Assembly: GCA_039024335.1 (NCBI GenBank)
Contig: JBCCQM010000015.1
Coordinates: 3,781 to 67,780 of the forward strand
Reading direction: 5' to 3'
DNA: 64,000 bases
DNA from: Myxococcota bacterium
GTDB taxonomy: Bacteria; Myxococcota_A; Polyangia; Nannocystales; Nannocystaceae
Shown here: positions 1 to 64,000 of the stretch, one piece after another
Position numbering within the stretch: position 1 is the stretch's first letter
Layout of the letters: the number at the start of each line of letters is the position of its first letter
The notes under the pieces: generated by a model
The model's input: the letters and a program-made list of their open reading frames with translations, nothing else
What the model was told of the DNA's origin: nothing
Databases searched by the model: none
Made by a program: the position numbers and the translations under genes

Positions 1-903
1 GTCGTCATCCCTCAAGAGGACGTGCGGGTCGAGGCAGACGCGCTCATGGTCGACCGCGACGCGTTCGGCGTGGTCGAGGCCGGCCGCTGGATTCGGCGCC
101 GCGGCAGCGACGTCATGCGCGACGACGTCGTGCTGCCCGCCGGCCAACGCCTGCGCGCCGGCGACCTGGCCATGGCCGCGTCGACCGGCAACGTCACGCT
201 CCCCGTCCACCGACGCCCCCGCGTGGCGATTGTGTCCACCGGCGACGAGCTCGTCCCGCGCGGCCAGACGCCACCGCCCGGCCGCGTCGTGAGCAGCAAC
301 GACCTGATGCTCACCGCAGCGATCAGGGCGGCCGGCGGGGTCCCGGTCGATCATGGGCACGCGCCCGACGACGCGCAGGGGCTTGCGGCGGTGCTCCGCG
401 GCGCCCTCGAGGCGGACATCGTCGTCACGACCGGAGGCATCTCCGTGGGGGACCACGATCTGGTCGCGGCCACGTTCGCCTCCGAAGGCGTGACGTGGGC
501 CTTTCACGGCATCGCCCTTCGGCCCGGCAAACCGCTGGCGTTCGGACGTCGCGGCAGCGCCTGCGTCTTCGGGCTGCCCGGAAACCCCGCCAGCACGTTC
601 GCGTGCTTCGAGCTCTTCGTCGCGCCCGCCATTCGCCGCCGCCTCGGCGTGCAGCAGGCCGCCCCGCCCACGACCGAGGTCACGCTGCGAACCGCGGCCA
701 AGGGCGCGGGTTCGCGGACGCACTTCGTCCGCGCGCGCCTGCACGACGACGGATCGGCCTCGGTCCTGGACACTCAGACCTCGGGCAACCTGCGCTCGCT
801 GTGCGGCGTCGACTGCATGATCGAGGTCCCGTCGGGCGTCGCGGGCCTGAACGCGGGGGATACTGCGACCGCGTACCCCACCGCGCCACGATGGGGCGCA
901 TGA
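1..903 (+). CDS. moeA: Molybdopterin molybdenumtransferase MoeA, C-terminal part (5' end outside the window)
   Basis: Frame 1 is open from base 1 to TGA 901-903. The translation carries MoeA domain III/IV signatures (VAIVSTGDELV, VVTTGGISVGDHDLV, RPGKPLAFG, GLPGNPAS). Strong G/C third-position bias. Confidence 0.88.
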   Translation, partial: VVIPQEDVRVEADALMVDRDAFGVVEAGRWIRRRGSDVMRDDVVLPAGQRLRAGDLAMAASTGNVTLPVHRRPRVAIVSTGDELVPRGQTPPPGRVVSSNDLMLTAAIRAAGGVPVDHGHAPDDAQGLAAVLRGALEADIVVTTGGISVGDHDLVAATFASEGVTWAFHGIALRPGKPLAFGRRGSACVFGLPGNPASTFACFELFVAPAIRRRLGVQQAAPPTTEVTLRTAAKGAGSRTHFVRARLHDDGSASVLDTQTSGNLRSLCGVDCMIEVPSGVAGLNAGDTATAYPTAPRWGA

Positions 904-1823
904 ACGCCACGCTTCGGCGCGTGTTCGTGGAAGTTGCGACGCCGCGCACGGATACCTTCGTGGCTGCAGCGCTCGGAGTCTCGCGTGCTGAAGCGAAAAC
1001 ATGGTGTCGAGCCGGCCGTGTGCACCGCGACGGTCGTCGTCTGCGCGGCGCCGACCCCCTTCAGCCGGGGGACGCGCTCGACGTATCGGTCCCGGCCACC
1101 GACGAGGCGGCCCCTCCCCTGACGACGCTGCACGTCGGACCCGACTTCGTCTACGTCGCCAAGCCGGCAGGCATCCACACCGTTCGGCTCCGGCACGAAG
1201 ACGCCGCCACGCTCGCCGATGCCGTGGCCGCCGCGCACCCCGAATGCCGAGACCTCGGCCGACCCGGGGAGGCAGGCGCGGTGCACCGCCTCGACCGCGA
1301 GACCTCCGGCGTGGTCGCGTTCGCCCGAAACGCCGCTGCGTACGCGCGCGGTCGCAGCGCGGTGACGGCGGGCGCCTGGAAGCTTTACCTGGCGCGCACA
1401 AAACAGGCTCCCTGGCCGCCGCCCGGCCGCGGCGACGTGCATCCACTCGAGGCAACGCCCCGCTGGCCCGACGTCGAGCACCCCGCCGCGCCCCACCTCG
1501 CCGGCGTCCGCGTGGACGCCTCGCTCGCTCGATCAGGCTCCCGCGGTGAGCGCATGCAGGTCGATCGCGGGGGCCAACCGGCGACGAGCTGGATGTGGCC
1601 GATCGACGACGCCGCACCCGACACCATCGCGGTCCAACTTCGCACGGGCCGTCGCCACCAGATCCGGGTGCACCTCGCATACCTGGGCCGCCCGATTCTC
1701 GGTGATGCCCGCTACGGAACCGGCGCAGAGGCGCCATCTCGCGCGCTGCACCTGCACGCATGGGCCCTTCAGCTGGACCCGCAAACGGCCGTCGTCCACG
1801 CCCCCCTCCCGACGTGGTGGTGA
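891..1823 (+). CDS. RluA-family pseudouridine synthase
   Basis: S4-like N-terminal segment, catalytic-Asp motif HRLDRETSGVV, and RTGRRHQIRVHLAYLG motif. Start is ATG 891 or ATG 900; the latter gives an ATGA overlap with the moeA stop. The longer ORF from 495 overlaps moeA and is Arg/Pro-rich shadow sequence. Confidence 0.85.
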   Translation: MGRMNATLRRVFVEVATPRTDTFVAAALGVSRAEAKTWCRAGRVHRDGRRLRGADPLQPGDALDVSVPATDEAAPPLTTLHVGPDFVYVAKPAGIHTVRLRHEDAATLADAVAAAHPECRDLGRPGEAGAVHRLDRETSGVVAFARNAAAYARGRSAVTAGAWKLYLARTKQAPWPPPGRGDVHPLEATPRWPDVEHPAAPHLAGVRVDASLARSGSRGERMQVDRGGQPATSWMWPIDDAAPDTIAVQLRTGRRHQIRVHLAYLGRPILGDARYGTGAEAPSRALHLHAWALQLDPQTAVVHAPLPTWW

Positions 1824-1862
1824 ACCGCGGCGGCCCTCGCCCCGTGGTATCGTCCCTCTTGG

Positions 1863-2633
1863 ATGCAGATCCGCTACTTCGGCCACACCGACGTTGGACT
1901 CGCGCGCGAGCATAACGAGGACTCGCATCTTGCCGACCCCGACCTGGGCGTGTTCGTCGTCGCGGACGGCGTCGGCGGTCGAGCCAAGGGTGAGGTCGCC
2001 TCGCAAGAAACCGTCGAGCTGATCTGGGAGTGGCTCAAGCGGAACGAAGCCACGATCAAGGAGATCGCGGCCGGGGACGCGACCGCTCGCGTCGGTCAGC
2101 TGACCCAGATCGTTCGCGGGGCGATTCAGAACGCCTGCTACATGATCCACAGCATGGGCGAGCTCGACCCCGAGCAGCGGGGCATGAGCACCACCGCCTC
2201 CTTGTTCTTGGTGTGCGGGAACGTCGGCGTGGTGGGACAGGTCGGAGACTCGCGCGTGTACCTGGTGCGCGAGGGCGAAGTGGCGCAGCTGACCGAGGAT
2301 CACACCCTCATCAACTATCAGCTCAAGCACGGGCTCATCACGCCCGAGCAGGCGCAGACCTCCCGCGCGAAGAACGTCATCACGCGCGCCGTCGGCCACA
2401 AGGACTACGTCGAGGTCGACACGCTCCCGATTCCGCTGTTCGACAAGGACCGCATCATCCTGTGCTCGGACGGCTTTCACGGGTACGCCGAGCGCCCCGG
2501 CGACATGGAGTTCTTCCGCGACATGGACGTCGAAGACGCGGTGCTCGAGGCGGTCCGGTTCGCGAACGACTGCGGCGGCAAAGACAACATCACGGTGCTC
2601 GCCGTCGAGCTTCACGGCGACGCCCAGCCGTAG
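1863..2633 (+). CDS. PP2C-family Ser/Thr protein phosphatase
   Basis: Full-length ORF with PP2C metal-binding motifs (HNEDS, VVADGVGG, LCSDGF, GGKDNITVLAV). Confidence 0.9.
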   Translation: MQIRYFGHTDVGLAREHNEDSHLADPDLGVFVVADGVGGRAKGEVASQETVELIWEWLKRNEATIKEIAAGDATARVGQLTQIVRGAIQNACYMIHSMGELDPEQRGMSTTASLFLVCGNVGVVGQVGDSRVYLVREGEVAQLTEDHTLINYQLKHGLITPEQAQTSRAKNVITRAVGHKDYVEVDTLPIPLFDKDRIILCSDGFHGYAERPGDMEFFRDMDVEDAVLEAVRFANDCGGKDNITVLAVELHGDAQP

Positions 2634-2728
2634 CCGCGCCGTACGGCGCTCCCAACCGCGGAAAAACCCCCGGCGCTGGAGATGGCGCCGAGGGTCTGCC
2701 CCGAAAAACGTGTGAATGGAGACGAGGC

Positions 2729-3592
2729 CTACGCGGCTTCGAGGAACGCCTCCTGCGGCGCGAGGTCGGCGAGCTGGCGGCGAAGCTTGCCTTTGACGCG
2801 CTGCTCGAGCTGACGGACGCGCTCGCGGGAGAGGCCGAGCTGCTCGCCGAGCTGCGAGAGGGTGCGCTTCTGCGCGCTGAGCAGACGCTCGCGGACGATG
2901 ACCTGCTCGCGCTGGTCGAGGCGCGTGAGCGCATCGTCGACCCGCTCGCGGACCAGCGAGCACACCTCGGTGCGGGAGAACGCGGTCTCTTGCGAGGCGT
3001 CCGTGCCCTGGAGGGTCTCCATGATGGAGACGGTGCCATCGCGGTAGGCCTTCGCGTCGAGCGAGAGGTCGCGGCCGTCGATGCGCTGCTCCATGCGACG
3101 GATCCGGTCCTCGCTGCACTGGAACTTCTCGGCCAGCTTGGCGGTGATGTTCTCGCTGCTGCCGGTCCGAGCGAGCAGCTTGGCCTTCTCGCGCTGGAGG
3201 CGGAAGAACAGCTTGCTCTGCATGGGGCCGGTGCCGACGCCGACGAGGCTCCAGTGCTTGAGGATGTACGAGAGCACGTGGGCGCGAACCCAGTACGAGG
3301 CGTACGTCATGAAGCGAAGGCCGCGCTCGGGCTCGAAGCGGCGCACCGCCTGCAGCAGGCCGATGTTGCCCTCGGCGACGAGGTCGCTGAGCTTGAAGCC
3401 GTAGCCGCGGTAGCCGACCGCGATCTTGACGACGAAGCGAAGGTTGCAGCTGACGAGCTTGTCGCCGGCCGCCTTGTCACCGTCGTGGTAGCGCGTGGCG
3501 AGGTCCAGCTCCCCGGCGCGGTCCAGCTTGGGATAGCGCTCAATCGAGCTGAGGTAGTTTTTGAAGCCGTTTTCGGAAGCGAAGTCGAACAT
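2729..3592 (-). CDS. rpoH: RpoH-like (sigma-32 family) RNA polymerase sigma factor
   Basis: Region 2 (DLVAEGNIGLLQAVRRFEPERGLRFMTYASYWVRA), RpoH-box-like QSKLFFRLQ, and region 4.2 HTH (TLSQLGEQLGLSRERVRQLEQRV). ATG at 3592 is preceded by GGAGAA. The ORF-track extension to 3655 has poor codon bias. Confidence 0.85.
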   Translation of the reverse strand: MFDFASENGFKNYLSSIERYPKLDRAGELDLATRYHDGDKAAGDKLVSCNLRFVVKIAVGYRGYGFKLSDLVAEGNIGLLQAVRRFEPERGLRFMTYASYWVRAHVLSYILKHWSLVGVGTGPMQSKLFFRLQREKAKLLARTGSSENITAKLAEKFQCSEDRIRRMEQRIDGRDLSLDAKAYRDGTVSIMETLQGTDASQETAFSRTEVCSLVRERVDDALTRLDQREQVIVRERLLSAQKRTLSQLGEQLGLSRERVRQLEQRVKGKLRRQLADLAPQEAFLEAA

Positions 3593-3903
3593 TTGATTTC
3601 TCCATCGGGGCACGAGAAAGCGCGTGAGCGCGTCTCCCGATGGGAAACCCTGCAACTTCAGCGGAGTCGCGATGCCACCACAAAAGGCACCTGCCCAAGG
3701 GCTTGCGATTCGCCGCCAACCCGCCCTACACGAGTTGGTCCTTGTCGTGAGTCGACACGTTCATGAGCCCCCCGGCGCACTCCGTGTCGTCTGCTTTTCC
3801 GTTATGCCGACCCGCGCCGCGAAGAGCAAGGAAGATGCACGCTCACCCTTCATTTTGGTGAGACCCTCTGCCACCTTGAAGGCGCATCTCCTCCCGTCCC
3901 ACT

Positions 3904-5487
3904 TTGGGGACGCTGTGCTCGATGGCCGACTCCGAACCCGCTGCTGACCGCGACACCGCGCTTCGCTACGAGTCCTCGGTCGCGTTCGGGTGCGCTCTGA
4001 TCGCGCTCGGACTCGCGGCCTCGATGATCTGGGGAACGCGAGACTTCGCGCTCGACGACGCGTGGATTCACCTGGACTACGCCAAGAGCCTGCGGGCCGG
4101 CGACGGGCTCAGCTACAACCCCGGCGATCACGAGACCGGCTTCTCCAGCCCGCTGTGGGTCTTGCTGCTCTCCGTCTGGCCGATCGCCGGCAACCCGGTC
4201 ATCCCCGTGAAGCTGCTCGGGGCACTGCTCCACGCCGTCACCGCCTGGGCCGGCGCCCTGCTCACGCTCGAGCTCGGCCGCGAGCGCGCCGGCGACGAAC
4301 ACCCGTTGCCCCTGGCCTCGATGACCGTGCTCGGCGGCGTCCTGGTGGCGTGCGTTCCGACGTCGGTCCAAGCCGCGACCAGCGGCATGGAGGTCACGCT
4401 CGCGACCGCCGTGCTCCTGACGGGTCTGCGCGAGGTCCTGCGCGGCCGGTGGGCCCCGGCGCTGATCCTCGGCGTCCTTGCGCCCTGGGCTCGACCTGAG
4501 CTGCTCTTCGCGGCCGTGGCGTTCGGCGGCACCATGGCCGCAACGCTGTGGACCCAGCGGCGTGACGACCCGCGCTGGCGCGCAGCGCTAGCGCTCCCGG
4601 CCGGTGCCGCCGTCGGGTTGGGGCTTTGGGTCGCGTACTGCCTCGCGGTCTCGGGCGCGCCTTGGCCCAACGCGCAGTACATCAAGGGCATCGGCGGCGG
4701 TCTCGCGGGTCTAGGCTACCTGCGTGATGAGGTGCTCGTGTGGCAGCCGTGGCTGGTCTCCCTCGGCGGCGCGGGGCTGTTGGCCTTCGCGCTTCGAGAC
4801 GACGCCCGCGCGCGACGAGGCAGCGGCTTCGCGATCGTGCTGGCGTGCGTGGTCACGTGGGTCGCCATCGCGCTCAGCCGCCCCCTGCATCCGGGCGTGC
4901 AGTTCTTCGAGGCCCGCTACTTCGCCATCGTCGCGCCCCTGCCCGTCGTCCTCATCCCGCTTGGAGTCGGCTTGGCGTTCAGGCCCGACCGCGCGCGATG
5001 GGTCCGGTGGCTCGCCCTCGCCGCGCTCGTTCCGGTCGCCGGACTCAGCGGTCTGCAGATCGATCAGCTCCGCGACGCGCTCGTCGAGCACACCGAAGAC
5101 ACCTTCGTGCTTCACACCCAGCCCGCGCAGGTCCTTGCGGAGCGACTGCCCGCCGACGCCGTCGTCGGGGTGGAAGGCGCCGGCGCGCACCGGTTCTTCA
5201 CGCCGCGGACGATGACCATCGTCGACCTCATCGGACTCAACAACGCCGAGGCTGCGCGCGTTCACTTCGACCGACAGGCCAAGCTGTGTACGTTCGTTCG
5301 ACGCGACCTCACCCACCTGCTGGTGCCCCTCGACTGGCTGCCACAGTTTTCTCCCCCGTTCGCGGTTCGCGTGCTCGAGCGCTTCGACGACCCCTCGTAC
5401 TCCCAGGTGCGGCCGGCACACCCGATGTCCGTCGTGCTGGTCGAGGTTGGCGGCGTCGCCCCCGACTGGGCAGCGCGCTGCGGTTGA
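3904..5487 (+). CDS. Polytopic membrane protein, probable GT-C-fold glycosyltransferase
   Basis: About 12 hydrophobic segments. An acidic motif sits right after TM1 (ALDDAWIHLDYAKSL), then GFSSPLW, as in the first extracytoplasmic loop of GT-C enzymes. Alternative start ATG 3922. Family assignment is inference. Confidence 0.65.
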   Translation: MGTLCSMADSEPAADRDTALRYESSVAFGCALIALGLAASMIWGTRDFALDDAWIHLDYAKSLRAGDGLSYNPGDHETGFSSPLWVLLLSVWPIAGNPVIPVKLLGALLHAVTAWAGALLTLELGRERAGDEHPLPLASMTVLGGVLVACVPTSVQAATSGMEVTLATAVLLTGLREVLRGRWAPALILGVLAPWARPELLFAAVAFGGTMAATLWTQRRDDPRWRAALALPAGAAVGLGLWVAYCLAVSGAPWPNAQYIKGIGGGLAGLGYLRDEVLVWQPWLVSLGGAGLLAFALRDDARARRGSGFAIVLACVVTWVAIALSRPLHPGVQFFEARYFAIVAPLPVVLIPLGVGLAFRPDRARWVRWLALAALVPVAGLSGLQIDQLRDALVEHTEDTFVLHTQPAQVLAERLPADAVVGVEGAGAHRFFTPRTMTIVDLIGLNNAEAARVHFDRQAKLCTFVRRDLTHLLVPLDWLPQFSPPFAVRVLERFDDPSYSQVRPAHPMSVVLVEVGGVAPDWAARCG

Positions 5488-5501
5488 GTTAGCGTGCGCC
5501 C

Positions 5502-6005
5502 GTGCTGAACTTCACCCTCGAGCACGAGATCGACTGCAGCGTCGAGCGCTTCTGGACGCTCTTCTTCGACGCCGACTTCACGCAGAAGATGATCTGCGAA
5601 GGCCTCGGCTTCGGCCGGTGCGACGTCGGTGAGACCGTCGACAAGGGCGACCTTCGCGTCCGCCCCATGCAGGTCACGCCCAAGCTCGAGCTGCCCGCCG
5701 CGGTGGCGAAGGTCCTCGGCCCCAAGCTGGGCTACACCGAGGCCGGTACGTACAACGTCCCCAAGGAGCGGTGGCACTACGAGCTGAAGATGAGCGTGCT
5801 GACCGACCGCATCTCGATCTTCGGTGACGTCACGGTCAAGCCGCTGGGCGACGACAAGTGCATTCGCGTCAGCGAGCACGGCGTGAAGATCAAGATCTTC
5901 GGCATCGGGTCGATGGCCGAGCGCGCCGCCGAGGCAAACATGCGCGACGGCTGGGGCAAGTCGGCGGTGTGGATGAACCGCTGGCTCGCGGACAACCCCG
6001 CCTAG
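5502..6005 (+). CDS. SRPBCC/START-like protein (DUF2505-like)
   Basis: 167-aa ORF with good codon bias. Sequence style (MLNFTLEHEIDCSVERFW...) resembles the DUF2505 polyketide-cyclase-like fold family. Confidence 0.7.
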   Translation: MLNFTLEHEIDCSVERFWTLFFDADFTQKMICEGLGFGRCDVGETVDKGDLRVRPMQVTPKLELPAAVAKVLGPKLGYTEAGTYNVPKERWHYELKMSVLTDRISIFGDVTVKPLGDDKCIRVSEHGVKIKIFGIGSMAERAAEANMRDGWGKSAVWMNRWLADNPA

Positions 6006-6075
6006 CGCGACGTGCGCATCGTCGTGGTGCAACCGCGCCCGCACAACGCTGACACCATTTGGTGACACGATCGAT

Positions 6076-6885
6076 GTGCAGCCCCTTGCACACCTAAGGT
6101 CACGCACTAGGCTGTTTGCTGTGGAAACGGCCGCCAACGACGCTCCGCGCCTCCGTGAAGAGCCCTGGGTCCTGGTCAAGCAGACCATGGGCTCCCCACG
6201 GGAGTTCCGCGAAAAGGTGCGCAAACTTCGCACCGCGCTGTTGGAGTACGGTCGGGACGAGAACGTGGTGCCCCGACTCCGCCGCCTGCGACGGCTCGGC
6301 TACATCGACGAAATCCCCAACCGGACCCAGCGAATGGTCGGCGCCATCGACATGCTGCGCTTCTTCATCGTGCCGGCCGCCGCGGACTATTACGAGGGCA
6401 AGGGCATCAACTTTCGCTTCCACACCCTGCTGCGGTTTCTCGACGACCCCGCGTCGCTCATCGACCCCACGGGCTTCAACAGCACCCGCGACGCGATCAT
6501 CGGGCACGTGATGCAGGTCGTCCACGCCAATCCACACTACGATTTCCAGCTGCTGGAGTCGTTCGAGGGCGGCCTCGAAGCGCTCGAACAACAGATCCAC
6601 GCGGTGCTCGACGGCAGCCACCCGCGGGCGGCTTCCATCCGTTCGATCGTCGAAGACACGAACTATCACGCCGACCTGCTCGACCACCTCGCGGAGTACC
6701 GGCGCAACCCCGAGGTCAGCCCGCTGCGTCGAGAGAACATCGAGGGCAAGTTCGAGGACGTCGAGCGCACGTTCGGGACCGTGCCTTCGGCCATGCGCTA
6801 CTTCTCCCGCATGCCCCGGACCGTCCGCACCGGCATCCGGCACCTCGTCCGCGTCCGGGCGTTCCCGACCGACCTCGCCGCCTGA
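6076..6885 (+). CDS. Hypothetical protein
   Basis: Long ORF with strong G/C3 bias from about 6125 onward. The first ~15 codons have weak bias, so the true start may be GTG 6121 or ATG 6187. No recognisable motif. Confidence 0.65.
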   Translation: MQPLAHLRSRTRLFAVETAANDAPRLREEPWVLVKQTMGSPREFREKVRKLRTALLEYGRDENVVPRLRRLRRLGYIDEIPNRTQRMVGAIDMLRFFIVPAAADYYEGKGINFRFHTLLRFLDDPASLIDPTGFNSTRDAIIGHVMQVVHANPHYDFQLLESFEGGLEALEQQIHAVLDGSHPRAASIRSIVEDTNYHADLLDHLAEYRRNPEVSPLRRENIEGKFEDVERTFGTVPSAMRYFSRMPRTVRTGIRHLVRVRAFPTDLAA

Positions 6886-6891
6886 GCCGCG

Positions 6892-7653
6892 CTACTCGAG
6901 CAGCGGATCCACTGCCGGGCACGGGCCCTCGATGTCCAGCGGCGCGCCGTCATCGAGGCTCAGCGTCCCCGCGTCGTAGGTACGACCGAGGTCACCGTTG
7001 TCGATGCTCAGGTCGACCTCGCCCAGCGTCGTACGACCCAGCGGCGTGACCACGGCGACGCTCTCCCGATAGACGAAATCAGCAACCGGCTGCATCTGCA
7101 TCGTGTACTGCACCGCCCGCGCTTCTTCGTCGACCTCCAGGCAGGCGCCTTCGTAGGTCGGAAGGAACAGCATGCCCATCTCGAGGCTGTACACCAGGCC
7201 GGGCAGCTCGAACTCGAAGTCGAACGTGGCGGGAACGTCGAGCAGGAACGACTGCGGGTCGTCGACGAGGTAGGGCGAGAACGTCGCCAGGTTGCTGGCG
7301 TACGTGAACTGCTCGGTGCCGATGAGGTCGTCGAACGGCGGGTCGTCGACCCGCGCAAAGACCTCGACCGTGGCGCTCCCGGTGAAGCCGATCCGGCCCG
7401 AGTCGGCGATCGAGCGGATCTCGGTCCCGCGCGCCTCCCCCTCGGCAACGAACGTGAAGTCCGCTTCGAGGGTGGTGACGACGCGCGCCTGCACGCCGGG
7501 GGCGACCTCGACATAGTCGGTGTCGAGCACGAAGTCTCGCACCACCGGCGCGTCCGCTTCGAAGCTCAACGGGACCCGGTCGGGCTCCGGGTCGTCCTGG
7601 CAGCCAGCAATCCAGGCGTACGCGCCCAACAACAAACCCCGAGTCCAATCCAT
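6892..7653 (-). CDS. Hypothetical lipoprotein
   Basis: Signal peptide with lipobox (AWIAGC). Good codon bias. Co-directional with, and downstream of, the OmpA-family gene. Confidence 0.7.
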   Translation of the reverse strand: MDWTRGLLLGAYAWIAGCQDDPEPDRVPLSFEADAPVVRDFVLDTDYVEVAPGVQARVVTTLEADFTFVAEGEARGTEIRSIADSGRIGFTGSATVEVFARVDDPPFDDLIGTEQFTYASNLATFSPYLVDDPQSFLLDVPATFDFEFELPGLVYSLEMGMLFLPTYEGACLEVDEEARAVQYTMQMQPVADFVYRESVAVVTPLGRTTLGEVDLSIDNGDLGRTYDAGTLSLDDGAPLDIEGPCPAVDPLLE

Positions 7654-7728
7654 GGACCCAGGGTACGGGCAGAACGCCGGGTGCGGCCATGCCCAGCGTC
7701 ACCACGAATGGCGAGGCCTGCCGGGCAC

Positions 7729-9108
7729 TCAGTCGCGACGGCGAACGGCACCGAGCGCGAACAAGGCGAGCAACCCCCACGCCGGCGTTCCGTCGGTCGA
7801 AACCGAGCAGCCCTTGCTCGTGGCGCCGGGCGAGCCCTCCACCGCGGGCGGGGCCTCATCGCCACTGTCGAACGCGGGCGTCTCGTCGCCGGTCTCGCCG
7901 ATCAGGCCCCCGTCGTCGTCGCCACCCTCGGGCAGCGCGTCACCCATGCCGGCGCCCTCGTCCACGGAGCCGCCGGCGTTCTTCGCCTTCCGCTCCTCGC
8001 GGTAGTTCTTCCACTTCTCGGGCAGCTCGGGCAGCACGAAGCCGGCGGGCTGCGAGCGCTCACCGACGAGCTGGGCCCACCGACCGGGGATCTGGCCGCC
8101 GGCGGCGGGCTGCTGAACGCCGAGCAGGTACAGCGCGCGACGGTTGCGGACCTCGTCGACGTTGTCGCCCGTCTCCACCCGGAGGCCGCGCTCGCCCATG
8201 CCGGCGTAGTAGATCTCGGCCCAGAAGCCCCGGTCGCGGAAGTACTCGGCGATCGCTTTGGCCCGGCTCTTCGAGAGCTTCTCGTTGCTGCCCGCCCGGC
8301 CGACCGTGTCGGTGTAGCCGACGATGTACAGCTTTGGCGTCAGGTTGGCGCCGACGGCCTTGTTGACCTTGTCGAGCGCGACGAGCTCGTGGAACGCGAC
8401 CGCGAGGGCCTCGTCGAGCTTGGGCGCTTCGTCCGTCTTGACGTTGAACTTGCCGCTGTCGAAGTTGATCTCGGTGTGCGGGATTTCGACCGCCCACGGC
8501 ACGAGCTTGTACTCGGTGAAGCGCCCGAACTCGTCCTCGCCGCGGACGAAGATCATGAATACCTCGCCGACGGTCGACCACTTGATCGTGAGGTCTTCGC
8601 CAGCCTTCACCCCCTCGGGCACGGTCTGGCTGTCCATCACGTCGCCGTCCGAGTCGTAGATTTTGTACTCGTATGAGGTCAGGTCGAACGTGGGCTGGAA
8701 GATCGCCGTGTTCCGCTCGACCACGTCTTCCCGGCTGCTGCGAACCTTGAACTGACCGAGCTTGCCGCCGCCGGACTTGGCCGCGGCCTTGACGATCTCG
8801 AAGGCGAAGTTGGCTTCGATGCCCTCGCCTGCGACGTCGAGCTGGTACTTGGCGCGGCCGGAGCTCTGCTTCCAGGTCACCTTGTACTGCTGGCCCGACT
8901 TCATCGAGCCGACCTGCTTCTTGATGGTCTTGCCGTCGCCCTGAATGGTGACGACGACATCGTCGAGCGGCTGGTTGGCCTTCACGATGAACATCGCAGT
9001 GCCGCTTCCGTCGGTCTGCCCCGAATACTCGAAGGACATTGGGTCTGCGAACGACAGGAAGGTCGCGAGCGCGACCGAAGCGAAGGTGGATGCGAGCGCC
9101 GTGAACAT
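7729..9108 (-). CDS. OmpA-family peptidoglycan-binding protein with MYXO-CTERM-like C-terminal tail
   Basis: N-terminal signal peptide. OmpA_C-like block (YIVGYTDTVGRAGSNEKLSKSRAKAIAEYF...NRRALYLL). C-terminus is GCSVSTDGTPAWGLLALFALGAVRRRD. Confidence 0.85.
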   Translation of the reverse strand: MFTALASTFASVALATFLSFADPMSFEYSGQTDGSGTAMFIVKANQPLDDVVVTIQGDGKTIKKQVGSMKSGQQYKVTWKQSSGRAKYQLDVAGEGIEANFAFEIVKAAAKSGGGKLGQFKVRSSREDVVERNTAIFQPTFDLTSYEYKIYDSDGDVMDSQTVPEGVKAGEDLTIKWSTVGEVFMIFVRGEDEFGRFTEYKLVPWAVEIPHTEINFDSGKFNVKTDEAPKLDEALAVAFHELVALDKVNKAVGANLTPKLYIVGYTDTVGRAGSNEKLSKSRAKAIAEYFRDRGFWAEIYYAGMGERGLRVETGDNVDEVRNRRALYLLGVQQPAAGGQIPGRWAQLVGERSQPAGFVLPELPEKWKNYREERKAKNAGGSVDEGAGMGDALPEGGDDDGGLIGETGDETPAFDSGDEAPPAVEGSPGATSKGCSVSTDGTPAWGLLALFALGAVRRRD

Positions 9109-9153
9109 GCGGTTCGTCCTCGGGCGAACCGTAGCGTTTCGGCGCGCAGGGGG

Positions 9154-10623
9154 TCAATCGGCGGCCGAAGGCACCAGCTCGACCTTGTCCATCGCGGCCT
9201 GAACCGCCCCGAAGTCGACCGGACCCGTTCCCGCCGACAGCAGGCGGACGGGCGTGTCCCGAAGCGCCAGGATGTCGTGGACGTAGCCGGGCTGCCGCAT
9301 CCCGACCAACACCGAGGACACGGGGGCACACAGCACGGTCAGCACCGCTTTGTGCGACAGAGGCATGCTCGCCCACGGTCCGGGCACGCAGCCATCGAGC
9401 GCGGCGCCGATCTGCGCAGCTCGGTCACGGCGGCGGCCCCGAAGGCCAGCTTCGATCGCGTCGAAGGCTTCGTGAAGCGCCGTCCCGTACGCTGTCCACC
9501 ACGTCGCAAACGTCTCGCGAAGCTCGCCCTCGAGCGCGTCGAGCAGCGCGGCGCTGGTGCGACCCAGATGGACCGCGACGACGTCGTGCCGCAGCTTCAC
9601 CCACTGCTCGAGGCCCAGCGCATCCAGACGCGGCGCGAGCTCTTGGCCCCACCGGAACAGGTCGACCGCGTCGGTCTGCTCGTCGACCCGAAGCGTCTTG
9701 CCCAAGCCCGTCGCCCACTGCGCCTCGAGCTTTCGCACCACCGCCAGGCGTGCGCGCGCCTCCTCCAACGAGGCACCCGCTTCTGCGGGGACCGACGCCA
9801 AGCGCACGAGCTGCGCATCGTCGCCGCGCTCCCGGAATGCGTTGAGCGGCCGATGGGTGAGCACGCCCAGGTCGTGCGTGGCCGCAGCGTCGAGCGTGGA
9901 GGGCTCGTCGCCGCGCGGATGCGTCGCCCCGAGCTCGAACAGGTTCATCGGCATCTGCACGACGCCGAAGTGATGGCCGCGCCCGCCCGCCACCTCCGCG
10001 ATCTCGACCATCCGTGACACCGACACCATCGTCGACTTCGACGCGGGCTCTGCGAAGCCGTTGCTGCTGACGCCGTACCAGCCGATCCGCCCGTCGGCGA
10101 CGAAGCGCTCCAGGGTCTCGAAGGCACGCTGAATCCGTTGTTCGAAGGCCGGACCGGCGTCTTCCGACCCCGGCTGCGGATCGCTCAGCAGCACCACGTC
10201 GAGCGTCTCCAGCCCCAAGCGGTCCAGCGACGCCTGAAGCTGTGCCTCGAGAGCACCGGTGTCCAAGCCGGCCGATGGCGACGTAGCGGGCTGCGGCTCG
10301 CCGATCTTCGAGACTACGACCACCTGCTCGCGCCGGAGCTCCCCCTGCTGGACGAGGTTGGCGAGCATCGAGCCCACCAAGCGCTCACTGCCGCCATCGC
10401 CGTAGCGAGCGCTGGTGTCGATGAGGTTCACGCCCCCGCGCAGCGCGTCTGCGAGCGCACGCCGATGAAGGGGCGACGCGTCGGTCACCCGAGCCGCACC
10501 GAAGCCGACCGGTGACACCGTCAATCCGGTCCGGCCCAGCGTTCGAGCGCCCGCGCCGAAGCTGTCGGCGCCTCGCCGCGTCCCCGCCGGCGTTGCGCGT
10601 CCGGGGAGCGGCGGCGCGGTCAC
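9154..10623 (-). CDS. Aldo/keto reductase family oxidoreductase with ~160-aa C-terminal extension
   Basis: AKR N-terminal signature ([38 protein letters not shown]). GTG start at 10623 forms a GTGA overlap with the queF stop. Confidence 0.8.
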
Positions 10624-11039
10624 GCCGATTCCTTCTCGTGGGTGACGGTGACGACCGTTCCGATGCCACCGCGGACCCAGAAGTCACCTTCGATGGTCAT
10701 CTTTCGCGGCGAAACAGCGGCGACGAGGTCGTCGAGGATCTTGTTGGTCACCGCTTCGTGGAACGCCCCTTCGTCGCGGTACGACCACAGGTAGAGCTTG
10801 AGGCTTTTGAGTTCGACGCAGACCTGGTCGGGGACGTAGCGAATGCGGATCGTCGCGAAGTCGGGCTGTCCGGTGCGCGGGCAGACGCACGTGAACTCAG
10901 GGCACTCGAAGCGGATTTCGTAGTCGCGCTCGGGCTTGGGGTTGGGGAACGTCTCGAGCGTTTTGGAGGGCTGCGAGGGCACGGGCGAACGCTGCCACGG
11001 CTCCGCCCAAACCTCCATCGACGCGGTCGCCTCGACCAC
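10620..11039 (-). CDS. queF: NADPH-dependent 7-cyano-7-deazaguanine (preQ0) reductase QueF, type I
   Basis: Catalytic-Cys region [17 protein letters not shown] and QueF motif [13 protein letters not shown]. Alternative start ATG 11018. Confidence 0.92.
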
Positions 11040-11149
11040 GAGAGCTTTCGCGCAACAAGCGCGTCGAACGCCAGCATTGACGATGCGAAAAAATCGCCGC
11101 CTCGGCCTTGGCCGACCTGCCCAGCCGTGCTACATCGCTGCTCCCTTAC

Positions 11150-11224
11150 GGCGGGCGTAGCTCAGTCGGTTAGAGCGCCGGTTTGTGGTACCGGAAGTCG
11201 TGGGTTCAAATCCCATCGCCCGCC
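11150..11224 (+). tRNA. tRNA-His (anticodon GTG) with genomically encoded G-1
   Basis: Manual cloverleaf: G-1, acceptor GCGGGCG/CGCCCGC, D arm GCTC-AGTCGGTTA-GAGC, anticodon arm CCGGT-TTGTGGT-ACCGG, variable AAGTC, T arm GTGGG-TTCAAAT-CCCAT, discriminator C73 pairing with G-1. No encoded CCA. Confidence 0.93.
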
Positions 11225-11333
11225 CTCTTCAACCCCTTCTTTTCGGTGTTCCGAGGAGAAGGGTTTGTTGATTCCGGGTCTGTCGATTCTGGTTGGCTGC
11301 GTCGGGGGCTGCGGGGCGAGCCGCCCTGGAGGC

Positions 11334-12734
11334 TCAGCCGGGCACGAGCCGGGCGACGATCCCCACCCCGACGCTGCCGTCTTCACCCTGGCGCCGCTCG
11401 CCAGCGATGAAAATCTCATCGCCGGCAACGTCGACGGCGCGGAAGAAGCCCTCGGTCCACGCGGGATCTTTGAAGCCCACTTCCGAGCGCACCGAGCCGT
11501 CGTCATCGTCGACGCGCCACACGGTCGGCACCGGCGGCTCGCCGAGCATGCCCACCGCGACGACGTCGCCGCTTGCGAGCACGGCAACGTCTTCGATCTC
11601 GTCGCGATCATCCGAGCCACCGTTGAACACCCTTCGCCATCGCAGTTCCCCAGCCGTGCCGTACCTCGCGATCCAAGCGTCCCGTCCGGTGTCCTCGCCC
11701 ACGAGGTAGCCCGCAGCGATGAAGCCGTCCGACACGACGTGAACGACCTGCGCCGCGTCGTCTCCAGTACCGGTCCCCGATGCCGTCACGATCGGATCGA
11801 ACATACCCGTCGCGGCATCGACCGCTTGGGCCACGACGGCGTTCGTGTCGATCATCGCGGCCACCAGCAGTAGCTCGTCGCGTCCACCCAGCCCGAACAC
11901 CTGGCTGGCGTTCCTGGGTTCCGTCGTCCGAATCCACTCCCATTGCAGCGTGCCGTCGAGGTCGTAGCGGGCCAGGCCGTGCCCGCGAACGCTGAACTCA
12001 CCGACCGTCACCATCACGCCCGTCAGCTCCGCCGACACTCCGTTGGACCGCGTGCCCAACACGTCACGCGTCCACGTCGGCTCAAGGCCGCCGATATCAT
12101 CGAAGGTGAGCGCGGCGAGGAACCCCGACTGGTTCTGGAGGTCTCCGTGTTCACCGGCGACGAACAGCTGCCCGTCGCCGACCGCGATCTCCAGGCCTTC
12201 GCCCTCGGCGAAGCCCCCCACGTCGACGCTTTGGACGAACGCGCCGTCCGACAGGTCGAAGCGCGCCGCGATGGGCGTCGGCACGGCACCGCCGGCTCGC
12301 AGCGCGCGTCCCGTGACGAACAGATTGTCGTCCACCCGAGTCGCGCCAAAGAAGCGCGTCGGACCTTCGTTGGGGGTCCAGCGCGTCTCCCACTCCACGG
12401 TCCAGGGCAGACGACACTCCGGGGAGCAGGCGTCGCCGGGCTCATCGTCTCCGTCGTCACACGCCTCGCCGGGGTCGAGCACGCCATCACCACAGCGGAG
12501 GAGATCGCCGGTCGTGGATCCCGACGTGCCCTCGCCCATCCCCGTCGTCCCCACGCTTGCGCCCGCGTCGCCGCCAGCGGTCGTCACCGCCCCCGAGCTC
12601 GCGGGACCTGCGCTGTCACCGGCGGTTCCGTCCGCGCCGCCACCGGTCGAGCCTGCGTCGGAAAACGCTGGGTTCACGCGGACGCACGACAGCGCGAGCA
12701 ACGTCAGCAGCACCCCCCAGCGAGTCCCCGTCAC
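11334..12734 (-). CDS. Lipoprotein with Myxococcus-type cysteine-rich repeat and probable beta-propeller body
   Basis: GTG start gives the signal/lipobox VTGTRWGVLLTLLALSC. A G/S/T linker follows, then CGDGVLDPGEACDDGDDEPGDACSPEC (myxo cysteine-rich repeat, TIGR02232-like). The ORF-track extension to 13754 runs through the neighbouring gene and the repeats and is not coding. Confidence 0.8.
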   Translation of the reverse strand: MTGTRWGVLLTLLALSCVRVNPAFSDAGSTGGGADGTAGDSAGPASSGAVTTAGGDAGASVGTTGMGEGTSGSTTGDLLRCGDGVLDPGEACDDGDDEPGDACSPECRLPWTVEWETRWTPNEGPTRFFGATRVDDNLFVTGRALRAGGAVPTPIAARFDLSDGAFVQSVDVGGFAEGEGLEIAVGDGQLFVAGEHGDLQNQSGFLAALTFDDIGGLEPTWTRDVLGTRSNGVSAELTGVMVTVGEFSVRGHGLARYDLDGTLQWEWIRTTEPRNASQVFGLGGRDELLLVAAMIDTNAVVAQAVDAATGMFDPIVTASGTGTGDDAAQVVHVVSDGFIAAGYLVGEDTGRDAWIARYGTAGELRWRRVFNGGSDDRDEIEDVAVLASGDVVAVGMLGEPPVPTVWRVDDDDGSVRSEVGFKDPAWTEGFFRAVDVAGDEIFIAGERRQGEDGSVGVGIVARLVPG

Positions 12735-12887
12735 CGCGTGAGCGTATCGGAGCCTCGCGCGCTGCGTCGAGCGCTCGACCCGCTGCGGCCTTCGAGCGCG
12801 TCGCGCCGACCATGCGTCCGCGCCGGTCCAGCCGGACCGAACGCCCGAGCGTTTGCACCCAGCGCGGGTGGCCGCCATCATCGCTTC

Positions 12888-13661
12888 ATGGCTTGGTTCG
12901 GTAGCCGCGCGGCGGTGACGGTGTGGACAATGAGTGCGCTCGCGCTGACCGGGTGCGACGGCGAGGGCCCGCAGGGCACCGCCGGAGACGACGGCAGCAC
13001 GTCGGGCACCACCGGCGCGGAGACGTCGGGCACATCCAGCGCGGACACGAACGACGCCTCCGCAGGCCCGACCTCGGCGTCGGCCACGTCCGCCTCCACC
13101 ACCTCCGCCTCCACCACGTCGGCGTCGACCACCACGGCGTCGACCACCTCGGCCACGACCGTGGAGCCGACAGGATCTGGTGAAGAGGGCGGCTCGGACG
13201 AAACCTCCGTCGAGCCCGGCGAAGGTTGGTTCGAGGTCGGCTACGGCCTCGAAGACTTCATCCCGTTCGACGGCGAGCTTCCAGTTTCGCTGGGACCGCA
13301 AGGCTTCCAAATGTTCTCGCTGCCCCTGCGCGGCGGTGACTTCCCGGTCCCCCCCGACCCTCTGGACTTCGACCACCCCGACACGCCGGTCCTGTCGATT
13401 TGGGCGGACATCGAAGGCATCGAGGGCACCCACCCGTCGGGCCACTTCGCAGCGTACCTCGACTACCCCGTCCCCTTCAGCGTCTCGCTCGACGGCGAAG
13501 CCGACTACGAGTTCATCTCGGTGTGGCTCGTCATCCCCGAGACGTACAGCCCGCAGGAGCTGGCCGGGCGCGAGGCCGTCGTGCATGCGGAGCTTCAGTG
13601 CTCCGACGGGCAGCTGCTGATCGATGAACACACGCTGACCGTCGTCGACGGGACGTTGTGA
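12888..13661 (+). CDS. Hypothetical lipoprotein with S/T/A-rich linker
   Basis: Lipobox LALTGC, an (ATSAST)n-like low-complexity linker, then a ~150-aa globular part. Start is ATG 12888 or ATG 12930. The upstream part of ORF 11943..13661 is antisense shadow of the previous gene. Confidence 0.75.
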   Translation: MAWFGSRAAVTVWTMSALALTGCDGEGPQGTAGDDGSTSGTTGAETSGTSSADTNDASAGPTSASATSASTTSASTTSASTTTASTTSATTVEPTGSGEEGGSDETSVEPGEGWFEVGYGLEDFIPFDGELPVSLGPQGFQMFSLPLRGGDFPVPPDPLDFDHPDTPVLSIWADIEGIEGTHPSGHFAAYLDYPVPFSVSLDGEADYEFISVWLVIPETYSPQELAGREAVVHAELQCSDGQLLIDEHTLTVVDGTL

Positions 13662-13665
13662 TTTA

Positions 13666-13853
13666 GGGGAACCTCTCGGTTCCCATCGCTGCGGGGGCAC
13701 AGCCCCCTTCGCGCTTCCGGTGAGGGCTATTTCGGGGAACCTCTCGGTTCCCATCGCTGCGGGGGCAAAGCCCCCTTCGCGCTTCCGGTGAGGGCTATTT
13801 CGGGGAACCTCTCGGTTCCCATCGCTGCGGGGGCACAGCCCCCTTCGCGCTTC
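13666..13853. repeat. 68-bp tandem direct repeat, about 2.8 copies
   Basis: Copies start at 13666, 13734 and 13802. Copies 1 and 2 differ at one base (cac/caa). Each unit holds two hairpins: GGGAACC-tctc-GGTTCCC and GGGGGC-aca-GCCCCC. Confidence 0.95.
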
Positions 13854-13859
13854 CCTCCA

Positions 13860-14243
13860 AGGGCGCCTCTCGCATTGCTCGTGGCCCGTCCGCGCTTTCG
13901 GGAGGGTCGGGATGGCCCACGAGAGCTTGGCTCGTGGTCGAGCGGCCTCGCGGGCGGGGGTCAGACGTTCTGAGCACGGCGCCCCACTCTTCTCCGCCCG
14001 AGCACTCAGGAGGGCGCCTCTCGCTTTGCTCGTGGCCTGTCCGCGCCTCCGGGGTTTCGCGAGGGCCCACGAGCGCTTGGCTCGTGGTCGAGCGGCCTCG
14101 CGCTCGGAGGTCCGACGTTCCGATCGCGACGTCCCAGTCCACGCTCGGACACGAGGCAGGCCAGCAGGGCATTGCTCGTGGCTGTGTCCGCGCTTCCTCT
14201 CACATTGCTCGTGGCCTGTCCGGCCCTCGCGGGCGGGGGTCAG
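13860..14243. repeat. 151-155-bp imperfect direct repeat family (2 full units plus a partial)
   Basis: Units begin AGGGCGCCTCTCGC at 13860 and 14011, with a truncated unit at 14166. The recurring core TTGCTCGTGGCC(C/T)GTCCGCGC occurs at least 4 times. CTTGGCTCGTGGTCGAGCGGCCTCGCG occurs twice. Confidence 0.9.
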
Positions 14244-15028
14244 CGGGTGCGGGCGTGGAGGCGGTAGTAGTCGACGATGGCGTCGGACATGGCGGCGACG
14301 ATCTTGTTCTGGCCGCCGTCGCTGAGCAGCAGGTCAGCCTCGCCATCGTGGTCGAGGAAGCCGGCCTCGAAGAGCACGGCGGGCATGCGTGCGCCCATGA
14401 GCACGTCGAAGGGAGCCTGGCGCACGCCTCGGTCGGTGCGCTCGGGAAACGCGAGCTTCTGGTGCGCCTGGATCGACTGCGCGAGTCGACCTGCGGCCAC
14501 GCGCTGCTGCGCCATCTCGAGCTGACGGAGCATCGTGCTCACCTCGGCGCCGGCTTCGGGCGCTGAGGGCTCGGCCAGCCCTTGGTCATTCTCGCGTCGC
14601 GCGGTACGGGCCGCTTCCAGGGAGCTCGCGCGCGCATCGAGCACGTAGGTCTCGAAGCCGTGCTGCGTCTTCGACTCGGAGGCGTTGGCGTGCAGGCTGA
14701 TGAACGCGTGCGCGCCGGACTCGTTCGCGAACGCGACGCGGTCCGCGAGGGTCTTCGACGCGTCGGCCTCCCGCGTGAGCACGACCTGAACATGCGGGAG
14801 CCGGTCGAGCACGGCGGCCCGCAGCGTCAGCGCGGTCGTCAGCATCAGATCCTTCTCCAAGACCGCGCCGCCGGGTGATTGGCACCCGGCGTTGTCGCCA
14901 CCGTGACCCGGATCGAGGCACAGCACGAAATCGCGCTCCAGCACCGGACGGGGACCCGCCCACGCCGACCCCGACATCGAGGCCGCCATCATTCCGCCCA
15001 GAAACCCGCGACGAGTCCACATGCTCAT
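14240..15028 (-). CDS. N-acetylmuramoyl-L-alanine amidase (Amidase_3 / AmiC-like), Tat-exported
   Basis: Twin-arginine signal MSMWTRRGFLGG. Zinc and catalytic motifs LDPGHGGDN, FISLHANA, and AVLFEAGFL at the C-terminal end. ATG 15043 is possible, but its first codons have poor G/C3. Confidence 0.88.
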   Translation of the reverse strand: MSMWTRRGFLGGMMAASMSGSAWAGPRPVLERDFVLCLDPGHGGDNAGCQSPGGAVLEKDLMLTTALTLRAAVLDRLPHVQVVLTREADASKTLADRVAFANESGAHAFISLHANASESKTQHGFETYVLDARASSLEAARTARRENDQGLAEPSAPEAGAEVSTMLRQLEMAQQRVAAGRLAQSIQAHQKLAFPERTDRGVRQAPFDVLMGARMPAVLFEAGFLDHDGEADLLLSDGGQNKIVAAMSDAIVDYYRLHARTR

Positions 15029-15103
15029 ACATGTAGGACACATTCACGATCCGCAGAAATTATCGGCCCAGCGGGCCGGAGCCGTGCGCAAGCGCGGGTC
15101 GCG

Positions 15104-16345
15104 ATGCTACATCCTGAGGGCCCCGTGCAGGACTCGCGTCTCGATCCCGCGGCGACCTTCGTCGGGTTTGCCCTCGTCGCCGCTGCGTTCCAGGTGCTCG
15201 CAACCCTGCTGCTCGGACTCGCACCGCTGGACGCGATCCAGCGCGCCGCCGAGGAAGGGTCGCGCTTGTACCTCATCGGCGCATTCGGCACGGGCGTCGC
15301 GACGGTCGTGCTGTGGGTGCTGCGGCAGCGGCCCCTCGTCGCTTCGATCGCGTTCCTGGCGCTCGAGCTCACACTGATGCTCTCGCTCGTGACGCGGACG
15401 TCCCGGTTGGGGCTGGCCTACCACGGCGAGTTCATCCTTCATCACTTCTGCACCCTGCTCGCGGCCGCGGCATGCGTGTCGTTGGGGTGGCGCTGGTTCA
15501 GGACGCCGCGCTTCGGTGCCCGCCGTTGGGTCGCTGGTGCACCCGCACTCCTCGGCGGCGCCGCGCTCCTCATCGTCCACGCCGCCTCGCAGCCGAGCCT
15601 CGACGTACGCGTCCCCAGCTGGACGCTGCAGGCCTCCATGGGCCTGGCCCTGTTCGCACCCGCGCTCGCACTCGGTGCCCTGTGGAAAGACGCCGATGCA
15701 TCCGGCACCCGCGTTCGCTGGCTTGCCGCCGTCGTTCAGGTGCCGCTGCTGCTGCGTGTGGCGGTCGGCTTGCCCAACAGCCTGTCGGGCGCTCCCGTCC
15801 CCGACTGGGCGCGCAGCCTCGTGATGGCCAGCGTCGTGGTCGCCGCGGTGCTCTCGTTCTCCCTGTTCCGGCCGCAGATGCCCCGCCCCGTGCGGTTCGT
15901 GGTGATCGCCCTGTCGTCCTTCGCGACGGCGATTCTGTACATGGTCTACGTTCATCCGCTGGGCTTCGGTCAGCTCGAGGACGGTCTCGGCGGCATCGCG
16001 CAGTCCCTCTTCGGCTTCTCGCTGCCCTACCCCACGTTCGTCTCCGGCTGGAAGATCCTCGGCGTCTGTCTGGCCGTGTTCTGCATCTTCTCCGCCGTCT
16101 ACGGCGGGCTGCTCTCGTGGGACGAGCGCCTTCGCGGCCTGGCCCTGGGGTTGTTCGCGATCACGGGCATCGGCGTGTCCAACCCCCAGCTCGCGCTCAT
16201 GGCCACGGCGGCGCTGCTGCTCGTCGTTCACACGCTGACCGAAGGCGAGGAGACGGCGGCCCCGTCCAGCGCCGGGCTCCCCGTCGAAGAAATCTTGCGC
16301 GACACCGCCGACGCGCTCGGCCTTCCGGCGCCCGTCGTTCTCTAG
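15104..16345 (+). CDS. Hypothetical polytopic membrane protein
   Basis: 413 aa with about 11 hydrophobic segments and good codon bias from ATG 15104. The ORF-track start at 14879 overlaps the amidase gene. Confidence 0.7.
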   Translation: MLHPEGPVQDSRLDPAATFVGFALVAAAFQVLATLLLGLAPLDAIQRAAEEGSRLYLIGAFGTGVATVVLWVLRQRPLVASIAFLALELTLMLSLVTRTSRLGLAYHGEFILHHFCTLLAAAACVSLGWRWFRTPRFGARRWVAGAPALLGGAALLIVHAASQPSLDVRVPSWTLQASMGLALFAPALALGALWKDADASGTRVRWLAAVVQVPLLLRVAVGLPNSLSGAPVPDWARSLVMASVVVAAVLSFSLFRPQMPRPVRFVVIALSSFATAILYMVYVHPLGFGQLEDGLGGIAQSLFGFSLPYPTFVSGWKILGVCLAVFCIFSAVYGGLLSWDERLRGLALGLFAITGIGVSNPQLALMATAALLLVVHTLTEGEETAAPSSAGLPVEEILRDTADALGLPAPVVL

Positions 16346-16360
16346 GCGGCCGAAGGCACG

Positions 16361-16735
16361 ATGGTCTCGCTTCGCGGCGACCTCGACGGCACCGACCTCG
16401 ACCTGCGGGCTCGCCCGACCCGCGGCGGCGGCTGGCGCTTGTCGTTCCGCGCGGGCGTCATTGGACGCGGCCGTCCGCTCCTCGAGCTCGCGCCCGCCGC
16501 TGGAGACCGCGGGCCCCGGCCGGCGCACGAGCTGGCTCGCACCCACCGCGCCGTCGGCGACGTCCGCCGCCTCGAAGCGGTCGACGACGCGCAGCTCGAC
16601 GCGCTGACGCCCTTCTCACGCGCCAACGCAAAGTTCTGGGACGCGGGGATCGAAGTCGACCTCGGCTCGGACCTGACCGGTCTCGACGCGCCGCGGCTGG
16701 CAGCGCTGCTGTCCGCGTCAACGTCGGCGGCCTGA
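16361..16735 (+). CDS. Hypothetical soluble protein, in the same frame as the preceding membrane-protein gene
   Basis: 124-aa ORF with strong G/C3 bias. GAAGG lies 5 nt upstream of the ATG. It is separated from the upstream ORF by one TAG and five sense codons, all in frame. Confidence 0.6.
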   Translation: MVSLRGDLDGTDLDLRARPTRGGGWRLSFRAGVIGRGRPLLELAPAAGDRGPRPAHELARTHRAVGDVRRLEAVDDAQLDALTPFSRANAKFWDAGIEVDLGSDLTGLDAPRLAALLSASTSAA

Positions 16736-16737
16736 GT

Positions 16738-16905
16738 GCTAGCAGCCTGTGGCGCAACCTAGCGCGGCGGCTCGCGGAGGATTTTTCGCTCCTGGGTAGG
16801 AGCCGAAACGCAGTTGTACCGGGCGTACTGCAAGTTTTGGCGACACCGCCAGGAGCGAAAAAGACGAGTGAGGCGCCGTGATGGGTTGCGCCGCGGGCTG
16901 CTAGC
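16738..16905 (+). other. 168-nt nested imperfect hairpin in a convergent intergenic gap (structured RNA or MITE-like element)
   Basis: Outer arms 16738-16761 and 16882-16905 pair over 24 positions; the 3 non-Watson-Crick positions are all T(left)/G(right). Inner perfect 14-bp stem TTTTTCGCTCCTGG (16783-16796) / CCAGGAGCGAAAAA (16849-16862). A small apical stem lies around 16811-16832. Confidence 0.8.
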
Positions 16906-17182
16906 TCCCGAAGAACTTGCGCAGCTCTTCGATCCAGCCCGGCTTGCCAACGAGCTGCTCGAGCTCACCGTCGTCGAGATAGACGCCGCCGCACTCGAGG
17001 CACTTGTCGACCCGAACGCCGCGAAACACGATCTCGTCCATCTGCGCGCCACACTTGCAGCAGTGCATGAAGTGCAGCGCACGTCGCTTGCCGACGTCGT
17101 CGTCGCCCATCGCCTCGCGCTCTGCCTCCCGCCGGGCACGGAGGGCGAGCAGTTCGTCGGAGGTGACCTCGGCGTCGGACAT
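16901..17182 (-). CDS. Small zinc-ribbon protein (TFIIB-type zinc-finger domain)
   Basis: MSDAEVTSDELL... followed by HCCKCGAQM...VDKCLECGGVYLDDGELEQL, a two-CxxC zinc ribbon. It starts 5 nt after the stop of the upstream gene. Confidence 0.75.
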   Translation of the reverse strand: MSDAEVTSDELLALRARREAEREAMGDDDVGKRRALHFMHCCKCGAQMDEIVFRGVRVDKCLECGGVYLDDGELEQLVGKPGWIEELRKFFGS

Positions 17183-17187
17183 GGCGA

Positions 17188-19626
17188 TCAGTTCGGTGGG
17201 GCGGGGGGCTCGGGCTTGCGGGCGGGCGCATCGCCGGACCCGGCGGGCTCGGGCTTGGACGACGGAGGAGCCGCTTTCTTCGCGCCGCTTTTCTTGGCCA
17301 CGTAGCTCTTCGCCTCGGCGTTGCCGGGCGAAACGGACAGCACGCGCTTGTAGAAGCCCAGCGCCTTGTCGCCTTCGCCGAGCTTGGTGGAGGCGCGGGC
17401 GGCCCCCAACAGCGCGGGCAGATATCGCGGCGAGCGGCTCAGCGCGCGCTCGTAGTACCGCAGCGCCGTCGTCGGCACGCCCTTCTTGCGGTTGGCCATG
17501 CCGAGGCACACCAGCACGTCGATGTCGTTGGGGCGGCGGTCGAACGCTCGCAGCAGCAGCTTGAGGCCGCCTTGCACGTCGCCGCCTTCGACCTTGCCGC
17601 AGCCCTTCTCGATCAGCTTGTCGACCGACATCCCCTTGGACGCATCCTTGCCTCCGGCCGGCTTGCCCTGGGTTTTCCCTCCGCCGGGCGTGGCCGCGAC
17701 GTCGGGCGCCTCGCCCTCGGGGTCGGCCGGCTCCGCAGGCGTGGGCTCCTCCGGGCTGGGCGTCGTGGGTGCCTTCGGCGTCTCGGCCGGCTCGGCGTCC
17801 GGGGTCGGCGATGCGTCGGCGCCACCACCGAGCGCCAGCACCCCTGGGTCTTCCGGCGCGCGCTCCCGAAGCGCTGCGGCCACGCGCTGCGCCCCGACCT
17901 CATCACCCCCGCGCGCGTACGCCATCGCAAGGACGAGCTGCGCGGTGACCGACGGAGACTCGAGCCCGCCGAGGCTGCTGATCAGCCCCGAGGGCACGCG
18001 AGAATTCGGGTCGCGCCACAGGGATGCTCCGGTCGCGAGCGCGTGCAGTTCGACCTCGGCTGCGGGCACCTGCGGCAGCACCTCGTCTTGAGGTCGCCCT
18101 TGCGCCAGCCGCAGCCGCGCGCGGGTCCGAGAGAGCCGCTGCGCGTCGGCCTGCGCGACGTCGATGCCGGCAAACGCCTGCGCCGCGGCTTCGACCGTGT
18201 CTGCGGCCCGGAACCCCAGGTCCGACTCGGTCCCGGCATGCGCGGCTTGGACCTGCATCGCGATCGCTCGCGCCGCATCGGCCTCGACCGCAGCCAGCGA
18301 GAGATTCGCCTTGGCCTGCGGCGTCGTCCCCGGGGCGGTCGCCGCGGTTCGGGCCTCGGTCGCGGCCGCGCTCAGGCCAGCCTGCCTCCCATCGCGAAGC
18401 GCCGCGTCGACCGTTTGAAGTGCGGGCGCCGACGCGTCCGAGGGGGTCCCCGCAACGAAGCCGGCCATGCCCATCACGCGGTCGCGAATCGGCGGAATGC
18501 CAAAGATGACCGCCGCGCCGCAGAGCAGCCCAAGCCCGGCGAACAGCGGCCAGGAGGCGCGTCGGCGCGTCGGCGGCTCGAGGTCCTCATCTGCCAGCAG
18601 CGAGGGCTCGCTGGACGCTGGCGGTGCCGCCGGTACGGTCCGACTGGGACCGGTGATCGGCTTCACGTGGGCAGTGACGGCACCGAGCATCGACCCGCTC
18701 GAGGCGGCCGGCTTCGGTCCTGCCGAACGACCGCTGGTCCCTTCGTCCGCGCGAACGGGGATCGGTGCATCCGCCTCGGGCTCGCCGTCGAGGACGCGCA
18801 AGACACCGCTCTCGTCGGCGTTGGCCTCGGCCACAGCGGCGACGGTGCGCACCTTCGTCGTTTGATGTTTGGGCTTGCGGCGCTTCGTCTCGGGCCGCGC
18901 GGGTGCGGGTGTCTCCTCCGCGGGGCGAACGAGGTCGTCGAGCACCATCGACGCGGAGTCCTCGTCGAACATCGAGCGGCGCCGAGGCGCGCCGGGCTCG
19001 GGTTCCTCGTCGACGTCGATGACGTCCGGGACCTCCTGCGCCGGCGTGTACAGCGTGCTCGTCTCGGTCGTCTCGAGCGAAAGGCTGCCCGGCGCGCGGG
19101 CAACGGTGTCTTCGGTGTCGTCGGGTGTCGCGAGCAGCCCCGAAAGATCCAAGCGCTGCGACGTCTCGCGCACCATCGGCACCGCAGCGTCTGCGACGGC
19201 GGTCGGGACGTCATCCCCGGCATACGAGGGCGGCGGCCCGACCTGGGACACGTCACTCGCCGTCGCGTCGAGCGGGCCCGCGTCGGTGGGGCTGAGCACG
19301 GCGGGCAGGTCCGGGAACCCGGCGAACGCATCCGAGAACTCGGGCATGTCGCCCAGGCGGATCCAGTGCTTGCCCGTCCGAGAGATCGTGTCGTCGGGAT
19401 GGAGTCGCCCTTCCCGGACCCAGACCCGCAGGACCGTCAGGTCATCGGCCTCGAAGGCGTCACCGTCGACGGTCTGAATCAACCACGGCCGCGCGCCCGA
19501 GTCGTCGCGCGGTTCGACGCGAAAGACGTAGCGGCAGACCGCGCAGCGCACCGCAACGCCCTCTGGCCCGATCTGACGGTCGTCGAGCGAGAACTGGGTT
19601 TGGCAGTTTGAACAGCGTACGAACAA
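17188..19626 (-). CDS. MJ0042-type zinc-ribbon / GYF-like / TPR multidomain protein with one TM segment
   Basis: N-terminus MFVRCSNCQTQFSLDD...VRCAVCRYVFRV (MJ0042 CXXC finger). A GYF_2-like block follows (WLIQTVDGDAFEADDLTVLRVWVREGRLHPDDTISRTGKHWIRLGDMPEF). Then a long Pro/Ala-rich region, a TM helix (WPLFAGLGLLCGAAVIFGIPPI), and C-terminal TPR-like repeats. Confidence 0.8.
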   Translation of the reverse strand: MFVRCSNCQTQFSLDDRQIGPEGVAVRCAVCRYVFRVEPRDDSGARPWLIQTVDGDAFEADDLTVLRVWVREGRLHPDDTISRTGKHWIRLGDMPEFSDAFAGFPDLPAVLSPTDAGPLDATASDVSQVGPPPSYAGDDVPTAVADAAVPMVRETSQRLDLSGLLATPDDTEDTVARAPGSLSLETTETSTLYTPAQEVPDVIDVDEEPEPGAPRRRSMFDEDSASMVLDDLVRPAEETPAPARPETKRRKPKHQTTKVRTVAAVAEANADESGVLRVLDGEPEADAPIPVRADEGTSGRSAGPKPAASSGSMLGAVTAHVKPITGPSRTVPAAPPASSEPSLLADEDLEPPTRRRASWPLFAGLGLLCGAAVIFGIPPIRDRVMGMAGFVAGTPSDASAPALQTVDAALRDGRQAGLSAAATEARTAATAPGTTPQAKANLSLAAVEADAARAIAMQVQAAHAGTESDLGFRAADTVEAAAQAFAGIDVAQADAQRLSRTRARLRLAQGRPQDEVLPQVPAAEVELHALATGASLWRDPNSRVPSGLISSLGGLESPSVTAQLVLAMAYARGGDEVGAQRVAAALRERAPEDPGVLALGGGADASPTPDAEPAETPKAPTTPSPEEPTPAEPADPEGEAPDVAATPGGGKTQGKPAGGKDASKGMSVDKLIEKGCGKVEGGDVQGGLKLLLRAFDRRPNDIDVLVCLGMANRKKGVPTTALRYYERALSRSPRYLPALLGAARASTKLGEGDKALGFYKRVLSVSPGNAEAKSYVAKKSGAKKAAPPSSKPEPAGSGDAPARKPEPPAPPN

Positions 19627-19697
19627 GGCCGGAGCGCGAAGTTAGCACAACCGCCCCTGGTGCCCGCCAGATCTGGGCACGTACGCCGCGCGCGCGT

Positions 19698-19901
19698 TCA
19701 GCTCGCGATTCGGCTGATGATCCCGCCGCTGACGGCGGCGATGAACGCTCCGACCACCACGAGCCCGAAGTACTTCATGGCTGGGGGAGCCCCCTTCTCT
19801 TTCTCGATTCCGGCTTCGGCTCCGCAGTTCGAGCACCGCTCGGGCGGGTTGTCGCCGTCGCCTTCGAGCTGCGTGTGACACTGGCTGCAGACGTACGCCA
19901 C
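19698..19901 (-). CDS. Small tail-anchored zinc-ribbon membrane protein
   Basis: 67 codons with a GTG start. CSQC...CSNC zinc ribbon followed by a C-terminal TM helix (YFGLVVVGAFIAAVSGGII). Good G/C3 bias. Confidence 0.6.
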   Translation of the reverse strand: MAYVCSQCHTQLEGDGDNPPERCSNCGAEAGIEKEKGAPPAMKYFGLVVVGAFIAAVSGGIISRIAS

Positions 19902-20062
19902 GATGCGCGAGGCCTATCGGCTCCCCTGCCACGTGTCAAGCTGTCCCCCCCTGCGCCCCTGTTGCGTGCAGCCCCACCATGCATGAAGGCCTGTCGATCC
20001 GTTCATGACGGGTTCACCGCTCCTTTACGGTCGGGCTGCCACTGGGGTGGCACACTGAAGGC

Positions 20063-20782
20063 GTGCGAATCCTGCTCATCGAGGACGACGAGCGACTGGC
20101 CGAGGTCACGGCCGAGTACCTGCGCGATCACGAATCGGACGTCGAGATCGCCAGCGACGGCGAAGCCGGGCTGGCCCGCGCGCTGGCCGGCGAGCACGAC
20201 ATCGTGCTGCTCGACCTGATGCTGCCCAAGCTCGACGGCATCGGCGTCTGCACCCAGCTGCGGGCCCAGTCGAACGTGCCGGTCATCATGCTCACCGCCA
20301 AGGGTGACGAAGTCGACCGGGTCGTCGGGCTTGAGCTCGGCGCGGATGACTACCTGCCCAAGCCGTTCAGCCCGCGGGAGCTGCTCGCCCGCATTCGCGC
20401 GGTGCTCCGGCGGCACAACGCCGCACCGGAGGCTGCCGAAGGCGGCGCGTCGGCCGAGATCAACGCTGGCCCGCTCAGCATCGATCGCGAGCGTCGGACC
20501 GCCGCGCTGCACGACGTGCGCCTCGAGCTCACCGCGTACCAGTTCGACCTGCTGTGGGTACTGGCCAACAACGCGGGCCGGGTGCTCGCACGCGGGCTCC
20601 TGCACAACCGGGTCCGCGAGCTTCGCGGGGACCCCCCGGTGGAGTTCGACCCCAGCGTCGACCGTTCGATCGACGTCCACCTCAGCAAGATCCGCGGCGC
20701 GCTCGGCTCAGCCCACCCCGAGGGCAAAGACCTGATCCAAACCGTCCGCGGCGTCGGCTACGTCCTCGGACCCGACCTGTGA
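20063..20782 (+). CDS. OmpR-family response regulator
   Basis: Receiver domain (MRILLIEDD, VLLDLMLPKLDG, KPF) plus a winged-helix output domain (LTAYQFDLLWVLANNAGRVL...RGVGYVL). Confidence 0.92.
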   Translation: MRILLIEDDERLAEVTAEYLRDHESDVEIASDGEAGLARALAGEHDIVLLDLMLPKLDGIGVCTQLRAQSNVPVIMLTAKGDEVDRVVGLELGADDYLPKPFSPRELLARIRAVLRRHNAAPEAAEGGASAEINAGPLSIDRERRTAALHDVRLELTAYQFDLLWVLANNAGRVLARGLLHNRVRELRGDPPVEFDPSVDRSIDVHLSKIRGALGSAHPEGKDLIQTVRGVGYVLGPDL

Positions 20783-22203
20783 AGTCCACTCGTCCACGCC
20801 GCCGCTCCAGCCTGTTCTGGCGCATCTACAGCACGGTCGTGCTGACGGTGCTCGCCGGAACTGCGGTGGGCGTGGTCGCGACGTGGGCGATTTTGCAGCA
20901 GCGCTCCGAGCGATGGGTCGGCCGCGCCCTCGAGACGCTCGAGGACCAAAACGACGCGCTCGCCGACGCGATCGACGACCCCCCCGCGCTCGAGGCCGCC
21001 GCGCAGGAGCTCGAAGGGTCGCTGCGTACCCGCGTCGCAATCCTCGACGCCAAAGGCCGCCCCCTGACGAAGCACCCCAAGGGCAGCGAGCCCCCGCCGC
21101 GTCGTCACAAGCGACACGTCCGCGCCCTTCGGCAGGGCCGCCCCCTGGTTCTCGACCGCGGGCAAAACCGAAAGCTCGTCCTCTTCCCGCTGCTCGACCC
21201 CGACACCGGACGCGTCGTGGGTACGGTCTCGGTGCGGCCGAAGGAGCCTCCACGCGGCCTGCCGATGATCATCTCGCTGGTCGCGATGCTGACGCTGCTG
21301 GGCCTCGGGGCACGCGCGCTGTCTCGCTCACTGACCTCCCGCCTGCGCCGGGTGGAGGCCAGCGCCGACCGCATCGCCAACGGCGAGCTCTCGCACCGCG
21401 TCGTCACGCCACAGGGGCCGCCAGCCGACGAGCTCGATGAACTCGCGCTCTCCTTCAACGGCATGGCCGACAAGCTCGAGGCGCTCATTCAAGGGCAGCG
21501 CGTTCTGCTGGCCAACGTCAGCCACGAGCTCCGCACCCCCATCGCGCGCGTCCGCGTCGTGCTGGAGATCCTCGAGGACCGCGCCCGCATGCTCGCGCCG
21601 GTTGCCGAACCCGACCCCGCCGCGAGCAAGCATGTGGCGCGCTTGCAGAAGGGTCTCGTCGACATCGGGCGAGACACGCAGGAGCTCGAGCAGCTCATCA
21701 ACGACCTGCTCACCAGCGGAAAGCTCGAGCTCTCGGCCGCAGGAGGCAACCTCGACCTCACCCCCGTCTCGCTCGACACGCTGGCCGAGCGCATGGGCGA
21801 GCGCTTCGACGCCCACGTCGACGCCGTCCCCTCCCCCGTCGTTCAGGCCGACCGACTGCTGATCGAGCGCCTGCTGAGCAACCTGTTGAGCAACGCTCGA
21901 CGCGCCTGTCCCGACGGCCGCCTCACCATCCAAATCGAGCCGACCGATGGCGGGTACTCGATGGCGGTCGAAGATGAAGGCCACGGCATCCCTGAGCACG
22001 ACCGCGAGCAGGTCTTCGAACCGTTCCGGCGTCTCGACGCTGCGCGCAGCCGCGACAAGGGCGGGGTCGGGCTCGGCCTGTACCTCTGCCGCCAGATCGC
22101 CCGGGCGCACGGCGGCGACGTCATCGCCGAGGGCCGGCGCGACGGGGGCCAGGGTGCGCGCTTGGTGGTTCTGCTGCCCGAGACGCAGCCGAGCCGTGAC
22201 TGA
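20779..22203 (+). CDS. Sensor histidine kinase (2 TM, HAMP, HisKA, HATPase_c)
   Basis: GTG 20779 forms a GTGA overlap with the regulator's stop. H-box SHELRTPI, N-box LLSNARRA, G1 DEGHGIP, G2 GGVGLGL. Confidence 0.9.
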   Translation: MKSTRPRRRSSLFWRIYSTVVLTVLAGTAVGVVATWAILQQRSERWVGRALETLEDQNDALADAIDDPPALEAAAQELEGSLRTRVAILDAKGRPLTKHPKGSEPPPRRHKRHVRALRQGRPLVLDRGQNRKLVLFPLLDPDTGRVVGTVSVRPKEPPRGLPMIISLVAMLTLLGLGARALSRSLTSRLRRVEASADRIANGELSHRVVTPQGPPADELDELALSFNGMADKLEALIQGQRVLLANVSHELRTPIARVRVVLEILEDRARMLAPVAEPDPAASKHVARLQKGLVDIGRDTQELEQLINDLLTSGKLELSAAGGNLDLTPVSLDTLAERMGERFDAHVDAVPSPVVQADRLLIERLLSNLLSNARRACPDGRLTIQIEPTDGGYSMAVEDEGHGIPEHDREQVFEPFRRLDAARSRDKGGVGLGLYLCRQIARAHGGDVIAEGRRDGGQGARLVVLLPETQPSRD

Positions 22204-22215
22204 TAGTCTGCTGCG

Positions 22216-22890
22216 GTGGAGGCGTTCCAGGCCGCATTCGTTGAGCTTCTCGTCCAGTACGAGGTGATCCGCTTCGGCTCGTTCACGCTCAAGTCCGGGC
22301 GAACTTCCCCCTATTTCGTCAACGCTGGGCAGCTTCGAACGGGCGACGCCATCACCCGGCTCGGCAAGGCGTACGCGGCCCAGATCCAAAGCCGAGGCGT
22401 CGCGTGCGACGTGGTGTTCGGACCTGCCTACAAAGGCGTCCCGCTATCGGTCGCGACCGCGATGGCCCTGTGTGAAGGCGGCACCGACGTCGGCTTCTCC
22501 TTCGACCGCAAGGAAGCCAAAGACCACGGTGAGGGCGGCACGTTCGTCGGCACCCAGCCCGCCGCGGGCATGGACGTCGTCGTGGTCGACGACGTGATTA
22601 CGTCGGGCCGATCGATCCGAGAGTCGGTCTCGCTCCTCAACCAGACCGCGGGCGTTCAGGTGACGGGCGTCGTCGTCGCCGTCGACCGGCAGGAGCGCGG
22701 CAAGACGAACAAGTCCACGCTGACCGAGCTGCGGGACGAGCTGGGCATCGAGGTCATGCCGATCGTCTCCGTGCGCTCGATGATCGACTGGCTCGTCGAC
22801 CGTGAGGTTGGCGGCTCGGTGGTGCTCGACGGTGCGGGTAAGGCGGCCATCGAGGCGTACCTCGCCGAACACGGGGGCGCCGAGTCTTGA
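22216..22890 (+). CDS. pyrE: Orotate phosphoribosyltransferase
   Basis: FGSFTLKSGRTSPYFVN, GPAYKGVPL, and the PRPP-binding motif VVVVDDVITSGRS. Confidence 0.92.
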   Translation: MEAFQAAFVELLVQYEVIRFGSFTLKSGRTSPYFVNAGQLRTGDAITRLGKAYAAQIQSRGVACDVVFGPAYKGVPLSVATAMALCEGGTDVGFSFDRKEAKDHGEGGTFVGTQPAAGMDVVVVDDVITSGRSIRESVSLLNQTAGVQVTGVVVAVDRQERGKTNKSTLTELRDELGIEVMPIVSVRSMIDWLVDREVGGSVVLDGAGKAAIEAYLAEHGGAES

Positions 22891-23486
22891 GACTGTGCCG
22901 CACCGCTTTGACCGCGCTGCTGACGACGGCGATGCTCGGCTGCACCGAGGAGCCGACGGACCGCCTCGACCCCGGCGTGGTTTCGGACCTCGCCGCCGCC
23001 CAGGGGGACGCGCTCGGACTCGAGGCGTCGGGTGGCTACCGCGTCCAGCTCGATGCGGTCGAGTGCGGCTGCAGCGACCTGGAGTTCGCGCTTCAACCGC
23101 TGACGATGTGCAGCGCGCTGTTCTTCGCAGGGCTGGATCAGACGCCGGTCGAGGTTGATCTGGACGTCGTGGAGTCCGACGGCCGTCTCGTGCTCTCGGT
23201 GTTCGGCCACCCCAACACCAAGGCGGTCGGGCCGCTGCAGGCAAACGGCGAGTTCGAGGCCGGTGCGGTCAGCCGGTTGACGTCGTTCGCCACCACGGGG
23301 TCGCTCGTCACCCGCTTCGAGGGAGACCTCAACGCGGCCGAGGACGACGGCTTCGAAATCGAGGGCACCATCGAGAACCGCCTGCTCGGACGAGCCGAGC
23401 TCGAGGGCCTTGACGACATCACGCAGACCAACTTCGACTGCCGCGAGTCGGTAACGTTCACGGGCCCGCGCTACATCGTGCGCTGA
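22887..23486 (+). CDS. Hypothetical lipoprotein
   Basis: TTG start overlaps the pyrE stop (TTGA). Lipobox TAMLGC. Good codon bias. Confidence 0.65.
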   Translation: MRLCRTALTALLTTAMLGCTEEPTDRLDPGVVSDLAAAQGDALGLEASGGYRVQLDAVECGCSDLEFALQPLTMCSALFFAGLDQTPVEVDLDVVESDGRLVLSVFGHPNTKAVGPLQANGEFEAGAVSRLTSFATTGSLVTRFEGDLNAAEDDGFEIEGTIENRLLGRAELEGLDDITQTNFDCRESVTFTGPRYIVR

Positions 23487-23968
23487 GTCAGCAGCACGGT
23501 GCGCCGACGCGCCCGCAACAAGCCGATGGTCCCCGCCACGCGCCGAACCGCGGGGTCAGGATCCGCGCGGAGCCGCCGGACGTGCTTGAGATGACGCAGT
23601 CGCCGGTGGACCGGTCGCCGCGCGAGCACCCGCAGCGCCCGCGTACGCACCCGCGAGTTCCGGTCGAGCAGCAACATCGCCAGAAGCTGCGGGGGGTCGT
23701 CGCGGCGATGTCCGAGCGCCGCCGCCGCTGCCTCGCGCAGACGCGCTGACGCGGACAGGCACCCCCGCGCCACGACCTCGAGTGCTGCCGGGTGCTTGGC
23801 ATGCCCGCACAGCGTCACGGCCCGAGCACCCAGGAGGTCGTCCCCGGCCGCCACGATGGTGTCGAGCGCGGCAAAAACGGCAGCGTCGGCCCGGTCCACG
23901 TCCAGATACACCGGCGTATCTGGGTCGAGCGCGAGCTCGATGTGTTCGATGCGAAGTGAACCCACCAT
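23471..23968 (-). CDS. Hypothetical HEAT/armadillo-like repeat protein
   Basis: 165-aa ORF with helical repeat-like segments (D.NSRVRTRALRVLA, DPDPAVRRVA). Last gene of a co-directional run purQ -> PD40 protein -> this ORF. Confidence 0.55.
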   Translation of the reverse strand: MVGSLRIEHIELALDPDTPVYLDVDRADAAVFAALDTIVAAGDDLLGARAVTLCGHAKHPAALEVVARGCLSASARLREAAAAALGHRRDDPPQLLAMLLLDRNSRVRTRALRVLARRPVHRRLRHLKHVRRLRADPDPAVRRVAGTIGLLRARRRTVLLTQRTM

Positions 23969-24023
23969 GGCGCGGCCCCGCGACGGCGAGCCGGCCTATG
24001 AGTGCGATCGGCGAGCGAACCGA

Positions 24024-25934
24024 TCACTTTTTTTGCGCTGAGCGACTCGGCACGGGCACCGCGCGCGGCACCGAGATCCGCCAGTTGCTTCGCGGCAGCT
24101 CGACCCGGGTCTGGAACAGCACCCATCGGCCGTCGGCCGTCAGCGCTGGCGCTCGATCGCGCAGCACGTTGCGGGTGAGCATCTGCAGTGGACCACCCGA
24201 CGCGGATACGACTGCGATCTCCGAATCGTCGCCGCGACCGGGGTCGTCCAGCGCCGGATCCTGCAGCGTGAACGCGACCGTCGCGCCATCGGCGGAGGCC
24301 GTCGGTTGAGACACCCAGCCCTCCCGCGTGAGCACGGTTGTTCTCAAAGCGGCGACGTCGGCCCACACCGGCGTGAGGACGTCTTCGTCGAGCGCTCCGT
24401 CCTCGGCTTCGGCTTCGTCTTCGTCCTCAGCCTCCGCCTCGACGCCTGGCTCCACCGCCGGCGCGACGAACAAGGTCGACCAGTCCGCGTTCGCGTCCAG
24501 CCGAACCAGGCGACGAGGGTCCGAGCCGACGGTCAAGACGAGGCTGCGCGTCGACAGGCGTGCAACCTCGTGCAGCGAGGTATTGCGGCCCAGCCCCGGT
24601 GGGGCGATGGCGACGATGGGCGCGTCGGGAGCCGTCGAGATCAAGTAGAGGACATCGTCGTCGCCCGTGGCGGCCAGCACGTCCGTCTGCAGCCACGCGA
24701 CGTCGCGCAGGGTCAGGCTGGGAAGACGAATCAACGACGCCGGGGTGTCGGTCCCCGGTCGAACGACCTCGATGCTCACGGCGTCCAGCGACGTCCCGAC
24801 ACGCGCGACGAGTCCGTCGGCGTGCACCATCGTCCGCTGCACGTCGTCGAGCTGCGACGGCGGGACGCTGCCGCGTCGCACCCAGCTGCAGGGCTGCTCG
24901 GCGGCGCCATCGAGGGTCCAAAGCTGCGGGCCGTGGGTCTGCGTATCGAGCAGCAGCCCGCCACCATCCTCAGAGAAACGAAACCGCGGAGACTCGGCGG
25001 TCGAGATGCTGCCGCCCAAGAGCGCCGAGCATGCGACGCGGTCGTCCGCAGACGCGGCCGCCGAGAACCACAGCGACTCTTCGCGCGCCGGCTCGAGGTC
25101 GGCGCGAATGCCATCGTCGCTCACGATGGAGAACTGGCGCGTGCTCGTAAGCACACCACCGTTGGCAAGCGCGGTCGCGGTGCCGCTCTCATCGACGCTC
25201 GCGAGCACGACCGGCTTCGCGCGCCCGCGCTCATCGTCGAGGGCCGCTGCAACTTGACCCCGGATCTTGTCGGCCAGCCCTTCCGCCGTGTCGATGAGCT
25301 CCAGCCCCGCGAGCGCCTCCTTGAGCTTGGAGCGCAGCTGAATGGCGCTGACCGAAGCCCCCGCGTTGTCGGGCAGCGACTCGGCGAGGACCTCCTGTGC
25401 GAAGAGGGCTTGGAGCAGGCTGATGTCGACCCGCCGCAGCACGGCCGAGGGCTCCGGATTGACCGTCATACGGTGCGGAAACGCGAAGTCGCCCGCGGAC
25501 AGCACCGCGAAGCGCACGTGTTCGGGCATGTCGGGGATCTCGTCGATCTCGACGCCGGAGAAGTCCACCGACTGCGGCTCCTCGAACACGACGTAGCCGT
25601 AGCCGAAGCGATCGGCGAGCCGCATCACGACCTCGACGTCGGTCCCCTCGGGCACCTCGTCGAGTTCCTTGTGCGCCTTGGCAACCCAATCCTGAAGCTC
25701 GCCCTCGGCGGCGTCGAAGCCGTCCTCCCCCAAGACCGCGCTGAAGCCACGGCTACGCGGGGTCCGGACGACGAGCACCTTGTCGGCGCGCTCCGGCGTT
25801 CCGATGCCTTCTTGGTCGAAGAAGATGAACCACGCCGCGGCGCCGAGTGCTGCCACCAGGACGGCACACAACACGACGATCTTGCCGCGGTCGCTTCCTC
25901 GAAGAGCATCCAGGTCCCCCGCGTCGACAGCCAT
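24024..25934 (-). CDS. Membrane-anchored protein with C-terminal TolB-like (PD40/WD40-like) beta-propeller repeats
   Basis: ATG 25934 gives an N-terminal TM anchor (KIVVLCAVLVAALGAAAWFIFF). C-terminal PD40-like segments (SADGATVAFT, ALTADGRWVLFQT). Confidence 0.7.
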   Translation of the reverse strand: MAVDAGDLDALRGSDRGKIVVLCAVLVAALGAAAWFIFFDQEGIGTPERADKVLVVRTPRSRGFSAVLGEDGFDAAEGELQDWVAKAHKELDEVPEGTDVEVVMRLADRFGYGYVVFEEPQSVDFSGVEIDEIPDMPEHVRFAVLSAGDFAFPHRMTVNPEPSAVLRRVDISLLQALFAQEVLAESLPDNAGASVSAIQLRSKLKEALAGLELIDTAEGLADKIRGQVAAALDDERGRAKPVVLASVDESGTATALANGGVLTSTRQFSIVSDDGIRADLEPAREESLWFSAAASADDRVACSALLGGSISTAESPRFRFSEDGGGLLLDTQTHGPQLWTLDGAAEQPCSWVRRGSVPPSQLDDVQRTMVHADGLVARVGTSLDAVSIEVVRPGTDTPASLIRLPSLTLRDVAWLQTDVLAATGDDDVLYLISTAPDAPIVAIAPPGLGRNTSLHEVARLSTRSLVLTVGSDPRRLVRLDANADWSTLFVAPAVEPGVEAEAEDEDEAEAEDGALDEDVLTPVWADVAALRTTVLTREGWVSQPTASADGATVAFTLQDPALDDPGRGDDSEIAVVSASGGPLQMLTRNVLRDRAPALTADGRWVLFQTRVELPRSNWRISVPRAVPVPSRSAQKK

Positions 25935-26001
25935 GCCGCCTACTCTCGCACATCGGCGAGAGTCCGCCGCCACAGGCCCGTCGGACCCGGATGCACGCCC
26001 T

Positions 26002-26886
26002 TCAGGCGCCGGTCGACGAGACCGCGGCCCGGACGCCGCTGGCGAGAATCCCAAGGCCCGCGCCGTGACCGGGAAGCATCCCCGCGTCGCGCTGCGCGAT
26101 CCAATCCGGGTGGTTCTCCGGATAGAGGTAGGCCTCGGGGTGCGGCATCAAGCCGAAGACCCGACCGGTCGGGTCGCACAGGCCCGCGATGCCCCCCGGC
26201 GAACCGTTCGGGTTGTCCGGCCAAGCCTCCGTGGGCTGGCCGCTCGCGTCGGCATAGCGGACCGGGACCAGCGCGCCCGCCTGGACCGCCTGCTCGACCT
26301 CCGGGTCCAGGAGCAGCTTCCCTTCGCCGTGTCGGCTGGGGATCTCGAGCACCGCGCCCGAGGCTCCTTGCGTGAAGGCGCATGGGGAGTTGGGGTCGAT
26401 GACCAAGCGGACCCACTGGTTCCGATAGCCGCGGCGGTCGTTGTGGGTGAGCGTGGCCTGCTGCGGCGCAAGTTCGCCGGCGCTGCGACCAATGGCCGGC
26501 ACCAGGCCGAGCTTCACGATCGTCTGAAAGCCGTTGCAGATGCCGAGCACGAAGCCGCCTCGATCGACGAACGTCGCGAGGCGATCTCCAAGCTGACTGC
26601 GTACGCGGTTCGCGAACACGCGACCGGAGGCGATGTGATCGCCGAACGAGAAGCCGCCCCCGAACACCACGATGCGCACGTCGTCGAAGGCGCTCGGGTC
26701 GTCGATGACGTCTGCGACGTGGCGGACCTTCGGTCGCGCGCCGAGCGTCTCGAAGCCGGCGGCCGTCTCCGCCTCGCAGTTGAGGCCGTAGCCGGAGAAC
26801 ACGAGGACGCCGACATCCGCCGCGCCCTCGATGGGGCCCAGCGCATGCGACCAGGCCGATGCAGGTCGCTCTGGATCGTAGGGCAT
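26002..26886 (-). CDS. purQ: Phosphoribosylformylglycinamidine synthase, glutamine amidotransferase subunit PurQ (long form)
   Basis: Class-I GATase triad context: GICNGFQ (nucleophile Cys) and GLMPHPE (His/Glu). ATG at 26886. Confidence 0.88.
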   Translation of the reverse strand: MPYDPERPASAWSHALGPIEGAADVGVLVFSGYGLNCEAETAAGFETLGARPKVRHVADVIDDPSAFDDVRIVVFGGGFSFGDHIASGRVFANRVRSQLGDRLATFVDRGGFVLGICNGFQTIVKLGLVPAIGRSAGELAPQQATLTHNDRRGYRNQWVRLVIDPNSPCAFTQGASGAVLEIPSRHGEGKLLLDPEVEQAVQAGALVPVRYADASGQPTEAWPDNPNGSPGGIAGLCDPTGRVFGLMPHPEAYLYPENHPDWIAQRDAGMLPGHGAGLGILASGVRAAVSSTGA

Positions 26887-26890
26887 GACG

Positions 26891-27655
26891 TCAGCCGCCG
26901 GTGCTGGAGTCGGTGTCGCCACCGCTTCCTTCGGAGCCACCCCCACCACCACCGCCGCCACCTTCGGGACATGCGCCAACCGGAGGGTCGGCGAGCGCTG
27001 CGGGGTTCATCGCGTCTTCGGGATTGATGCGAACCGCCGCGAACGTGGAGCCCGACAGATCGAGCGAGATCGGCATCGTCACCATGCCGTTCACGATGCC
27101 GCAGTAGACGTCCTCGTCCTGAATTGCGCCGGTGAGCTGCAGCGTCGCGAGAATGTTCGAGCCTGTGATCGGGTTGGCCGCGCCCTCGAGCGTGACCTCG
27201 CCGAGGTCCTGCATGAACGCGCCGCCGGCGTCGACCTGGGTGGTCACGGTGATCACGCTGCCGACGAACTCACGCGGGCTCGAGGTCGAGCCGACGTCGA
27301 GGGACAGCGGCTGCAGATCGAACACCAGCTCGCCACCACCGTCGTCGGTGGGCGTGAACGTCGTCTCGGCGATGAACTGGAACGGCGTCGTGGACGACAC
27401 CGGCGTGGGCGTGAGGGAGAAGTGGAAGGTGCCCGTGACGTCGGCCAGCGAACCGCCCACGTCCATCTTCACGGTTGCCGCCTCGTCGCGCTCTTCTTGG
27501 GTCTCGTCGACGAAGCCGTCGAAGCGCCCGGCCGTATCGGGACTGGGGCAGCCGGTCAGCGCCGTGAGGACCGAACCTGCGACGACCATGCCCAGAAGGG
27601 GCACGTTCCGGATGGACGAGGTGCGCGAGGGAACATCGAGGTGTTGCTGCGGCAT
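26891..27655 (-). CDS. Hypothetical lipoprotein with C-terminal poly-Gly/Ser/Asp tail
   Basis: Lipobox LTALTGC. 254 aa ending ACPEGGGGGGGGGSEGSGGDTDSSTGG. The stop lies 4 nt upstream of the purQ start codon. Confidence 0.7.
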   Translation of the reverse strand: MPQQHLDVPSRTSSIRNVPLLGMVVAGSVLTALTGCPSPDTAGRFDGFVDETQEERDEAATVKMDVGGSLADVTGTFHFSLTPTPVSSTTPFQFIAETTFTPTDDGGGELVFDLQPLSLDVGSTSSPREFVGSVITVTTQVDAGGAFMQDLGEVTLEGAANPITGSNILATLQLTGAIQDEDVYCGIVNGMVTMPISLDLSGSTFAAVRINPEDAMNPAALADPPVGACPEGGGGGGGGGSEGSGGDTDSSTGG

Positions 27656-27780
27656 GACGAAACTCGATTGCGACGGTCGAGGGTTTCCAACAATGAAGCC
27701 CAAAAACCGTGGCGAGAGTGTAGAGTGCGTCGACTCTCCGGCACAAGCCGGATTCGAGCTACCGACCGCTCGAGGTTTCG

Positions 27781-29382
27781 ATGGTGAAGCAACGCACAGC
27801 GACGACCCTGCATCGTTCCCGCAACTCCTCGCGCAGCTCCCTGCGGGCTTGGGGCATCGGCCTCGGCGTGGCGACTGCGATGGCCTGCTTCGCGAGCGCC
27901 TCGGACGCGCACGCGTCGGGTATCGCGGCGGCACGCTTTGGCGGTGAACACGGTCACCCCACGACCGACAACCCCACTGCCATCTACTACAACCCGGCCG
28001 GCATCGCGCTCTCCAAAGGAACGCACATCTTCGTCGACGGAACGGTGGCACTGCGGTGGGCAGGCTACGAGCGACCCGCGGCGGGTCCCGATGACGTCGC
28101 CAACGGCAGCTTCCCGACGCAGAACAACCAGGAGACGCTCGAGCTGGCGCCCGGCGCCAACGATGGCAAGGCCTCGCTCTTCAACGCGATCGCCTCGCCC
28201 TTCCTCGGCGTCTCGTCGGACTTCGGAACCGACTTCATCTACGGCGGGTTGTCGGTCTCGTTCCCGTTCGGCGGATCGGCCGTTTGGGACAAGAACAGCG
28301 TCTATGAGGGCAATCAGCAGTTCCCAGGGGCTGCCGACGGTCAGCAGCGCTGGTACTCGATCGACGGCTCGATCCGCTCGATGTACGTCACCGGCGCGCT
28401 CGCGTTCAACATCCGCAAAATCGGTCTTTCGATCGGCCTGAGTGGCTCGGCGATCCGCAGCGAAGTGAATACGCTTCGGGCTCGGAACGCCGACGGCACC
28501 GACGACCTCGTCGCGGTGAACTCCGATGGAACCATCGCCCTCGACGGTGATGGCAACACCACCCTCAAAGAAGGCCGCAGCCTCGTCGAGGTCAACGGCT
28601 GGCAGGGCGGCTTCGGCATCGGCCTCGTCTACGACGTCCTCAAGAAGGGCAAGTACTTCATCGGCGCGTCGTACACCTCGCAGCCGAACATCACCGGCGG
28701 CATGACGCTGACCGGAACGCTTCGCAACGCGCTCGCGGTCAGCCAGGCTGACCGGTCCGAGGTCGAGCTGACGCAGTCGCTGCCCGACATCATCCGCTTC
28801 GGCGTCCGCATCCGGCCCACCGACAAGTACGAGCTTCGATTGTTTGGCGACTACACGCGGTGGTCGGTCGCCCAGCGTCAATGCCTCATCGACGTCGCCG
28901 GCAAAACCGACACCACCTGCGACTTCGACAACCTCGACACCGCGCTCACGGAGCCCGAGAACTTCGGCGGGTCCAGCCTTCCTGACGGGAGTCAAAACCC
29001 TGCCGCTGCCGGCGTCGTCCAGCACCTCCCCCGCTTCTGGAAAGATGCCGGAGGCGTACGGCTCGGTGGCTCGTACTGGTTCATCCCCGAAGTCGAGGGC
29101 TACCTGGGGGCTGGATACGACAGCACCGCGGTTCCGCTCGAGACGCTCGATCCCGCGCTGATGGACATGCACAAGTTCAGCATCGCAGCCGGCGTGCGAT
29201 GGCAGATCGTCAAGCACCTGGCCATGGCGTTCACCGCAACGGAGATCATCTACCTTCGGACCAGCACCAAGGGCAAAAGCGCGCTGAACCGCTTCCCCGC
29301 GCCGACGCGGCAGCCCAGCGCTGACGGCGTCTACACGCAGTTCCTGCAGCTGTTCAACATCTACGCGGATATCTCGTTCTGA
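27781..29382 (+). CDS. FadL/OmpP1/TodX-family outer-membrane transporter for hydrophobic compounds
   Basis: Signal peptide. N-terminal hatch-like motif (GIAAARFGGEHGHPTTDNPTAIYYNPAGIA). Alternating beta-strand pattern. C-terminal aromatic residue (..NIYADISF). Confidence 0.8.
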   Translation: MVKQRTATTLHRSRNSSRSSLRAWGIGLGVATAMACFASASDAHASGIAAARFGGEHGHPTTDNPTAIYYNPAGIALSKGTHIFVDGTVALRWAGYERPAAGPDDVANGSFPTQNNQETLELAPGANDGKASLFNAIASPFLGVSSDFGTDFIYGGLSVSFPFGGSAVWDKNSVYEGNQQFPGAADGQQRWYSIDGSIRSMYVTGALAFNIRKIGLSIGLSGSAIRSEVNTLRARNADGTDDLVAVNSDGTIALDGDGNTTLKEGRSLVEVNGWQGGFGIGLVYDVLKKGKYFIGASYTSQPNITGGMTLTGTLRNALAVSQADRSEVELTQSLPDIIRFGVRIRPTDKYELRLFGDYTRWSVAQRQCLIDVAGKTDTTCDFDNLDTALTEPENFGGSSLPDGSQNPAAAGVVQHLPRFWKDAGGVRLGGSYWFIPEVEGYLGAGYDSTAVPLETLDPALMDMHKFSIAAGVRWQIVKHLAMAFTATEIIYLRTSTKGKSALNRFPAPTRQPSADGVYTQFLQLFNIYADISF

Positions 29383-29441
29383 GACAACACTGTCTCAGCC
29401 TGTCTCAATAACGAGACAGCACCGGTGTCGGGGAGACACCG
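29381..29441 (+). other. Three consecutive hairpins sharing a GAGACA/TGTCTC core, directly after the FadL-like stop
   Basis: H1 GAGACA-acac-TGTCTC (29381-29396). H2 TGTCTC-aataac-GAGACA (29401-29418). H3 CGGTGTC-gggga-GACACCG (29423-29441). Confidence 0.85.
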
Positions 29442-29783
29442 CATCAGGGCCGATGTCGAGGGGTGGAAAGACCACACTCCGTCCGACATCGGCCTTCCTG
29501 CGTCTTCCTCCGACGACACCGGCCAGCCAGTCGCATCGCGGACGGCCAAACGCGCCCAATCCGCCGTTACAGCACGGTAACGGTCGGTCAGACGGTTCTA
29601 AGGGTCGTTGCCTGACCAGTATCGCGCATCCCCCGATCGGGACTCCCGGAGGCGCGAACCTGCGCCACCCTCCGTCCGCGCTCGGAACGCGGGCGAGGCA
29701 CGACTTTTGCACTGAGGTGTCACGGGGATTACACCGCGATTGCACCGAGACGGTGCAGCGGCCGTGGCCCCTCGGGGATTGGG

Positions 29784-32700
29784 ATGACGCGGACAACCAA
29801 ACGCCTTCGCACCGTCGGCGGAACGATCTGGCAGGCCTTGGGACTGATGATGCTGGTCGGCTTCGTGCTGTTTGCCGGACAGCGCGAGACCGAGGCACGC
29901 GTCGACCCCTACTACATCCTCCGCGGGCTGACGAACGGGGACGTGCGTCCGCAGATCCTGTTCGTGGTCGACACGTCGGGCTCGATGACCTGGCGGGCGC
30001 AGGCTGCCGACGAGCAGTGCGACTGGGCGGACTGCGAGGGCGACAACGGGACCCGAGAGAGCCGTCTGTCCGCCGCCCGCCGAATCATCAACGCCGTCAT
30101 CGAGCAGACGTCCGACAGCGCCTCGTTCGCGCTGATGACCTTCGACCAATATGACCCCCCGACCTACAACCCCTCGCGCTGCAACAGCAACCGCCGCTTC
30201 TCGTGGGTGACCTGGTACGGGGCGTTCTGGTGGGACGAGATCTTCAAGTACGGCGGCACGCAGGGCACCTGGCGGCTGTGCCAGGGCAACACGCAGCGCC
30301 CCTACCCGTACCTGCGCTGGGACAACCTGGGCGTGGGCGCGAACGTGGGCGGCAACAACCAGAACGGCGCCGTACCGCCCTCCCCGCTCATCGGCGGCAA
30401 CCCGCAGCACGGCGCGAATGCGTACCGAAACGTTCAGTGGTTCCCGCGCTTCATGGGCGTCCGCGTTCAGCTCAACAGCGAGACCGACCCCGGACAGACC
30501 ATCCTCAACCAAACCTACGGTGACTACGGCACCAGTTACTGGAACCGGGTCAACAACGTCTGGGGGCAGGACTTCTACTACTGGCCCTACGTCGACGGGT
30601 TCCCGCACTACGCGGCCACGAGCGTCTGGCCGTACGACAACGGCGCGGACGCGGGCGGCGTCGTTGGTCAGAACGGCGGCGTGAACGAAGCCAAGCTCTA
30701 CGCGCCGTTCTACCTCAACCTGGAAGACAACCCCGGCGTCCCCGCGAACGCCTGGGGCCCGCAGGACACGGACGAGGCGACGCAGACGGTCCTCGACAAG
30801 ACCGCCCCGCTGGTCGAGGGCGGCATCGATGCGGCCGGCGGAACGCCCTGGGCATCGGTCATCGGTGACATCCCCGGCTCCTATCCGATGGCGAACACCG
30901 AGGGCAGCCACCGTTCGGTCGCCAGCTACCTCTCGTTCGTCACCCAAGAGGCCACCGGCGGTCTGTGTGCCCCGACCGCTGCCGTTCTGCTCACCGACGG
31001 TGTCCCGACCCCGTCGAGCCAGGGCGGCCCGAACCTCTACCGCCGCCTCGCGCGGCTTCGGAACGACCTCGGCGTCAATACCTACGTGGTCGGCTTCTTC
31101 CAGAACTCCGGCGAGATCAACAACATGGCGTGCGCGGCCGCGGGTGGATGCACCGGCTTCAACTGCTACACGCCGTGCAACGACACCCCGGCCAACGACT
31201 GGGATACCTGCGCCGATCCGGACAACACGAACAACTGCGCGTATCTTGCCAACTCGGCCGAAGAGCTCGCCGGAGTGCTCACGTCGATCGTCACCGCCGA
31301 GCTCGATGTCGACCTCCCCTCGGGGCCCGGCGCGTCGGCAAACGAGTTCGGCGTGGGCGCGGGTGGAACACCCGGCCAAGGCGACGTCCTGCAGACGTCC
31401 ATGAACGCGACGACGGCCTGGCCTGGATGGCGGGGAAGCCTCCGGCGGGAGCTTTGCGAGCACCGCGATGGCGACGGCAACCTGCTCGAGCAGTGCGAGC
31501 TGCCTTCCCCCGAGTGGACCGCCGACGAGATCGAAGAGACCTTCGGACCGTGCCCGCAATCGCACGTGTGGGACGCCGGCGAATGTCTCCAGGCCACGCC
31601 CTGGAACGAGCGACGCGTGTTCACCACCAACACGGCGGGCAACGTCATTCGCGTGACGAACGACGCCGGTGAAGCCACGGCCGAGTTCCGCCAGGAGCTG
31701 CAGGCGCAGGGCCTGATCGCGCCGCCCAACCTGGGCGCGCAGGCGAACACGATCGCGCGCTTCATGCTCGGCGAAAGCTGGCCCGACGGTTGGAAACTCC
31801 CCGGCCTGGCCGAGTCCGCGCCGACGCTCGTCCGTCGCGTCCCACCGCTGCGCACCGCGTTCGTGCCCTCCGTGGGCATTCGCGACCCGCACTGTGGCGG
31901 CCGTCGCCTCGGCAGCACCGACGCGGGCGGTCTACCCCGCTCGCTCGAAGACTTCGCCGCAGAGTCTTGGGGTGCAGGCGGCACGCTGGGTGCCCCCTCG
32001 TATCACTACGAGTATCAGGAGGCCGTGCTCATCGGAGACGACATGGGCATGCTGCACGCCTTCCAGTACAACAGCGGCAACGAACTGTGGGGCTTCGTGC
32101 CGCGCGCGCTGCTGCAGAACGTGGTCGAGCAGTCGACGCACGGGCCTGCGGCCGTCGGACAGCCCGAAGCGCTCGAAGATCACCTCTACGGCATCTCCGC
32201 CACGGTCAACGCCGGCTACGTCTTCGACGACAGTGCCGCCGATGACGACGATCACCAGTGGCGTCACCTCGCCGTGTTCGGGTTTGGACCCGGCGGCAGC
32301 GACTACGTCGCGCTCGACGTCAGCCACATGTCGCCCTCGTCGCCGGAGGGTCCGGTCGAGGTGCTCTGGAGCACCGACCAACCGAGCCTCGAAGCGACGT
32401 ACGACGAGGTCCTGGGCGAGACCTGGGCCCGACCGGCGCTCACATACCACGTGCCCGACGACGACATGAGCAACGAGCCCGACCCGTTCCTGGTCGTGGG
32501 CTCGGGCTACCAAGGCGACGCTCCAGGTTCGGCCGGCCGTCACCTGCTGCGCGTCAATGCATTGACGGGCGAGCTGCTCGAAAGCGCCGAAGTTCCGGCG
32601 CCCATCGGTGACCAGTTCGACGAGGACTACGGCCTGATGGTCGACCCCGCCGTGGGTACCCACTGCCTCAGTCGCTTCTGGGCCGAGGCGCAGGAGACCT

Positions 32701-33734
32701 ACATTGCCGACCCTGCCGGCCGCCTGTTCCGCTGGGACCTCGGCCGCACCAGCGCTCACGAAGCCGACAGCGGTGGAGAGTGGGCTGCGAACGCAACACC
32801 CGTGGCAACGTTCAGCAGCTGCATCGGCGAGGGCTCGAGCTGCTCGGTGTCGCCGAGTAACCCAGCCGAGCCCTTCATCTTTGCCCCGGCCGTCACCGCG
32901 AACGACCGCATCGACGACCAAGCCAACGCCGCGGGCGGTCTGCCGCCCGAAGGTGAGGACCAGTTCCTCATCGCGATGATCAGCGGCGCGCACAACGACG
33001 AAGCCGTGAACCCCCAAGACGGGACGAATCGCTTCCACAGCAGCCTCTACCTGCTCACCGACGACCACCGTGCCGAGCCGGGCGAAGGCTTCACCATCCC
33101 GGGCAACGCCCCGAAGATGCAGGTCGCCGACATCGGCACCAACGCCGGCTACCTTCGCATCGCCCTGAGTGACCTCCCGCGGACGCGCCGCTTCACCCCC
33201 TACCCGGATGCCGCCGAGATCGTCGAAACGCGGAACTTCTCGCCGGAGACCCGCCCGATCCGCTCGCCCCGCATCGTGATGCGCGGCGTCGCCGACAGCA
33301 CCGGCGACGAGGTTCAGATCGTCGACGGAATCGAGGTCGCCGAGATCACGTACTTCGTCCACGAGCCGCCGACGCAGTCCTGCGACCCGCGGTTCTTCGA
33401 TGCGAGCGAAGACACCTGGTACATCGACCAGGGCGCGACGTTCGAGATCACGTTGCGCGTGACCGTCGACAGCGTCGCCGGCTTCAACTTCAGCAACGGC
33501 GCCGCCGAGGACATCGTCGACTTCGAAGACGAGACCTTCGAGCGCTCGCTGGACCTGGTCGGCGTGGAGCAGTCCGGCGGCGGCGACTGCGAGGACGGCA
33601 ACTGCGGCCCGCAGCCTCAGACCACCCCGATGGTCCCGTGCGACAACAACTCCGATACGGACCCGCCGGCCACCTCCAGCTACGCGATTCCGCTGTCGGC
33701 CCGCCAGCTCCAGGGGTTCTCGCCGACCGAGTGA
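29784..33734 (+). CDS. Large secreted vWA-domain / PilY1-like beta-propeller protein
   Basis: Signal/TM segment. MIDAS-type vWA start ([13 protein letters not shown] ... [10 protein letters not shown]). PilY1/PilC-propeller signature ([26 protein letters not shown]). 1316 aa with uniform codon bias. Confidence 0.85.
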
Positions 33735-33798
33735 TTCTGGGACGAGAAAGGGTTGCGCCGCGAACATTCGCGGGTATCCTCACGCGCAGGGCCACCCC

Positions 33799-34251
33799 AT
33801 GCGCGATATCTCACAATCCTTTCGCTGGATCCACGAGTCTCTCCCGTACTGGGACGCTGAGAAGGCCCGCATCGTCGGCGGGGCGCAGGCGGGCACTCTC
33901 CCCGCCCGCCCGGACTCGCGTGCCCCTGGAGAGGTCCTGCCGGACGACTGGTGGCGCGTGGAGCTCGACGGCAAGACCGTCGGGTACGGCTGGATGGACG
34001 TGACCTGGGGTGACGCCGAAATTCTGCTCGTCGTCGAGCCCGAGGCCCAGGGCCACGGCGCGGGCTCGTTCATTCTCGAGCAGCTCGAGGGGGAAGCCCG
34101 CGCGCGCGGCATCAACTACCTCTACAACCAGGTCCACCCCGAGCACCCCGCGCGGGATGAGATCACCGCATGGCTTCAGAAGCGGGCCTTTTCGCAAACC
34201 GAAGACGGCAAGCTCGCGCGCGCCATCGTCGGCGCCGCGAAGGCGGGCTAG
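33799..34251 (+). CDS. GNAT-family N-acetyltransferase
   Basis: Acetyl-CoA binding motif ([27 protein letters not shown]). Confidence 0.8.
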
Positions 34252-36758
34252 CCTTCGCGCGGCGCGACGGCGGACGCGTCCTTCACGTGTGTGTCGAGCC
34301 ACCGGAACGACTCGGCGAGCACGTGCAGCACGGACTCCCGCGCGGCGTAGCCGTGCGACTCATGCGGGAGCATCACCAAGCGGGCCGTGCCGCCGTTGCC
34401 CTTGAGCGCGTGGAAAAGGCGCTTGGACTGCAGCGGATAGGTTCCCGAGTTGTTGTCGGCCTCGCCGTGAATGAGCAGGATCGGCTCGTCGAGCGTGTCG
34501 GCGGCAAACAGCGGTGAGACGTTGACGTAGGCTTCGGTTGCCTCCCAAAGCGTGCGTCGCTCGCTTTGAAATCCGAACGGCGTCAGCGTGCGGTTGTAGG
34601 CGCCGGAGCGGGCAATCCCGGCCTTGAACAGGTCGCTGTGCGCCAGCAGGTTGGCCGTCATGAACGCGCCGTAGCTGTGCCCTGCCACCGCGACGCGTTC
34701 GCGGTCCGCGACGCCCTCGGCCACCGCCGCGTCGATTGCAGCCTCCGCGGACGCCACGATCTGGTCGAGAAACGTGTCGTTCATGGTCTGCGGGTCACCC
34801 ACGATCGGCATCGCGGCCCCGTCGAGGACAGCGTACCCCTGGGTGAGGAACATCAGCGGTGAGGTGCTGCGCAGCCGCGTGAAGCGGTTGGGCGACGCTC
34901 GCACCTGTCCCGCCGTGTCCTTGTCGTTGTACTCGAGCGGATAAGCCCAGACCACGAGCGGCAGACGCTCGCCCTTGGTGTGTCCAGGAGGGACATACAG
35001 CGTCCCCGACAGCTCGACACCGTCCTTGCGCTTGTACTTGAGGATCTTCTTTTCGATGCCCGTCAGCTGCGGGTGTGGGTCGGCAAACGACGTGATGGCG
35101 CGCCGCGCTCCCGAAGCATCCTGGACGTACACGTTGGGCACGTCGGCCTTGGACTCCCGCCACACGATGAAGCGGTCTCGCGACCCCGCAAAGTCGAGGA
35201 AGCTCGCGTACTCGTCCTCGGACGACTCGAACACGCGCGTCGTGGTGCCGTCGTCGAGCGACATGCGCTGCATGAACGGCCGATACCCTGCCGGCGTCGC
35301 GCCACTGCCCGACAAGAAGATCGCGTTGCCCTCGACCGGAATGACGTACGTACCGTCCGGGCGCAGGTCGTACAGCGGGCGCCCGGGGTCGCCATAGGCA
35401 TCGCGCACGGAACGGTCGACGAGCACCCGGTCCTCGGCCCCGCCCTTTGCGTCGTGCAGCACGGTTCGCGTCCAGCGTCGGTCCCGGTCGTAGTCGGAGA
35501 TCAGCGACTGGCCCTCGTTTTGCGTCCACCCGATGCTCGAGAAGCGATGCTGCACGCGGGTCAGAATCGACGGGACGTCGGCGAAGGGGGCCGCGTGCAC
35601 CATCACGCGGTCTCGGTGCTCGACCTCCTTCTTCGGGTCTCCCTCGTCGAGCGCTTCGACCCAGACCAGGGTGGATGGCTTCTGGGGGTGCCACTGCACG
35701 CTGCGGGGCCCGGTCCGCACGCCGCCGATGGGAATCTGGTCGGCGAGGTCCCGATCCGCGACGGTCCGCAGGACCCTTGCGCCGTCATCCCAGACCTCCG
35801 TGACGCGAGGAAAGCGGTAGTACGGCACCGCATACGAAAACGGCGTCCGGATGCGCTCGACCAGCAGGTGCTTGCCGTCGGGCGACGACTCGGCGTCCAG
35901 CAGCATCGCGGGCGTTCCGAGCGTCGCCACCGCCTTCGACGCCAGGTCGAGTCGCTGCAGCTGCACCGTCGCCAGGTGCTCGAACAGCGCCTCGTCGTAG
36001 GGGTCGGAGAGCAGGTCCTGGTAGGTTCGGTTGGTCGCCTTCTCCCCCGTCGTGTCCGAGACCGCTGGTCCCACGGGCTTGATCGAGCGGGCGGGAGGAT
36101 TCCCGTGCCCCTCGGGGACGGTCATCAACAGCAGCCCCGCCCCGCCCGGCAACCAGCGGAAGCCCGGCGACAGCACGTCGTTGATGCGCAGGGTCGAAAT
36201 CTGCTCAGCGCGTCCCGTTGCGGCCTCGACAACCCACAGACGCGCTCCATCGTCGGTCCAGCGAGTGAAGGCGATCTTGCTCCCGTCGGGCGACCAGCGC
36301 GGCGTCCCCATCCGGATGCCCTCGGGCAGCGAGATGGTCGTGTGCGACCCAGAGGCGACGTCGACCAGCTCGAGCGACTCGTACATTCGCGTCCGTCGTT
36401 CCGCATAGCGCTTTGCATCGATGCGAACGCCCGCGAGGCGCTCGAACGGCGCCGCCACGTCTTCGATGCCCGGCAGGTGGTCATAGTGGGCGAGCAGCAT
36501 CTGCGCGCCGGTGGGGCTGACCATCATGCGCGGCACCGCGGGTGCGTCGACGATCGCCACCACGTCCTGTGGCGGGGTCTCGTAGGTGGACGGGAGCTCG
36601 ATCGTCGCGGTCGCACTGGCAGGCGTTGCGTCCGGAGAGGGCGTCGCGGCCGGCTTCACCGCGGGCGCGGCCACGGGCGCCTTTTCGGGGGGCGGCGTCG
36701 GCGACTTGGCGCAGGCGCCGACAAGCAGCAGAGACATCGACAGGGCACGCGTGGTCAT
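34248..36758 (-). CDS. S9-family serine peptidase (prolyl oligopeptidase / acylaminoacyl-peptidase type), lipoprotein
   Basis: Lipobox LLLVGAC, an N-terminal beta-propeller-sized region, and a catalytic triad context: GHSYGA (Ser), HGEADNN (Asp), ESHGY (His). Confidence 0.88.
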
Positions 36759-36807
36759 GCGCCCGCGAGGCTATCAGGCTCGCAAAGCCGGCCCGCGCGT
36801 CGGCAGC

Positions 36808-39765
36808 TCAGCGTGCCGTGGAGCCGGTGTACGCGGCCCGAAGCTGCGCCAGCGTCCGGTGGACCCGGGCCGTGCCGCCGTAGGTGACGCGCAGCGACGC
36901 GTCCGCCGCACGCGACCCGACCACGCCCAGCCGCAGCAGGCCGTGGTCTCCGAGCGCCGACTCCACGGCGTCCGCGTCGGCTGCCGACGACGTGAACAAG
37001 ATCCTGCCCGTCGACTCGGCGTACAGCCACCCGTATGCACCCAGCTCCGAAAGCGTCGGCAGCGTCACGTCGATGCTGCGGGCGCTCGACAGCACCGCCC
37101 GCGCCAGACCCAGCGCCAAGCCCCCGCGACCGAGCGCGTCCGCCGAGCGCACCAGCGTGGCGTCACGCGCCTCGACGAAGGCACGGTACGCAGCGGCGAG
37201 CGCTGCGACGTCGGTCTGTGGGACCGCGCCGGAAAACGCCCCGCCAAGCCGCTCCGCCGAGCTCCCGCCCAGCTCTCGGTGCGTCATTCCGAGCAGCCAC
37301 ACCACGTCGCCATCGGTGCGCGGCTGCAGGGTCAGCGCAGCCGCAACGTCGGGCATCTGCCCCATCACGCTGACGAGCAGCGTCGGCGGGATCGAGATCT
37401 TGACCCCGTCGAGCATCGCGTCGTTCTTCATCGAGTCCTTGCCGCTGATCAGCGGCACGCCGTAGGCCTCGCACGCGTCGCGAAGGCCACGACAGCACAG
37501 CACCAGCTGTGCGAGCTTGTGCTCCCCGTCCGGGGTTTTCTCGGACTGGATCGGGTCGGGCCAGCAGAAGTTGTCGAGCGCCGCGACCCGGTCGAAGCGC
37601 GCGCCGGCACAAAGAACGCGCCGAACGCCCTCGTCCACACACGCCTTGGCCATTGCTTCGGCGTCGTCCGCCGCAAAGAACGGTGCGATGCCTTCGCCAA
37701 GCACGACGCCTTCGGACCGACCATGGCGCGTGCGCATGACCGTCGCCGTGGACCGGACGTCCCGCTGCACGCCGATCCAAGGCTTGACCACCGAGAGGCC
37801 CTTGACCTCGTGATCGTAGCTGCGGCACAGGTCCACCGCACAGGCTTCCTCCGGTGAGCCGAGCAGCGCATCGAGCCGCTCGGCCACGCCATCATCGCTG
37901 CGCCAGCCCTCGGGAACGCCATCGACCTGCACGGAAAGCTCGTCGAGCTTGGCCCGCAGCGGCGTCTTCACCCAGCCCTCGTGCAGGAACTCGAGCGTCA
38001 GATCGACCACAGGCGTCTCCCCGTGCGTGACGACGAAGCGCCCCGAGTCGGTGAACGTTCCCAGGTCCGTGGCATCGACCTCGCGCCGCGTGGCCAAGGC
38101 CATGAACGCGTCGAGATGCTCGGGCGGCACCGCGACGGACATTCGCTCCTGCGCCTCGGAGATCAGAATCTCCCAGGGCTCCAGGCCGGGGTACTTCAGG
38201 GGCGCCCGCGCCAGGTCGATCTGCGCGCCCCCGGTGAACTCTGCCATCTCTCCGATCGAGCTCGAAAGGCCACCCGCGCCGTTGTCGGTCATGCCGCTGA
38301 GCAAGCCCGCGTCGCGAGCCTCGGCGAGCATGTCGAACATCATCTTCTGCGTGATCGGGTCGCCGATCTGCACCGCCTGCACTGGGGCGTTCTCGTCGAG
38401 TTCGGCGGAGGAGAACGTCGCCCCATGAATGCCGTCTTTGCCGATTCGCCCGCCGAGCATCACGATGTGGTGCCCAACCTCGACCGGCTTCTCGTGCGTC
38501 GGCACGCCCGCGCGCTCGGCCGGCATCACGGCCGCCGTGCCGCAGTACACCAGCGGCTTGCCGAGGTAGCGGTCGTCGAAAAGCTCGAAGCCGCGGCTGT
38601 ACGGCACCCCTGACTGGTTTCCGCCGTCGACGACACCCCGGTGGACGCCGTCGCGAATCCGCCGCGGATGCATCAGGCCGGCAGGAATCGAACCGTCGAA
38701 GTCCGGTCGCGCAAAGCAGTAGCCCCACACGTTGGTCAGCAGGTCCGCGCCGCGTCCGGTGCCGAAGCTGTCTCGGTTCACCCCCACGATTCCCGTCATC
38801 GCGCCGCCGTACGGGTCGAGCGCCGACGGGGAGTTGTGCGTCTCCACTTTGTAGACGAGGTGGTCGTCCTCGGTGAACCGCACCACGCCGGCGTTGTCGT
38901 GAAATACGGACACCAAGAACGGTGCCTCCGCAGGGTCGACGCCGGCCGCGAGCCGGGCCTCGGCAATCGACTCCGTGGCGCCGCGAATGAACGTGCGGAA
39001 CAGCCCCTTTTCGATGCGCTGCACCGAACCGTCATCGTCCTCGAAGTCGATCGGAGCCGCGAAGATCTTGTGCTTGCAGTGCTCGCTCCACGTCTGCGCG
39101 AGACACTCGAGTTCAGCGTCGTTGGGATCGCGGCCGAGCTGCTCGAAGTGCACCGCGATTGCCTTCATCTCGGCGAGCGACAGCGCGAGCATGCCGTCGC
39201 GGGAGATTGCGGCCAGCGTCTCGTCGTCGGCGGTCCGCAGCGGCACGGTCTTCACCGACGGTGACGCGTCCGTTCCCGCCTTGGGAACGCTGCGGTCGAG
39301 CGTTCGCGATTGCGTGGACACCGTGACGGTCTCGATCACCGGGTTGCACAGCACGGCCGTTGCCGCCCGCGCGAGCGCGTCGGCGTCCACCCCCCAAAAG
39401 AGGTAGAGCGTCGACGCGTACGCGTTGCCCTGCAGACTCCGGCCCAAGCAGTCCTCGGCAGCCCGCTTCACGCTGGCCCCGACCGTGTCGGTCACACCCG
39501 GCTTGAAGCCCACCGCCGCCCACGCCTGCGCCCCGTCATCGTCGAGCATCGCGAGGCTACCCGTCTCTGCGACGGGGTCGGTCAGCGCGGCGAGGACCGT
39601 GGCGGCCTCGTCCTCCTGCAGGCCGAGATCGAGGTGATAGATCCGCCGCGTCTGAACGCGCTGCGCCTCGATGCCCGCCCACGACCGCAGCCGCGCCGCG
39701 GTCTCGGCCGCGAGCGCGTCGCCGGCGAGTGGAGTGGGCTGGATCTCGAGCCGATGGACCGTCAC
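36808..39765 (-). CDS. purL: Phosphoribosylformylglycinamidine synthase, PurS-PurL fusion-type large subunit
   Basis: AIR-synthase-related duplicated domains (e.g. VETHNSPSALDPYGGAMTG, DNGAGGLSSS). A ~200-aa N-terminal extension occupies the place of PurS. GTG 39765 is preceded by GAGGAA. 985 aa. Confidence 0.9.
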   Translation of the reverse strand: MTVHRLEIQPTPLAGDALAAETAARLRSWAGIEAQRVQTRRIYHLDLGLQEDEAATVLAALTDPVAETGSLAMLDDDGAQAWAAVGFKPGVTDTVGASVKRAAEDCLGRSLQGNAYASTLYLFWGVDADALARAATAVLCNPVIETVTVSTQSRTLDRSVPKAGTDASPSVKTVPLRTADDETLAAISRDGMLALSLAEMKAIAVHFEQLGRDPNDAELECLAQTWSEHCKHKIFAAPIDFEDDDGSVQRIEKGLFRTFIRGATESIAEARLAAGVDPAEAPFLVSVFHDNAGVVRFTEDDHLVYKVETHNSPSALDPYGGAMTGIVGVNRDSFGTGRGADLLTNVWGYCFARPDFDGSIPAGLMHPRRIRDGVHRGVVDGGNQSGVPYSRGFELFDDRYLGKPLVYCGTAAVMPAERAGVPTHEKPVEVGHHIVMLGGRIGKDGIHGATFSSAELDENAPVQAVQIGDPITQKMMFDMLAEARDAGLLSGMTDNGAGGLSSSIGEMAEFTGGAQIDLARAPLKYPGLEPWEILISEAQERMSVAVPPEHLDAFMALATRREVDATDLGTFTDSGRFVVTHGETPVVDLTLEFLHEGWVKTPLRAKLDELSVQVDGVPEGWRSDDGVAERLDALLGSPEEACAVDLCRSYDHEVKGLSVVKPWIGVQRDVRSTATVMRTRHGRSEGVVLGEGIAPFFAADDAEAMAKACVDEGVRRVLCAGARFDRVAALDNFCWPDPIQSEKTPDGEHKLAQLVLCCRGLRDACEAYGVPLISGKDSMKNDAMLDGVKISIPPTLLVSVMGQMPDVAAALTLQPRTDGDVVWLLGMTHRELGGSSAERLGGAFSGAVPQTDVAALAAAYRAFVEARDATLVRSADALGRGGLALGLARAVLSSARSIDVTLPTLSELGAYGWLYAESTGRILFTSSAADADAVESALGDHGLLRLGVVGSRAADASLRVTYGGTARVHRTLAQLRAAYTGSTAR

Positions 39766-39793
39766 GGCACGTTCCTCGCCCCCACCTTCGCAC

Positions 39794-39845
39794 CTGTCAA
39801 CCCCGCCCGCGCGAACGCCGAGGCGCGCGTTCGCGCTCTTGACAG
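39794..39845. promoter_or_regulatory. Nested palindrome between the divergent purL and wHTH genes
   Basis: Outer arms CTGTCAA (39794-39800) / TTGACAG (39839-39845). Inner perfect 10-bp arms GCGCGAACGC (39809-39818) / GCGTTCGCGC (39827-39836). Each outer arm reads TTGACA toward one of the two divergent genes. Confidence 0.6.
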
Positions 39846-40006
39846 TGGCGCACGCCCCGAGCACCATTCGGACGCGTCTTCCGACAGGCTGGCGCACCGT
39901 TGGAACGTTGTTGGGCCTTCGACCTCACATTGAGGCACGACCCGAGACGCTCGCAACGGGGGAGAACGCGCGACGCGACGTCGCGACGGGGGTTGGGACG
40001 AGCGAT

Positions 40007-40585
40007 ATGAGTCCAGCACGACGAGCCACTGCAGAGGTCGACGAAACGACCGACACGTCCGACGACACCGTCGACGCACAACACGACGCCGCTGAGCCGG
40101 CGGACGAAGCGTGGGCGGAGTCCTTGCGCGACGTCATGCGCAGCGTCATCGCGTCCCTACCTGACCGAGCCACGCTTGGCGAGCTGGTCGACGCAACCCG
40201 GACCAACCCAGCGATCGCGCCCGTCCTCGACATCTTCACGATCGCCGAGCTCATCGAGACGGCGAAGAAGAAGCCCAAGCCCAAGCCAACCCCTCAGGTC
40301 GACGCGGACGGAATGCCCCCGATGGAGCTCGATGCCGGGCCCAAGGTGATCCGACGCCGCGCCGACGTGCCCGACGGAGATCTGCGGGTGCTGCGGGCGC
40401 TCGCGAGTTCGGGCCCGCTCAAGGAGAGCGAGCTGGTGTCGAACACGCAGCTCACCAGCGAGCAGCTGCGCATCATCGTCCGTCACCTTCGGACCAAGGG
40501 CTACATCCACGTCGAAGGCAGCGGCGCCAAGCGTCGAGTAAAGATCACCCGCAACGGCAGCGGGTTCCTGCGCAAGCAGGGCTGA
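40007..40585 (+). CDS. Hypothetical acidic protein with C-terminal winged-helix (MarR-like) DNA-binding domain
   Basis: 192 aa. Acidic N-terminus, KKKPKPKP linker, and C-terminus LRVLRALASSGPLKESELVSNTQLTSEQLRIIVRHLRTKGYIHVEG. Confidence 0.65.
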   Translation: MSPARRATAEVDETTDTSDDTVDAQHDAAEPADEAWAESLRDVMRSVIASLPDRATLGELVDATRTNPAIAPVLDIFTIAELIETAKKKPKPKPTPQVDADGMPPMELDAGPKVIRRRADVPDGDLRVLRALASSGPLKESELVSNTQLTSEQLRIIVRHLRTKGYIHVEGSGAKRRVKITRNGSGFLRKQG

Positions 40586-40647
40586 GCCCTGCCGACGGGG
40601 GCCCGAGGTCAGCGGCGGTTGCCGCTCGGGTACGACCCGCCAAATGA

Positions 40648-40686
40648 AAACGCCGCCATCCTCGCGAGGATGACGGCGTTTTTGTG
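40648..40686. terminator. Bidirectional rho-independent terminator
   Basis: AAAACGCCGCCATCCT-cgcg-AGGATGACGGCGTTTTT: a 12-bp stem with one mismatch, with an A tract on one side and a T tract on the other. It lies between convergent genes ending at 40585 and 40704. Confidence 0.8.
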
Positions 40687-40703
40687 TTAAGACCGCGCGG
40701 CGA

Positions 40704-42248
40704 TCAGCCAGGCGTGACTGCGGTCTCCTGCAGAATGCCGGTGAGGCACTCGATCGCAGGCGAGAAGTCCGAGTCGCAGATCGACTCGATGCAGCAGCGA
40801 ATCTGCTCGACACCCTCTTCGTCGGTGAAGTTCAGGCTCTCACAGACCTCTTTGACGCGGACCGGCGGAATCGCCTGACCGGTGAACGAGCCATCGTCGT
40901 TTTGGCCGGTACAGCCGGGGCCGATGCTGCCGAACTGGAACCGCTTCACGTCAGCGGTGACGCCGTTCGCCCACTCGTCGGGCAGGATGTCGCCCTCGGG
41001 GTCGCCGCCGAACTCACCATCGACCCAGTCGCGGTACTCGAGGTCGAAGACCCCGCCTGCGATCGGCTGGAACGGAGGTTCTTCGTTGCGCTCGGTCACC
41101 GGCGGAACGCCGAGGATGCCGAGCATGATGACCTCTTTCTCCTGCTCCTCGCGGAGCCACTGGAGATACGTGGTGTAGCGCTCGACCGAGTGCAGCGCCC
41201 CGGCGTCGTCGCTGGAGCAGGTCTCGTACACCCCATCGCCATCGCTGTCTTCACACTGTACGCCGGCGTTCCAGCACACGGCCGAGCTGGCCTGCTTGCC
41301 GTCGGTCTCCGGGTTGGTCGCCCAGAACTGGTCGTCCTCGGTGAAGTAGCTGAAACCGCCCGGCGGCGTGACGGAGCAGTCGGACTCGTCGGTGATGATG
41401 ACGACGGCGAGCGTCGCGTCCTCGCGCAGGAACCCGCGCTTGAGCGAGCCAAACTCGCCTTCATCGCAGCGCTCCTGCTCGGGGTCGTTCCAGCACGACG
41501 TCGGGTTGATCGCCTGCAGCATCGACTCCAGCGGAGCTTCGTAGCCACAGCCGTCGATGCCCTGCGGACCCACGCACGAGAGCGCGGCCGCGACGTCGTC
41601 GTTGGGCACGTTGGTCTTGGCGACGTCGAAGTGAATGTAGGGCTGACCCGGCGCGATGTCGGTCGGGCAGTTTTGCGTGCACGCCTCGTTGACCACCGTC
41701 GGGTCCTCTTCCTCGAGGCCCGTGAAGCGCTGGATCCGGGTGTTGCAGCCGGTGTAGACCGGCGCGCCCTGGCGCGGGTCGTAGTCGGGCTTCTCGAACG
41801 GCGTACACAGCGGGTGACCCATGTCGGTGGTCGTCACCATGATGTTGACGCTCGGGTTCACCATCTTGCCCTCGGAGTCCTGGAGGCTCTCCAGCTTCTC
41901 GACGAGCAGCGGGAAGTTCGCAGCGAGGTTGAGCTGCTCCTCGCCCATGGTGCCGCTGTTGTCGATGACGAAGAGAAGATCGATCTCGTTGCAGCTTCCG
42001 TCGCCCGCACACCCCGGAAGCTGCCCGGTGGATGCGTTGCCGACGTCGAGCTTTTCCTCGTCGTCGCCCGTGGAGTCCGCGCCTTCCGAGTCGTCGGCGC
42101 CGGTCGGCGAGGTGACGGGACCTTCCGTCGCCGTGCCCACGCCATCCGTCGCCGTCTCTTCCTCTTCGCGAGGTGCTTCCGTGCAAGAGGCCGTAAGGAC
42201 CAAAGCCATGGCGGCCGCGAGACCGCTGATCGAGTTGTTTGCCATCAT
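40704..42248 (-). CDS. Cysteine-rich lipoprotein with vWA/MIDAS-like core (paralog 1)
   Basis: ATG-ATG at 42248 preceded by GGAG. Lipobox LVLTASC, acidic linker, IDLLFVIDNSGTMGEEQ (DxSxT MIDAS-like start), VVIITDESD. 20 Cys after the lipobox by my count. Confidence 0.8.
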   Translation of the reverse strand: MMANNSISGLAAAMALVLTASCTEAPREEEETATDGVGTATEGPVTSPTGADDSEGADSTGDDEEKLDVGNASTGQLPGCAGDGSCNEIDLLFVIDNSGTMGEEQLNLAANFPLLVEKLESLQDSEGKMVNPSVNIMVTTTDMGHPLCTPFEKPDYDPRQGAPVYTGCNTRIQRFTGLEEEDPTVVNEACTQNCPTDIAPGQPYIHFDVAKTNVPNDDVAAALSCVGPQGIDGCGYEAPLESMLQAINPTSCWNDPEQERCDEGEFGSLKRGFLREDATLAVVIITDESDCSVTPPGGFSYFTEDDQFWATNPETDGKQASSAVCWNAGVQCEDSDGDGVYETCSSDDAGALHSVERYTTYLQWLREEQEKEVIMLGILGVPPVTERNEEPPFQPIAGGVFDLEYRDWVDGEFGGDPEGDILPDEWANGVTADVKRFQFGSIGPGCTGQNDDGSFTGQAIPPVRVKEVCESLNFTDEEGVEQIRCCIESICDSDFSPAIECLTGILQETAVTPG

Positions 42249-42512
42249 GTTGCTCCGCAGTTGCTGGGCACTGAGGTCGACCCGAGCCCGCCCCCCAGCG
42301 GGTTTCGGTCTTCCGACGAGTCTTGCAAAGGGTCGACGGGACGGCAACCGCTACGGCGCCGTCGCAGCATCGACTCCGCGCACGGGACGTGAGTTCGGTC
42401 GCGGCTTCTGAGTTGGCGAGTCCATCTCCCTACACGCAGCGAAGGCCCCCGTGCTGGAGCACGAGAGCCTTCACGTTGGATCCAGCCCGGGTCGTATCCC
42501 GAGCGGAAACGG

Positions 42513-44063
42513 TCAGCCCGGGACCACGATCGCCTCGCCGATGATGCCAGCGAGACACTTGATGGCCGGCGAGAAGTCGTCGTCGCAGATCGACTCGATG
42601 CAGCACCGGATGTCCTCCGTGCCGTCGCCGTTGTCGATGTTGAGCGACTCGCAGACCTCTTTGACGCGGACCGGCGGAATCGCCTGCCCCGTGAAGCCGT
42701 TGACCGCGTCGCCACCGGTGCAGCCGGGGCCGACGCCGAAGTCGAACTGCTTGTCGGCCGCGGTCACGCCACCGGCAAACTCGTCGGGCAGGATGTCGCC
42801 GCCACCGGGGATGCCGGTGAACTCACCGTCGCGCCAGTTGCGGTACTCGAGGTCGAAGACCCCGCCCGCGAGCGGCTCGAAGGGCGCCACCTCGTTGCGC
42901 TGGGTAACCTCCGGAACGCCGAGGATGCCGAGCATCACGACCTCTTTCCCCTGGTCCTCACGCAGCGAGTTGATCAGGTAGTTAGTGTAGCGCGAGATCG
43001 GCTGCAGCGTCTCCGCGGTGCTCGACGAGGCGCAGTCGCTGTAGACGCCGTTGGCGTCGGGGCCCTGGCAGCTGACGCCCGCGTTCCAGCAGATCGCCGA
43101 CGACGACTCGGGCATGCCCGAACCGGGCTCCACCTCTTGGTAGGTGGCGTCGGTCATGATGTCGTAGTTCTGGACCGAGCAGTCCGCCTCGTCGGTGATG
43201 ACCGCGATCGCAAGCAGCGCGTCGGGTCGCAGGAACGGGCGCGCGCCCTGGTTCCACTCTGCGCTGGGGTTGAGCGCCTGCAGCATGTTCTCCAGCGGCG
43301 ACTCGTAGCCACAGCCGTTGATGCCCTGCGGGCCGATGCAGCCCAGCGCCTGCGCAACCGGGCTGTCGGGAATGCCGTCGTTGTTGATGTCGGCCTCGAC
43401 GATGTTGTCCGGGATGTTGTCCATCCCGTTGCTGAACGCCACGAACGGGTCGCCCTCGGGCGCAGCACCGGAGACGCACGACGCGGTGCAGGCCTCGGGC
43501 ACGACGTCGGGGTTGCTCCCCAGACCGGTGAAGTCGTTGATCCGCTGCGTACACGGCGTGGTGATGGGCGCACCACGGGAGGGCTCGTAGCCTTCGGGCT
43601 CGAACGCCGTGCACAGCGGGTTTCCGAAGTCGGTGTTGGTCACCATGATCTGGACATCCGGATTGACCTCGTTGCCCATCGAGTCGGTCAGCCCTTCGAG
43701 CTGCTGAACGAGCAGCGGGAAGTTCCGCGCCAGGTTCTCCTGCTCGACCGCCATGGTGCCGCTGTTGTCGATGACGAACAGCAGGTCGATCTTGTCGGTG
43801 CAGCCCAGGTCGCTGCCGCCGCAGCCGCCGCCGGGGCCCGAACCGCCGCCGCCGACGTCGAGCTTTTCGCCCGTCTCGTCGCCACCGTCGTCATCGACCA
43901 TGCCGGTGCCGCTGTCGGTGGCGGTGCCGCTGATCGTGGCCGACGCCGAAATCGTGCCCGGCGCGGTCGCCGAGCCATCGTCGCCACCGCCGCCGCCGTC
44001 GTCACACGACGCGATCGACATCACCATCACACCAGCAAGAGCCAGACTTTCAAGTCGTTTCAT
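42513..44063 (-). CDS. Cysteine-rich lipoprotein with vWA/MIDAS-like core (paralog 2)
   Basis: ATG 44063 preceded by GAGGAA. Lipobox MSIASC. IDLLFVIDNSGTMAVEQ, IAVITDEADC. 18 Cys after the lipobox. Collinear with paralog 1 along the whole length; the C-terminus FTGQAIPPVRVKEVCESLN...IRCCIESICD.DFSPAI.CL is nearly identical. Confidence 0.8.
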   Translation of the reverse strand: MKRLESLALAGVMVMSIASCDDGGGGGDDGSATAPGTISASATISGTATDSGTGMVDDDGGDETGEKLDVGGGGSGPGGGCGGSDLGCTDKIDLLFVIDNSGTMAVEQENLARNFPLLVQQLEGLTDSMGNEVNPDVQIMVTNTDFGNPLCTAFEPEGYEPSRGAPITTPCTQRINDFTGLGSNPDVVPEACTASCVSGAAPEGDPFVAFSNGMDNIPDNIVEADINNDGIPDSPVAQALGCIGPQGINGCGYESPLENMLQALNPSAEWNQGARPFLRPDALLAIAVITDEADCSVQNYDIMTDATYQEVEPGSGMPESSSAICWNAGVSCQGPDANGVYSDCASSSTAETLQPISRYTNYLINSLREDQGKEVVMLGILGVPEVTQRNEVAPFEPLAGGVFDLEYRNWRDGEFTGIPGGGDILPDEFAGGVTAADKQFDFGVGPGCTGGDAVNGFTGQAIPPVRVKEVCESLNIDNGDGTEDIRCCIESICDDDFSPAIKCLAGIIGEAIVVPG

Positions 44064-44311
44064 GACGTAGTTCGTTCCTCTTCATCCGTTTGCGGCCCGG
44101 CACGTGGCCGGAGGTCTCGGTCTCCCCCCGGAGTCCGAGCGATGGGGCACGGGGCCCTTCCGCAGCGCCTTCAGGCTACCACGAAGCATCCCCGACCACA
44201 GAGGCGGGGGCGACGGGGAATCGGCTCAAGTTTTTGCGCCGGGGGATGCGGCGCCGCCCGGACCGACCCGCTCGGGGACCCGCGGAGGACAGCCGCGCAG
44301 TCCCCGACGGC

Positions 44312-46984
<2,673 letters not shown>

Positions 46985-47044
46985 GGGCGCACGCTAGTCG
47001 GGTTTGCACCCGTTGCCAACGCCTGGGTGCGCCGCCTCGCCCCC

Positions 47045-47557
47045 TCAGGGGCAGGCGACGGCCGCGGCGTCGAGCATGACCGTCGCACCGGCCTCGACGG
47101 CCTCGGCCGCAACGACGACCTCCGCGTCGCCATCGAGCCCGTAGCAGGTCACGTCGGGGTCGGCCGCCGTGACCGTGGCCTGAGTCTGCACGACGTACCG
47201 CCCCCCTTGCGTCACCTCGACCCCGAGCAGTCGCGACGGATCCGTGTTTGGACACGTGAAGACGTCGCCCTCGATGGTGGGTGGATTGACCGGGACCGTG
47301 CACGGCGCGGGAGGAGGCGACTCACACCCAATGCGGCGAGCGACGATCTGCACCTGCGTCACGTCCGGGTCGCTGCAGGCGGGCTCGGGGTTGACGTCGA
47401 GCAGCAGCAGCACCGTGCCCGGGGACGCGGTCTGACCACCGGCGTCGGCTTCGGTATCGCCGTCGGTGTCCGCGGTCTCTGTGGTTGGCTCCACGCCGGG
47501 GTCACAGCCGATGCAAAGAAGGAACGCGAAAAGGGTCGAAGCCGAGGCGACGCGCAC
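47045..47557 (-). CDS. Hypothetical lipoprotein
   Basis: Lipobox FLLCIGC, acidic T/D linker, about 8 Cys in the mature part, good codon bias. Confidence 0.65.
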   Translation of the reverse strand: MRVASASTLFAFLLCIGCDPGVEPTTETADTDGDTEADAGGQTASPGTVLLLLDVNPEPACSDPDVTQVQIVARRIGCESPPPAPCTVPVNPPTIEGDVFTCPNTDPSRLLGVEVTQGGRYVVQTQATVTAADPDVTCYGLDGDAEVVVAAEAVEAGATVMLDAAAVACP

Positions 47558-47646
47558 GGGTGCAGGCTAGCAGCCCGTGGTGCAACCCATCACGGCGTCT
47601 CGCAACACTTGGCGGATGGTCGGGGGCTCCGCTACGCTCGGGGTCG

Positions 47647-48513
47647 ATGTTCGCTCGAACGCTGGCGCTGTGCTGTGCTGTCTCCGTGGGGCTTCCGGCG
47701 GCCGCCTACGCCCAGCCCGCCGACGGTGCGTCGTCTGCCGACGATCCGCTCGCCGCCGCGGAGACTCTGTACAACAAGGGGCGCGCGAGCTTCGAAACCG
47801 CCGACTACCTCAAGGCGATCGACCTGTGGACAGAGGCCTACGGGCTCGTGGACGACACCCCCGAGAACGCCGCGATCAAGGCGGCCCTCATCTACAACAT
47901 CGCCTCCGCCCAGGAGAAGGCGTACGACATCGACACCGACGTCGCACACCTCCGGCAGGCGGCCGTGCTGCTCGAGACCTACGCCCGCAGCGTCCCCGCG
48001 ATGTATGGCGAGGGGCCCGAGGCGGACGCCGAGATGGAGAAGGTGCAGACCCGGCTCGACGAGCTGCAGGCCCGCATCGAGGAGGCGGAAGCCAAGGCCG
48101 CCGAAGCCCAGCCCAAAGATGAGCCTGACGTCGTCCCGCCCCCGGTCGTCGAGCCCGAGCCCGCGCGTGAGACCGACCCCACCGCGCGCCCGCTCATCAT
48201 CAGCGGTGCCGTCGTCGCGGGCCTGGGCCTGGCCGGCCTGGGCGTCATGGCGGCGGGCCTCGCGATGGGCAACGCCGCAAACGACGTCTCGGATCTCGAC
48301 CCGAACGAACCGTCGGAACGACGCGACCAGTTCGCGCGCGGCCGCACCGGCAACACCCTCGCCCTCGCAGGCGGCGTTGCGGGTGGCGTCCTGATCGCCA
48401 GCGGCGCCGTGCTGATCGGCCTGGGCGTCAAGCGCAAGAACACCGGCTCGGTCGCGCTCGCGCCGTACGGCGGGCGCGGCCAGGCGGGGTTGAGCCTCTC
48501 GGGCCGGTTCTAA
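47647..48513 (+). CDS. Hypothetical secreted/membrane protein (TPR-like N-domain, coiled coil, two Gly-zipper hydrophobic segments)
   Basis: Signal peptide MFARTLALCCAVSVGLPAAAYA. Helical repeat region. EEAEAKAAEAQ coiled coil. Segments IISGAVVAGLGLAGLGVMAAGLAMG and LALAGGVAGGVLIASGAVLIGLGV. Confidence 0.65.
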   Translation: MFARTLALCCAVSVGLPAAAYAQPADGASSADDPLAAAETLYNKGRASFETADYLKAIDLWTEAYGLVDDTPENAAIKAALIYNIASAQEKAYDIDTDVAHLRQAAVLLETYARSVPAMYGEGPEADAEMEKVQTRLDELQARIEEAEAKAAEAQPKDEPDVVPPPVVEPEPARETDPTARPLIISGAVVAGLGLAGLGVMAAGLAMGNAANDVSDLDPNEPSERRDQFARGRTGNTLALAGGVAGGVLIASGAVLIGLGVKRKNTGSVALAPYGGRGQAGLSLSGRF

Positions 48514-48514
48514 G

Positions 48515-49720
48515 TCAGCGGTCGTCGCGACGTTCGAGCCACACTTCGACCGAAGAAATCGACCACGCGTCGTCGTCGGCGGTCGACTGCATGGTCGCGT
48601 TCACACAGTCGTAGCGCAGGCGCGCGGCGAAGCGATACGAACCGGGGGTGATGGCGCCGCCTTCGTTCGAGCGCCGCGCGACCGTGGGTGCCTCGCCGGA
48701 TTCTCGATCCCCGACGAACCCTAAGTTGAACGCTGAATCCGTGGGGTCACCGATGTCGCAGAACGGCGCGATTTCGGTCTCCCTCTTCTCCGGTTCGACG
48801 CATGAGCCGTCGACGTCTCCCTCGCCACACCGGACTTCACCGACGCCTGGGCCGACGCCGGCCGTCGGCGCGAGCCGCAGCCATGAGGACTGGGTTGTGT
48901 CGACTGGCGCAAGAAGAAACAGGCCGTGGTCGGCCTGGACCCCTCCATCGATCTCATTGAAGCCGTGACTGTGTTCCACGCGAATGACGAGGTCGAACGC
49001 GACGGCCTTGCCGTCGGCGTCCGTCACGTCTGGAATGGCGAACGGACGAGAGGTCAGCAGCGCTTCGGGCCATTGCGTCGACGACACCGTTTCGTCGCCG
49101 CCGAGATAAGGCCCAGACAAAAACGCGCCGTCCCCATTCTGCGCCCAACCGCTGCAAAGCTCCGTTTCGTCGCAGAACAGCGTGTTTCCTGGGGTCCCAG
49201 TTGTCCACTCGAAGAGCACGAGCTTGCCGCACTCCTCGGAACAGACGTCCGCTTGGTCGCCCCAGACGTCACAAAGCTCTCCGGGATTGAGAGAGCCGTT
49301 CCCGCACGGGTCCTCGTACTCGCAGTCCACGCAGTTCGAGTTGGCCCCGTTGTCACACTCTTCCCCCGGGTCGAGTTCGTCGTCCCCGCAAAACCCGCCC
49401 ATCGTCGTCGACTCGGCGACGGTCGTGGTGCTTGTGGTGCTCGTGCTCGTCGACGTGTCGGTCGAGGACATGCTCGCCGAAGGGTCGGTCGTCGAGACCG
49501 ACGTCGAGCCCGTGCCGACGACGACGTCCTCATTGCAGAGCCCACCGCAGCACATCTGATTGGCCTCTGCGTCCAAGGCACACGAGACCCCAAGACCACA
49601 GTCATCGTCCTGGGCACAGAGCAGACCGTTGGCTGCGTCACCGACGAAGCAGCCGCCCATCAGCGCGCCCAGCAGTCCGATCCCCACCCGCAGCGCTGCC
49701 GTTTCTCGATGCCAAACCAT
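48515..49720 (-). CDS. Lipoprotein with Cys-rich N-terminal module and Myxococcus-type cysteine-rich repeats
   Basis: Lipobox GALMGGC, S/T-rich linker, then FCGDDELDPGEECDNGANSNCVDCEYEDPCGNGSLNPGELCD (two TIGR02232-like repeats) and a ~230-aa C-terminal domain. Confidence 0.75.
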   Translation of the reverse strand: MVWHRETAALRVGIGLLGALMGGCFVGDAANGLLCAQDDDCGLGVSCALDAEANQMCCGGLCNEDVVVGTGSTSVSTTDPSASMSSTDTSTSTSTTSTTTVAESTTMGGFCGDDELDPGEECDNGANSNCVDCEYEDPCGNGSLNPGELCDVWGDQADVCSEECGKLVLFEWTTGTPGNTLFCDETELCSGWAQNGDGAFLSGPYLGGDETVSSTQWPEALLTSRPFAIPDVTDADGKAVAFDLVIRVEHSHGFNEIDGGVQADHGLFLLAPVDTTQSSWLRLAPTAGVGPGVGEVRCGEGDVDGSCVEPEKRETEIAPFCDIGDPTDSAFNLGFVGDRESGEAPTVARRSNEGGAITPGSYRFAARLRYDCVNATMQSTADDDAWSISSVEVWLERRDDR

Positions 49721-49820
49721 GCGTACGCCTGTGGAGGGACGATACCAGGAGTCGCGGGCGGGTCCACGCGTCCGCGCACGTCGGTTTGCGGGGGCGCATG
49801 CTTTCGGTACCTTCTACGCC

Positions 49821-51164
49821 ATGGCTTTTCGGATCTCGACCCTCACCGCGCTCTCCCTCGCCCTGGCGATGAGCGGGTGCAGAGACGACGAGAACCCCAG
49901 CGAACCGGGCGCGACGGGAACCTCGTCGACGACCGACGCGACCGCTTCGGCAACCCTCTCGGATGGCAGCAGCAGCACGAGCATCGACGGCTCGAGCACG
50001 TCCATCCTGGAGACGGGAACCATCGGCGACACGTCGTCGAGCACGGAAGGCTCCGACCCCACCCTGACGGACCCCTCGACCGGTCTCGACACGGACGACG
50101 GCGAAGCAAACTGCAACGATGGCACCGCGGTCCCTGGCGAGCTCTGCCTCGGGCCTCACGTCGTCGTTGAAGCCGGGCGCTCCACCGCTGCGCTCGCGGT
50201 GGGCGACTTCGATGGCGACGGGGTCCTCGACCTCGTCGCAGGCCACGATGACGGCCTCAGCGTCCGGTTCGGCACCGGGGACGGCTCCTTTGAAGATGTG
50301 CAGGACTTTCCATTGACGGAGTCCGTGCTCGCGGTCCTCGCGGTCGACCTCGACGGTGACGAAATCGACGACGTCGTCGCTGCCGCGCCCTCGACGAACC
50401 AGGTTGCGGTGTTCTTGTCCGATGGCGACGGCTCGTTCGCGGCTCCGCAGCTGTACATGCCAGGGCTTGGACCGCGCGCCCTCGCCGTCGGCGACTTCGA
50501 TGGCGCAGACGGCGTCGACCTCGCCATTGCACTCGAGACCGGGAACGCCATCGCGTGGACGCTTGGCGACGGCAACGGGGACTTTCAGCCGCCCGAGACC
50601 CTCACCGCCGGTACGGCGCCGATCGGCCTCGTCGCAGCCAGCCTCGACGCCAGCGCCAACGATGACCTCGCCGTGGCCAACTTCGGCAGCGCCGCCGTCG
50701 GGGTCTATCTCAGCACCGGTGACGACTTCGGCCCCGAGTCCGGCGTCCCGACGCAGGCCGGACCGCGCGACGTCGTGGCCGCAGACTTCGACGACGACGG
50801 CGACCTCGACCTCGCAACGATTCACCAGGACGCAGGGTCGGCCGGCTTCCATCCGGGCGACGGAAGTGGATCGTTCGGCCGCGCCACGTTCCTCACGACC
50901 GGAGCCAACCCTCGCGATGCCGCGGTCGGAGACCTCGACGGTGACGGCGTCCCTGACATGGCTGTCGCACTTCAGACCGGCAACGCCATCGGTGTCCTGC
51001 GCGGTGTCCCCGGTGAAGGGCTCGACGAGCCCATGCTGTTCGCCACGCTGAGTGCCCCAACGGCCATTGCGGCCGGCGACTTCAATGGCGATGGTGCAAT
51101 GGACATTGCCACTGGCAGTGCCGGCGCCCAGGGTGGCATTGCGATCATACTCGCGACACCGTAG
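49821..51164 (+). CDS. FG-GAP/VCBS-repeat (integrin-alpha-like beta-propeller) lipoprotein
   Basis: Lipobox LALAMSGC, S/T/D linker, and about seven repeats of the type VGDFDGDGVLDLV / AADFDDDGDLDLA / AGDFNGDGAMDIA. Confidence 0.85.
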   Translation: MAFRISTLTALSLALAMSGCRDDENPSEPGATGTSSTTDATASATLSDGSSSTSIDGSSTSILETGTIGDTSSSTEGSDPTLTDPSTGLDTDDGEANCNDGTAVPGELCLGPHVVVEAGRSTAALAVGDFDGDGVLDLVAGHDDGLSVRFGTGDGSFEDVQDFPLTESVLAVLAVDLDGDEIDDVVAAAPSTNQVAVFLSDGDGSFAAPQLYMPGLGPRALAVGDFDGADGVDLAIALETGNAIAWTLGDGNGDFQPPETLTAGTAPIGLVAASLDASANDDLAVANFGSAAVGVYLSTGDDFGPESGVPTQAGPRDVVAADFDDDGDLDLATIHQDAGSAGFHPGDGSGSFGRATFLTTGANPRDAAVGDLDGDGVPDMAVALQTGNAIGVLRGVPGEGLDEPMLFATLSAPTAIAAGDFNGDGAMDIATGSAGAQGGIAIILATP

Positions 51165-51233
51165 ACATACCCGCAGGGTCGCGGAATCACATCGTTCCTG
51201 GCGCATGCCGCCCGCCGCGTGTAGACTCGCGGC

Positions 51234-53333
51234 ATGGTTTATGGAGGTCGCGTTGGGATCGCTGCGTCTTGGCTCGCTGTCGCGGTGGCGATGACGGCCT
51301 GTGGAGACCTCGGAGAGGACTTCGCCAGCGGCGCCGGTGCTGAAGATGGTGATACCGACGGTCCCGGCAATGCGGACACCGACAACCCGACACCCGTCGA
51401 CGGCGACGACGACACTGCAACCACGGACGACCCGGAAAGCACCGGCGCCGAGAGCGGCGGGAGTGATGATGGAGGGACCGACGGCGAAGACGACGGGTCT
51501 GGAGCCGTCTGCGACCTCGAGTGCGGGGAAAGTGGCTGGTGCGACTACGACGACAATGGCGCCCCGACCTGTGCATGCGACGAGGGGTTTGCATCCACCG
51601 GCCTCGGCTGCGTCCCGTGTAACCCGGTCGAAGACGGCGTCCTGCCAGGCCTAGTGCCGAGCATCGAAGCCACGTTCACGATTTCGGTCAACGAGGATAC
51701 GCCTGACGCGAGTCCCTACGACTTCGGTCGCATCGAGCTGCGGAATCGGGCAACGGGCGACCGAGTCGAGCTGGGCCGCACGGCTGATGAGACACTGACC
51801 GCCCGCATCGTGCCCGGAACCTACGACGTGCTTTACAGCGTCGTCGAAGCCGGCGCGACGGTCCCGAAAAACCGCGGTGCCGTGCTGAGCACCGTCGAGC
51901 TTACGGAGGACGGTACCGAGCTCAAGATCGACGTCCCCACCGCATCCATCGCCGGTAGGATCACCGTAGGCGGCTCCACATCGGCAAGCAACGTCTACAA
52001 CTTCGGGCGGCTCTGGCTGGTCAACAAGTATACCGGTGACCGCGTCCTGCTCGGAACGACGAGGGACCCGCAGTACAGCGCCCGCGTCATTCCTGGTGAC
52101 TACGAGGTCCGCTACGAGGTGCGCGAGAACGACGGAGACGTTCCGTCCAACTTCGACGGCTTCGTCTCCAATCTCTCGGTCGGCCAAGACGACGACGCGT
52201 TGGATATCGACGTTCCACTCGTTCGCTACAGCGGCGACGTCACCATCGACGAGCAGAGCGTCGGCAGCCCGTACGAGGGCGGACGACTCGAGCTTCGCGA
52301 CGTCGACACGGGCGACGTCTTCTCCATCGGTGACACACGCGACGAGGAATTCGACATCGCCGTACTGCCAGGGAGCTACGAAATCCTGTACACGCACCTC
52401 GAGGGCGGGGACGCAGCGCCCGTGAACAAGGGCGCCATCCTCGGAACGATCGACCTGCCCGAACCCGACAACGGTACCGGCGCCGTCACGAGCGACATCA
52501 AGATCAAAACGGTCGTCGTCTCCGGTGGGTTCCAGCTCGGGGACTCGACGCCTCCGGGCAATACCGCCGACGACGGCGTCATCAGCCTCGAGAGCCCCAT
52601 GTGGGGCACGGCAGTGCTGGGGAACACCCACGACGGCGCCTACGTCTCGCGCGTGATTCAGGGCGAATACGACGCGTACTACGCTCAGGAGACGGCCAGC
52701 GTGGTGATGCCGAAGAACACGCACGCCAAGCTCTCCGAAAAGCCATTCACGCTCATGAGCGAGGCTATGACGATCGAGATCCCCGTCGTCGAAGTCACCG
52801 GCAACCTCACCATCGGAGGGGTCGAGGCACCGGACTCCCCGTACGACGACGGTCGGCTGTACCTACGCAACCGAGACACCGGCGACTCCGTGCTCTTGGG
52901 CAACACCCGACTGGGCACGTACGCGGCCCGCATCGTGCCCGGCACGTATGACGTCGTGTACGAGAACGAGTTCAGCGACACCCAGCTGCCGATCAACCGC
53001 GGCGCGGTCGTCCGAACCGACGTCACAGTGGACGTCGAGAACGACCAGCTCGACATCGATGTTCCCGTCTCAACCGTGGTCGGCGACATCGAGATCGGCA
53101 ACAGCACGCCCGAACTCGCCGAGGGTCTTGGGCAGTTGTTCCTGGTCGACCGCGCGAGCGGCGACGAAATCTTCATCGGACATACCGGCGCAGCATCGTT
53201 CGCACGCCCGCTCACCGACGGCACGTACCTGATGGAGTACCGGGGCGTCGCCGCCGAGGGAGCCACCTTGGGCGACTCGCTTCCGGCGAACGAGCGCGCA
53301 GTGTTCGCCTGTTTCAATCTCAGCGCAGAGTAG
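51234..53333 (+). CDS. Lipoprotein with EGF-like Cys knot and six ~93-aa repeats (paralog A)
   Basis: Lipobox VAMTAC and an acidic D/T/G linker. Cys knot CDLECGESGWCDYDDNGAPTCACDEGFASTGLGCVPC. Six modules share Y.FGR(L/I).L.N..TGD...LG.T....Y.AR(I/V).PG.Y.V.Y.....G..(V/L)P.N....IDVP. Confidence 0.8.
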   Translation: MVYGGRVGIAASWLAVAVAMTACGDLGEDFASGAGAEDGDTDGPGNADTDNPTPVDGDDDTATTDDPESTGAESGGSDDGGTDGEDDGSGAVCDLECGESGWCDYDDNGAPTCACDEGFASTGLGCVPCNPVEDGVLPGLVPSIEATFTISVNEDTPDASPYDFGRIELRNRATGDRVELGRTADETLTARIVPGTYDVLYSVVEAGATVPKNRGAVLSTVELTEDGTELKIDVPTASIAGRITVGGSTSASNVYNFGRLWLVNKYTGDRVLLGTTRDPQYSARVIPGDYEVRYEVRENDGDVPSNFDGFVSNLSVGQDDDALDIDVPLVRYSGDVTIDEQSVGSPYEGGRLELRDVDTGDVFSIGDTRDEEFDIAVLPGSYEILYTHLEGGDAAPVNKGAILGTIDLPEPDNGTGAVTSDIKIKTVVVSGGFQLGDSTPPGNTADDGVISLESPMWGTAVLGNTHDGAYVSRVIQGEYDAYYAQETASVVMPKNTHAKLSEKPFTLMSEAMTIEIPVVEVTGNLTIGGVEAPDSPYDDGRLYLRNRDTGDSVLLGNTRLGTYAARIVPGTYDVVYENEFSDTQLPINRGAVVRTDVTVDVENDQLDIDVPVSTVVGDIEIGNSTPELAEGLGQLFLVDRASGDEIFIGHTGAASFARPLTDGTYLMEYRGVAAEGATLGDSLPANERAVFACFNLSAE

Positions 53334-53346
53334 AGAGAATCAAGCG

Positions 53347-55416
53347 ATGGCGCGTCCGAAGTACATCCAGACCCGAACGTCCGTGACGCTGATCGGCGCG
53401 ATGTTATGTGCGGGCGGATGTTCGCTCGAAGACGTGGCCAGCGCAGACGCCAACGCCGATACCGACACCGGTAACTCGACGCTCTCGTCAGGAACCGGAG
53501 ACGACGGCGGTGACGTCACAGGCTTGACCGCAGATACGGCGGGCGACGATTGGACTGAAGGGACCGGTCCTGGTTGGGATACGGACACCGATCCGACGGA
53601 TGCCGATCAAGAAGGCACCTGCAACCTCGACTGCGGGCAGGGTGGGTACTGCGACGAAAGCAACGACGTCCCCACGTGTGTATGCGACCCGGGCTTTGCC
53701 TCGACCGGCCTCGACTGCGTGCCCTGCGAGACGATCGCGGACGGCACCCTGCCGGGCATCGTCCCCGCCGTTCGGGCGGCCTTCGAGTTCAGCATCAACG
53801 GAGACGTCCCGCCCCAAAGCCCCTACGACTTCGGTCGCCTCGAACTGCGCAACCAGGCCACCGGTGACGCCGTCCCCCTGGGCCGCACCAACGATGACGG
53901 CGCCTCACTCCTCGTCGTTCCCGGGAAGTACGACGTCCTGTACCGCCTCGTCGAGGGTGGAGAGGCGCTTCCCACCAACGAGGGGGTCGTGCTCGAGACG
54001 TTGGCGATCTACGAAGCGGCCGGGACCTATGCGATCGACATCCCGTACGCTCACTACACGGGTCGAATCAGCGTCAACGGCGAGGCGAACGTCAGCAACG
54101 TCTACAACTTCGGCCGTCTGTGGTTGGTCAACCCCTCGACGGGTGACCGCGTCTCTCTGGGCGATACGCGCGCCACGCAGTTCAGCGTCAACGTCGTTCC
54201 TGGCCGTTATGAAATCCGCTACGAGGTCCGCGAAAACGACGGGCTCGTCCCTGCAAACCGCAGCGGCCTCATCCAGGAGATCGACATCGTCTCTGACACG
54301 GAGCAGGACATCGACGTCCCGATGGCGACCTACACCGGGGAGATCACCATCGACGGCACCGCGGTCGAGTCCCCCTACGAATGGGGCACGCTGGAACTGC
54401 GCGACATTGCAACGGGCGACGTCTTTCCCTTCGCGCAGACGAACGATGCCGCCTTCTCCGTCAACCTCATCCCGGGCGACTACGAAGTCCGCTACACGTC
54501 CCAAGAAGGCGGCGACGCGGCCCCCATCAACCGTGGCGCCGCGGTGGGCCTGGTCTCGATCAACGAAGACACGGAGGGTGCGATCGACCTGCACACGGCG
54601 CAGGTCAGCGGCGCCTTTACGCTCGCGGGTGAAACCCCGCCGGGCAGCACAGCCGACGACGGGGTCGTGATGCTCCAGGGGGAGACCGGTGGCACAGCGC
54701 TGTTGGGCAACACCCACGATGCCGCCTACTCAGCTCGAGTTCTCGTTGGCGCCTACGAGGTGGTCTACGCCCAGGAAACCGCAAGCCTGAACATGCCCGG
54801 CAACACCCACGCGGTGCTGACCAAGGCTGAGGTCGTCTCGGACGACTCGCTCTCGATCGACATTCCGGTCGTGGAGGTTACGGGCACGCTGACGATCGAC
54901 GGAGACGAGGCACCGAACTCTCCGTACGACGACGGGCGCCTCTACCTGCGCAACGCAGAGACGCGAGACTCGGTCTTGCTCGGCAACACGCGCTTGGGAA
55001 CCTACGCAGCCCGCATCGTCCCCGGAACGTACGACGTCGTGTACGAGAACGAGTTCAGCGACACGCTGCTGCCGCTGAACCGAGGCGCGATCGTGCGTTC
55101 GGGCGTCCAGATCAACCCCGACCAGAGCACGCTCGACATCAACATCCCGGTGTCGGTGCTCTCTGGAGAAGTCGAGATCGACGGCTCGATCCCGTCACTC
55201 GACGAAGGCCTCGGCCAGCTCTTCTTGGTGGACCAGGCCAGCGGTGACGAGATTTTCATCGGCCACACGGGAGCCACCGCGTTCACGCGACCGCTCACCG
55301 ACGGCGTCTACATGGTGCAGTACCGCGGGGTCGCGGCAGAGGGCGCGTCGCTGGGGACGTCCTTGCCTGCCAACAGCAAAGCCTCGTTCGCCTGCATCGA
55401 AGTCGTCAGCGAGTGA
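53347..55416 (+). CDS. Lipoprotein with EGF-like Cys knot and six ~93-aa repeats (paralog B)
   Basis: Lipobox LCAGGC. Cys knot CNLDCGQGGYCDESNDVPTCVCDPGFASTGLDCVPC. Collinear with paralog A, from which it is separated by 13 nt. Confidence 0.8.
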   Translation: MARPKYIQTRTSVTLIGAMLCAGGCSLEDVASADANADTDTGNSTLSSGTGDDGGDVTGLTADTAGDDWTEGTGPGWDTDTDPTDADQEGTCNLDCGQGGYCDESNDVPTCVCDPGFASTGLDCVPCETIADGTLPGIVPAVRAAFEFSINGDVPPQSPYDFGRLELRNQATGDAVPLGRTNDDGASLLVVPGKYDVLYRLVEGGEALPTNEGVVLETLAIYEAAGTYAIDIPYAHYTGRISVNGEANVSNVYNFGRLWLVNPSTGDRVSLGDTRATQFSVNVVPGRYEIRYEVRENDGLVPANRSGLIQEIDIVSDTEQDIDVPMATYTGEITIDGTAVESPYEWGTLELRDIATGDVFPFAQTNDAAFSVNLIPGDYEVRYTSQEGGDAAPINRGAAVGLVSINEDTEGAIDLHTAQVSGAFTLAGETPPGSTADDGVVMLQGETGGTALLGNTHDAAYSARVLVGAYEVVYAQETASLNMPGNTHAVLTKAEVVSDDSLSIDIPVVEVTGTLTIDGDEAPNSPYDDGRLYLRNAETRDSVLLGNTRLGTYAARIVPGTYDVVYENEFSDTLLPLNRGAIVRSGVQINPDQSTLDINIPVSVLSGEVEIDGSIPSLDEGLGQLFLVDQASGDEIFIGHTGATAFTRPLTDGVYMVQYRGVAAEGASLGTSLPANSKASFACIEVVSE

Positions 55417-55452
55417 AACGAAAAAGGCCCCGGTCACGTGGACCGAGGCCTT
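55416..55452 (-). terminator. Rho-independent terminator downstream of dctM
   Basis: Read on the minus strand: GAAGGCCTCGGTC-cacgt-GACCGGGGCCTTTTTCGTTT, a GC-rich stem followed by a T tract. It lies in the 54-nt gap between convergent genes. Confidence 0.7.
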
Positions 55453-55470
55453 CGCTCACCGCGCGCGCCG

Positions 55471-56784
55471 TCAGCTGCGCCCGAGGACGCCCGTCAGCCA
55501 GAGGCTCAGCCCCTCGTTGAACGTGATCGTCAGCAGCGCGGCCAGCATGAGTATCAAGAACGGTAGCGCGTACCGGTAGAGCTTCACGACCGGCTTGTCG
55601 AACGCCAGCGACGAGATGAACAGGTTCAGCCCGACCGGCGGGGTGATGTAGCCGATCTCCAGGTTGGCCAGGAAGATGATGCCCAGGTGCAGCGGATGCA
55701 CGCCGTACTCGGCGGCGATCGGGGTGATGAGCGGCACCACCACGACGATGGCCGAGAAGATGTCCATCAAGCAGCCGACGATCAGCAAGAAGACCGTCAG
55801 CAGCAGCAGGAAGGTGAAGCGGCTCTCCACCGCGCCCGAAATGGCCGCGAGGATCTTCATCGGCACCTCCTCCTGCACGAGGAAGTTCGTCAGGCCCAGC
55901 GCGACGCCGAGAATCAGCAGGATGGCGCCCACCATCACGCTCGCCTCACGAATGACTTTGTCCAGCGAGGGGACCTCCGGGTCGGACGAGAAGAGCTTGA
56001 GGTCCTTGTAGATGAACACCTCGACGATGACGAGGTAGATGGCGCAGATCGCCGACGCTTCGGCGATGGTCACGAGGCCGTCGGTCAGGCCCGGCACGCC
56101 GTAGATGGCGACCAGCACCACCACCGGCACGGCGAGCTCCCACTTCGCCTGCCATGTGGCGGTCATCGCTTCACCGAGGTCGAACGGGGTGCGGTTGACC
56201 TTGCGCTGGTTGCCGACGAACAGGCTGTAGCCGCCGAGCACCAGCAAGAAGATGGCGCCGGGCACGATGCCCGCGACGAACAGCGCGTCGATGCTGGTCT
56301 TCGCGACAATGCCGTAGAGGATGATCGGCAGCGACGGCGGGAACAGCAGGCCGATCGAGCCCGAAGACGTGATGAGCCCGAGGCTGAAGTTCTCCGGGTA
56401 CCGCTCCTTGACCAAGATCGGATGCAGCAGGCCCCCGAGCGCGATGATCGTGACGCCCGACGCACCGGTGAACGTGGTGAAGAAGGCGCAGGAGGCCACG
56501 ACCACGAAGCCGAGTCCACCCGGCAGCCACCCCAGCAGCGCGCGCGAGACCCGAACGAGACGGTCGGCGGCCTTGCTCTCGGCCATCACGAACCCCGCAA
56601 GGGTGAACAGCGGGATCGTGATGAGGTGCGGGTTGGTGGCGAGCTTGTAGTGCTCCTCGCTGAGCACGACCAGGTCGGTGCCCGCGGAGGAGAAGTTCAC
56701 GATGCCCATGCCGCCCAGCACGCTGAACAGCGGGGCCCCGACGAGGGCCAGCAGGATGAGTACGAGTGCGAGCAGCGCGGTCAT
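55471..56784 (-). CDS. dctM: TRAP transporter large permease subunit (DctM family)
   Basis: 437 aa with about 12 TM segments and a typical DctM N-terminus (LLALVGAPLFSVLGGMGIVNF). ATGA overlap with the upstream small-subunit gene. Confidence 0.9.
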   Translation of the reverse strand: MTALLALVLILLALVGAPLFSVLGGMGIVNFSSAGTDLVVLSEEHYKLATNPHLITIPLFTLAGFVMAESKAADRLVRVSRALLGWLPGGLGFVVVASCAFFTTFTGASGVTIIALGGLLHPILVKERYPENFSLGLITSSGSIGLLFPPSLPIILYGIVAKTSIDALFVAGIVPGAIFLLVLGGYSLFVGNQRKVNRTPFDLGEAMTATWQAKWELAVPVVVLVAIYGVPGLTDGLVTIAEASAICAIYLVIVEVFIYKDLKLFSSDPEVPSLDKVIREASVMVGAILLILGVALGLTNFLVQEEVPMKILAAISGAVESRFTFLLLLTVFLLIVGCLMDIFSAIVVVVPLITPIAAEYGVHPLHLGIIFLANLEIGYITPPVGLNLFISSLAFDKPVVKLYRYALPFLILMLAALLTITFNEGLSLWLTGVLGRS

Positions 56785-58274
56785 CGGTCGTCCCCTTCGT
56801 CTTCGTCTTCGCCCTTGTCGTCGTCGGCGTCGGCCGACGCCTCAGCCTCCGCGCCTGCCGAATCCTCTTCGTCGGCAGCATCATCGGCGTCCGCGTCCGC
56901 GTCCGCGTCATCGGCGTCAGCGTCATCGGCATCCGCGTCATCGGCATCTGCCGCATCGCCCGTCTCGGCCGACGCCCCTCCGGGCGCGGCTTCGGCCGGC
57001 ACGTCGTTGAGGGCCGACTCGAGCAGGCGCACGCTGAAGTGCAGCGCCAGAAGCCCGAAGCCCACCGGGAACATCAGCTGGAACATCCAGTCGTCCGCGA
57101 ACGGCGCGACCTCCTTCGGATACTCGCGGCTGATGTCGACCAACTTTTGGCCAGCATTGGCCAGCGTAAGGCAGACGGCAATGGCCAATCCGTTCGTAAC
57201 CACGCCAGCCCATCGATTGACCGCCGGTGGCAAAAGCTTGCTAGCTGCGTCGATGTTGATGTGTTTCCGACGAGCCGTGGCCAGCGCTCCACCCAAGAAA
57301 GACATCACGATCACGAGCTGACGCAAAAGGACATCGATCCAGTCGAGCTTGATGTCGTCGATGAGGGTCACCATCCGCGCGGCAAAGGACCCCTCCGGCG
57401 GCGGTCCGCCCTTGGGCCTCTCATCGACCTCATGGGCCGGGGCGTCGATCTCCTGCAGGTTGTCGAAGACGTCGTCGTCGCCGAAGTCGTCGGCCTCGTC
57501 TTCTTCGTCCGCGGGGTCGGCATCGCCGGAGTCCGCTGCGGCCGGCTTGGGCTTTGCGCCGCCGAACGCACCGCCGAAGCCCTCGTCGTCCTCTTGACCG
57601 CCGGAGTCGTCCCCGCCGCCGAATGCCCCACCAAAGTCTCCGCCGTCTTTCTTGGCGACCGGCTCGTCCTCTTCGGACTCGTCCTCATCGCGGCCGAACG
57701 CGCCGCCGAAGTCTTCTTCGTCCTCGACCGGCTTGGGTTCCGGTGCAGGCTTGGCATCCTCGTCGTCTCGGCCGCCTCCGAACGCCCCGCCGAAGTCCTC
57801 ATCCGCGTCGTCCGCAGCGGGCTTCGGCGCCGGCTTGGAAGGCTCTGCATCCTCGTCGTCTCGGCCGCCGCCGAACGCACCGCCGAAGTCTTCATCCGCG
57901 TCGTCCGCCGCGGGCTTCGGCGCGTCGCCGTCTTCAGGATCGTCGTCGCCGCCGCCGGAACCGCCGCCACCGAACGCGCCACCGAACTCACTCTTCTCGG
58001 TTGGCGTATCCCCGGCCGGCGCGGGCGCCTCGGGCTTGGCGTCCGCCGGCTCGGGTGCAGCCGGGGTGCCAGGCACCTCATGCGCGGCTGGCTCCACCGG
58101 CGGGCCGCTGTGGGCCCAGTGGACCTGCAGCGGCACCAAGATGTTGCGGTAGACCACGTTGTAGCCAGCGAGGGCCAGCATCAGCAAGACGATGCCGACC
58201 AGCGCGGCCCCCTCGAGCCGCACAAGCTGTGCCTCCAGCGCGCGGAGCCGATTCATGCTCCGCTTGTACCGCAT
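56781..58274 (-). CDS. dctQ: TRAP transporter small permease subunit (DctQ family) with a large acidic FG-motif insertion and an acidic C-terminal tail
   Basis: DctQ-like TM1 (GAALVGIVLLMLALAGYNVVYRNIL) and TM2-4 (LDWIDVLLRQLVIVMSFLGGALATARRKHINIDAASKLLPP...). About 250 aa of low-complexity sequence separates TM1 from TM2-4. Start is ATG 58274 or 58256; the ORF is open to 58313. Confidence 0.8.
   Translation of the reverse strand: MRYKRSMNRLRALEAQLVRLEGAALVGIVLLMLALAGYNVVYRNILVPLQVHWAHSGPPVEPAAHEVPGTPAAPEPADAKPEAPAPAGDTPTEKSEFGGAFGGGGSGGGDDDPEDGDAPKPAADDADEDFGGAFGGGRDDEDAEPSKPAPKPAADDADEDFGGAFGGGRDDEDAKPAPEPKPVEDEEDFGGAFGRDEDESEEDEPVAKKDGGDFGGAFGGGDDSGGQEDDEGFGGAFGGAKPKPAAADSGDADPADEEDEADDFGDDDVFDNLQEIDAPAHEVDERPKGGPPPEGSFAARMVTLIDDIKLDWIDVLLRQLVIVMSFLGGALATARRKHINIDAASKLLPPAVNRWAGVVTNGLAIAVCLTLANAGQKLVDISREYPKEVAPFADDWMFQLMFPVGFGLLALHFSVRLLESALNDVPAEAAPGGASAETGDAADADDADADDADADDADADADADDAADEEDSAGAEAEASADADDDKGEDEDEGDDR
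57558..57986 (-). repeat. Coding tandem repeats encoding six (D/E)FGGAFG motifs, including two near-identical 93-bp units
   Basis: The units at about 57738-57830 and 57831-57923 align with a 93-nt period (AACGC[C/A]CCGCCGAAGTC[C/T]TCATCCGCGTCGTCCGC...). They encode APKPAADDADEDFGGAFGGGRDDEDA twice. Confidence 0.9.
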
Positions 58275-58354
58275 TTCGCCCCCGCGCTGGATCTCCAGGC
58301 GGGGGCGCATCATCCCCGGCGGGAGGCCGGAGGGTCAGAGTCGAGGCGTCTCGA

Positions 58355-59362
58355 CTACAGGTAGCTGTCCATCTCGGCAACCAGGTCGGCGTCGAACGTG
58401 GACCCGACCAGCTTCTTGCGCACGCCCTTGGCGATGGCCTTCCACTCGTCCATGTTCGTCGGCTCGACGACCTGCACGCCCTTCTCGGTGAGCGTGGCGA
58501 CGGCTTTCTTGTTGTCCTTTCGAATCCGCTTGACCAGCTTGGCCCCGTATTCGTTCGACACGTCCATCAGCAGCTGCTTGTGATCATCGCTGAGCTTGCC
58601 AAAGCTCTTCTGCGAAATAACCGAGGCACCCAGTCCCATCGCCATGCGTAGGTTCGTGACGTACTTGATCTTCGAGTACCACTGCAGCGAGATGAGGGCG
58701 TAGGGCGAGCTCGCGCACGCATCGATGACGCCGGTTTGAAGGCTTGGCAGCACGTCAGGGACGCTCAGCTCCACACCGTTGACGCCCGCGACTTCGGCGG
58801 TGACTTTGGTGACGGGGTCGGCATCCCAAACCCAAAACTTCGTGGACTTGAGGTCGGAGGGACTCGCGACGGGCGTGTTCGAGAACGGGTACAGAAACCC
58901 TACGTCGCCCCAGTTGCTGAGATGAAACCCGCCGTCGGCGAAGAGCTTCTCGAAGCTCGGCTTCATCTTCTCCCGGACTCGGTCCACCTGCTTGTAGTTG
59001 GAGAACAACATCGGGAACTGCATCATCAGCACCTGTTTGTTGATCTCCCCAAGGCCGACCGAAGTGACGGCGGCGCCGTCGAGCTGCCCGGTCCGGCACT
59101 TCCGAATCATGGCTGGCTCATCCCCCATGACGCCACCGACGTAGACCTGCATCTTGATTGCACCGTCGGACCGCGCCTTGACCTCTCGTGCAATCATCTT
59201 GAAGGCCTTCGCCCAGCTCGAGCCGTCAGGGGCGAGCGAGGCGATCTTCAAGGTGTGTTTCGCTTCCCCTTTGGCGATGAGCGGGGCGCCAACCGCGGCG
59301 ACACCGGCAGCGGCGGTGGAGGTGCGAAGGAAGGTGCGTCGGGTCGGCTTCTTCAGCGTCAT
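58355..59362 (-). CDS. dctP: TRAP transporter substrate-binding protein (DctP family), Tat signal
   Basis: MTLKKPTRRTFLRTSTAAAG twin-arginine leader. DctP-like core (LKIASLAPDGSSWAKAF, GAIKMQVYVGGVMGDE). Confidence 0.88.
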   Translation of the reverse strand: MTLKKPTRRTFLRTSTAAAGVAAVGAPLIAKGEAKHTLKIASLAPDGSSWAKAFKMIAREVKARSDGAIKMQVYVGGVMGDEPAMIRKCRTGQLDGAAVTSVGLGEINKQVLMMQFPMLFSNYKQVDRVREKMKPSFEKLFADGGFHLSNWGDVGFLYPFSNTPVASPSDLKSTKFWVWDADPVTKVTAEVAGVNGVELSVPDVLPSLQTGVIDACASSPYALISLQWYSKIKYVTNLRMAMGLGASVISQKSFGKLSDDHKQLLMDVSNEYGAKLVKRIRKDNKKAVATLTEKGVQVVEPTNMDEWKAIAKGVRKKLVGSTFDADLVAEMDSYL

Positions 59363-59507
59363 GGCGTGGCTCTACGGTCTAGCGGTCGGAAAACGGGGCG
59401 CGTCGCCGAGGCGACGGGGCAGTTGTACCCGAGGAGGCCTAGTGCAGCACAGGCCGCAGCCCCTGGGACCTCGCCATTAGACGGCGGCGAGGCCGTTGCA
59501 TTCAGTC

Positions 59508-60425
59508 TCACTCCAGAATCAGGTCTTCCACGTGGGTCGACCAGAACCGTGCGCGAGACCGCGCAAGTTCGTTCGTGAGCCGCATTTCCTGAGGCATTGC
59601 GGTCACGTCGGCCGTCAGCACGCGCTTCATGAGCGTATCCCACAGGGCGCGATCCTGGGCGGCCGGGCAGTAGTAGCGGGCGAACAGGAACGCCACCATG
59701 AGGCTCTCCCCACCGCTGCGCTCGAGCGCCTCCTCGAAGAACTTCTTGGACACCTCGGGCTGGCCGCCGAGTGCCTTGGGGATGGACGCGTTGAGCACCC
59801 CGAAGAACAGCGTGGGCGCGCCGCCGTTGTAGCCGGGGTCGAGCTCGTACGCGCGACGCATCAGCTCCTTCGCGGGGCCCAGGCCGGCCATCATCGCGGG
59901 GTCGTCCTTCGAGAGGTTGATCGCCGACGCCCATCCGTACGTCGCCCAGAACAAGGCGGGCTGCTGCTCGGGCTTGATGTCCTCGAGCAGCTCGCCCATG
60001 CGCTCGAGGTCGGCGGCTTCGGCCGCTGCCCGCAGCTCGGGCTCGTCGAGCAAGCGCCAGCCGTACTCGCTGCCGCGCAGGTAGAAGATCTTCGCGCGAC
60101 GCGTCAGCTCGTCGATCTCCTCCTCGGTCCCGTCGATGCTCGCGCGGTCGAGGTCGTCTTCGACGAAGCCGAACGCGTAGGAGCTGTACCCACGCGCGAG
60201 CAGGAGGAGCAGGTGCTCGTTGTCCGGCGTGTTGACCAGGAACGTCTCGAGCGTCTTGAGGCTCGCGGGGAACGCCTCCCGGGCAAACTGGGGATCGGAC
60301 TCGCGGTCCAGCGCGCTGCTTCCGGCGTAGACCATGTCGGCCGAAGCGTTGGCGGTCAGCTTGCTGAGATTGCACGCGGGCAGCAGGGTCAACAGGCAGG
60401 CGAGGACACTCGTAGAACGCAGCAT
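59508..60425 (-). CDS. TatT-like TPR lipoprotein (T-component of TPR-protein-associated TRAP transporters)
   Basis: Lipobox LLPAC. An all-helical 305-aa protein with the TatT-family sequence style (FPASLKTLETFLVNTPDNEHLLLLLARGYSSYAFGFVED, ALFWATYGWASAINLSKDDP, GGAPTLFFGV). Immediately upstream of dctPQM on the same strand. Confidence 0.7.
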   Translation of the reverse strand: MLRSTSVLACLLTLLPACNLSKLTANASADMVYAGSSALDRESDPQFAREAFPASLKTLETFLVNTPDNEHLLLLLARGYSSYAFGFVEDDLDRASIDGTEEEIDELTRRAKIFYLRGSEYGWRLLDEPELRAAAEAADLERMGELLEDIKPEQQPALFWATYGWASAINLSKDDPAMMAGLGPAKELMRRAYELDPGYNGGAPTLFFGVLNASIPKALGGQPEVSKKFFEEALERSGGESLMVAFLFARYYCPAAQDRALWDTLMKRVLTADVTAMPQEMRLTNELARSRARFWSTHVEDLILE

Positions 60426-60550
60426 GGAAACGGCCGGGGTACGCAGCCCGCGCAGTATGGCGCCGGCCTACAACGGGGCGCAACCGGCTCCGACGGGGGA
60501 AGGAATCGGCCCCCGAAGCCACCGTTCTCGTCGTACTCTGGCCGCTCGTC

Positions 60551-60976
60551 ATGAAGCAGCTCGGACGCGTCGCTTTTCTCGCCCTCTCCTGCGCAGCCCT
60601 CCTGCCTGGCTGCGACAAGGTCAAGCAGTGCAACAAGTTGATCAACGCCATCAACGCGCACACGCCCAAGCTGACCGCCGCGACCGAGAAGTTCGGCGAG
60701 ATCGAGAAGAACCCGAAGGTCGTCGAGGAGTACGAGGCAGTCGTCGAAGCGGCGATCACCGACGTTCAGGGCCTCGACCTCAGTGACGAGCAGGTCGCAG
60801 GCTTTGCGAAGCGCTACGAGACGCTGCTCGAGGACGCCAAGTCGATCGGGCCCCAGATGAAGGAGGCCAGCTCCGACATCACCAAGATGCAGGCCGTGGT
60901 CGGCAAGGCCGATGAGATCCGCAAGACCGAGGACACGCTGGTCGGCGAGGTCAACACGTACTGCGGCGGCCAGTAG
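60551..60976 (+). CDS. Hypothetical helical lipoprotein
   Basis: Lipobox ALLPGC. 141 aa with good codon bias. Confidence 0.7.
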   Translation: MKQLGRVAFLALSCAALLPGCDKVKQCNKLINAINAHTPKLTAATEKFGEIEKNPKVVEEYEAVVEAAITDVQGLDLSDEQVAGFAKRYETLLEDAKSIGPQMKEASSDITKMQAVVGKADEIRKTEDTLVGEVNTYCGGQ

Positions 60977-61021
60977 CCCCCTGCCCTCTCCTTCCCCGAA
61001 GGAACGAATCGACGCACGGCC

Positions 61022-62005
61022 ATGCTGGACTTCCAGAACGACCCTTGGGGTGCGGCCATGGTCGCGACCGCCGGCGTGAGCGCCGTTGGTCTGCTGCTCG
61101 TCGTCGCTCGACAGGTCTCGGGCCGCCGCGCCGCTGCGGGCGGATGGACGCTTGGCCTCGGCCTCACCGCGTTCTTGGGGAGCGCCGCCCTCGGCACGCT
61201 CGAGCAGGTCGATGCCGCGCCGGCGGCTGCCGCAGAGGCCCCGGTGGAAGCTCGAGCGGCCGCACCGAAGACCGCCGCGGACGCGTCAGCTGACCCGGTC
61301 GCGCCGAAGGAGGCTCCCGAGAACCCGGCCAAGCCCGACCCTGCCCCCGTCGGCGAGGATCCAACCCCGGCGGTCGACGAACCTCCGCCGACCCCCCCGG
61401 AGGCGCCGGCGGTCGAGGCCGGGAGCGCCCTGGAGCCCGTGGCCGCGCTCCCGTCGGATCCGGCGGCCCGAAAGACCGCGATTCGCAAGGTCCTGCGCGC
61501 CGCCAAGAACGTCTACGAGGACGAGACGGCCTGCAAGCAAGCCAAGGCCGTGGGCCAAGCGTGGGCACAGATCGCGGCGTTGCCCGACGACGCGCCGAAG
61601 GCTCGCGCCGACGTCGTCGTGCGCCGCCTCGAGCAGTGCCGCCGAAGCACGCGCTGGGCGGTCGCCTACTCGGTCCACCGTGACCGGGTCGACGCCCGCG
61701 ACGCGTTCGAGGAAACGTTCGCAGACCGGCTCGAGACGGACCACGGCCTCCGCGCCTTCATCAAGCTCTCCGGCAAGAACCACGAGAAAATGCGCGTGGG
61801 CAGCGGCCGCTTCGACGACGACGTGATCGCCAAGATCATGACCGAGGCGACGAAGGCCGAGCTTGCTGAGCTCGGGTTCGAACGCGTGGTGTTCGCGTCG
61901 GGCAAAAAGGCATGGCCGCACGACCTCGACGTTCGCGCTGAAGATGGCTACGTCGGCGACGTGCTCGCGCCATACGGCCTGCGCAACAAGCTGAGCCTGG
62001 ACTAA
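61022..62005 (+). CDS. Hypothetical membrane-anchored protein with Pro/Ala-rich linker
   Basis: Two N-terminal hydrophobic segments, a PA-rich linker, and a ~190-aa C-terminal domain. No recognisable motif. Confidence 0.65.
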   Translation: MLDFQNDPWGAAMVATAGVSAVGLLLVVARQVSGRRAAAGGWTLGLGLTAFLGSAALGTLEQVDAAPAAAAEAPVEARAAAPKTAADASADPVAPKEAPENPAKPDPAPVGEDPTPAVDEPPPTPPEAPAVEAGSALEPVAALPSDPAARKTAIRKVLRAAKNVYEDETACKQAKAVGQAWAQIAALPDDAPKARADVVVRRLEQCRRSTRWAVAYSVHRDRVDARDAFEETFADRLETDHGLRAFIKLSGKNHEKMRVGSGRFDDDVIAKIMTEATKAELAELGFERVVFASGKKAWPHDLDVRAEDGYVGDVLAPYGLRNKLSLD

Positions 62006-62066
62006 GCGCTCGTACGACCGCGGCGCCAGGGTTGACGGCGCCACGACGTCGCTCCACCTGCGTTGA

Positions 62067-63059
62067 TCAACCCGCGTCGATGATCGCTTCGATGGCGCGC
62101 TGCGTGTGCACCCGGATCATCTGACGTCGATACGGAGCCTCGTACGGCACGTTCTCCAGCGGCTTGCACTGGGCGTACGCGCGCTCGGCAACCGTGTGCG
62201 CGACCGTCGGGTCCGACAGCTTGCGCCCGATGGCATCCTCGAGCCGGGTCAGCTTGCGTGGCTTGCTGCCGAGCACGCCGGCCACGACCGCGATGTCGGT
62301 GACCTCGGCGTGTACCGAGTCGCTGGCCAGCGAGAACCGAAGCGCGACCGACACGAGCGGAAAGTCGATGCTATCCCGCACGGTCCACTTCGCGTAGCGA
62401 GCCCGCGTCGCGCCCGAGGGGATCGGGATGCGGACTTCGCTGGTGACCTCTGCGTCGAGGCGCTTGGTGTGCTTGGTGCCGTCCGCGCCGTAGTAGTCCA
62501 ACAGCGGCATCTCGCGGCGGCCTTCGGGGCCGACGTTGACGATGCTCGCGTCGAGGCTGCTCAAGACGGGCACGAGGTCGCTGCTCATCGCGGCGACGCA
62601 GATGCGCCCCTTGGGCACGACGTGGCAGACGTCGCCCTCGGACTTGAGGCAGCCGCCGATCGCCGAGCGCCAAAAATGCGTTTGGTTGACGTAGCGGCAG
62701 CGAGTGTCGAGGTTCACGTTGCCACCGAGCGTGCCCATGTTTCGAATGAGCGGGCTGGCGACGATGCTCGCGGCGTACGCCAGGCTGGGGAACAGCGCCT
62801 GCACGCGAGCATGCTCGGCGATGTCGGTGAGCGTCACGCCGGCACCGATCCGCAGCGCGCCGTCCTCTTCCTTCACCTCGCGCAAGCTGGTGACGCGCGC
62901 GAGGCTGACCAGCATCGGTGGCTGATCGAGCCGGTGCTTGAGGTTGGGCAGGATGTCGGTGCCGCCAGCCACGATGCGCGCGCCCGGCTGGGCGAGCGCC
63001 GTGACGGCGTCATCGAGGGTCTCGGGGCTTTGAACGCCGAAGCGAGGCAAGCGAAGCAT
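62067..63059 (-). CDS. Xanthine dehydrogenase / CO dehydrogenase family FAD-binding subunit (CoxM-like)
   Basis: FAD_binding_5 signature (ARIVAGGTDILPNLKHR, GTLGGNV). ATGA overlap with the upstream large-subunit gene. Confidence 0.85.
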   Translation of the reverse strand: MLRLPRFGVQSPETLDDAVTALAQPGARIVAGGTDILPNLKHRLDQPPMLVSLARVTSLREVKEEDGALRIGAGVTLTDIAEHARVQALFPSLAYAASIVASPLIRNMGTLGGNVNLDTRCRYVNQTHFWRSAIGGCLKSEGDVCHVVPKGRICVAAMSSDLVPVLSSLDASIVNVGPEGRREMPLLDYYGADGTKHTKRLDAEVTSEVRIPIPSGATRARYAKWTVRDSIDFPLVSVALRFSLASDSVHAEVTDIAVVAGVLGSKPRKLTRLEDAIGRKLSDPTVAHTVAERAYAQCKPLENVPYEAPYRRQMIRVHTQRAIEAIIDAG

Positions 63060-64000
63060 CAGGCGATCCTCCGGGCACCGTCGGTGTCGGGCTTGTGGGG
63101 CGAGAGTTCTCCGGCGCGCTCTCGTTCAGCGCGCGCCTGCAGGGCCGCGAGCACGCGCGGCGGCGTGAACGGCAGCGCGTCCATGCGGACGCCGACCGCG
63201 TCGTAGATCGCGTTGGCAATGGCGGGGATGCTCGGATGCAGCGGCCCCTCCCCCGCCTCCTTGGCACCGTACGGACCTTGGGCATCGGGCGACTCGACAA
63301 TGATCGCCTCGAGGTCCGGCGTGTCGAGGAACGTGGGGATGCGGTAGTCGAGCAGGCTGGGCCCGGGGTGCACGCCGTTGTGGTCCGGATCCACGATGTG
63401 CTGCTCCATGATGGCTTCGGCAAAGCCCATGTAAGCCGAGCCTTCCATCTGGCCCTCGACGATCTTGCGGCTGAGCGCGCGACCGCAGTCGTGCGCGACC
63501 CAGATCGTCTTCACGTCCACGACGCCGGTCAGCGGGTCCACCTCGACCTCGGCCACGTGCGCGGTGAAGCTGTACGCTGGAGACGCGCCGATCGTGCCGC
63601 CGCGATATTCGCCGTGCCGGTCCTTCGGCGTGTTGTACGAGCCGGTCGCCCCGAGCAGCCCATTGTCGGCCTCGGCCCACTGGAACGCGTCGGCGAGCGG
63701 CACGTTGCGCTCGGGGTCTTCACGGTCGATCGCCATGCCGTCGGCCAGCGTGACGCGCTTGCGAGAGACCTCCCAGCGCTTGCCGACCGCCTCGGTGACC
63801 AGTCGGCGCAGCTTGGCGGCCGCCTCGACGCACGCGTTGCCGACCATCAGCGTGATCCGGGAGCTGTAGGCACCCAGGTCGACCGGGCACAGGTCGGTGT
63901 CGGCCGAGAGCACGCGAATGTCGTCGAGCGGCAGGCCGAGTTCGTTGCCGGTGATGACCGCGAGCATCGTGTTGCTGCCCTGCCCGATGTCGTTCGCGCC
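63059..64000 (-). CDS. Xanthine dehydrogenase family molybdopterin-binding large subunit, C-terminal part (5' end outside the window)
   Basis: The reading frame is open to the window edge. C-terminal aldehyde-oxidase/XDH domain style (VAHDCGRALSRKIVEGQMEGS, GAKEAGEGPL). Confidence 0.82.
   Translation of the reverse strand, partial: GANDIGQGSNTMLAVITGNELGLPLDDIRVLSADTDLCPVDLGAYSSRITLMVGNACVEAAAKLRRLVTEAVGKRWEVSRKRVTLADGMAIDREDPERNVPLADAFQWAEADNGLLGATGSYNTPKDRHGEYRGGTIGASPAYSFTAHVAEVEVDPLTGVVDVKTIWVAHDCGRALSRKIVEGQMEGSAYMGFAEAIMEQHIVDPDHNGVHPGPSLLDYRIPTFLDTPDLEAIIVESPDAQGPYGAKEAGEGPLHPSIPAIANAIYDAVGVRMDALPFTPPRVLAALQARAERERAGELSPHKPDTDGARRIA

Follow-up and report, generated by a model that had tools for sequence, protein, structure and literature searches.

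A tandem pair of cysteine-rich lipoproteins with a predicted vWA/MIDAS-like core

Genes A and B, two adjacent paralogs on the minus strand, are read here with moderate confidence as encoding exported, lipid-anchored vWA lipoproteins that most likely serve in metal-dependent adhesion to an extracellular ligand. Confident structural models, motifs located at canonical strand ends and sequence links to studied surface adhesins all point to this reading. What is new in this analysis is a split of the family into two subtypes, of which the tandem usually carries one each.

Gene pair, export signals and intergenic elements

The initial annotation described the two genes as collinear paralogs of 514 (A) and 516 (B) aa. 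Both ORFs were recovered, and BLASTP aligned their products across the full length with 52% identity (E 5e-166). No third copy was found by tblastn in the window, i.e., the whole 64-kb stretch of DNA analyzed, where the neighbors are leuS, purL, a peptidase S9 gene and unannotated genes. Gene A starts with an MM pair that also opens six close orthologs, and its reading frame stays open upstream to a TTG at 42347. Coordinates of all features are given in Table 1.

Translation verified the annotated lipoboxes (IASC and TASC), and acidic linkers follow in both proteins (60 aa in B, 57 aa in A), with acidity and length of the B linker kept in orthologs. The n-region of the A signal peptide lacks the K-H-K of close orthologs and has no positive charge. 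A Cys pair (CGGSDLGC or CAGDGSC) precedes the first strand, followed by IDLLFVIDNSGTM. Counting the lipobox Cys, A has 21 and B 19 cysteines, leaving 20 and 18 in the mature proteins, exactly the numbers first reported. The near-identity of the C-termini (FTGQAIPPVRVKEVCESLN...IRCCIESICD.DFSPAI.CL.GI) was likewise confirmed.

A hairpin occurs at the same place between the two genes in six relatives, where its stem sequences differ and a U-rich tract follows. The conserved TTTG box in the B-A spacer was not picked up by a sigma-70 consensus scan.

Table 1. Features of the B-A gene pair, with positions counted from the first nucleotide of the window.
Feature	Position	Strand	Evidence
Gene B, upstream paralog, calcium-loop (DxDxDG) subtype, 516 aa, ATG start	42513..44063	-	ORF, paralogy, AF2, vWA-fold matches
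B signal peptide and lipobox (MKRLESLALAGVMVMSIAS|C20)	44004..44063	-	translation; C20 invariant in 44-sequence alignment
B acidic Gly/Asp/Thr/Ser-rich disordered linker, aa 21-80	43824..44003	-	D+E 12 vs K+R 1; pLDDT <50
B DxSxT motif D99-N-S101-G-T103, putative MIDAS start immediately following strand beta1 (aa 91-98)	43755..43769	-	
B VTNTD, aa 141-145, end of strand beta2; T142/D145 invariant, possible additional metal ligands	43629..43643	-	
B DxDxDG-type calcium-loop signature DINNDGIPD, aa 225-233, B-subtype hallmark	43365..43391	-	
B GCGYE, aa 250-254, invariant E254	43302..43316	-	alignments, profile comparison
B ITDEADC, aa 289-295, end of strand beta4 (aa 283-289); D291, putative MIDAS Asp (classical TDG position)	43179..43199	-	
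B C-terminal conserved block, aa 443-516, 6 Cys: GPGC...PPVR.KEVCE...RCCIESICD.DFS.AI.CL.GI	42516..42737	-	
GC-rich terminator-like hairpin just past B stop, between B and A	42439..42474	-	fold -53 kcal/mol, z = -5.0
Conserved TTTG(A/C)(C/A)A.ACTC box in B-A spacer, candidate A promoter element	42318..42329	-	invariant columns, 7-genome alignment
GGAG ribosome-binding site, 4 nt upstream of A ATG	42253..42256	-	
Gene A, downstream paralog, disulfide-loop subtype, 514 aa	40704..42248	-	ORF, start shared with orthologs, AF2, integrin beta best matches
A signal peptide and lipobox (MMANNSISGLAAAMALVLTAS|C22)	42183..42248	-	translation, ortholog comparison
A acidic disordered linker, aa 23-79	42012..42182	-	D+E 16 vs K+R 2; pLDDT <50
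A DxSxT motif D96-N-S98-G-T100	41949..41963	-	alignment, translation
A extra disulfide loop C252-WNDPEQER-C261, A-subtype hallmark in this clade	41466..41495	-	
A ITDESDC, aa 285-291; D287, putative MIDAS Asp after strand beta4	41376..41396	-	

Predicted vWA core and candidate metal ligands

The vWA/MIDAS-like core suggested in the initial annotation is upheld by structure prediction, which places a Rossmann-like core around the DNSGT motif. AF2 modeled B with pLDDT 82.6 and pTM 0.81 (residues 88-516 above 90) and A with pLDDT 83.8 and pTM 0.82; about 350 residues of each model exceed pLDDT 90. Almost all of the top 50 Foldseek matches in the PDB for each model are vWA-fold proteins, led by integrin beta I-like domains (probability up to 0.98) and including the Sec23/24 trunk, collagen VI, the pilus adhesins RrgA and SpaC, PTMP1 and ANTXR2, though at weak scores (E >= 1.6e-3, TM 0.2-0.25, and an rmsd of about 12-13 A across some 300 columns). 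PDB sequence profiles match the vWA domains of collagen VI and MIC2 exactly across beta1-DxSxS-alpha1, with the DxSxT of B aligned to their DxSxS. The modeled secondary-structure order, beta1-alpha1-beta2...beta4...alpha-beta5...alpha-beta6-alpha, is the vWA topology. Pfam VWA (PF00092) remained below its 23.8-bit gathering score, with A reaching 13.2 bits (E 0.1) in a match confined to residues 90-112 and B giving no match. No Pfam family covers either protein and no characterized family claims them, in agreement with the first reading, which named no domain beyond the vWA motifs.

Both paralogs share the motifs DNSGTM, VT(T/N)TD, GCGYE and ITDE(A/S)DC, the last of which had been recognized as TDG-like. 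These motifs and the cysteines are invariant across more than 1,000 database homologs, and, judged from sequence, the conserved pattern of A and B is far beyond chance. Within B, D99, N100, S101, G102, D291 and E292 are invariant in the 44-sequence alignment; across the alignments, these residues, T142, D145, E254 and the 18 mature cysteines vary little or not at all. At the third motif position A and B have Thr in place of Ser, and Ser is found there in some homologs and, as DNSGSM, in the wider subfamily. The putative distal MIDAS Asp, a well-supported candidate, is the invariant D291 of ITDE, right after the strand at 283-289, and this region aligns weakly with the FLTDG of collagen VI. The canonical MIDAS Thr has no certain assignment; it may correspond to the invariant T142/T143 after beta2, given that the spacing from DxSxS to the Thr of VTNTD in B matches the putative MIDAS T693 of CglD, or its place may be taken by E254. 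E254, which sits within the superfamily-wide block PQGI.GCG(Y/F)E.PLE, may parallel the Glu of integrin beta.

In profile-profile comparison the C-terminal block of B aligns through residue 514 with a distant subfamily. Given the secondary-structure order and this full-length profile alignment, the simplest reading of the C-terminus on the models is that it completes the vWA domain with a final strand and helix, plus an insertion, and is not a separate module. The conserved block of B would on this reading supply the closing helix-strand-helix of the fold.

A large family with two loop subtypes

The family of A and B is very large and uncharacterized, and sequence comparison places bacterial gliding and prey-attachment adhesins as its closest studied relatives. 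The superfamily comprises about 8,500 clusters at 50% identity; against this background the pair is a solid result, though not an unexpected one. NF052240, the Bd0875-type MIDAS adhesin family, is the sole curated family matched directly by A and B (E 6e-4 and 1.7e-3; 17.6 and 19 bits), and these matches are marginal, 36 residues long and confined to residues 87-124, from beta1 to about beta2. The link is stronger through a wider subfamily, to which the A/B family aligns over residues 86-514 (profile-profile probability 100%, E 3.9e-91): 76/76 of its members match NF052240 (best E 3.8e-15, at most 55.9 bits), and 50/76 match the vWA region of CglD (NF033765, model positions about 643-822; best E 7.6e-15). 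No relative matched that model outside positions about 625-822.

The initial annotation had marked the phyletic range and the conservation of the tandem for checking. Taxon-named matches are all Nannocystaceae, Myxococcota or "Deltaproteobacteria", and the order leuS, B-type, A-type, purL is retained in 27 analyzed loci, including those of Paraliomyxa, Enhygromyxa, Plesiocystis and isolate ST9. The narrow family is multi-copy, with at least 4-6 genes per genome in addition to further subfamilies. The host of the present pair is described as a marine myxobacterium. No adhesion or motility genes were found nearby, either in the 64-kb window or at the paralog loci.

On sequence grounds the family splits into two subtypes, one with a DxDxDG calcium-type loop and the other with an extra disulfide loop. 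The DxDxDG loop is present in 24/28 B-type and 0/28 A-type orthologs, and in 12/27 solitary paralogs, never alongside the Cys loop. Two cysteines occupy the extra-loop site in 19/28 A-type orthologs, and in the clade of Enhygromyxa, Plesiocystis and ST9 the disulfide loop lies in the B-type gene instead. Of the two paralogs studied here, only A has the loop (CWNDPEQERC), as first noted. A and B are thus no redundant duplicates but stand for two ancient subtypes, which differ in two loops that flank the invariant GCGYE. Side by side they probably provide two binding specificities or partners, and the loops would contribute to that specificity.

A bolder reading, which we consider quite improbable, makes A and B an obligate pair: a two-chain bacterial "integrin" of two lipid-tethered beta-I-like vWA heads, with which marine Nannocystaceae would chiefly attach to substratum or prey. 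If this were true, the calcium loop would tune one head and the disulfide specificity loop the other, the pair would fill the place of CglB and CglD in Myxococcus, and the ancient, position-locked tandem with its near-perfect loop complementarity would reflect co-evolving partners and not two independent specificities.

Proposed function and comparison with known adhesins

In the mechanism we propose, each protein would hold one large, disulfide-stapled, integrin-beta-I-like vWA domain on an acidic, flexible tether some 60 residues long, with three long Cys-rich insertions breaking up the classical alpha/beta core of the domain. The putative MIDAS of B would consist of D99, S101 and T103 after beta1 and D291 after beta4, and T142, D145 and E254 may supply extra ligands or adjoining cation sites. 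The ligand bound would be substratum, matrix polymer, a neighboring cell or a prey surface. The nearest studied relatives work in this way, CglD and CglB in Myxococcus gliding and Bd0875 in Bdellovibrio prey entry. MIDAS-dependent function, a lipoprotein anchor and disulfide richness are published for CglB (PMC9946355), CglD (10.1101/2023.10.19.562135) and Bd0875 (PMC11003981). For A and B we infer metal binding, surface exposure and an adhesin role.

Alternatively, A and B could be periplasm-facing, non-adhesive lipoproteins with a part in scaffolding, cation buffering, envelope assembly or stress, which we regard as unlikely. vWA domains are general protein-interaction modules, and many bacterial vWA proteins act in non-adhesive roles (BatA/BatB-type, MoxR-associated). 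Such a role would be consistent with that general capacity, with the housekeeping surroundings of leuS and purL and with surface-export machinery not being nearby. B also carries Asp at both +2 and +3 after its lipid-modified Cys, which under Lol-avoidance rules means inner-membrane retention in E. coli; however, Asp+2 is not kept among orthologs, where Gly is usual. Further evidence against a periplasmic role comes from the absence of MoxR AAA+, DUF58 and Bat-type partners from the window and syntenic loci, from the lack of transmembrane helices in A and B, from both closest sequence-related named families being surface adhesins, and from the long acidic tether and heavy disulfide stapling, typical of exposed proteins. 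The comparison with BatA/BatB-type proteins raised in the initial annotation did not hold, as A and B have a lipobox anchor and not a transmembrane helix, and neither MoxR nor DUF58 is among their neighbors.

Myxobacteria are a group known for gliding, and the cultured hosts of the A/B family are myxobacteria. The pair could be imagined as the Nannocystaceae equivalent of CglB, an ortholog or functional replacement that is loaded into the Glt outer-membrane platform, is unmasked at focal adhesions and couples the Agl-Glt motor to the substratum; we consider this very doubtful. The recipe is alike: published CglB likewise combines a lipobox near residue 20 with a DxSxS-bearing vWA domain and many disulfide cysteines (PMC9946355), and superfamily members match CglD, the other gliding adhesin. 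However, a single, essential gene is described for CglB whereas the A/B family is multi-copy, DxSxS and the beta4 Asp lie 180-192 residues apart in the family versus 155 in CglB, and the N-terminus is a disordered tether and not a folded beta-jellyroll. Neither Agl nor Glt genes were found in the 64-kb window or at the paralog loci. That the vWA likeness is superficial, with a chance DxSxT in a novel cysteine-knotted fold of unrelated (e.g., enzymatic) function, would fit the TM of 0.2-0.25, Foldseek matches all short of E 1e-3 and the sub-threshold Pfam VWA score, but is highly improbable given that both separately modeled paralogs return vWA in nearly all top 50 ranks, that secondary-structure order fits vWA topology with motifs at canonical strand ends, and that curated vWA adhesin models match relatives at E 1e-14 to 1e-15.

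Read as exported vWA adhesins, A and B can be set beside several studied systems. The vWA/MIDAS surface adhesins at the tips of Gram-positive pili (RrgA 2ww8, SpaC 6m3y, GBS104 3txa) and of Bacteroidota fimbriae (Mfa5 6tnj) likewise carry inserted arms and were found by fold and sequence searches alike, but they are sortase- or fimbria-linked multidomain proteins, neither lipoproteins nor Cys-rich, with no detectable close sequence relationship. Bd0875/Bd1483 of Bdellovibrio bacteriovorus share the lipobox, predicted disulfides, a vWA/MIDAS domain bearing D-x-S-x-S and, in addition to the MIDAS, a conserved acidic residue, whereas A and B have a disordered N-terminus and 9-10 potential disulfides. 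A and B were rejected as Bd0875-type equivalogs, their 17.6 and 19 bits comparing with a 700-bit cutoff for NF052240, and no composite domain of N- and C-terminal parts is evident, as residues 21-87 are predicted to be disordered, with no N-terminal strands.

CglB (MXAN_3060) is published as alpha-I-like, with a second small beta-jellyroll domain and a MIDAS of D56/S58/S60/T182/D211 (PMC9946355). From that description, it shares with A and B the lipoprotein anchor, the vWA/MIDAS domain and disulfide-stapled loops. It differs in that its MIDAS begins 36 residues past the lipobox, versus a domain behind a 60-aa disordered tether here, in an Asp-to-Asp distance of 155 versus 192 (MIDAS 99/101/103 and 291) and in being alpha-I-like, whereas the best fold matches of A and B are beta-I-like. 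The resemblance to CglB is best treated as an analogy; sequence links run to the CglD vWA domain and the Bd0875 family, and the NCBIfam scans brought up no CglB model. In one look-alike with an Asp at position 56 (P0196), the beta4 Asp lies at 236, and this protein is an unremarkable member of the superfamily.

CglD is likewise a lipoprotein with a Cys-rich, disulfide-stapled, integrin-beta-I-like vWA domain and DxSxS, a Thr about 35-40 residues later (T693; here T142/T143) and then a later Asp, and integrin beta is its reported top fold match, as found here. CglD differs in its length of 1130 aa, which takes in COMP-like calcium-binding and EGF-like regions, compared with one globular domain behind a disordered tether in 514/516 aa, and in an Asp-to-Asp spacing of 143 residues versus 192 here, where the insertions are larger. 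Neither A nor B is CglD itself (NF033765, 400-bit cutoff): there was no match at E <= 1, and the 1130-aa architecture is absent.

Integrin beta I-like domains (7usl_B, 4g1e_B, 3nif_D) are the best structural matches of both paralogs, although identity is about 10-15% and TM about 0.24, and A and B have no alpha-subunit partner, a lipid anchor in place of a transmembrane helix, and larger, different insertions. The integrin beta I-like domain builds on a vWA core that bears insertions, and it has a DxSxSM-type motif, a disulfide-bonded specificity loop and extra cation sites flanking the MIDAS; this loop and these sites parallel the Cys loop and the DxDxDG loop of the A/B family.

Tandem cysteine-rich lipoprotein genes and their surroundings

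The two minus-strand genes of the initial annotation, here called B (upstream) and A (downstream), were found as intact ORFs, and sequence comparison demonstrated that their products are collinear paralogs, 52% identical along their whole length (E 5e-166). No third copy occurs in the window. The open frame of A extends upstream to a TTG at 42347; the 514-residue form was chosen because six close orthologs start at the same Met-Met pair. Translation verified the features first read by eye in both proteins. These include a lipobox (...IAS ahead of C20 in B, ...TAS ahead of C22 in A), a G/D/T/E/S-rich acidic linker of 60 (B) or 57 (A) residues with 12 and 16 Asp plus Glu versus 1 and 2 Lys plus Arg, a small Cys-Cys loop preceding the first strand, IDLLFVIDNSGTM, and ITDEADC or ITDESDC. 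The counts of 18 (B) and 20 (A) cysteines are exact with the lipobox Cys excluded, the extra Cys-Cys loop CWNDPEQERC occurs in A only, and the C-termini are almost identical, as described earlier. B carries Asp at +2 and +3 from the lipid-modified Cys, positions at which Asp is an inner-membrane signal in E. coli; orthologs do not keep these residues. The signal peptide of A (MMANNSISG...) has no positive charge ahead of its hydrophobic core, and the Lys-His-Lys n-region kept in 6/6 close orthologs (MMKHKTLGV...) is lost.

The spacer between B and A is 264 bp long. Scanning it for consensus promoters and terminators returned nothing significant, and the hairpin and boxes in the table were revealed by comparative alignment and folding only. 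The hairpin is found at the same place in six relatives (loci L005-L010), with pairing kept, differing stem sequences and a U-rich tract behind it; in the window this U-run is degraded. The hairpin is probably an intrinsic terminator missed by the simple consensus scan. With this hairpin behind B, and a box and GGAG site ahead of A, the genes thus look like adjacent, separate transcription units.

Features of the A/B pair and neighboring genes (window positions)
Feature	Position	Strand	Basis or description
Gene B	42513-44063	-	ORF, 516 aa, ATG start
Gene A	40704-42248	-	ORF, 514 aa, Met-Met start
GC-rich hairpin right after B stop codon	42439-42474	-	Folding: -53 kcal/mol, z = -5.0
Conserved TTTGACA-like box ahead of A	42318-42329	-	Comparative alignment
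GGAG site ahead of A	42253-42256	-	Comparative alignment, translation
Signal peptide of A	42183-42248	-	
ORF between the pair and purL, convergent with A	39671-40585	+	Weak C-terminal winged-helix match, DUF6293_C, E 7e-4
Second tandem paralog pair, first gene, upstream of leuS	51234-53333	+	699 aa
Second tandem paralog pair, second gene	53347-55416	+	689 aa
Complete TRAP transporter set	55471-59362	-	DctM, DctQ-containing 510-aa ORF, DctP
tRNA gene	11151-11224	+	Rfam

Rfam gave no match near the pair, and its sole match in the 64-kb window is a tRNA gene. Motility, secretion, sortase and MoxR genes were absent from the window, the syntenic loci and two loci of solitary paralogs (family genes away from the leuS-purL site), and no partner gene recurred across this same set. 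The gene context of the pair is housekeeping and uninformative. From its listed ATG, the ORF convergent with A overlaps purL on the opposite strand with its 5' part, so its true start probably lies 3' of that ATG; locus L003 has a 196-aa gene at this position. The second tandem pair is 59% identical (E = 0); in each product, an EGF-like, Cys-rich stretch at the N-terminus is accompanied by internal GD.V.LG.T.D...VPG.Y.V.Y repeats, with only weak CopC or transthyretin-like matches in Pfam. Similar-sized genes occupy its position in L001 and L003. A DctM gene is also found at the edge of L001, a syntenic Paraliomyxa locus.

Predicted fold and conserved residues

AlphaFold2 models computed from a 44-sequence alignment have a mean pLDDT of 82.6 and pTM of 0.81 for B, and 83.8 and 0.82 for A. 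In both, the signal peptide and linker (approximately residues 1 to 85-87) have pLDDT <50, and the remainder is mostly >90. The modeled B protein (residue numbers below are those of B) contains, in order, a strand (91-98), a helix (105-123), a strand (136-143), two helices (235-243, 256-263), a strand (283-289), a helix (356-371), a strand (375-381), a helix (465-472), a strand (487-491) and a helix (498-511). This succession would fit a vWA domain, with its beta-alpha-beta order, into which three long segments are inserted (~144-234, 290-355 and 382-464). Foldseek searches of the PDB with either model returned nearly all vWA-fold proteins in the top 50 ranks, among them integrin beta I-like domains (best 7usl_B, E 1.6e-3, probability 0.98), the trunk of Sec23/24, collagen VI, the pilus adhesins RrgA and SpaC, PTMP1 and ANTXR2. 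The scores are weak, with none below E 1e-3 and TM of 0.2-0.25. Sequence profiles against the PDB matched the vWA domains of collagen VI (E 1.9e-4) and MIC2 exactly across beta1-DxSxS-alpha1; these matches are likewise weak and ~50 residues long with both narrow and wide profiles. Pfam VWA stayed below threshold. [quoted passage not shown]

Residues that are invariant or near-invariant in 44 family members are the lipobox Cys, D99, N100, S101, G102, T142, T143, D145, E254, D291 and E292; position 103 is T or S. D99, S101 and T103 (after beta1) and D291 (after beta4) occupy the positions that MIDAS ligands have in a classical vWA domain. T142/T143 are candidates for the fifth ligand, their spacing matching that of T693 as proposed for CglD, a Myxococcus gliding adhesin. 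All 18 mature cysteines of B are invariant or near-invariant in the same 44 members, and twelve (151, 171, 192, 196, 242, 251, 295, 325, 332, 344, 448 and 493) are ~100% conserved in 237 sequences that include distant members. C81 and C88 are gained or lost together (phi 0.96; 237 sequences), and C471, C487 and C488 are restricted to the close A/B homologs (the narrow family). Co-occurrence resolved solely the C81-C88 pair and the C471/C487/C488 group, because the remaining cysteines never vary.

Family distribution, tandem synteny and loop subtypes

A word-indexed search returned >1,000 homologs, none with a recorded Pfam domain and, where named, called "hypothetical" or "vWA domain-containing protein". 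They come from Nannocystaceae, Myxococcota or "Deltaproteobacteria" MAGs, and Paraliomyxa miuraensis. When 1.84 billion cluster representatives were searched exhaustively with a profile, 8,536 clusters (defined at 50% identity) matched at E <= 1e-3; of these, 3,287 reach E <= 1e-10 and 336 reach E <= 1e-30, and ~50 show full-length alignment. The more distant clusters, represented by an alignment of 76 members, match the narrow family across residues 86-514 with an hhalign probability of 100% (E 3.9e-91), and one distant subfamily is again a Nannocystaceae expansion. A distant subfamily of 540-600 aa (alignment A4; e.g., P0181, P0187 and P0244) has a C-terminal extension of ~120 residues with eight further conserved cysteines, absent in A/B, and is missing the long A/B insertion between strand beta5 and the GPGC motif. 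We found no literature on the Nannocystaceae family itself. Relatives are encoded on 346 stretches of GTDB species genomes. The best 76 loci stem from isolates, namely Paraliomyxa miuraensis, three strains of Enhygromyxa salina, Plesiocystis pacifica SIR-1 and Nannocystaceae bacterium ST9, and from metagenome-assembled genomes such as a Nannocystis sp. MAG. The window DNA occurs in marine and biofilm metagenomes, in DNA runs only; no RNA run contained it.

Conservation of the tandem arrangement, a point raised by the initial annotation, was confirmed. The order leuS, B-type, A-type, purL recurs in 27 analysed loci, four named Nannocystaceae isolates included, and the upstream gene is always closest to B and the downstream gene to A. 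Many solitary paralogs are located away from this site. Both orthogroups retain DNSGTM, VT(T/N)(T/S)D, GCGYE and TDE.(D/E)C as far as the extracted sequences reach, and the genes are told apart by two loops flanking an invariant AQAL.C.GPQGI.GCGYE.PLE segment. The first, D(I/V)(N/D)(G/N/A)DG..D(S/G), a signature of DxDxDG-type calcium loops, is present in 24/28 B-type genes (the remaining four have close variants) and in 0/28 A-type genes. The second, CWN(D/N)P...C, occurs in exactly one gene of the pair in 27/28 pairs: the A-type gene in the window's clade and the B-type gene in the Enhygromyxa/Plesiocystis/ST9 clade. Of 27 solitary paralogs, the calcium-type loop alone is found in 12 and the Cys loop alone in 11, while four have neither and none has both. 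The family therefore comprises two old subtypes, and in the window's clade (19/28 pairs) one gene of each is kept in the conserved tandem.

In eight loci of the Enhygromyxa/Plesiocystis/ST9 clade (L036, L038, L040, L042, L044, L049, L057 and L059), the upstream gene has both loops and 23 cysteines and the downstream gene has neither loop. For the Cys loop this is opposite to the window's clade, and it points to reciprocal loss following duplication. Copy number at the leuS-purL site also varies, with a single gene in L020, L021 and L067 (DxDxDG type in the first two) and three in L018, a MAG, where 3607-8516 carries two DxDxDG-type genes and one Cys-loop-type gene.

Proposed function and comparison with known adhesins

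In the best-supported model, each protein would be exported by Sec and lipidated at the lipobox Cys, folded oxidatively in the periplasm so that nine or ten disulfides staple its vWA head, displayed on an acidic tether of ~60 residues, and would bind a ligand in a cation-dependent manner at the MIDAS face, with the two subtype loops tuning this binding. The analysis shows the export, the tether, the fold class and the conservation of motifs, whereas relatives are the basis for predicting metal binding, exposure at the surface, the identity of the ligand and the function of the loops.

To our knowledge, integrin-like vWA/MIDAS lipoprotein adhesion has been worked out in few predatory bacteria only, namely Myxococcus (CglB and CglD) and Bdellovibrio (Bd0875). 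The same building block is enormously expanded in marine myxobacteria (~8,500 clusters at 50% identity) and is absent from Pfam as a model. The value of the present analysis is incremental, because the principle is not new; what is new is how large this superfamily is while lacking Pfam coverage, its 12-cysteine signature, its split into two loop-defined subtypes, and the position-locked tandem. A subtype-split family kept together at one housekeeping locus offers material for a new protein-family definition, and for studying attachment, gliding and prey capture in poorly studied, natural-product-rich bacteria. Cultivable Enhygromyxa, Plesiocystis and Paraliomyxa strains carry the same tandem.

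Curated-family matches of A and B (Pfam, NCBIfam) are marginal and N-terminal only, the sole NCBIfam match being NF052240 "MIDAS family adhesin" (Bd0875 type). Distant members match NF052240 in 76/76 cases (best E 3.8e-15) and the CglD vWA region in 50/76 (best E 7.6e-15), and no CglB model is among the NCBIfam matches of A, B or superfamily members. The superfamily protein P0196 has a layout similar to CglB (lipobox Cys 21, DNSGS at 56, 396 aa), but was rejected as a CglB candidate: its beta4 Asp lies at position 236 instead of 211, and the protein is an ordinary superfamily member in truncated form.

Bd0875, a MIDAS adhesin with a lipobox, is required for proper prey invasion (PMC11003981). 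CglB, a vWA lipoprotein of 416 aa that is rich in cysteine, is essential for gliding (PMC9946355). In CglD, an integrin-beta-like and likewise cysteine-rich lipoprotein, the MIDAS motif is reported to be functionally important, as flare formation that depends on gliding is compromised in the D656N variant (10.1101/2023.10.19.562135). A and B lack the extra regions of CglD, the N- and C-terminal beta domain of Bd0875 and the layout of CglB. They miss the curated cutoffs by far and fall outside these three families, although they probably work in a like manner. We conclude that the pair are uncharacterised, probable adhesins of the cysteine-rich vWA/MIDAS lipoprotein kind known from predatory Myxococcota and Bdellovibrionota.

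Follow-up and report, generated by a model that had tools for sequence, protein, structure and literature searches.

Introduction

TRAP transporters contain a Q subunit that is seen as a minimal scaffold of four helices. The least understood class of these systems are the TatT-associated TRAP transporters (TPATs), in which a hydrophobic ligand has to travel from the lipoprotein TatT via P to the QM permease. In the solved SiaQ structures, the loop between TM1 and TM2 is on the periplasmic side, and the P subunit is predicted to contact both periplasmic Q loops, with charge complementarity (PMC9971032). Long-chain fatty acids are ligands of the TatT proteins in this class (PMC11713862), and TatT physically binds P and handles the hydrophobic ligand, as described for Tp0956/Tp0957 and for TatT of Enhygromyxa salina (PMC5812351, PMC11713862). 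In Treponema pallidum, the permease is described as one homologue of dctQM (tatQM), and the P subunit is said to be a lipoprotein (PMC5812351).

Here we describe a gene for which assignment as the Q (scaffold) subunit of a TPAT, in a Nannocystaceae-like myxobacterium, is well supported. It is equally well supported that the periplasmic TM1-TM2 turn, normally of about 6 residues, is replaced in this protein by a disordered, strongly polyanionic loop of about 260 residues bearing an array of short motifs.

Results

The Q subunit of a TPAT-type operon is split between TM1 and TM2

In the window, the 64,000-nucleotide stretch of DNA analysed here, four genes lie on one strand in the order TatT-DctP-DctQ-DctM, with tatT immediately upstream of dctP and the dctQ stop overlapping the dctM start (ATGA), as in translationally coupled genes (Table 1). 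By its gene content, this operon encodes a TPAT-type TRAP transporter. DctP carries a twin-arginine signal (RRTFL) and its domain has a net charge of +9, while TatT has a lipobox predicted from its sequence (LLPAC|N) and a domain net charge of -16. The dctQ-like gene has two alternative starts downstream of the first ATG, Met14 at 58274 (the start used in the initial annotation) and Met20 at 58256; most homologues begin at the equivalent of Met20.

Table 1. Coordinates of the operon genes and of the features of the dctQ-like gene in the window.
Feature	Coordinates	Strand	Evidence or remarks
dctM, large permease, 437 aa	55471..56784	(-)	PF06808 1.9e-74; TIGR00786 316 bits vs cut-off 268
dctQ-like gene, 510 aa from first ATG	56781..58313	(-)	ORF list; Pfam PF04290 6.2e-19; Foldseek
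Cytoplasmic C-terminal tail, Asp/Ala-rich (aa 438-510), predicted	56781..57002	(-)	6/15/21-nt micro-repeats; hypervariable; AF2 pLDDT <50
DctQ core, TM2-TM4 (aa 322-437)	57003..57350	(-)	Pfam 323-433; AF2 helices 325-347, 363-397, 414-435
Conserved pre-TM2 block (aa 277-321), DFGDDDVFDNLQEIDA ... GGPPPEGSFAA	57351..57485	(-)	Alignments; AF2
Disordered polyanionic insert (aa 63-320), predicted periplasmic	57354..58127	(-)	Composition; AF2; homologues with inserts
FGGAFG motif 6 (aa 246-251)	57561..57578	(-)	
FGGAFG motif 5 (aa 227-232)	57618..57635	(-)	
FGGAFG motif 4 (aa 202-207)	57693..57710	(-)	
93-nt tandem pair, two 31-aa units APKPAADDADEDFGGAFGGGRDDEDA..	57747..57923	(-)	TRF: 1.9 copies, 92% matches; unit comparison
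FGGAFG motif 3 (aa 174-179)	57777..57794	(-)	
FGGAFG motif 2 (aa 143-148)	57870..57887	(-)	
FGGAFG motif 1 (aa 110-115)	57969..57986	(-)	
Post-TM1 block LVPLQxHWAHSGPPV (aa 59-75)	58089..58139	(-)	Alignments; conserved, specific to long-loop clade
Basic N-terminus, predicted cytoplasmic, and TM1 (aa 1-62)	58128..58313	(-)	Hydropathy; AF2 helix 7-67, pLDDT ~90
dctP, solute-binding subunit, 335 aa	58355..59362	(-)	PF03480 8.6e-40; NF037995 299 bits; TAT signal matches
tatT, TPR lipoprotein (predicted), 305 aa	59508..60425	(-)	PF16811 7.7e-70; PDB 3u64 Tp0956 E 2.5e-17; lipobox

The DctQ profile PF04290 matched the product above its curated threshold (68.6 bits vs. a cut-off of 28.3), but only over aa 323-433, corresponding to profile positions 19-129 of 132; the TM1 portion of the profile is thus set apart from the remainder. 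Hydropathy analysis gave four segments, TM1 at aa ~28-60 and the next hydrophobic stretches at 325-347, 369-388 and 410-431. The AlphaFold2 model has a confident four-helix, SiaQ-like core, its first helix spanning aa 7-67 and its second aa 325-347, followed by helices at 363-397 and 414-435. The best Foldseek match of this model was SiaQ (7qha_A, prob 1.0, TMt 0.56). In a sequence comparison, aa 322 pairs with HiSiaQM residue 36, at marginal similarity (E 0.27). Between the first two helices, aa 68-309 were modelled as coil with no secondary structure, and pLDDT was below 50 across nearly all of aa 100-275, the exceptions being a handful of isolated residues at 50.

The N-terminus and the TM2-TM3 loop are basic, and the flanks of the insert obey the positive-inside rule. 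This charge distribution leads to a predicted DctQ topology in which the insert faces the periplasm and both termini are cytoplasmic, in agreement with the position of the TM1-TM2 loop in SiaQ. The initial annotation had proposed a DctQ protein in which a large acidic insertion with six FGGAFG motifs separates TM1 from TM2 and thereby splits the profile match; the insertion would be disordered and located in the periplasm, with DctP or TatT as partners. The Pfam, hydropathy and composition data bear out the split, the model and the flanking charges support the predicted disorder and location, and the genes for both partners were found by Pfam directly upstream of dctQ.

Conserved motifs lie among drifting acidic spacers

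The insert contains 47 Asp, 45 Gly, 39 Ala, 31 Pro and 30 Glu residues; its net charge is -60 and its spacers are about 30% Asp+Glu. Codon-position GC within it (0.83/0.52/0.80) is consistent with translation in this frame. In addition to six exact FGGAFG motifs, there is a degenerate copy, FGDDDVF, at aa 277, and 12 of the 15 Phe residues of the insert fall inside motifs. The six copies compare with a mean of 0.00045 and a maximum of 1 in 20,000 composition-preserving shuffles. Both ends of the insert are marked by conserved blocks, with almost invariant alignment columns at P61, Q63, S69, G70 and P71 after TM1, and at G302, G303, P304, P305, G308, S309 and F310 before TM2. The latter block ends in an amphipathic helix (aa 310-321; AF2 pLDDT 87-92).

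Comparison with an orthologue (L006/P0001) separated motifs from spacers. Motif copy number and positions are identical in the two genes, and 35/36 motif residues are the same, though 12/35 codons have changed synonymously; the spacers are 77% identical, with indels. At the DNA level, identity is ~90% over the operon and 98-100% over the N-terminus and TM1, but only 60-85% in the insert. The C-terminal tail has 45% amino acid identity with 25 gapped positions, and together with the insert makes up the fastest-evolving parts of the operon. Such conservation of motifs amid drifting, indel-prone spacers is the hallmark of short linear motifs embedded in disordered sequence, suggesting that the motifs are selected elements, while the spacers would be free to drift and vary in length. 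TRF confirmed the 93-nt period of near-identical 31-aa units pointed out previously. The recent expansion of the array that had been deduced from it was not supported, since the orthologue has just as many copies; it looks rather as if two existing units had been homogenised, or a duplication had been offset by a loss.

Long Q loops are shared by close homologues

A long TM1-TM2 insert was present in 82/82 close homologues. In an exhaustive search with the core only, the best ~44 clusters (50% identity) were all long, with ordinary Q subunits of 160-190 aa ranking only beneath them. The 128 distinct insert sequences range from 104 to 317 aa and are all net acidic (-8 to -77; median 24% Asp+Glu). 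Most hold 2-11 copies of a motif with the consensus [DE][DE]xxG-F-G-G-x-[FLW]-G-[DE][DE], and 110/128 have at least two strict copies. The variants diverge considerably (FGGAFG, FAGDWGEGG, HLGDLADD, FGGFTNDED). Given this divergence and the few inserts with fewer than two strict motifs, a loose physicochemical requirement fits equally well as a specific docking site.

The named sources of long-insert sequences are Nannocystaceae, other Myxococcota and Bradymonadales, mostly marine or saline lineages (Nannocystaceae, Paraliomyxa, Bradymonadales). The TatT-DctP-Q-M arrangement was found at 30 of 38 long-loop loci; five others consist of Q-M only, P and T genes being absent within 2.8-8 kb. A TatT lipobox was predicted in 26/26 long-loop loci, and DctP in these loci has no lipid anchor and is thus expected to be soluble. 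The median charge of the DctP domain is +4.5 in long-loop loci vs. +1 in short-Q TPAT loci, and that of TatT -11.5 vs. -3, in both cases uncorrected for phylogeny; such modest differences could reflect lineage-wide proteome composition. TPAT operons with an ordinary short Q (150-190 aa) occur in Ignavibacteria, Bacteroidota, Gammaproteobacteria and some Myxococcales. The insert is therefore dispensable for TatT association, making the loop an accessory.

The module had been put forward as undescribed. Our literature search found no published description of a Q subunit with such a loop, and its homologues are annotated at source by the generic name 'TRAP transporter small permease'. The insertion is, however, not peculiar to this gene, given how commonly its orthologues carry it. 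A loop of this type goes unmentioned in the passages of the TPAT literature covered (PMC5812351, PMC11713862).

Discussion

Possible roles of the loop

A tether or docking surface for DctP or TatT and a cation-binding polyanion had been suggested as possible roles with the initial annotation. The reading we prefer, and hold tentatively, is that the loop is a multivalent periplasmic tether at the P-docking site of Q that captures the mildly basic, soluble DctP. Emerging like a flexible 'fishing line' from one of the two loops of Q for which a contact with P is predicted, it would act through long-range electrostatics and weak multivalent aromatic contacts, on DctP that is either free or leaving the acidic TatT lipoprotein. 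DctP would in this way stay concentrated at the QM permease, permitting efficient hand-over of a ligand of low solubility, which is probably a long-chain fatty acid. There is a precedent in MalF, a membrane subunit whose large periplasmic loop P2 binds the solute-binding protein (PMC6906923). Two observations speak against a tether: the five long-loop loci with Q-M only, and the TPAT operons that function with a short Q.

The acidity seen in 128/128 inserts could also operate with no partner at all, as a non-specific polyanionic brush exerting bulk physical chemistry at the permease mouth. Such a brush might be an entropic or electrostatic bristle repelling anionic envelope components, or a cation reservoir or buffer, either for the Na+ to which TRAP transport is coupled (PMC9971032) or for Ca2+/Mg2+, with which fatty acids would otherwise form soap precipitates in seawater. 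The freedom with which spacers vary in sequence and length and the largely marine or saline relatives fit this proposal, which we consider unlikely but worth keeping in play. It leaves unexplained why aromatic-Gly motifs are under purifying selection while acidic spacers drift, and no recognisable Ca2+-binding pattern emerged: the RTX pattern GGxGxDxUx has 0 matches in the window insert and at least two in 0/128 inserts, and DxDxDG, absent from the window insert, occurs in 9/128. It is improbable, too, that the insert is a tolerated low-complexity expansion, in which high-GC replication slippage duplicated functionless units in a permissive loop. The 93-nt tandem pair, the micro-repeats, the rapid evolution of insert and C-tail, the similarly acidic repeat tail at the cytoplasmic C-terminus and the frequency of FGGxFG strings in unrelated Gly/Phe-rich low-complexity proteins (pattern scan) are all as expected from slippage. 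Yet every member of the clade has kept the insert while cores diverged to ~30-45% identity, the motif is retained across differing spacer families, and the concentration of Phe in motifs and the synonymous turnover beneath conserved motif residues go against it. Moreover, Phe has no GC-rich codon (TTY only), and its codons run counter to the 68% GC of the window.

A partner other than DctP is conceivable, if distinctly unlikely: the motifs may dock TatT, for example on its TPR surfaces, or another outer-membrane component, physically joining a lipid acceptor near the outer membrane with the permease of the inner membrane. TatT is a TPR protein, a predicted lipoprotein throughout the long-loop loci, and accompanies DctP-Q-M in 30/38 of them; a 260-residue coil could be long enough to cross the periplasm. 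On the other hand, an acidic TatT should be repelled by a loop of charge -60, TatT works with a short Q in other phyla, and a ruler would hardly vary threefold in length, as the loop does. In some Bradymonadales, moreover, the lipid-modified Cys of TatT is followed at +2 by Asp, which in E. coli is an inner-membrane retention signal. For T. pallidum, one proposed model anchors TatT in the outer membrane (PMC5812351), in line with an envelope-spanning contact. We give little credence to an autoinhibitory gate or pseudo-ligand, whereby carboxylate-flanked hydrophobic motifs would mimic a fatty acid at the P-docking face of QM or in the DctP cleft, regulating access or aiding ligand stripping. 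Although P is predicted to contact the Q loop that houses the insert (PMC9971032) and the motifs do place aromatics beside carboxylates, the idea is purely speculative and a plug needs no multivalency (2-11 copies). More far-fetched still is an FG-nucleoporin-like or LARKS-like hydrophobic meshwork in the periplasm around TPAT permeases, to which numerous Q loops would contribute their aromatic-Gly arrays, perhaps with Ca2+/Mg2+ from seawater clustering them and screening their charge, and into which DctP/TatT loaded with fatty acid, or the lipid itself, would selectively partition; if true, it would be a bacterial 'selective phase' conducting hydrophobic cargo from outer-membrane-proximal TatT to the inner-membrane elevator. 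An artefact (mis-assembly, frameshift or two genes) is effectively refuted by the single TM1-insert-TM2-4 reading frame in more than 100 independently assembled sequences and by coherent codon-position GC along the whole gene.

Comparison with known systems

The window has the same operon content as the TPATs of T. pallidum (TatT/TatP/TatQM) and E. salina (TatT) (PDB 3U64, 4DI3, 8G52), namely TatT, a DctP-family P and Q/M. It differs from the T. pallidum system in that Q and M are separate, DctP is predicted to be soluble and Tat-exported, and Q has a disordered loop of ~260 aa. With SiaQ/SiaQM (PDB 7QHA, 7QE5, 8THI), the gene shares the four-helix Q scaffold, the insert sitting at the TM1-TM2 periplasmic turn; in SiaQ this turn is short, the substrate class differs and sequence similarity is marginal.

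FG-nucleoporin repeats and LARKS-type segments carry Phe-Gly 'stickers' in low-complexity sequence. The window insert resembles them in having multiple such stickers (six motifs) between disordered spacers (pLDDT <50), whereas its family is predicted to be periplasmic, has only 2-11 copies and has highly acidic spacers (median 24% Asp+Glu), which should oppose FG-type cohesion. The spacers do not match those of an FG-nucleoporin-like cohesive domain, which would be polar or of low charge, in contrast to the ~30% Asp+Glu and net charge of -60 seen here. RTX-type Ca2+-binding repeats were rejected, tandem GGxGxDxUx units being missing from the window insert. The Gly/Phe-rich region of DnaJ/CbpA shows a local resemblance (acidic residues, Phe, Gly-Gly, Phe-Gly) that is compositional, with no homology or shared context. 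A metagenome pattern scan for paired FGGxFG returned many sequences like ..FEDVFGGMFGG.. / ..DIFSSFFGGGFGG.., which we take to be G/F regions of J-domain proteins; such regions are cytoplasmic chaperone linkers.

The maltose ABC importer has the same type of placement: residues 91-276 of MalF form P2, a large insertion that lies in the periplasm and separates two TM helices. It binds the solute-binding protein with a Kd of 7-22 uM, holding it at the transporter through the whole cycle (PMC6906923), and would be the closest functional analogy for the tether that we favour. MalF-P2 is a folded Ig-like domain of an ABC transporter, whereas the window loop is predicted to be disordered, is polyanionic and repeat-based, and belongs to a secondary transporter; a folded P2-like domain was rejected, as AlphaFold2 modelled aa 68-309 without secondary structure and assigned pLDDT <50 to nearly all of 100-275. 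What the long-loop Q subunits add is a disordered stretch of 100-300 residues with motifs, conserved across a whole clade of predatory or marine Myxococcota and emerging exactly where Q has one of its predicted P contacts. As a mere polyanionic brush, it would be a lineage curiosity. Should DctP or TatT prove to be recruited by it, the loop would rank among the rare bacterial cases in which a periplasmic disordered region with short linear motifs organises a transport hand-off, and would be a disordered counterpart to the folded MalF-P2 loop.

DctQ carries a long acidic insert between TM1 and TM2

The dctQ gene is the third of four in a minus-strand operon, tatT-dctP-dctQ-dctM (see the table); alternative starts are Met14, chosen in the initial annotation, and Met20, the usual start among homologues. 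The DctQ family profile (PF04290) covers only residues 323-433 (profile positions 19-129 of 132; 68.6 bits vs. a cut-off of 28.3). Hydropathy places TM1 at residues ~28-60 and the next hydrophobic segments at 325-347, 369-388 and 410-431. The profile match excludes TM1, and an insert of 258 residues precedes TM2, as the initial annotation had proposed in describing a split DctQ. The insert contains 47 Asp, 45 Gly, 39 Ala, 31 Pro and 30 Glu, for a net charge of -60. The six exact FGGAFG motifs and the degenerate FGDDDVF copy reported earlier are indeed present, 12 of the 15 Phe residues of the insert falling within motifs (AADDADEDFGGAFGGGRDDEDA is an example of a motif peptide). Only 0.00045 FGGAFG copies were found on average in 20,000 composition-preserving shuffles of the insert (maximum 1).

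Coordinates of the operon, its flanking genes and related features (window positions unless a homologous locus is named)
Feature	Position	Strand	Remarks
tatT	59508..60425	-	PF16811 (7.7e-70); lipobox LLPAC|N
dctP	58355..59362	-	PF03480; twin-arginine signal
dctQ	56781..58313	-	single ORF, 510 aa from first ATG
dctM	55471..56784	-	ATGA overlap with dctQ
Start of dctQ	~58110..58290	-	first ~60 codons
93-nt period in dctQ	57747..57923		matches 92% (TRF)
DctQ C-terminal tail	56781..57002	-	aa 438-510
Repeat-rich protein	51234..53333	+	~690 aa; convergent, downstream of dctM
Paralogous repeat-rich protein	53347..55416	+	~690 aa; convergent, downstream of dctM; starts with lipoprotein-like signal (..LCAGGC)
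141-aa protein	60551..60976	+	divergent, upstream of tatT; lipoprotein-like signal (..LLPGC)
327-aa protein	61022..62005	+	divergent, upstream of tatT
Amidohydro_2 gene (PF04909), locus L002	7938..9140		directly 3' of dctM; order Q-M-amidohydrolase, upstream tatT/dctP missing
Amidohydro_2 gene, locus L195	10698..12068		directly 3' of dctM
Amidohydro_2 gene, locus L196	10518..11810		directly 3' of dctM

An AlphaFold2 model of DctQ, built with an 81-sequence alignment, has a long TM1 helix (aa 7-67, pLDDT ~90), coil from 68 to 309 with pLDDT below 50 across 100-275, an amphipathic helix at 310-321, TM2-TM4 at pLDDT 85-95 and a disordered C-terminal tail. The insert is thus predicted to be disordered, in agreement with the earlier expectation. 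In a Foldseek search of the PDB, the first match was SiaQ of Photobacterium profundum (7qha_A, probability 1.0, TMt 0.56), with further TRAP QM structures ranking next; by sequence, residue 322 aligned weakly with HiSiaQM residue 36 (E 0.27). Arg and Lys abound in the N-terminus and the TM2-TM3 loop, and the insert is extremely acidic. This charge distribution agrees with the N-in/C-in topology known for Q subunits and probably places the insert in the periplasm. Work on SiaQM predicts that both periplasmic Q loops make contact with P, their charges being complementary (PMC9971032); the insert would accordingly lie close to the P-docking face.

The Asp/Ala-rich, cytoplasmic C-terminal tail is a second low-complexity region (25 Asp and 24 Ala in 73 aa, with micro-repeats of 6, 15 and 21 nt). 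It is found in some relatives (P0010, P0013, P0020) and missing from many others.

The motif-bearing insert is a family trait

A search with the whole protein returned 82 homologues of 291-548 aa, all with PF04290 and with TM1 and TM2 at least ~110 residues apart. As this search was possibly biased by the insert, we also searched 1.84 billion cluster representatives with the core only (aa 296-440), obtaining 878 matches at E<=1e-3 and 35 at E<=1e-30. The match began nearly always at residue 130-327 in the best ~44 representatives (E<=1e-21), which are hence long proteins; the exceptions are fragments without TM1, and ordinary DctQ proteins of 160-190 aa ranked only below this group. The 128 distinct inserts pooled from all sources have a median length of 192 aa (104-317) and a median net charge of -35 (-77 to -8), and 110 of them contain at least two strict motifs. 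The motif consensus is [DE][DE]x[GE]G-F-G-G-[GDA]-[FLW]-G-[DE][DE], with sub-lineage variants (FGGFGGGLG, EGFAGDWGEGG, FGGFTNDEDED, FGGDFA), and a more distant long-loop group, called HLGDL here, has [HYF][LMA]GDL[AD]DD. In the main group, conserved flanks follow TM1 (YRNVLVPLQxHWAHSGPPV) and precede TM2 (DDxFANLxxIDA...GGPPPxGSFAA). A long motif-bearing insert is a family trait and no singularity of the window gene.

Arrays of three or more motifs were confined to Q ORFs (27/27, a count that contains one chance match in TM2, FLGAM) among 5,687 ORFs in 1.12 Mb of fetched loci plus the window. The repeat region alone gave no HMMER match at E<=1e-3 and missed even the orthologue, which we attribute to the treatment of low-complexity sequence by HMMER, so that this search is uninformative about the module in other proteins. 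A metagenome scan for pairs of FGGxFG units separated by 40-70 nt, too permissive a pattern, hit at least 120 loci, none Q-like among the matches listed; we take most of these to be DnaJ/CbpA G/F regions or junk Gly/Phe low-complexity ORFs.

Motifs are conserved while spacers drift

We compared the window with L006, a locus from an uncultured Nannocystaceae MAG whose operon DNA is ~90% identical and whose Q (P0001) is the orthologue. The motif residues are identical at 35/36 positions, 12 of those 35 differing in codon; amino acid identity is 77%, with indels, in the spacers, 89% in the TM2-4 core and 45%, with 25 gapped positions, in the C-terminal tail. At the DNA level, the insert is only 60-85% identical and the tail 21-43%. 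At this level of comparison, the codon differences show purifying selection on the FGGAFG motifs, and conserved 'stickers' among drifting 'spacers' are a hallmark pattern of short linear motifs within disordered sequence. The number and positions of the motifs are equal in the two loci. The near-identical 93-nt pair, earlier read as a recent expansion of the array, therefore seems to reflect homogenisation of units already present more readily than a net gain of copies, on the copy number of this one orthologue.

The first ~60 dctQ codons are 98-100% identical to L006 in DNA vs. ~90% over the rest of the operon, with a synonymous difference in 1 of 61 identical codons vs. about one third elsewhere. 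A constraint on RNA or on translation coupling where dctP meets dctQ could account for this, as could a recombination tract.

The operon is a TatT-associated TRAP transporter

The window operon is a TPAT, a class defined in Treponema pallidum (reviewed in PMC5812351); long-chain fatty acids were later shown to be ligands of TatT from both T. pallidum and Enhygromyxa salina (PMC11713862). The window TatT matches Tp0956 (3u64) over its full length (E 2.5e-17) and E. salina 8g52 partially (E 1e-11); being closer to the former, it suggests that Nannocystaceae may hold several TatT paralogue lineages.

A genome scan gave 69 loci, in which ORFs were called and searched with profiles of the window TatT, DctP, DctM and Q core. 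Long-loop Q genes came from Nannocystaceae/Nannocystales, Paraliomyxa miuraensis, other Myxococcota MAGs and Bradymonadales (including Microvenator). Of 38 distinct long-loop loci (three of the HLGDL type), 30 have the order TatT-DctP-Q-M, five have Q-M only (L002, L004, L025, L028, L035) and three are truncated at contig ends. The nearest short relatives (L036-L074) are from Ignavibacteria, Bacteroidota, KSB1, Calditrichota, Gammaproteobacteria, Nitrospirota and some Myxococcales, including a fused QM in Anaeromyxobacter oryzae; 32/39 are likewise TatT-DctP-Q-M, with a Q of 140-200 aa and a ~6-residue TM1-TM2 turn. TatT thus lies upstream of short-Q or fused-QM genes too, which rules out the loop as a hallmark of TatT association. 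The nearest relatives found are TPAT Q subunits as a whole; the loop is a Myxococcota/Bradymonadales elaboration that working with TatT does not require. Neighbor-joining trees over 82 core columns favour neither a single origin of the insert nor several: the FGG group was recovered in 32/100 bootstraps, the HLGDL group in 6/100 and the two united in 0/100. HLGDL-type loci have an Amidohydro_2 gene directly 3' of dctM.

The four genes flanking the window operon had no Pfam match above threshold. Homologues of each (phmmer) adjoin the operon in roughly 15-17 other Nannocystaceae-type long-loop loci (e.g. L005-L024, L033), and none were found in Bradymonadales-type loci.

Clues to a possible partner of the loop

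No DctP lipobox was found in any long-Q or short-Q locus, so DctP is soluble, and the loop as a replacement for a DctP lipid anchor is ruled out. DctP has a Tat signal (RRTFL/RRRFI) in Nannocystaceae-type loci (the window and L005-L024). The signal is of the Sec type in nearly all short-Q TPAT loci and in most of the Bradymonadales type; a few of the latter also match the RR pattern. For TatT, lipoboxes were present in 26/26 long-loop and at least 26/31 short-Q loci.

The median net charge of the DctP domain is +4.5 in long-loop vs. +1 in short-Q loci (Mann-Whitney p 0.018; window +9), and that of the TatT domain -11.5 vs. -3 (p 6e-5; window -16), both uncorrected for phylogeny. These medians hint that a -60 loop would attract DctP more readily than TatT, and suggest that such a loop might vie with TatT, itself acidic, for the basic DctP. 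Columns specific to long-Q vs. short-Q loci number 30 in DctP and 17 in TatT, and are confounded by phylogeny. DctP-domain position 81 (window) is Leu in 100% of long-loop and Arg in 88% of short-Q loci (L001-L074). TatT is ~15-19 residues longer in long-loop than in short-Q loci (about 296 vs. 277 aa, counted from where the profile begins), the additional stretch lying around TatT-domain positions 83-86 of the window.

A possible tether for DctP

We tentatively propose that the loop is a multivalent tether: it would capture soluble DctP by multivalent contacts and keep it concentrated at QM, which may help to pass on a ligand of low solubility. A non-specific polyanionic or cation-buffering brush would also suit so acidic a loop, but we consider it unlikely; RTX and DxDxDG calcium motifs, looked for in the insert, are absent, which speaks against its calcium-buffering form. 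Docking of TatT or an outer-membrane component is a poorer candidate, the charges favouring DctP over TatT as the target. It is rather improbable that the loop is a tolerated low-complexity expansion, set beside the constraint on its motifs, and that it acts as an autoinhibitory pseudo-ligand is highly improbable. The chance of an artefact is negligible; the reading frame of the insert is supported as translated by codon-position GC.

We found no description of a Q subunit with such a loop in the literature searched, where coverage of key TPAT papers is incomplete, and databases name the homologues only 'TRAP transporter small permease'. The initial claim that no such subunit had been described thus holds for this literature, and the feature is not peculiar to the window gene, 82 of 82 close homologues being long. 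A TPAT/TRAP Q subunit with an added, putatively periplasmic disordered region of short linear motifs would be new, within that coverage.

The loop is a real, conserved and testable accessory of a known transporter class, of putative function, and bears on how TPAT systems hand over their ligand. A tether in DctQ would play, in disordered form, the part of the MalF-P2 loop, to which MalE binds throughout the cycle (Kd 7-22 uM; PMC6906923).
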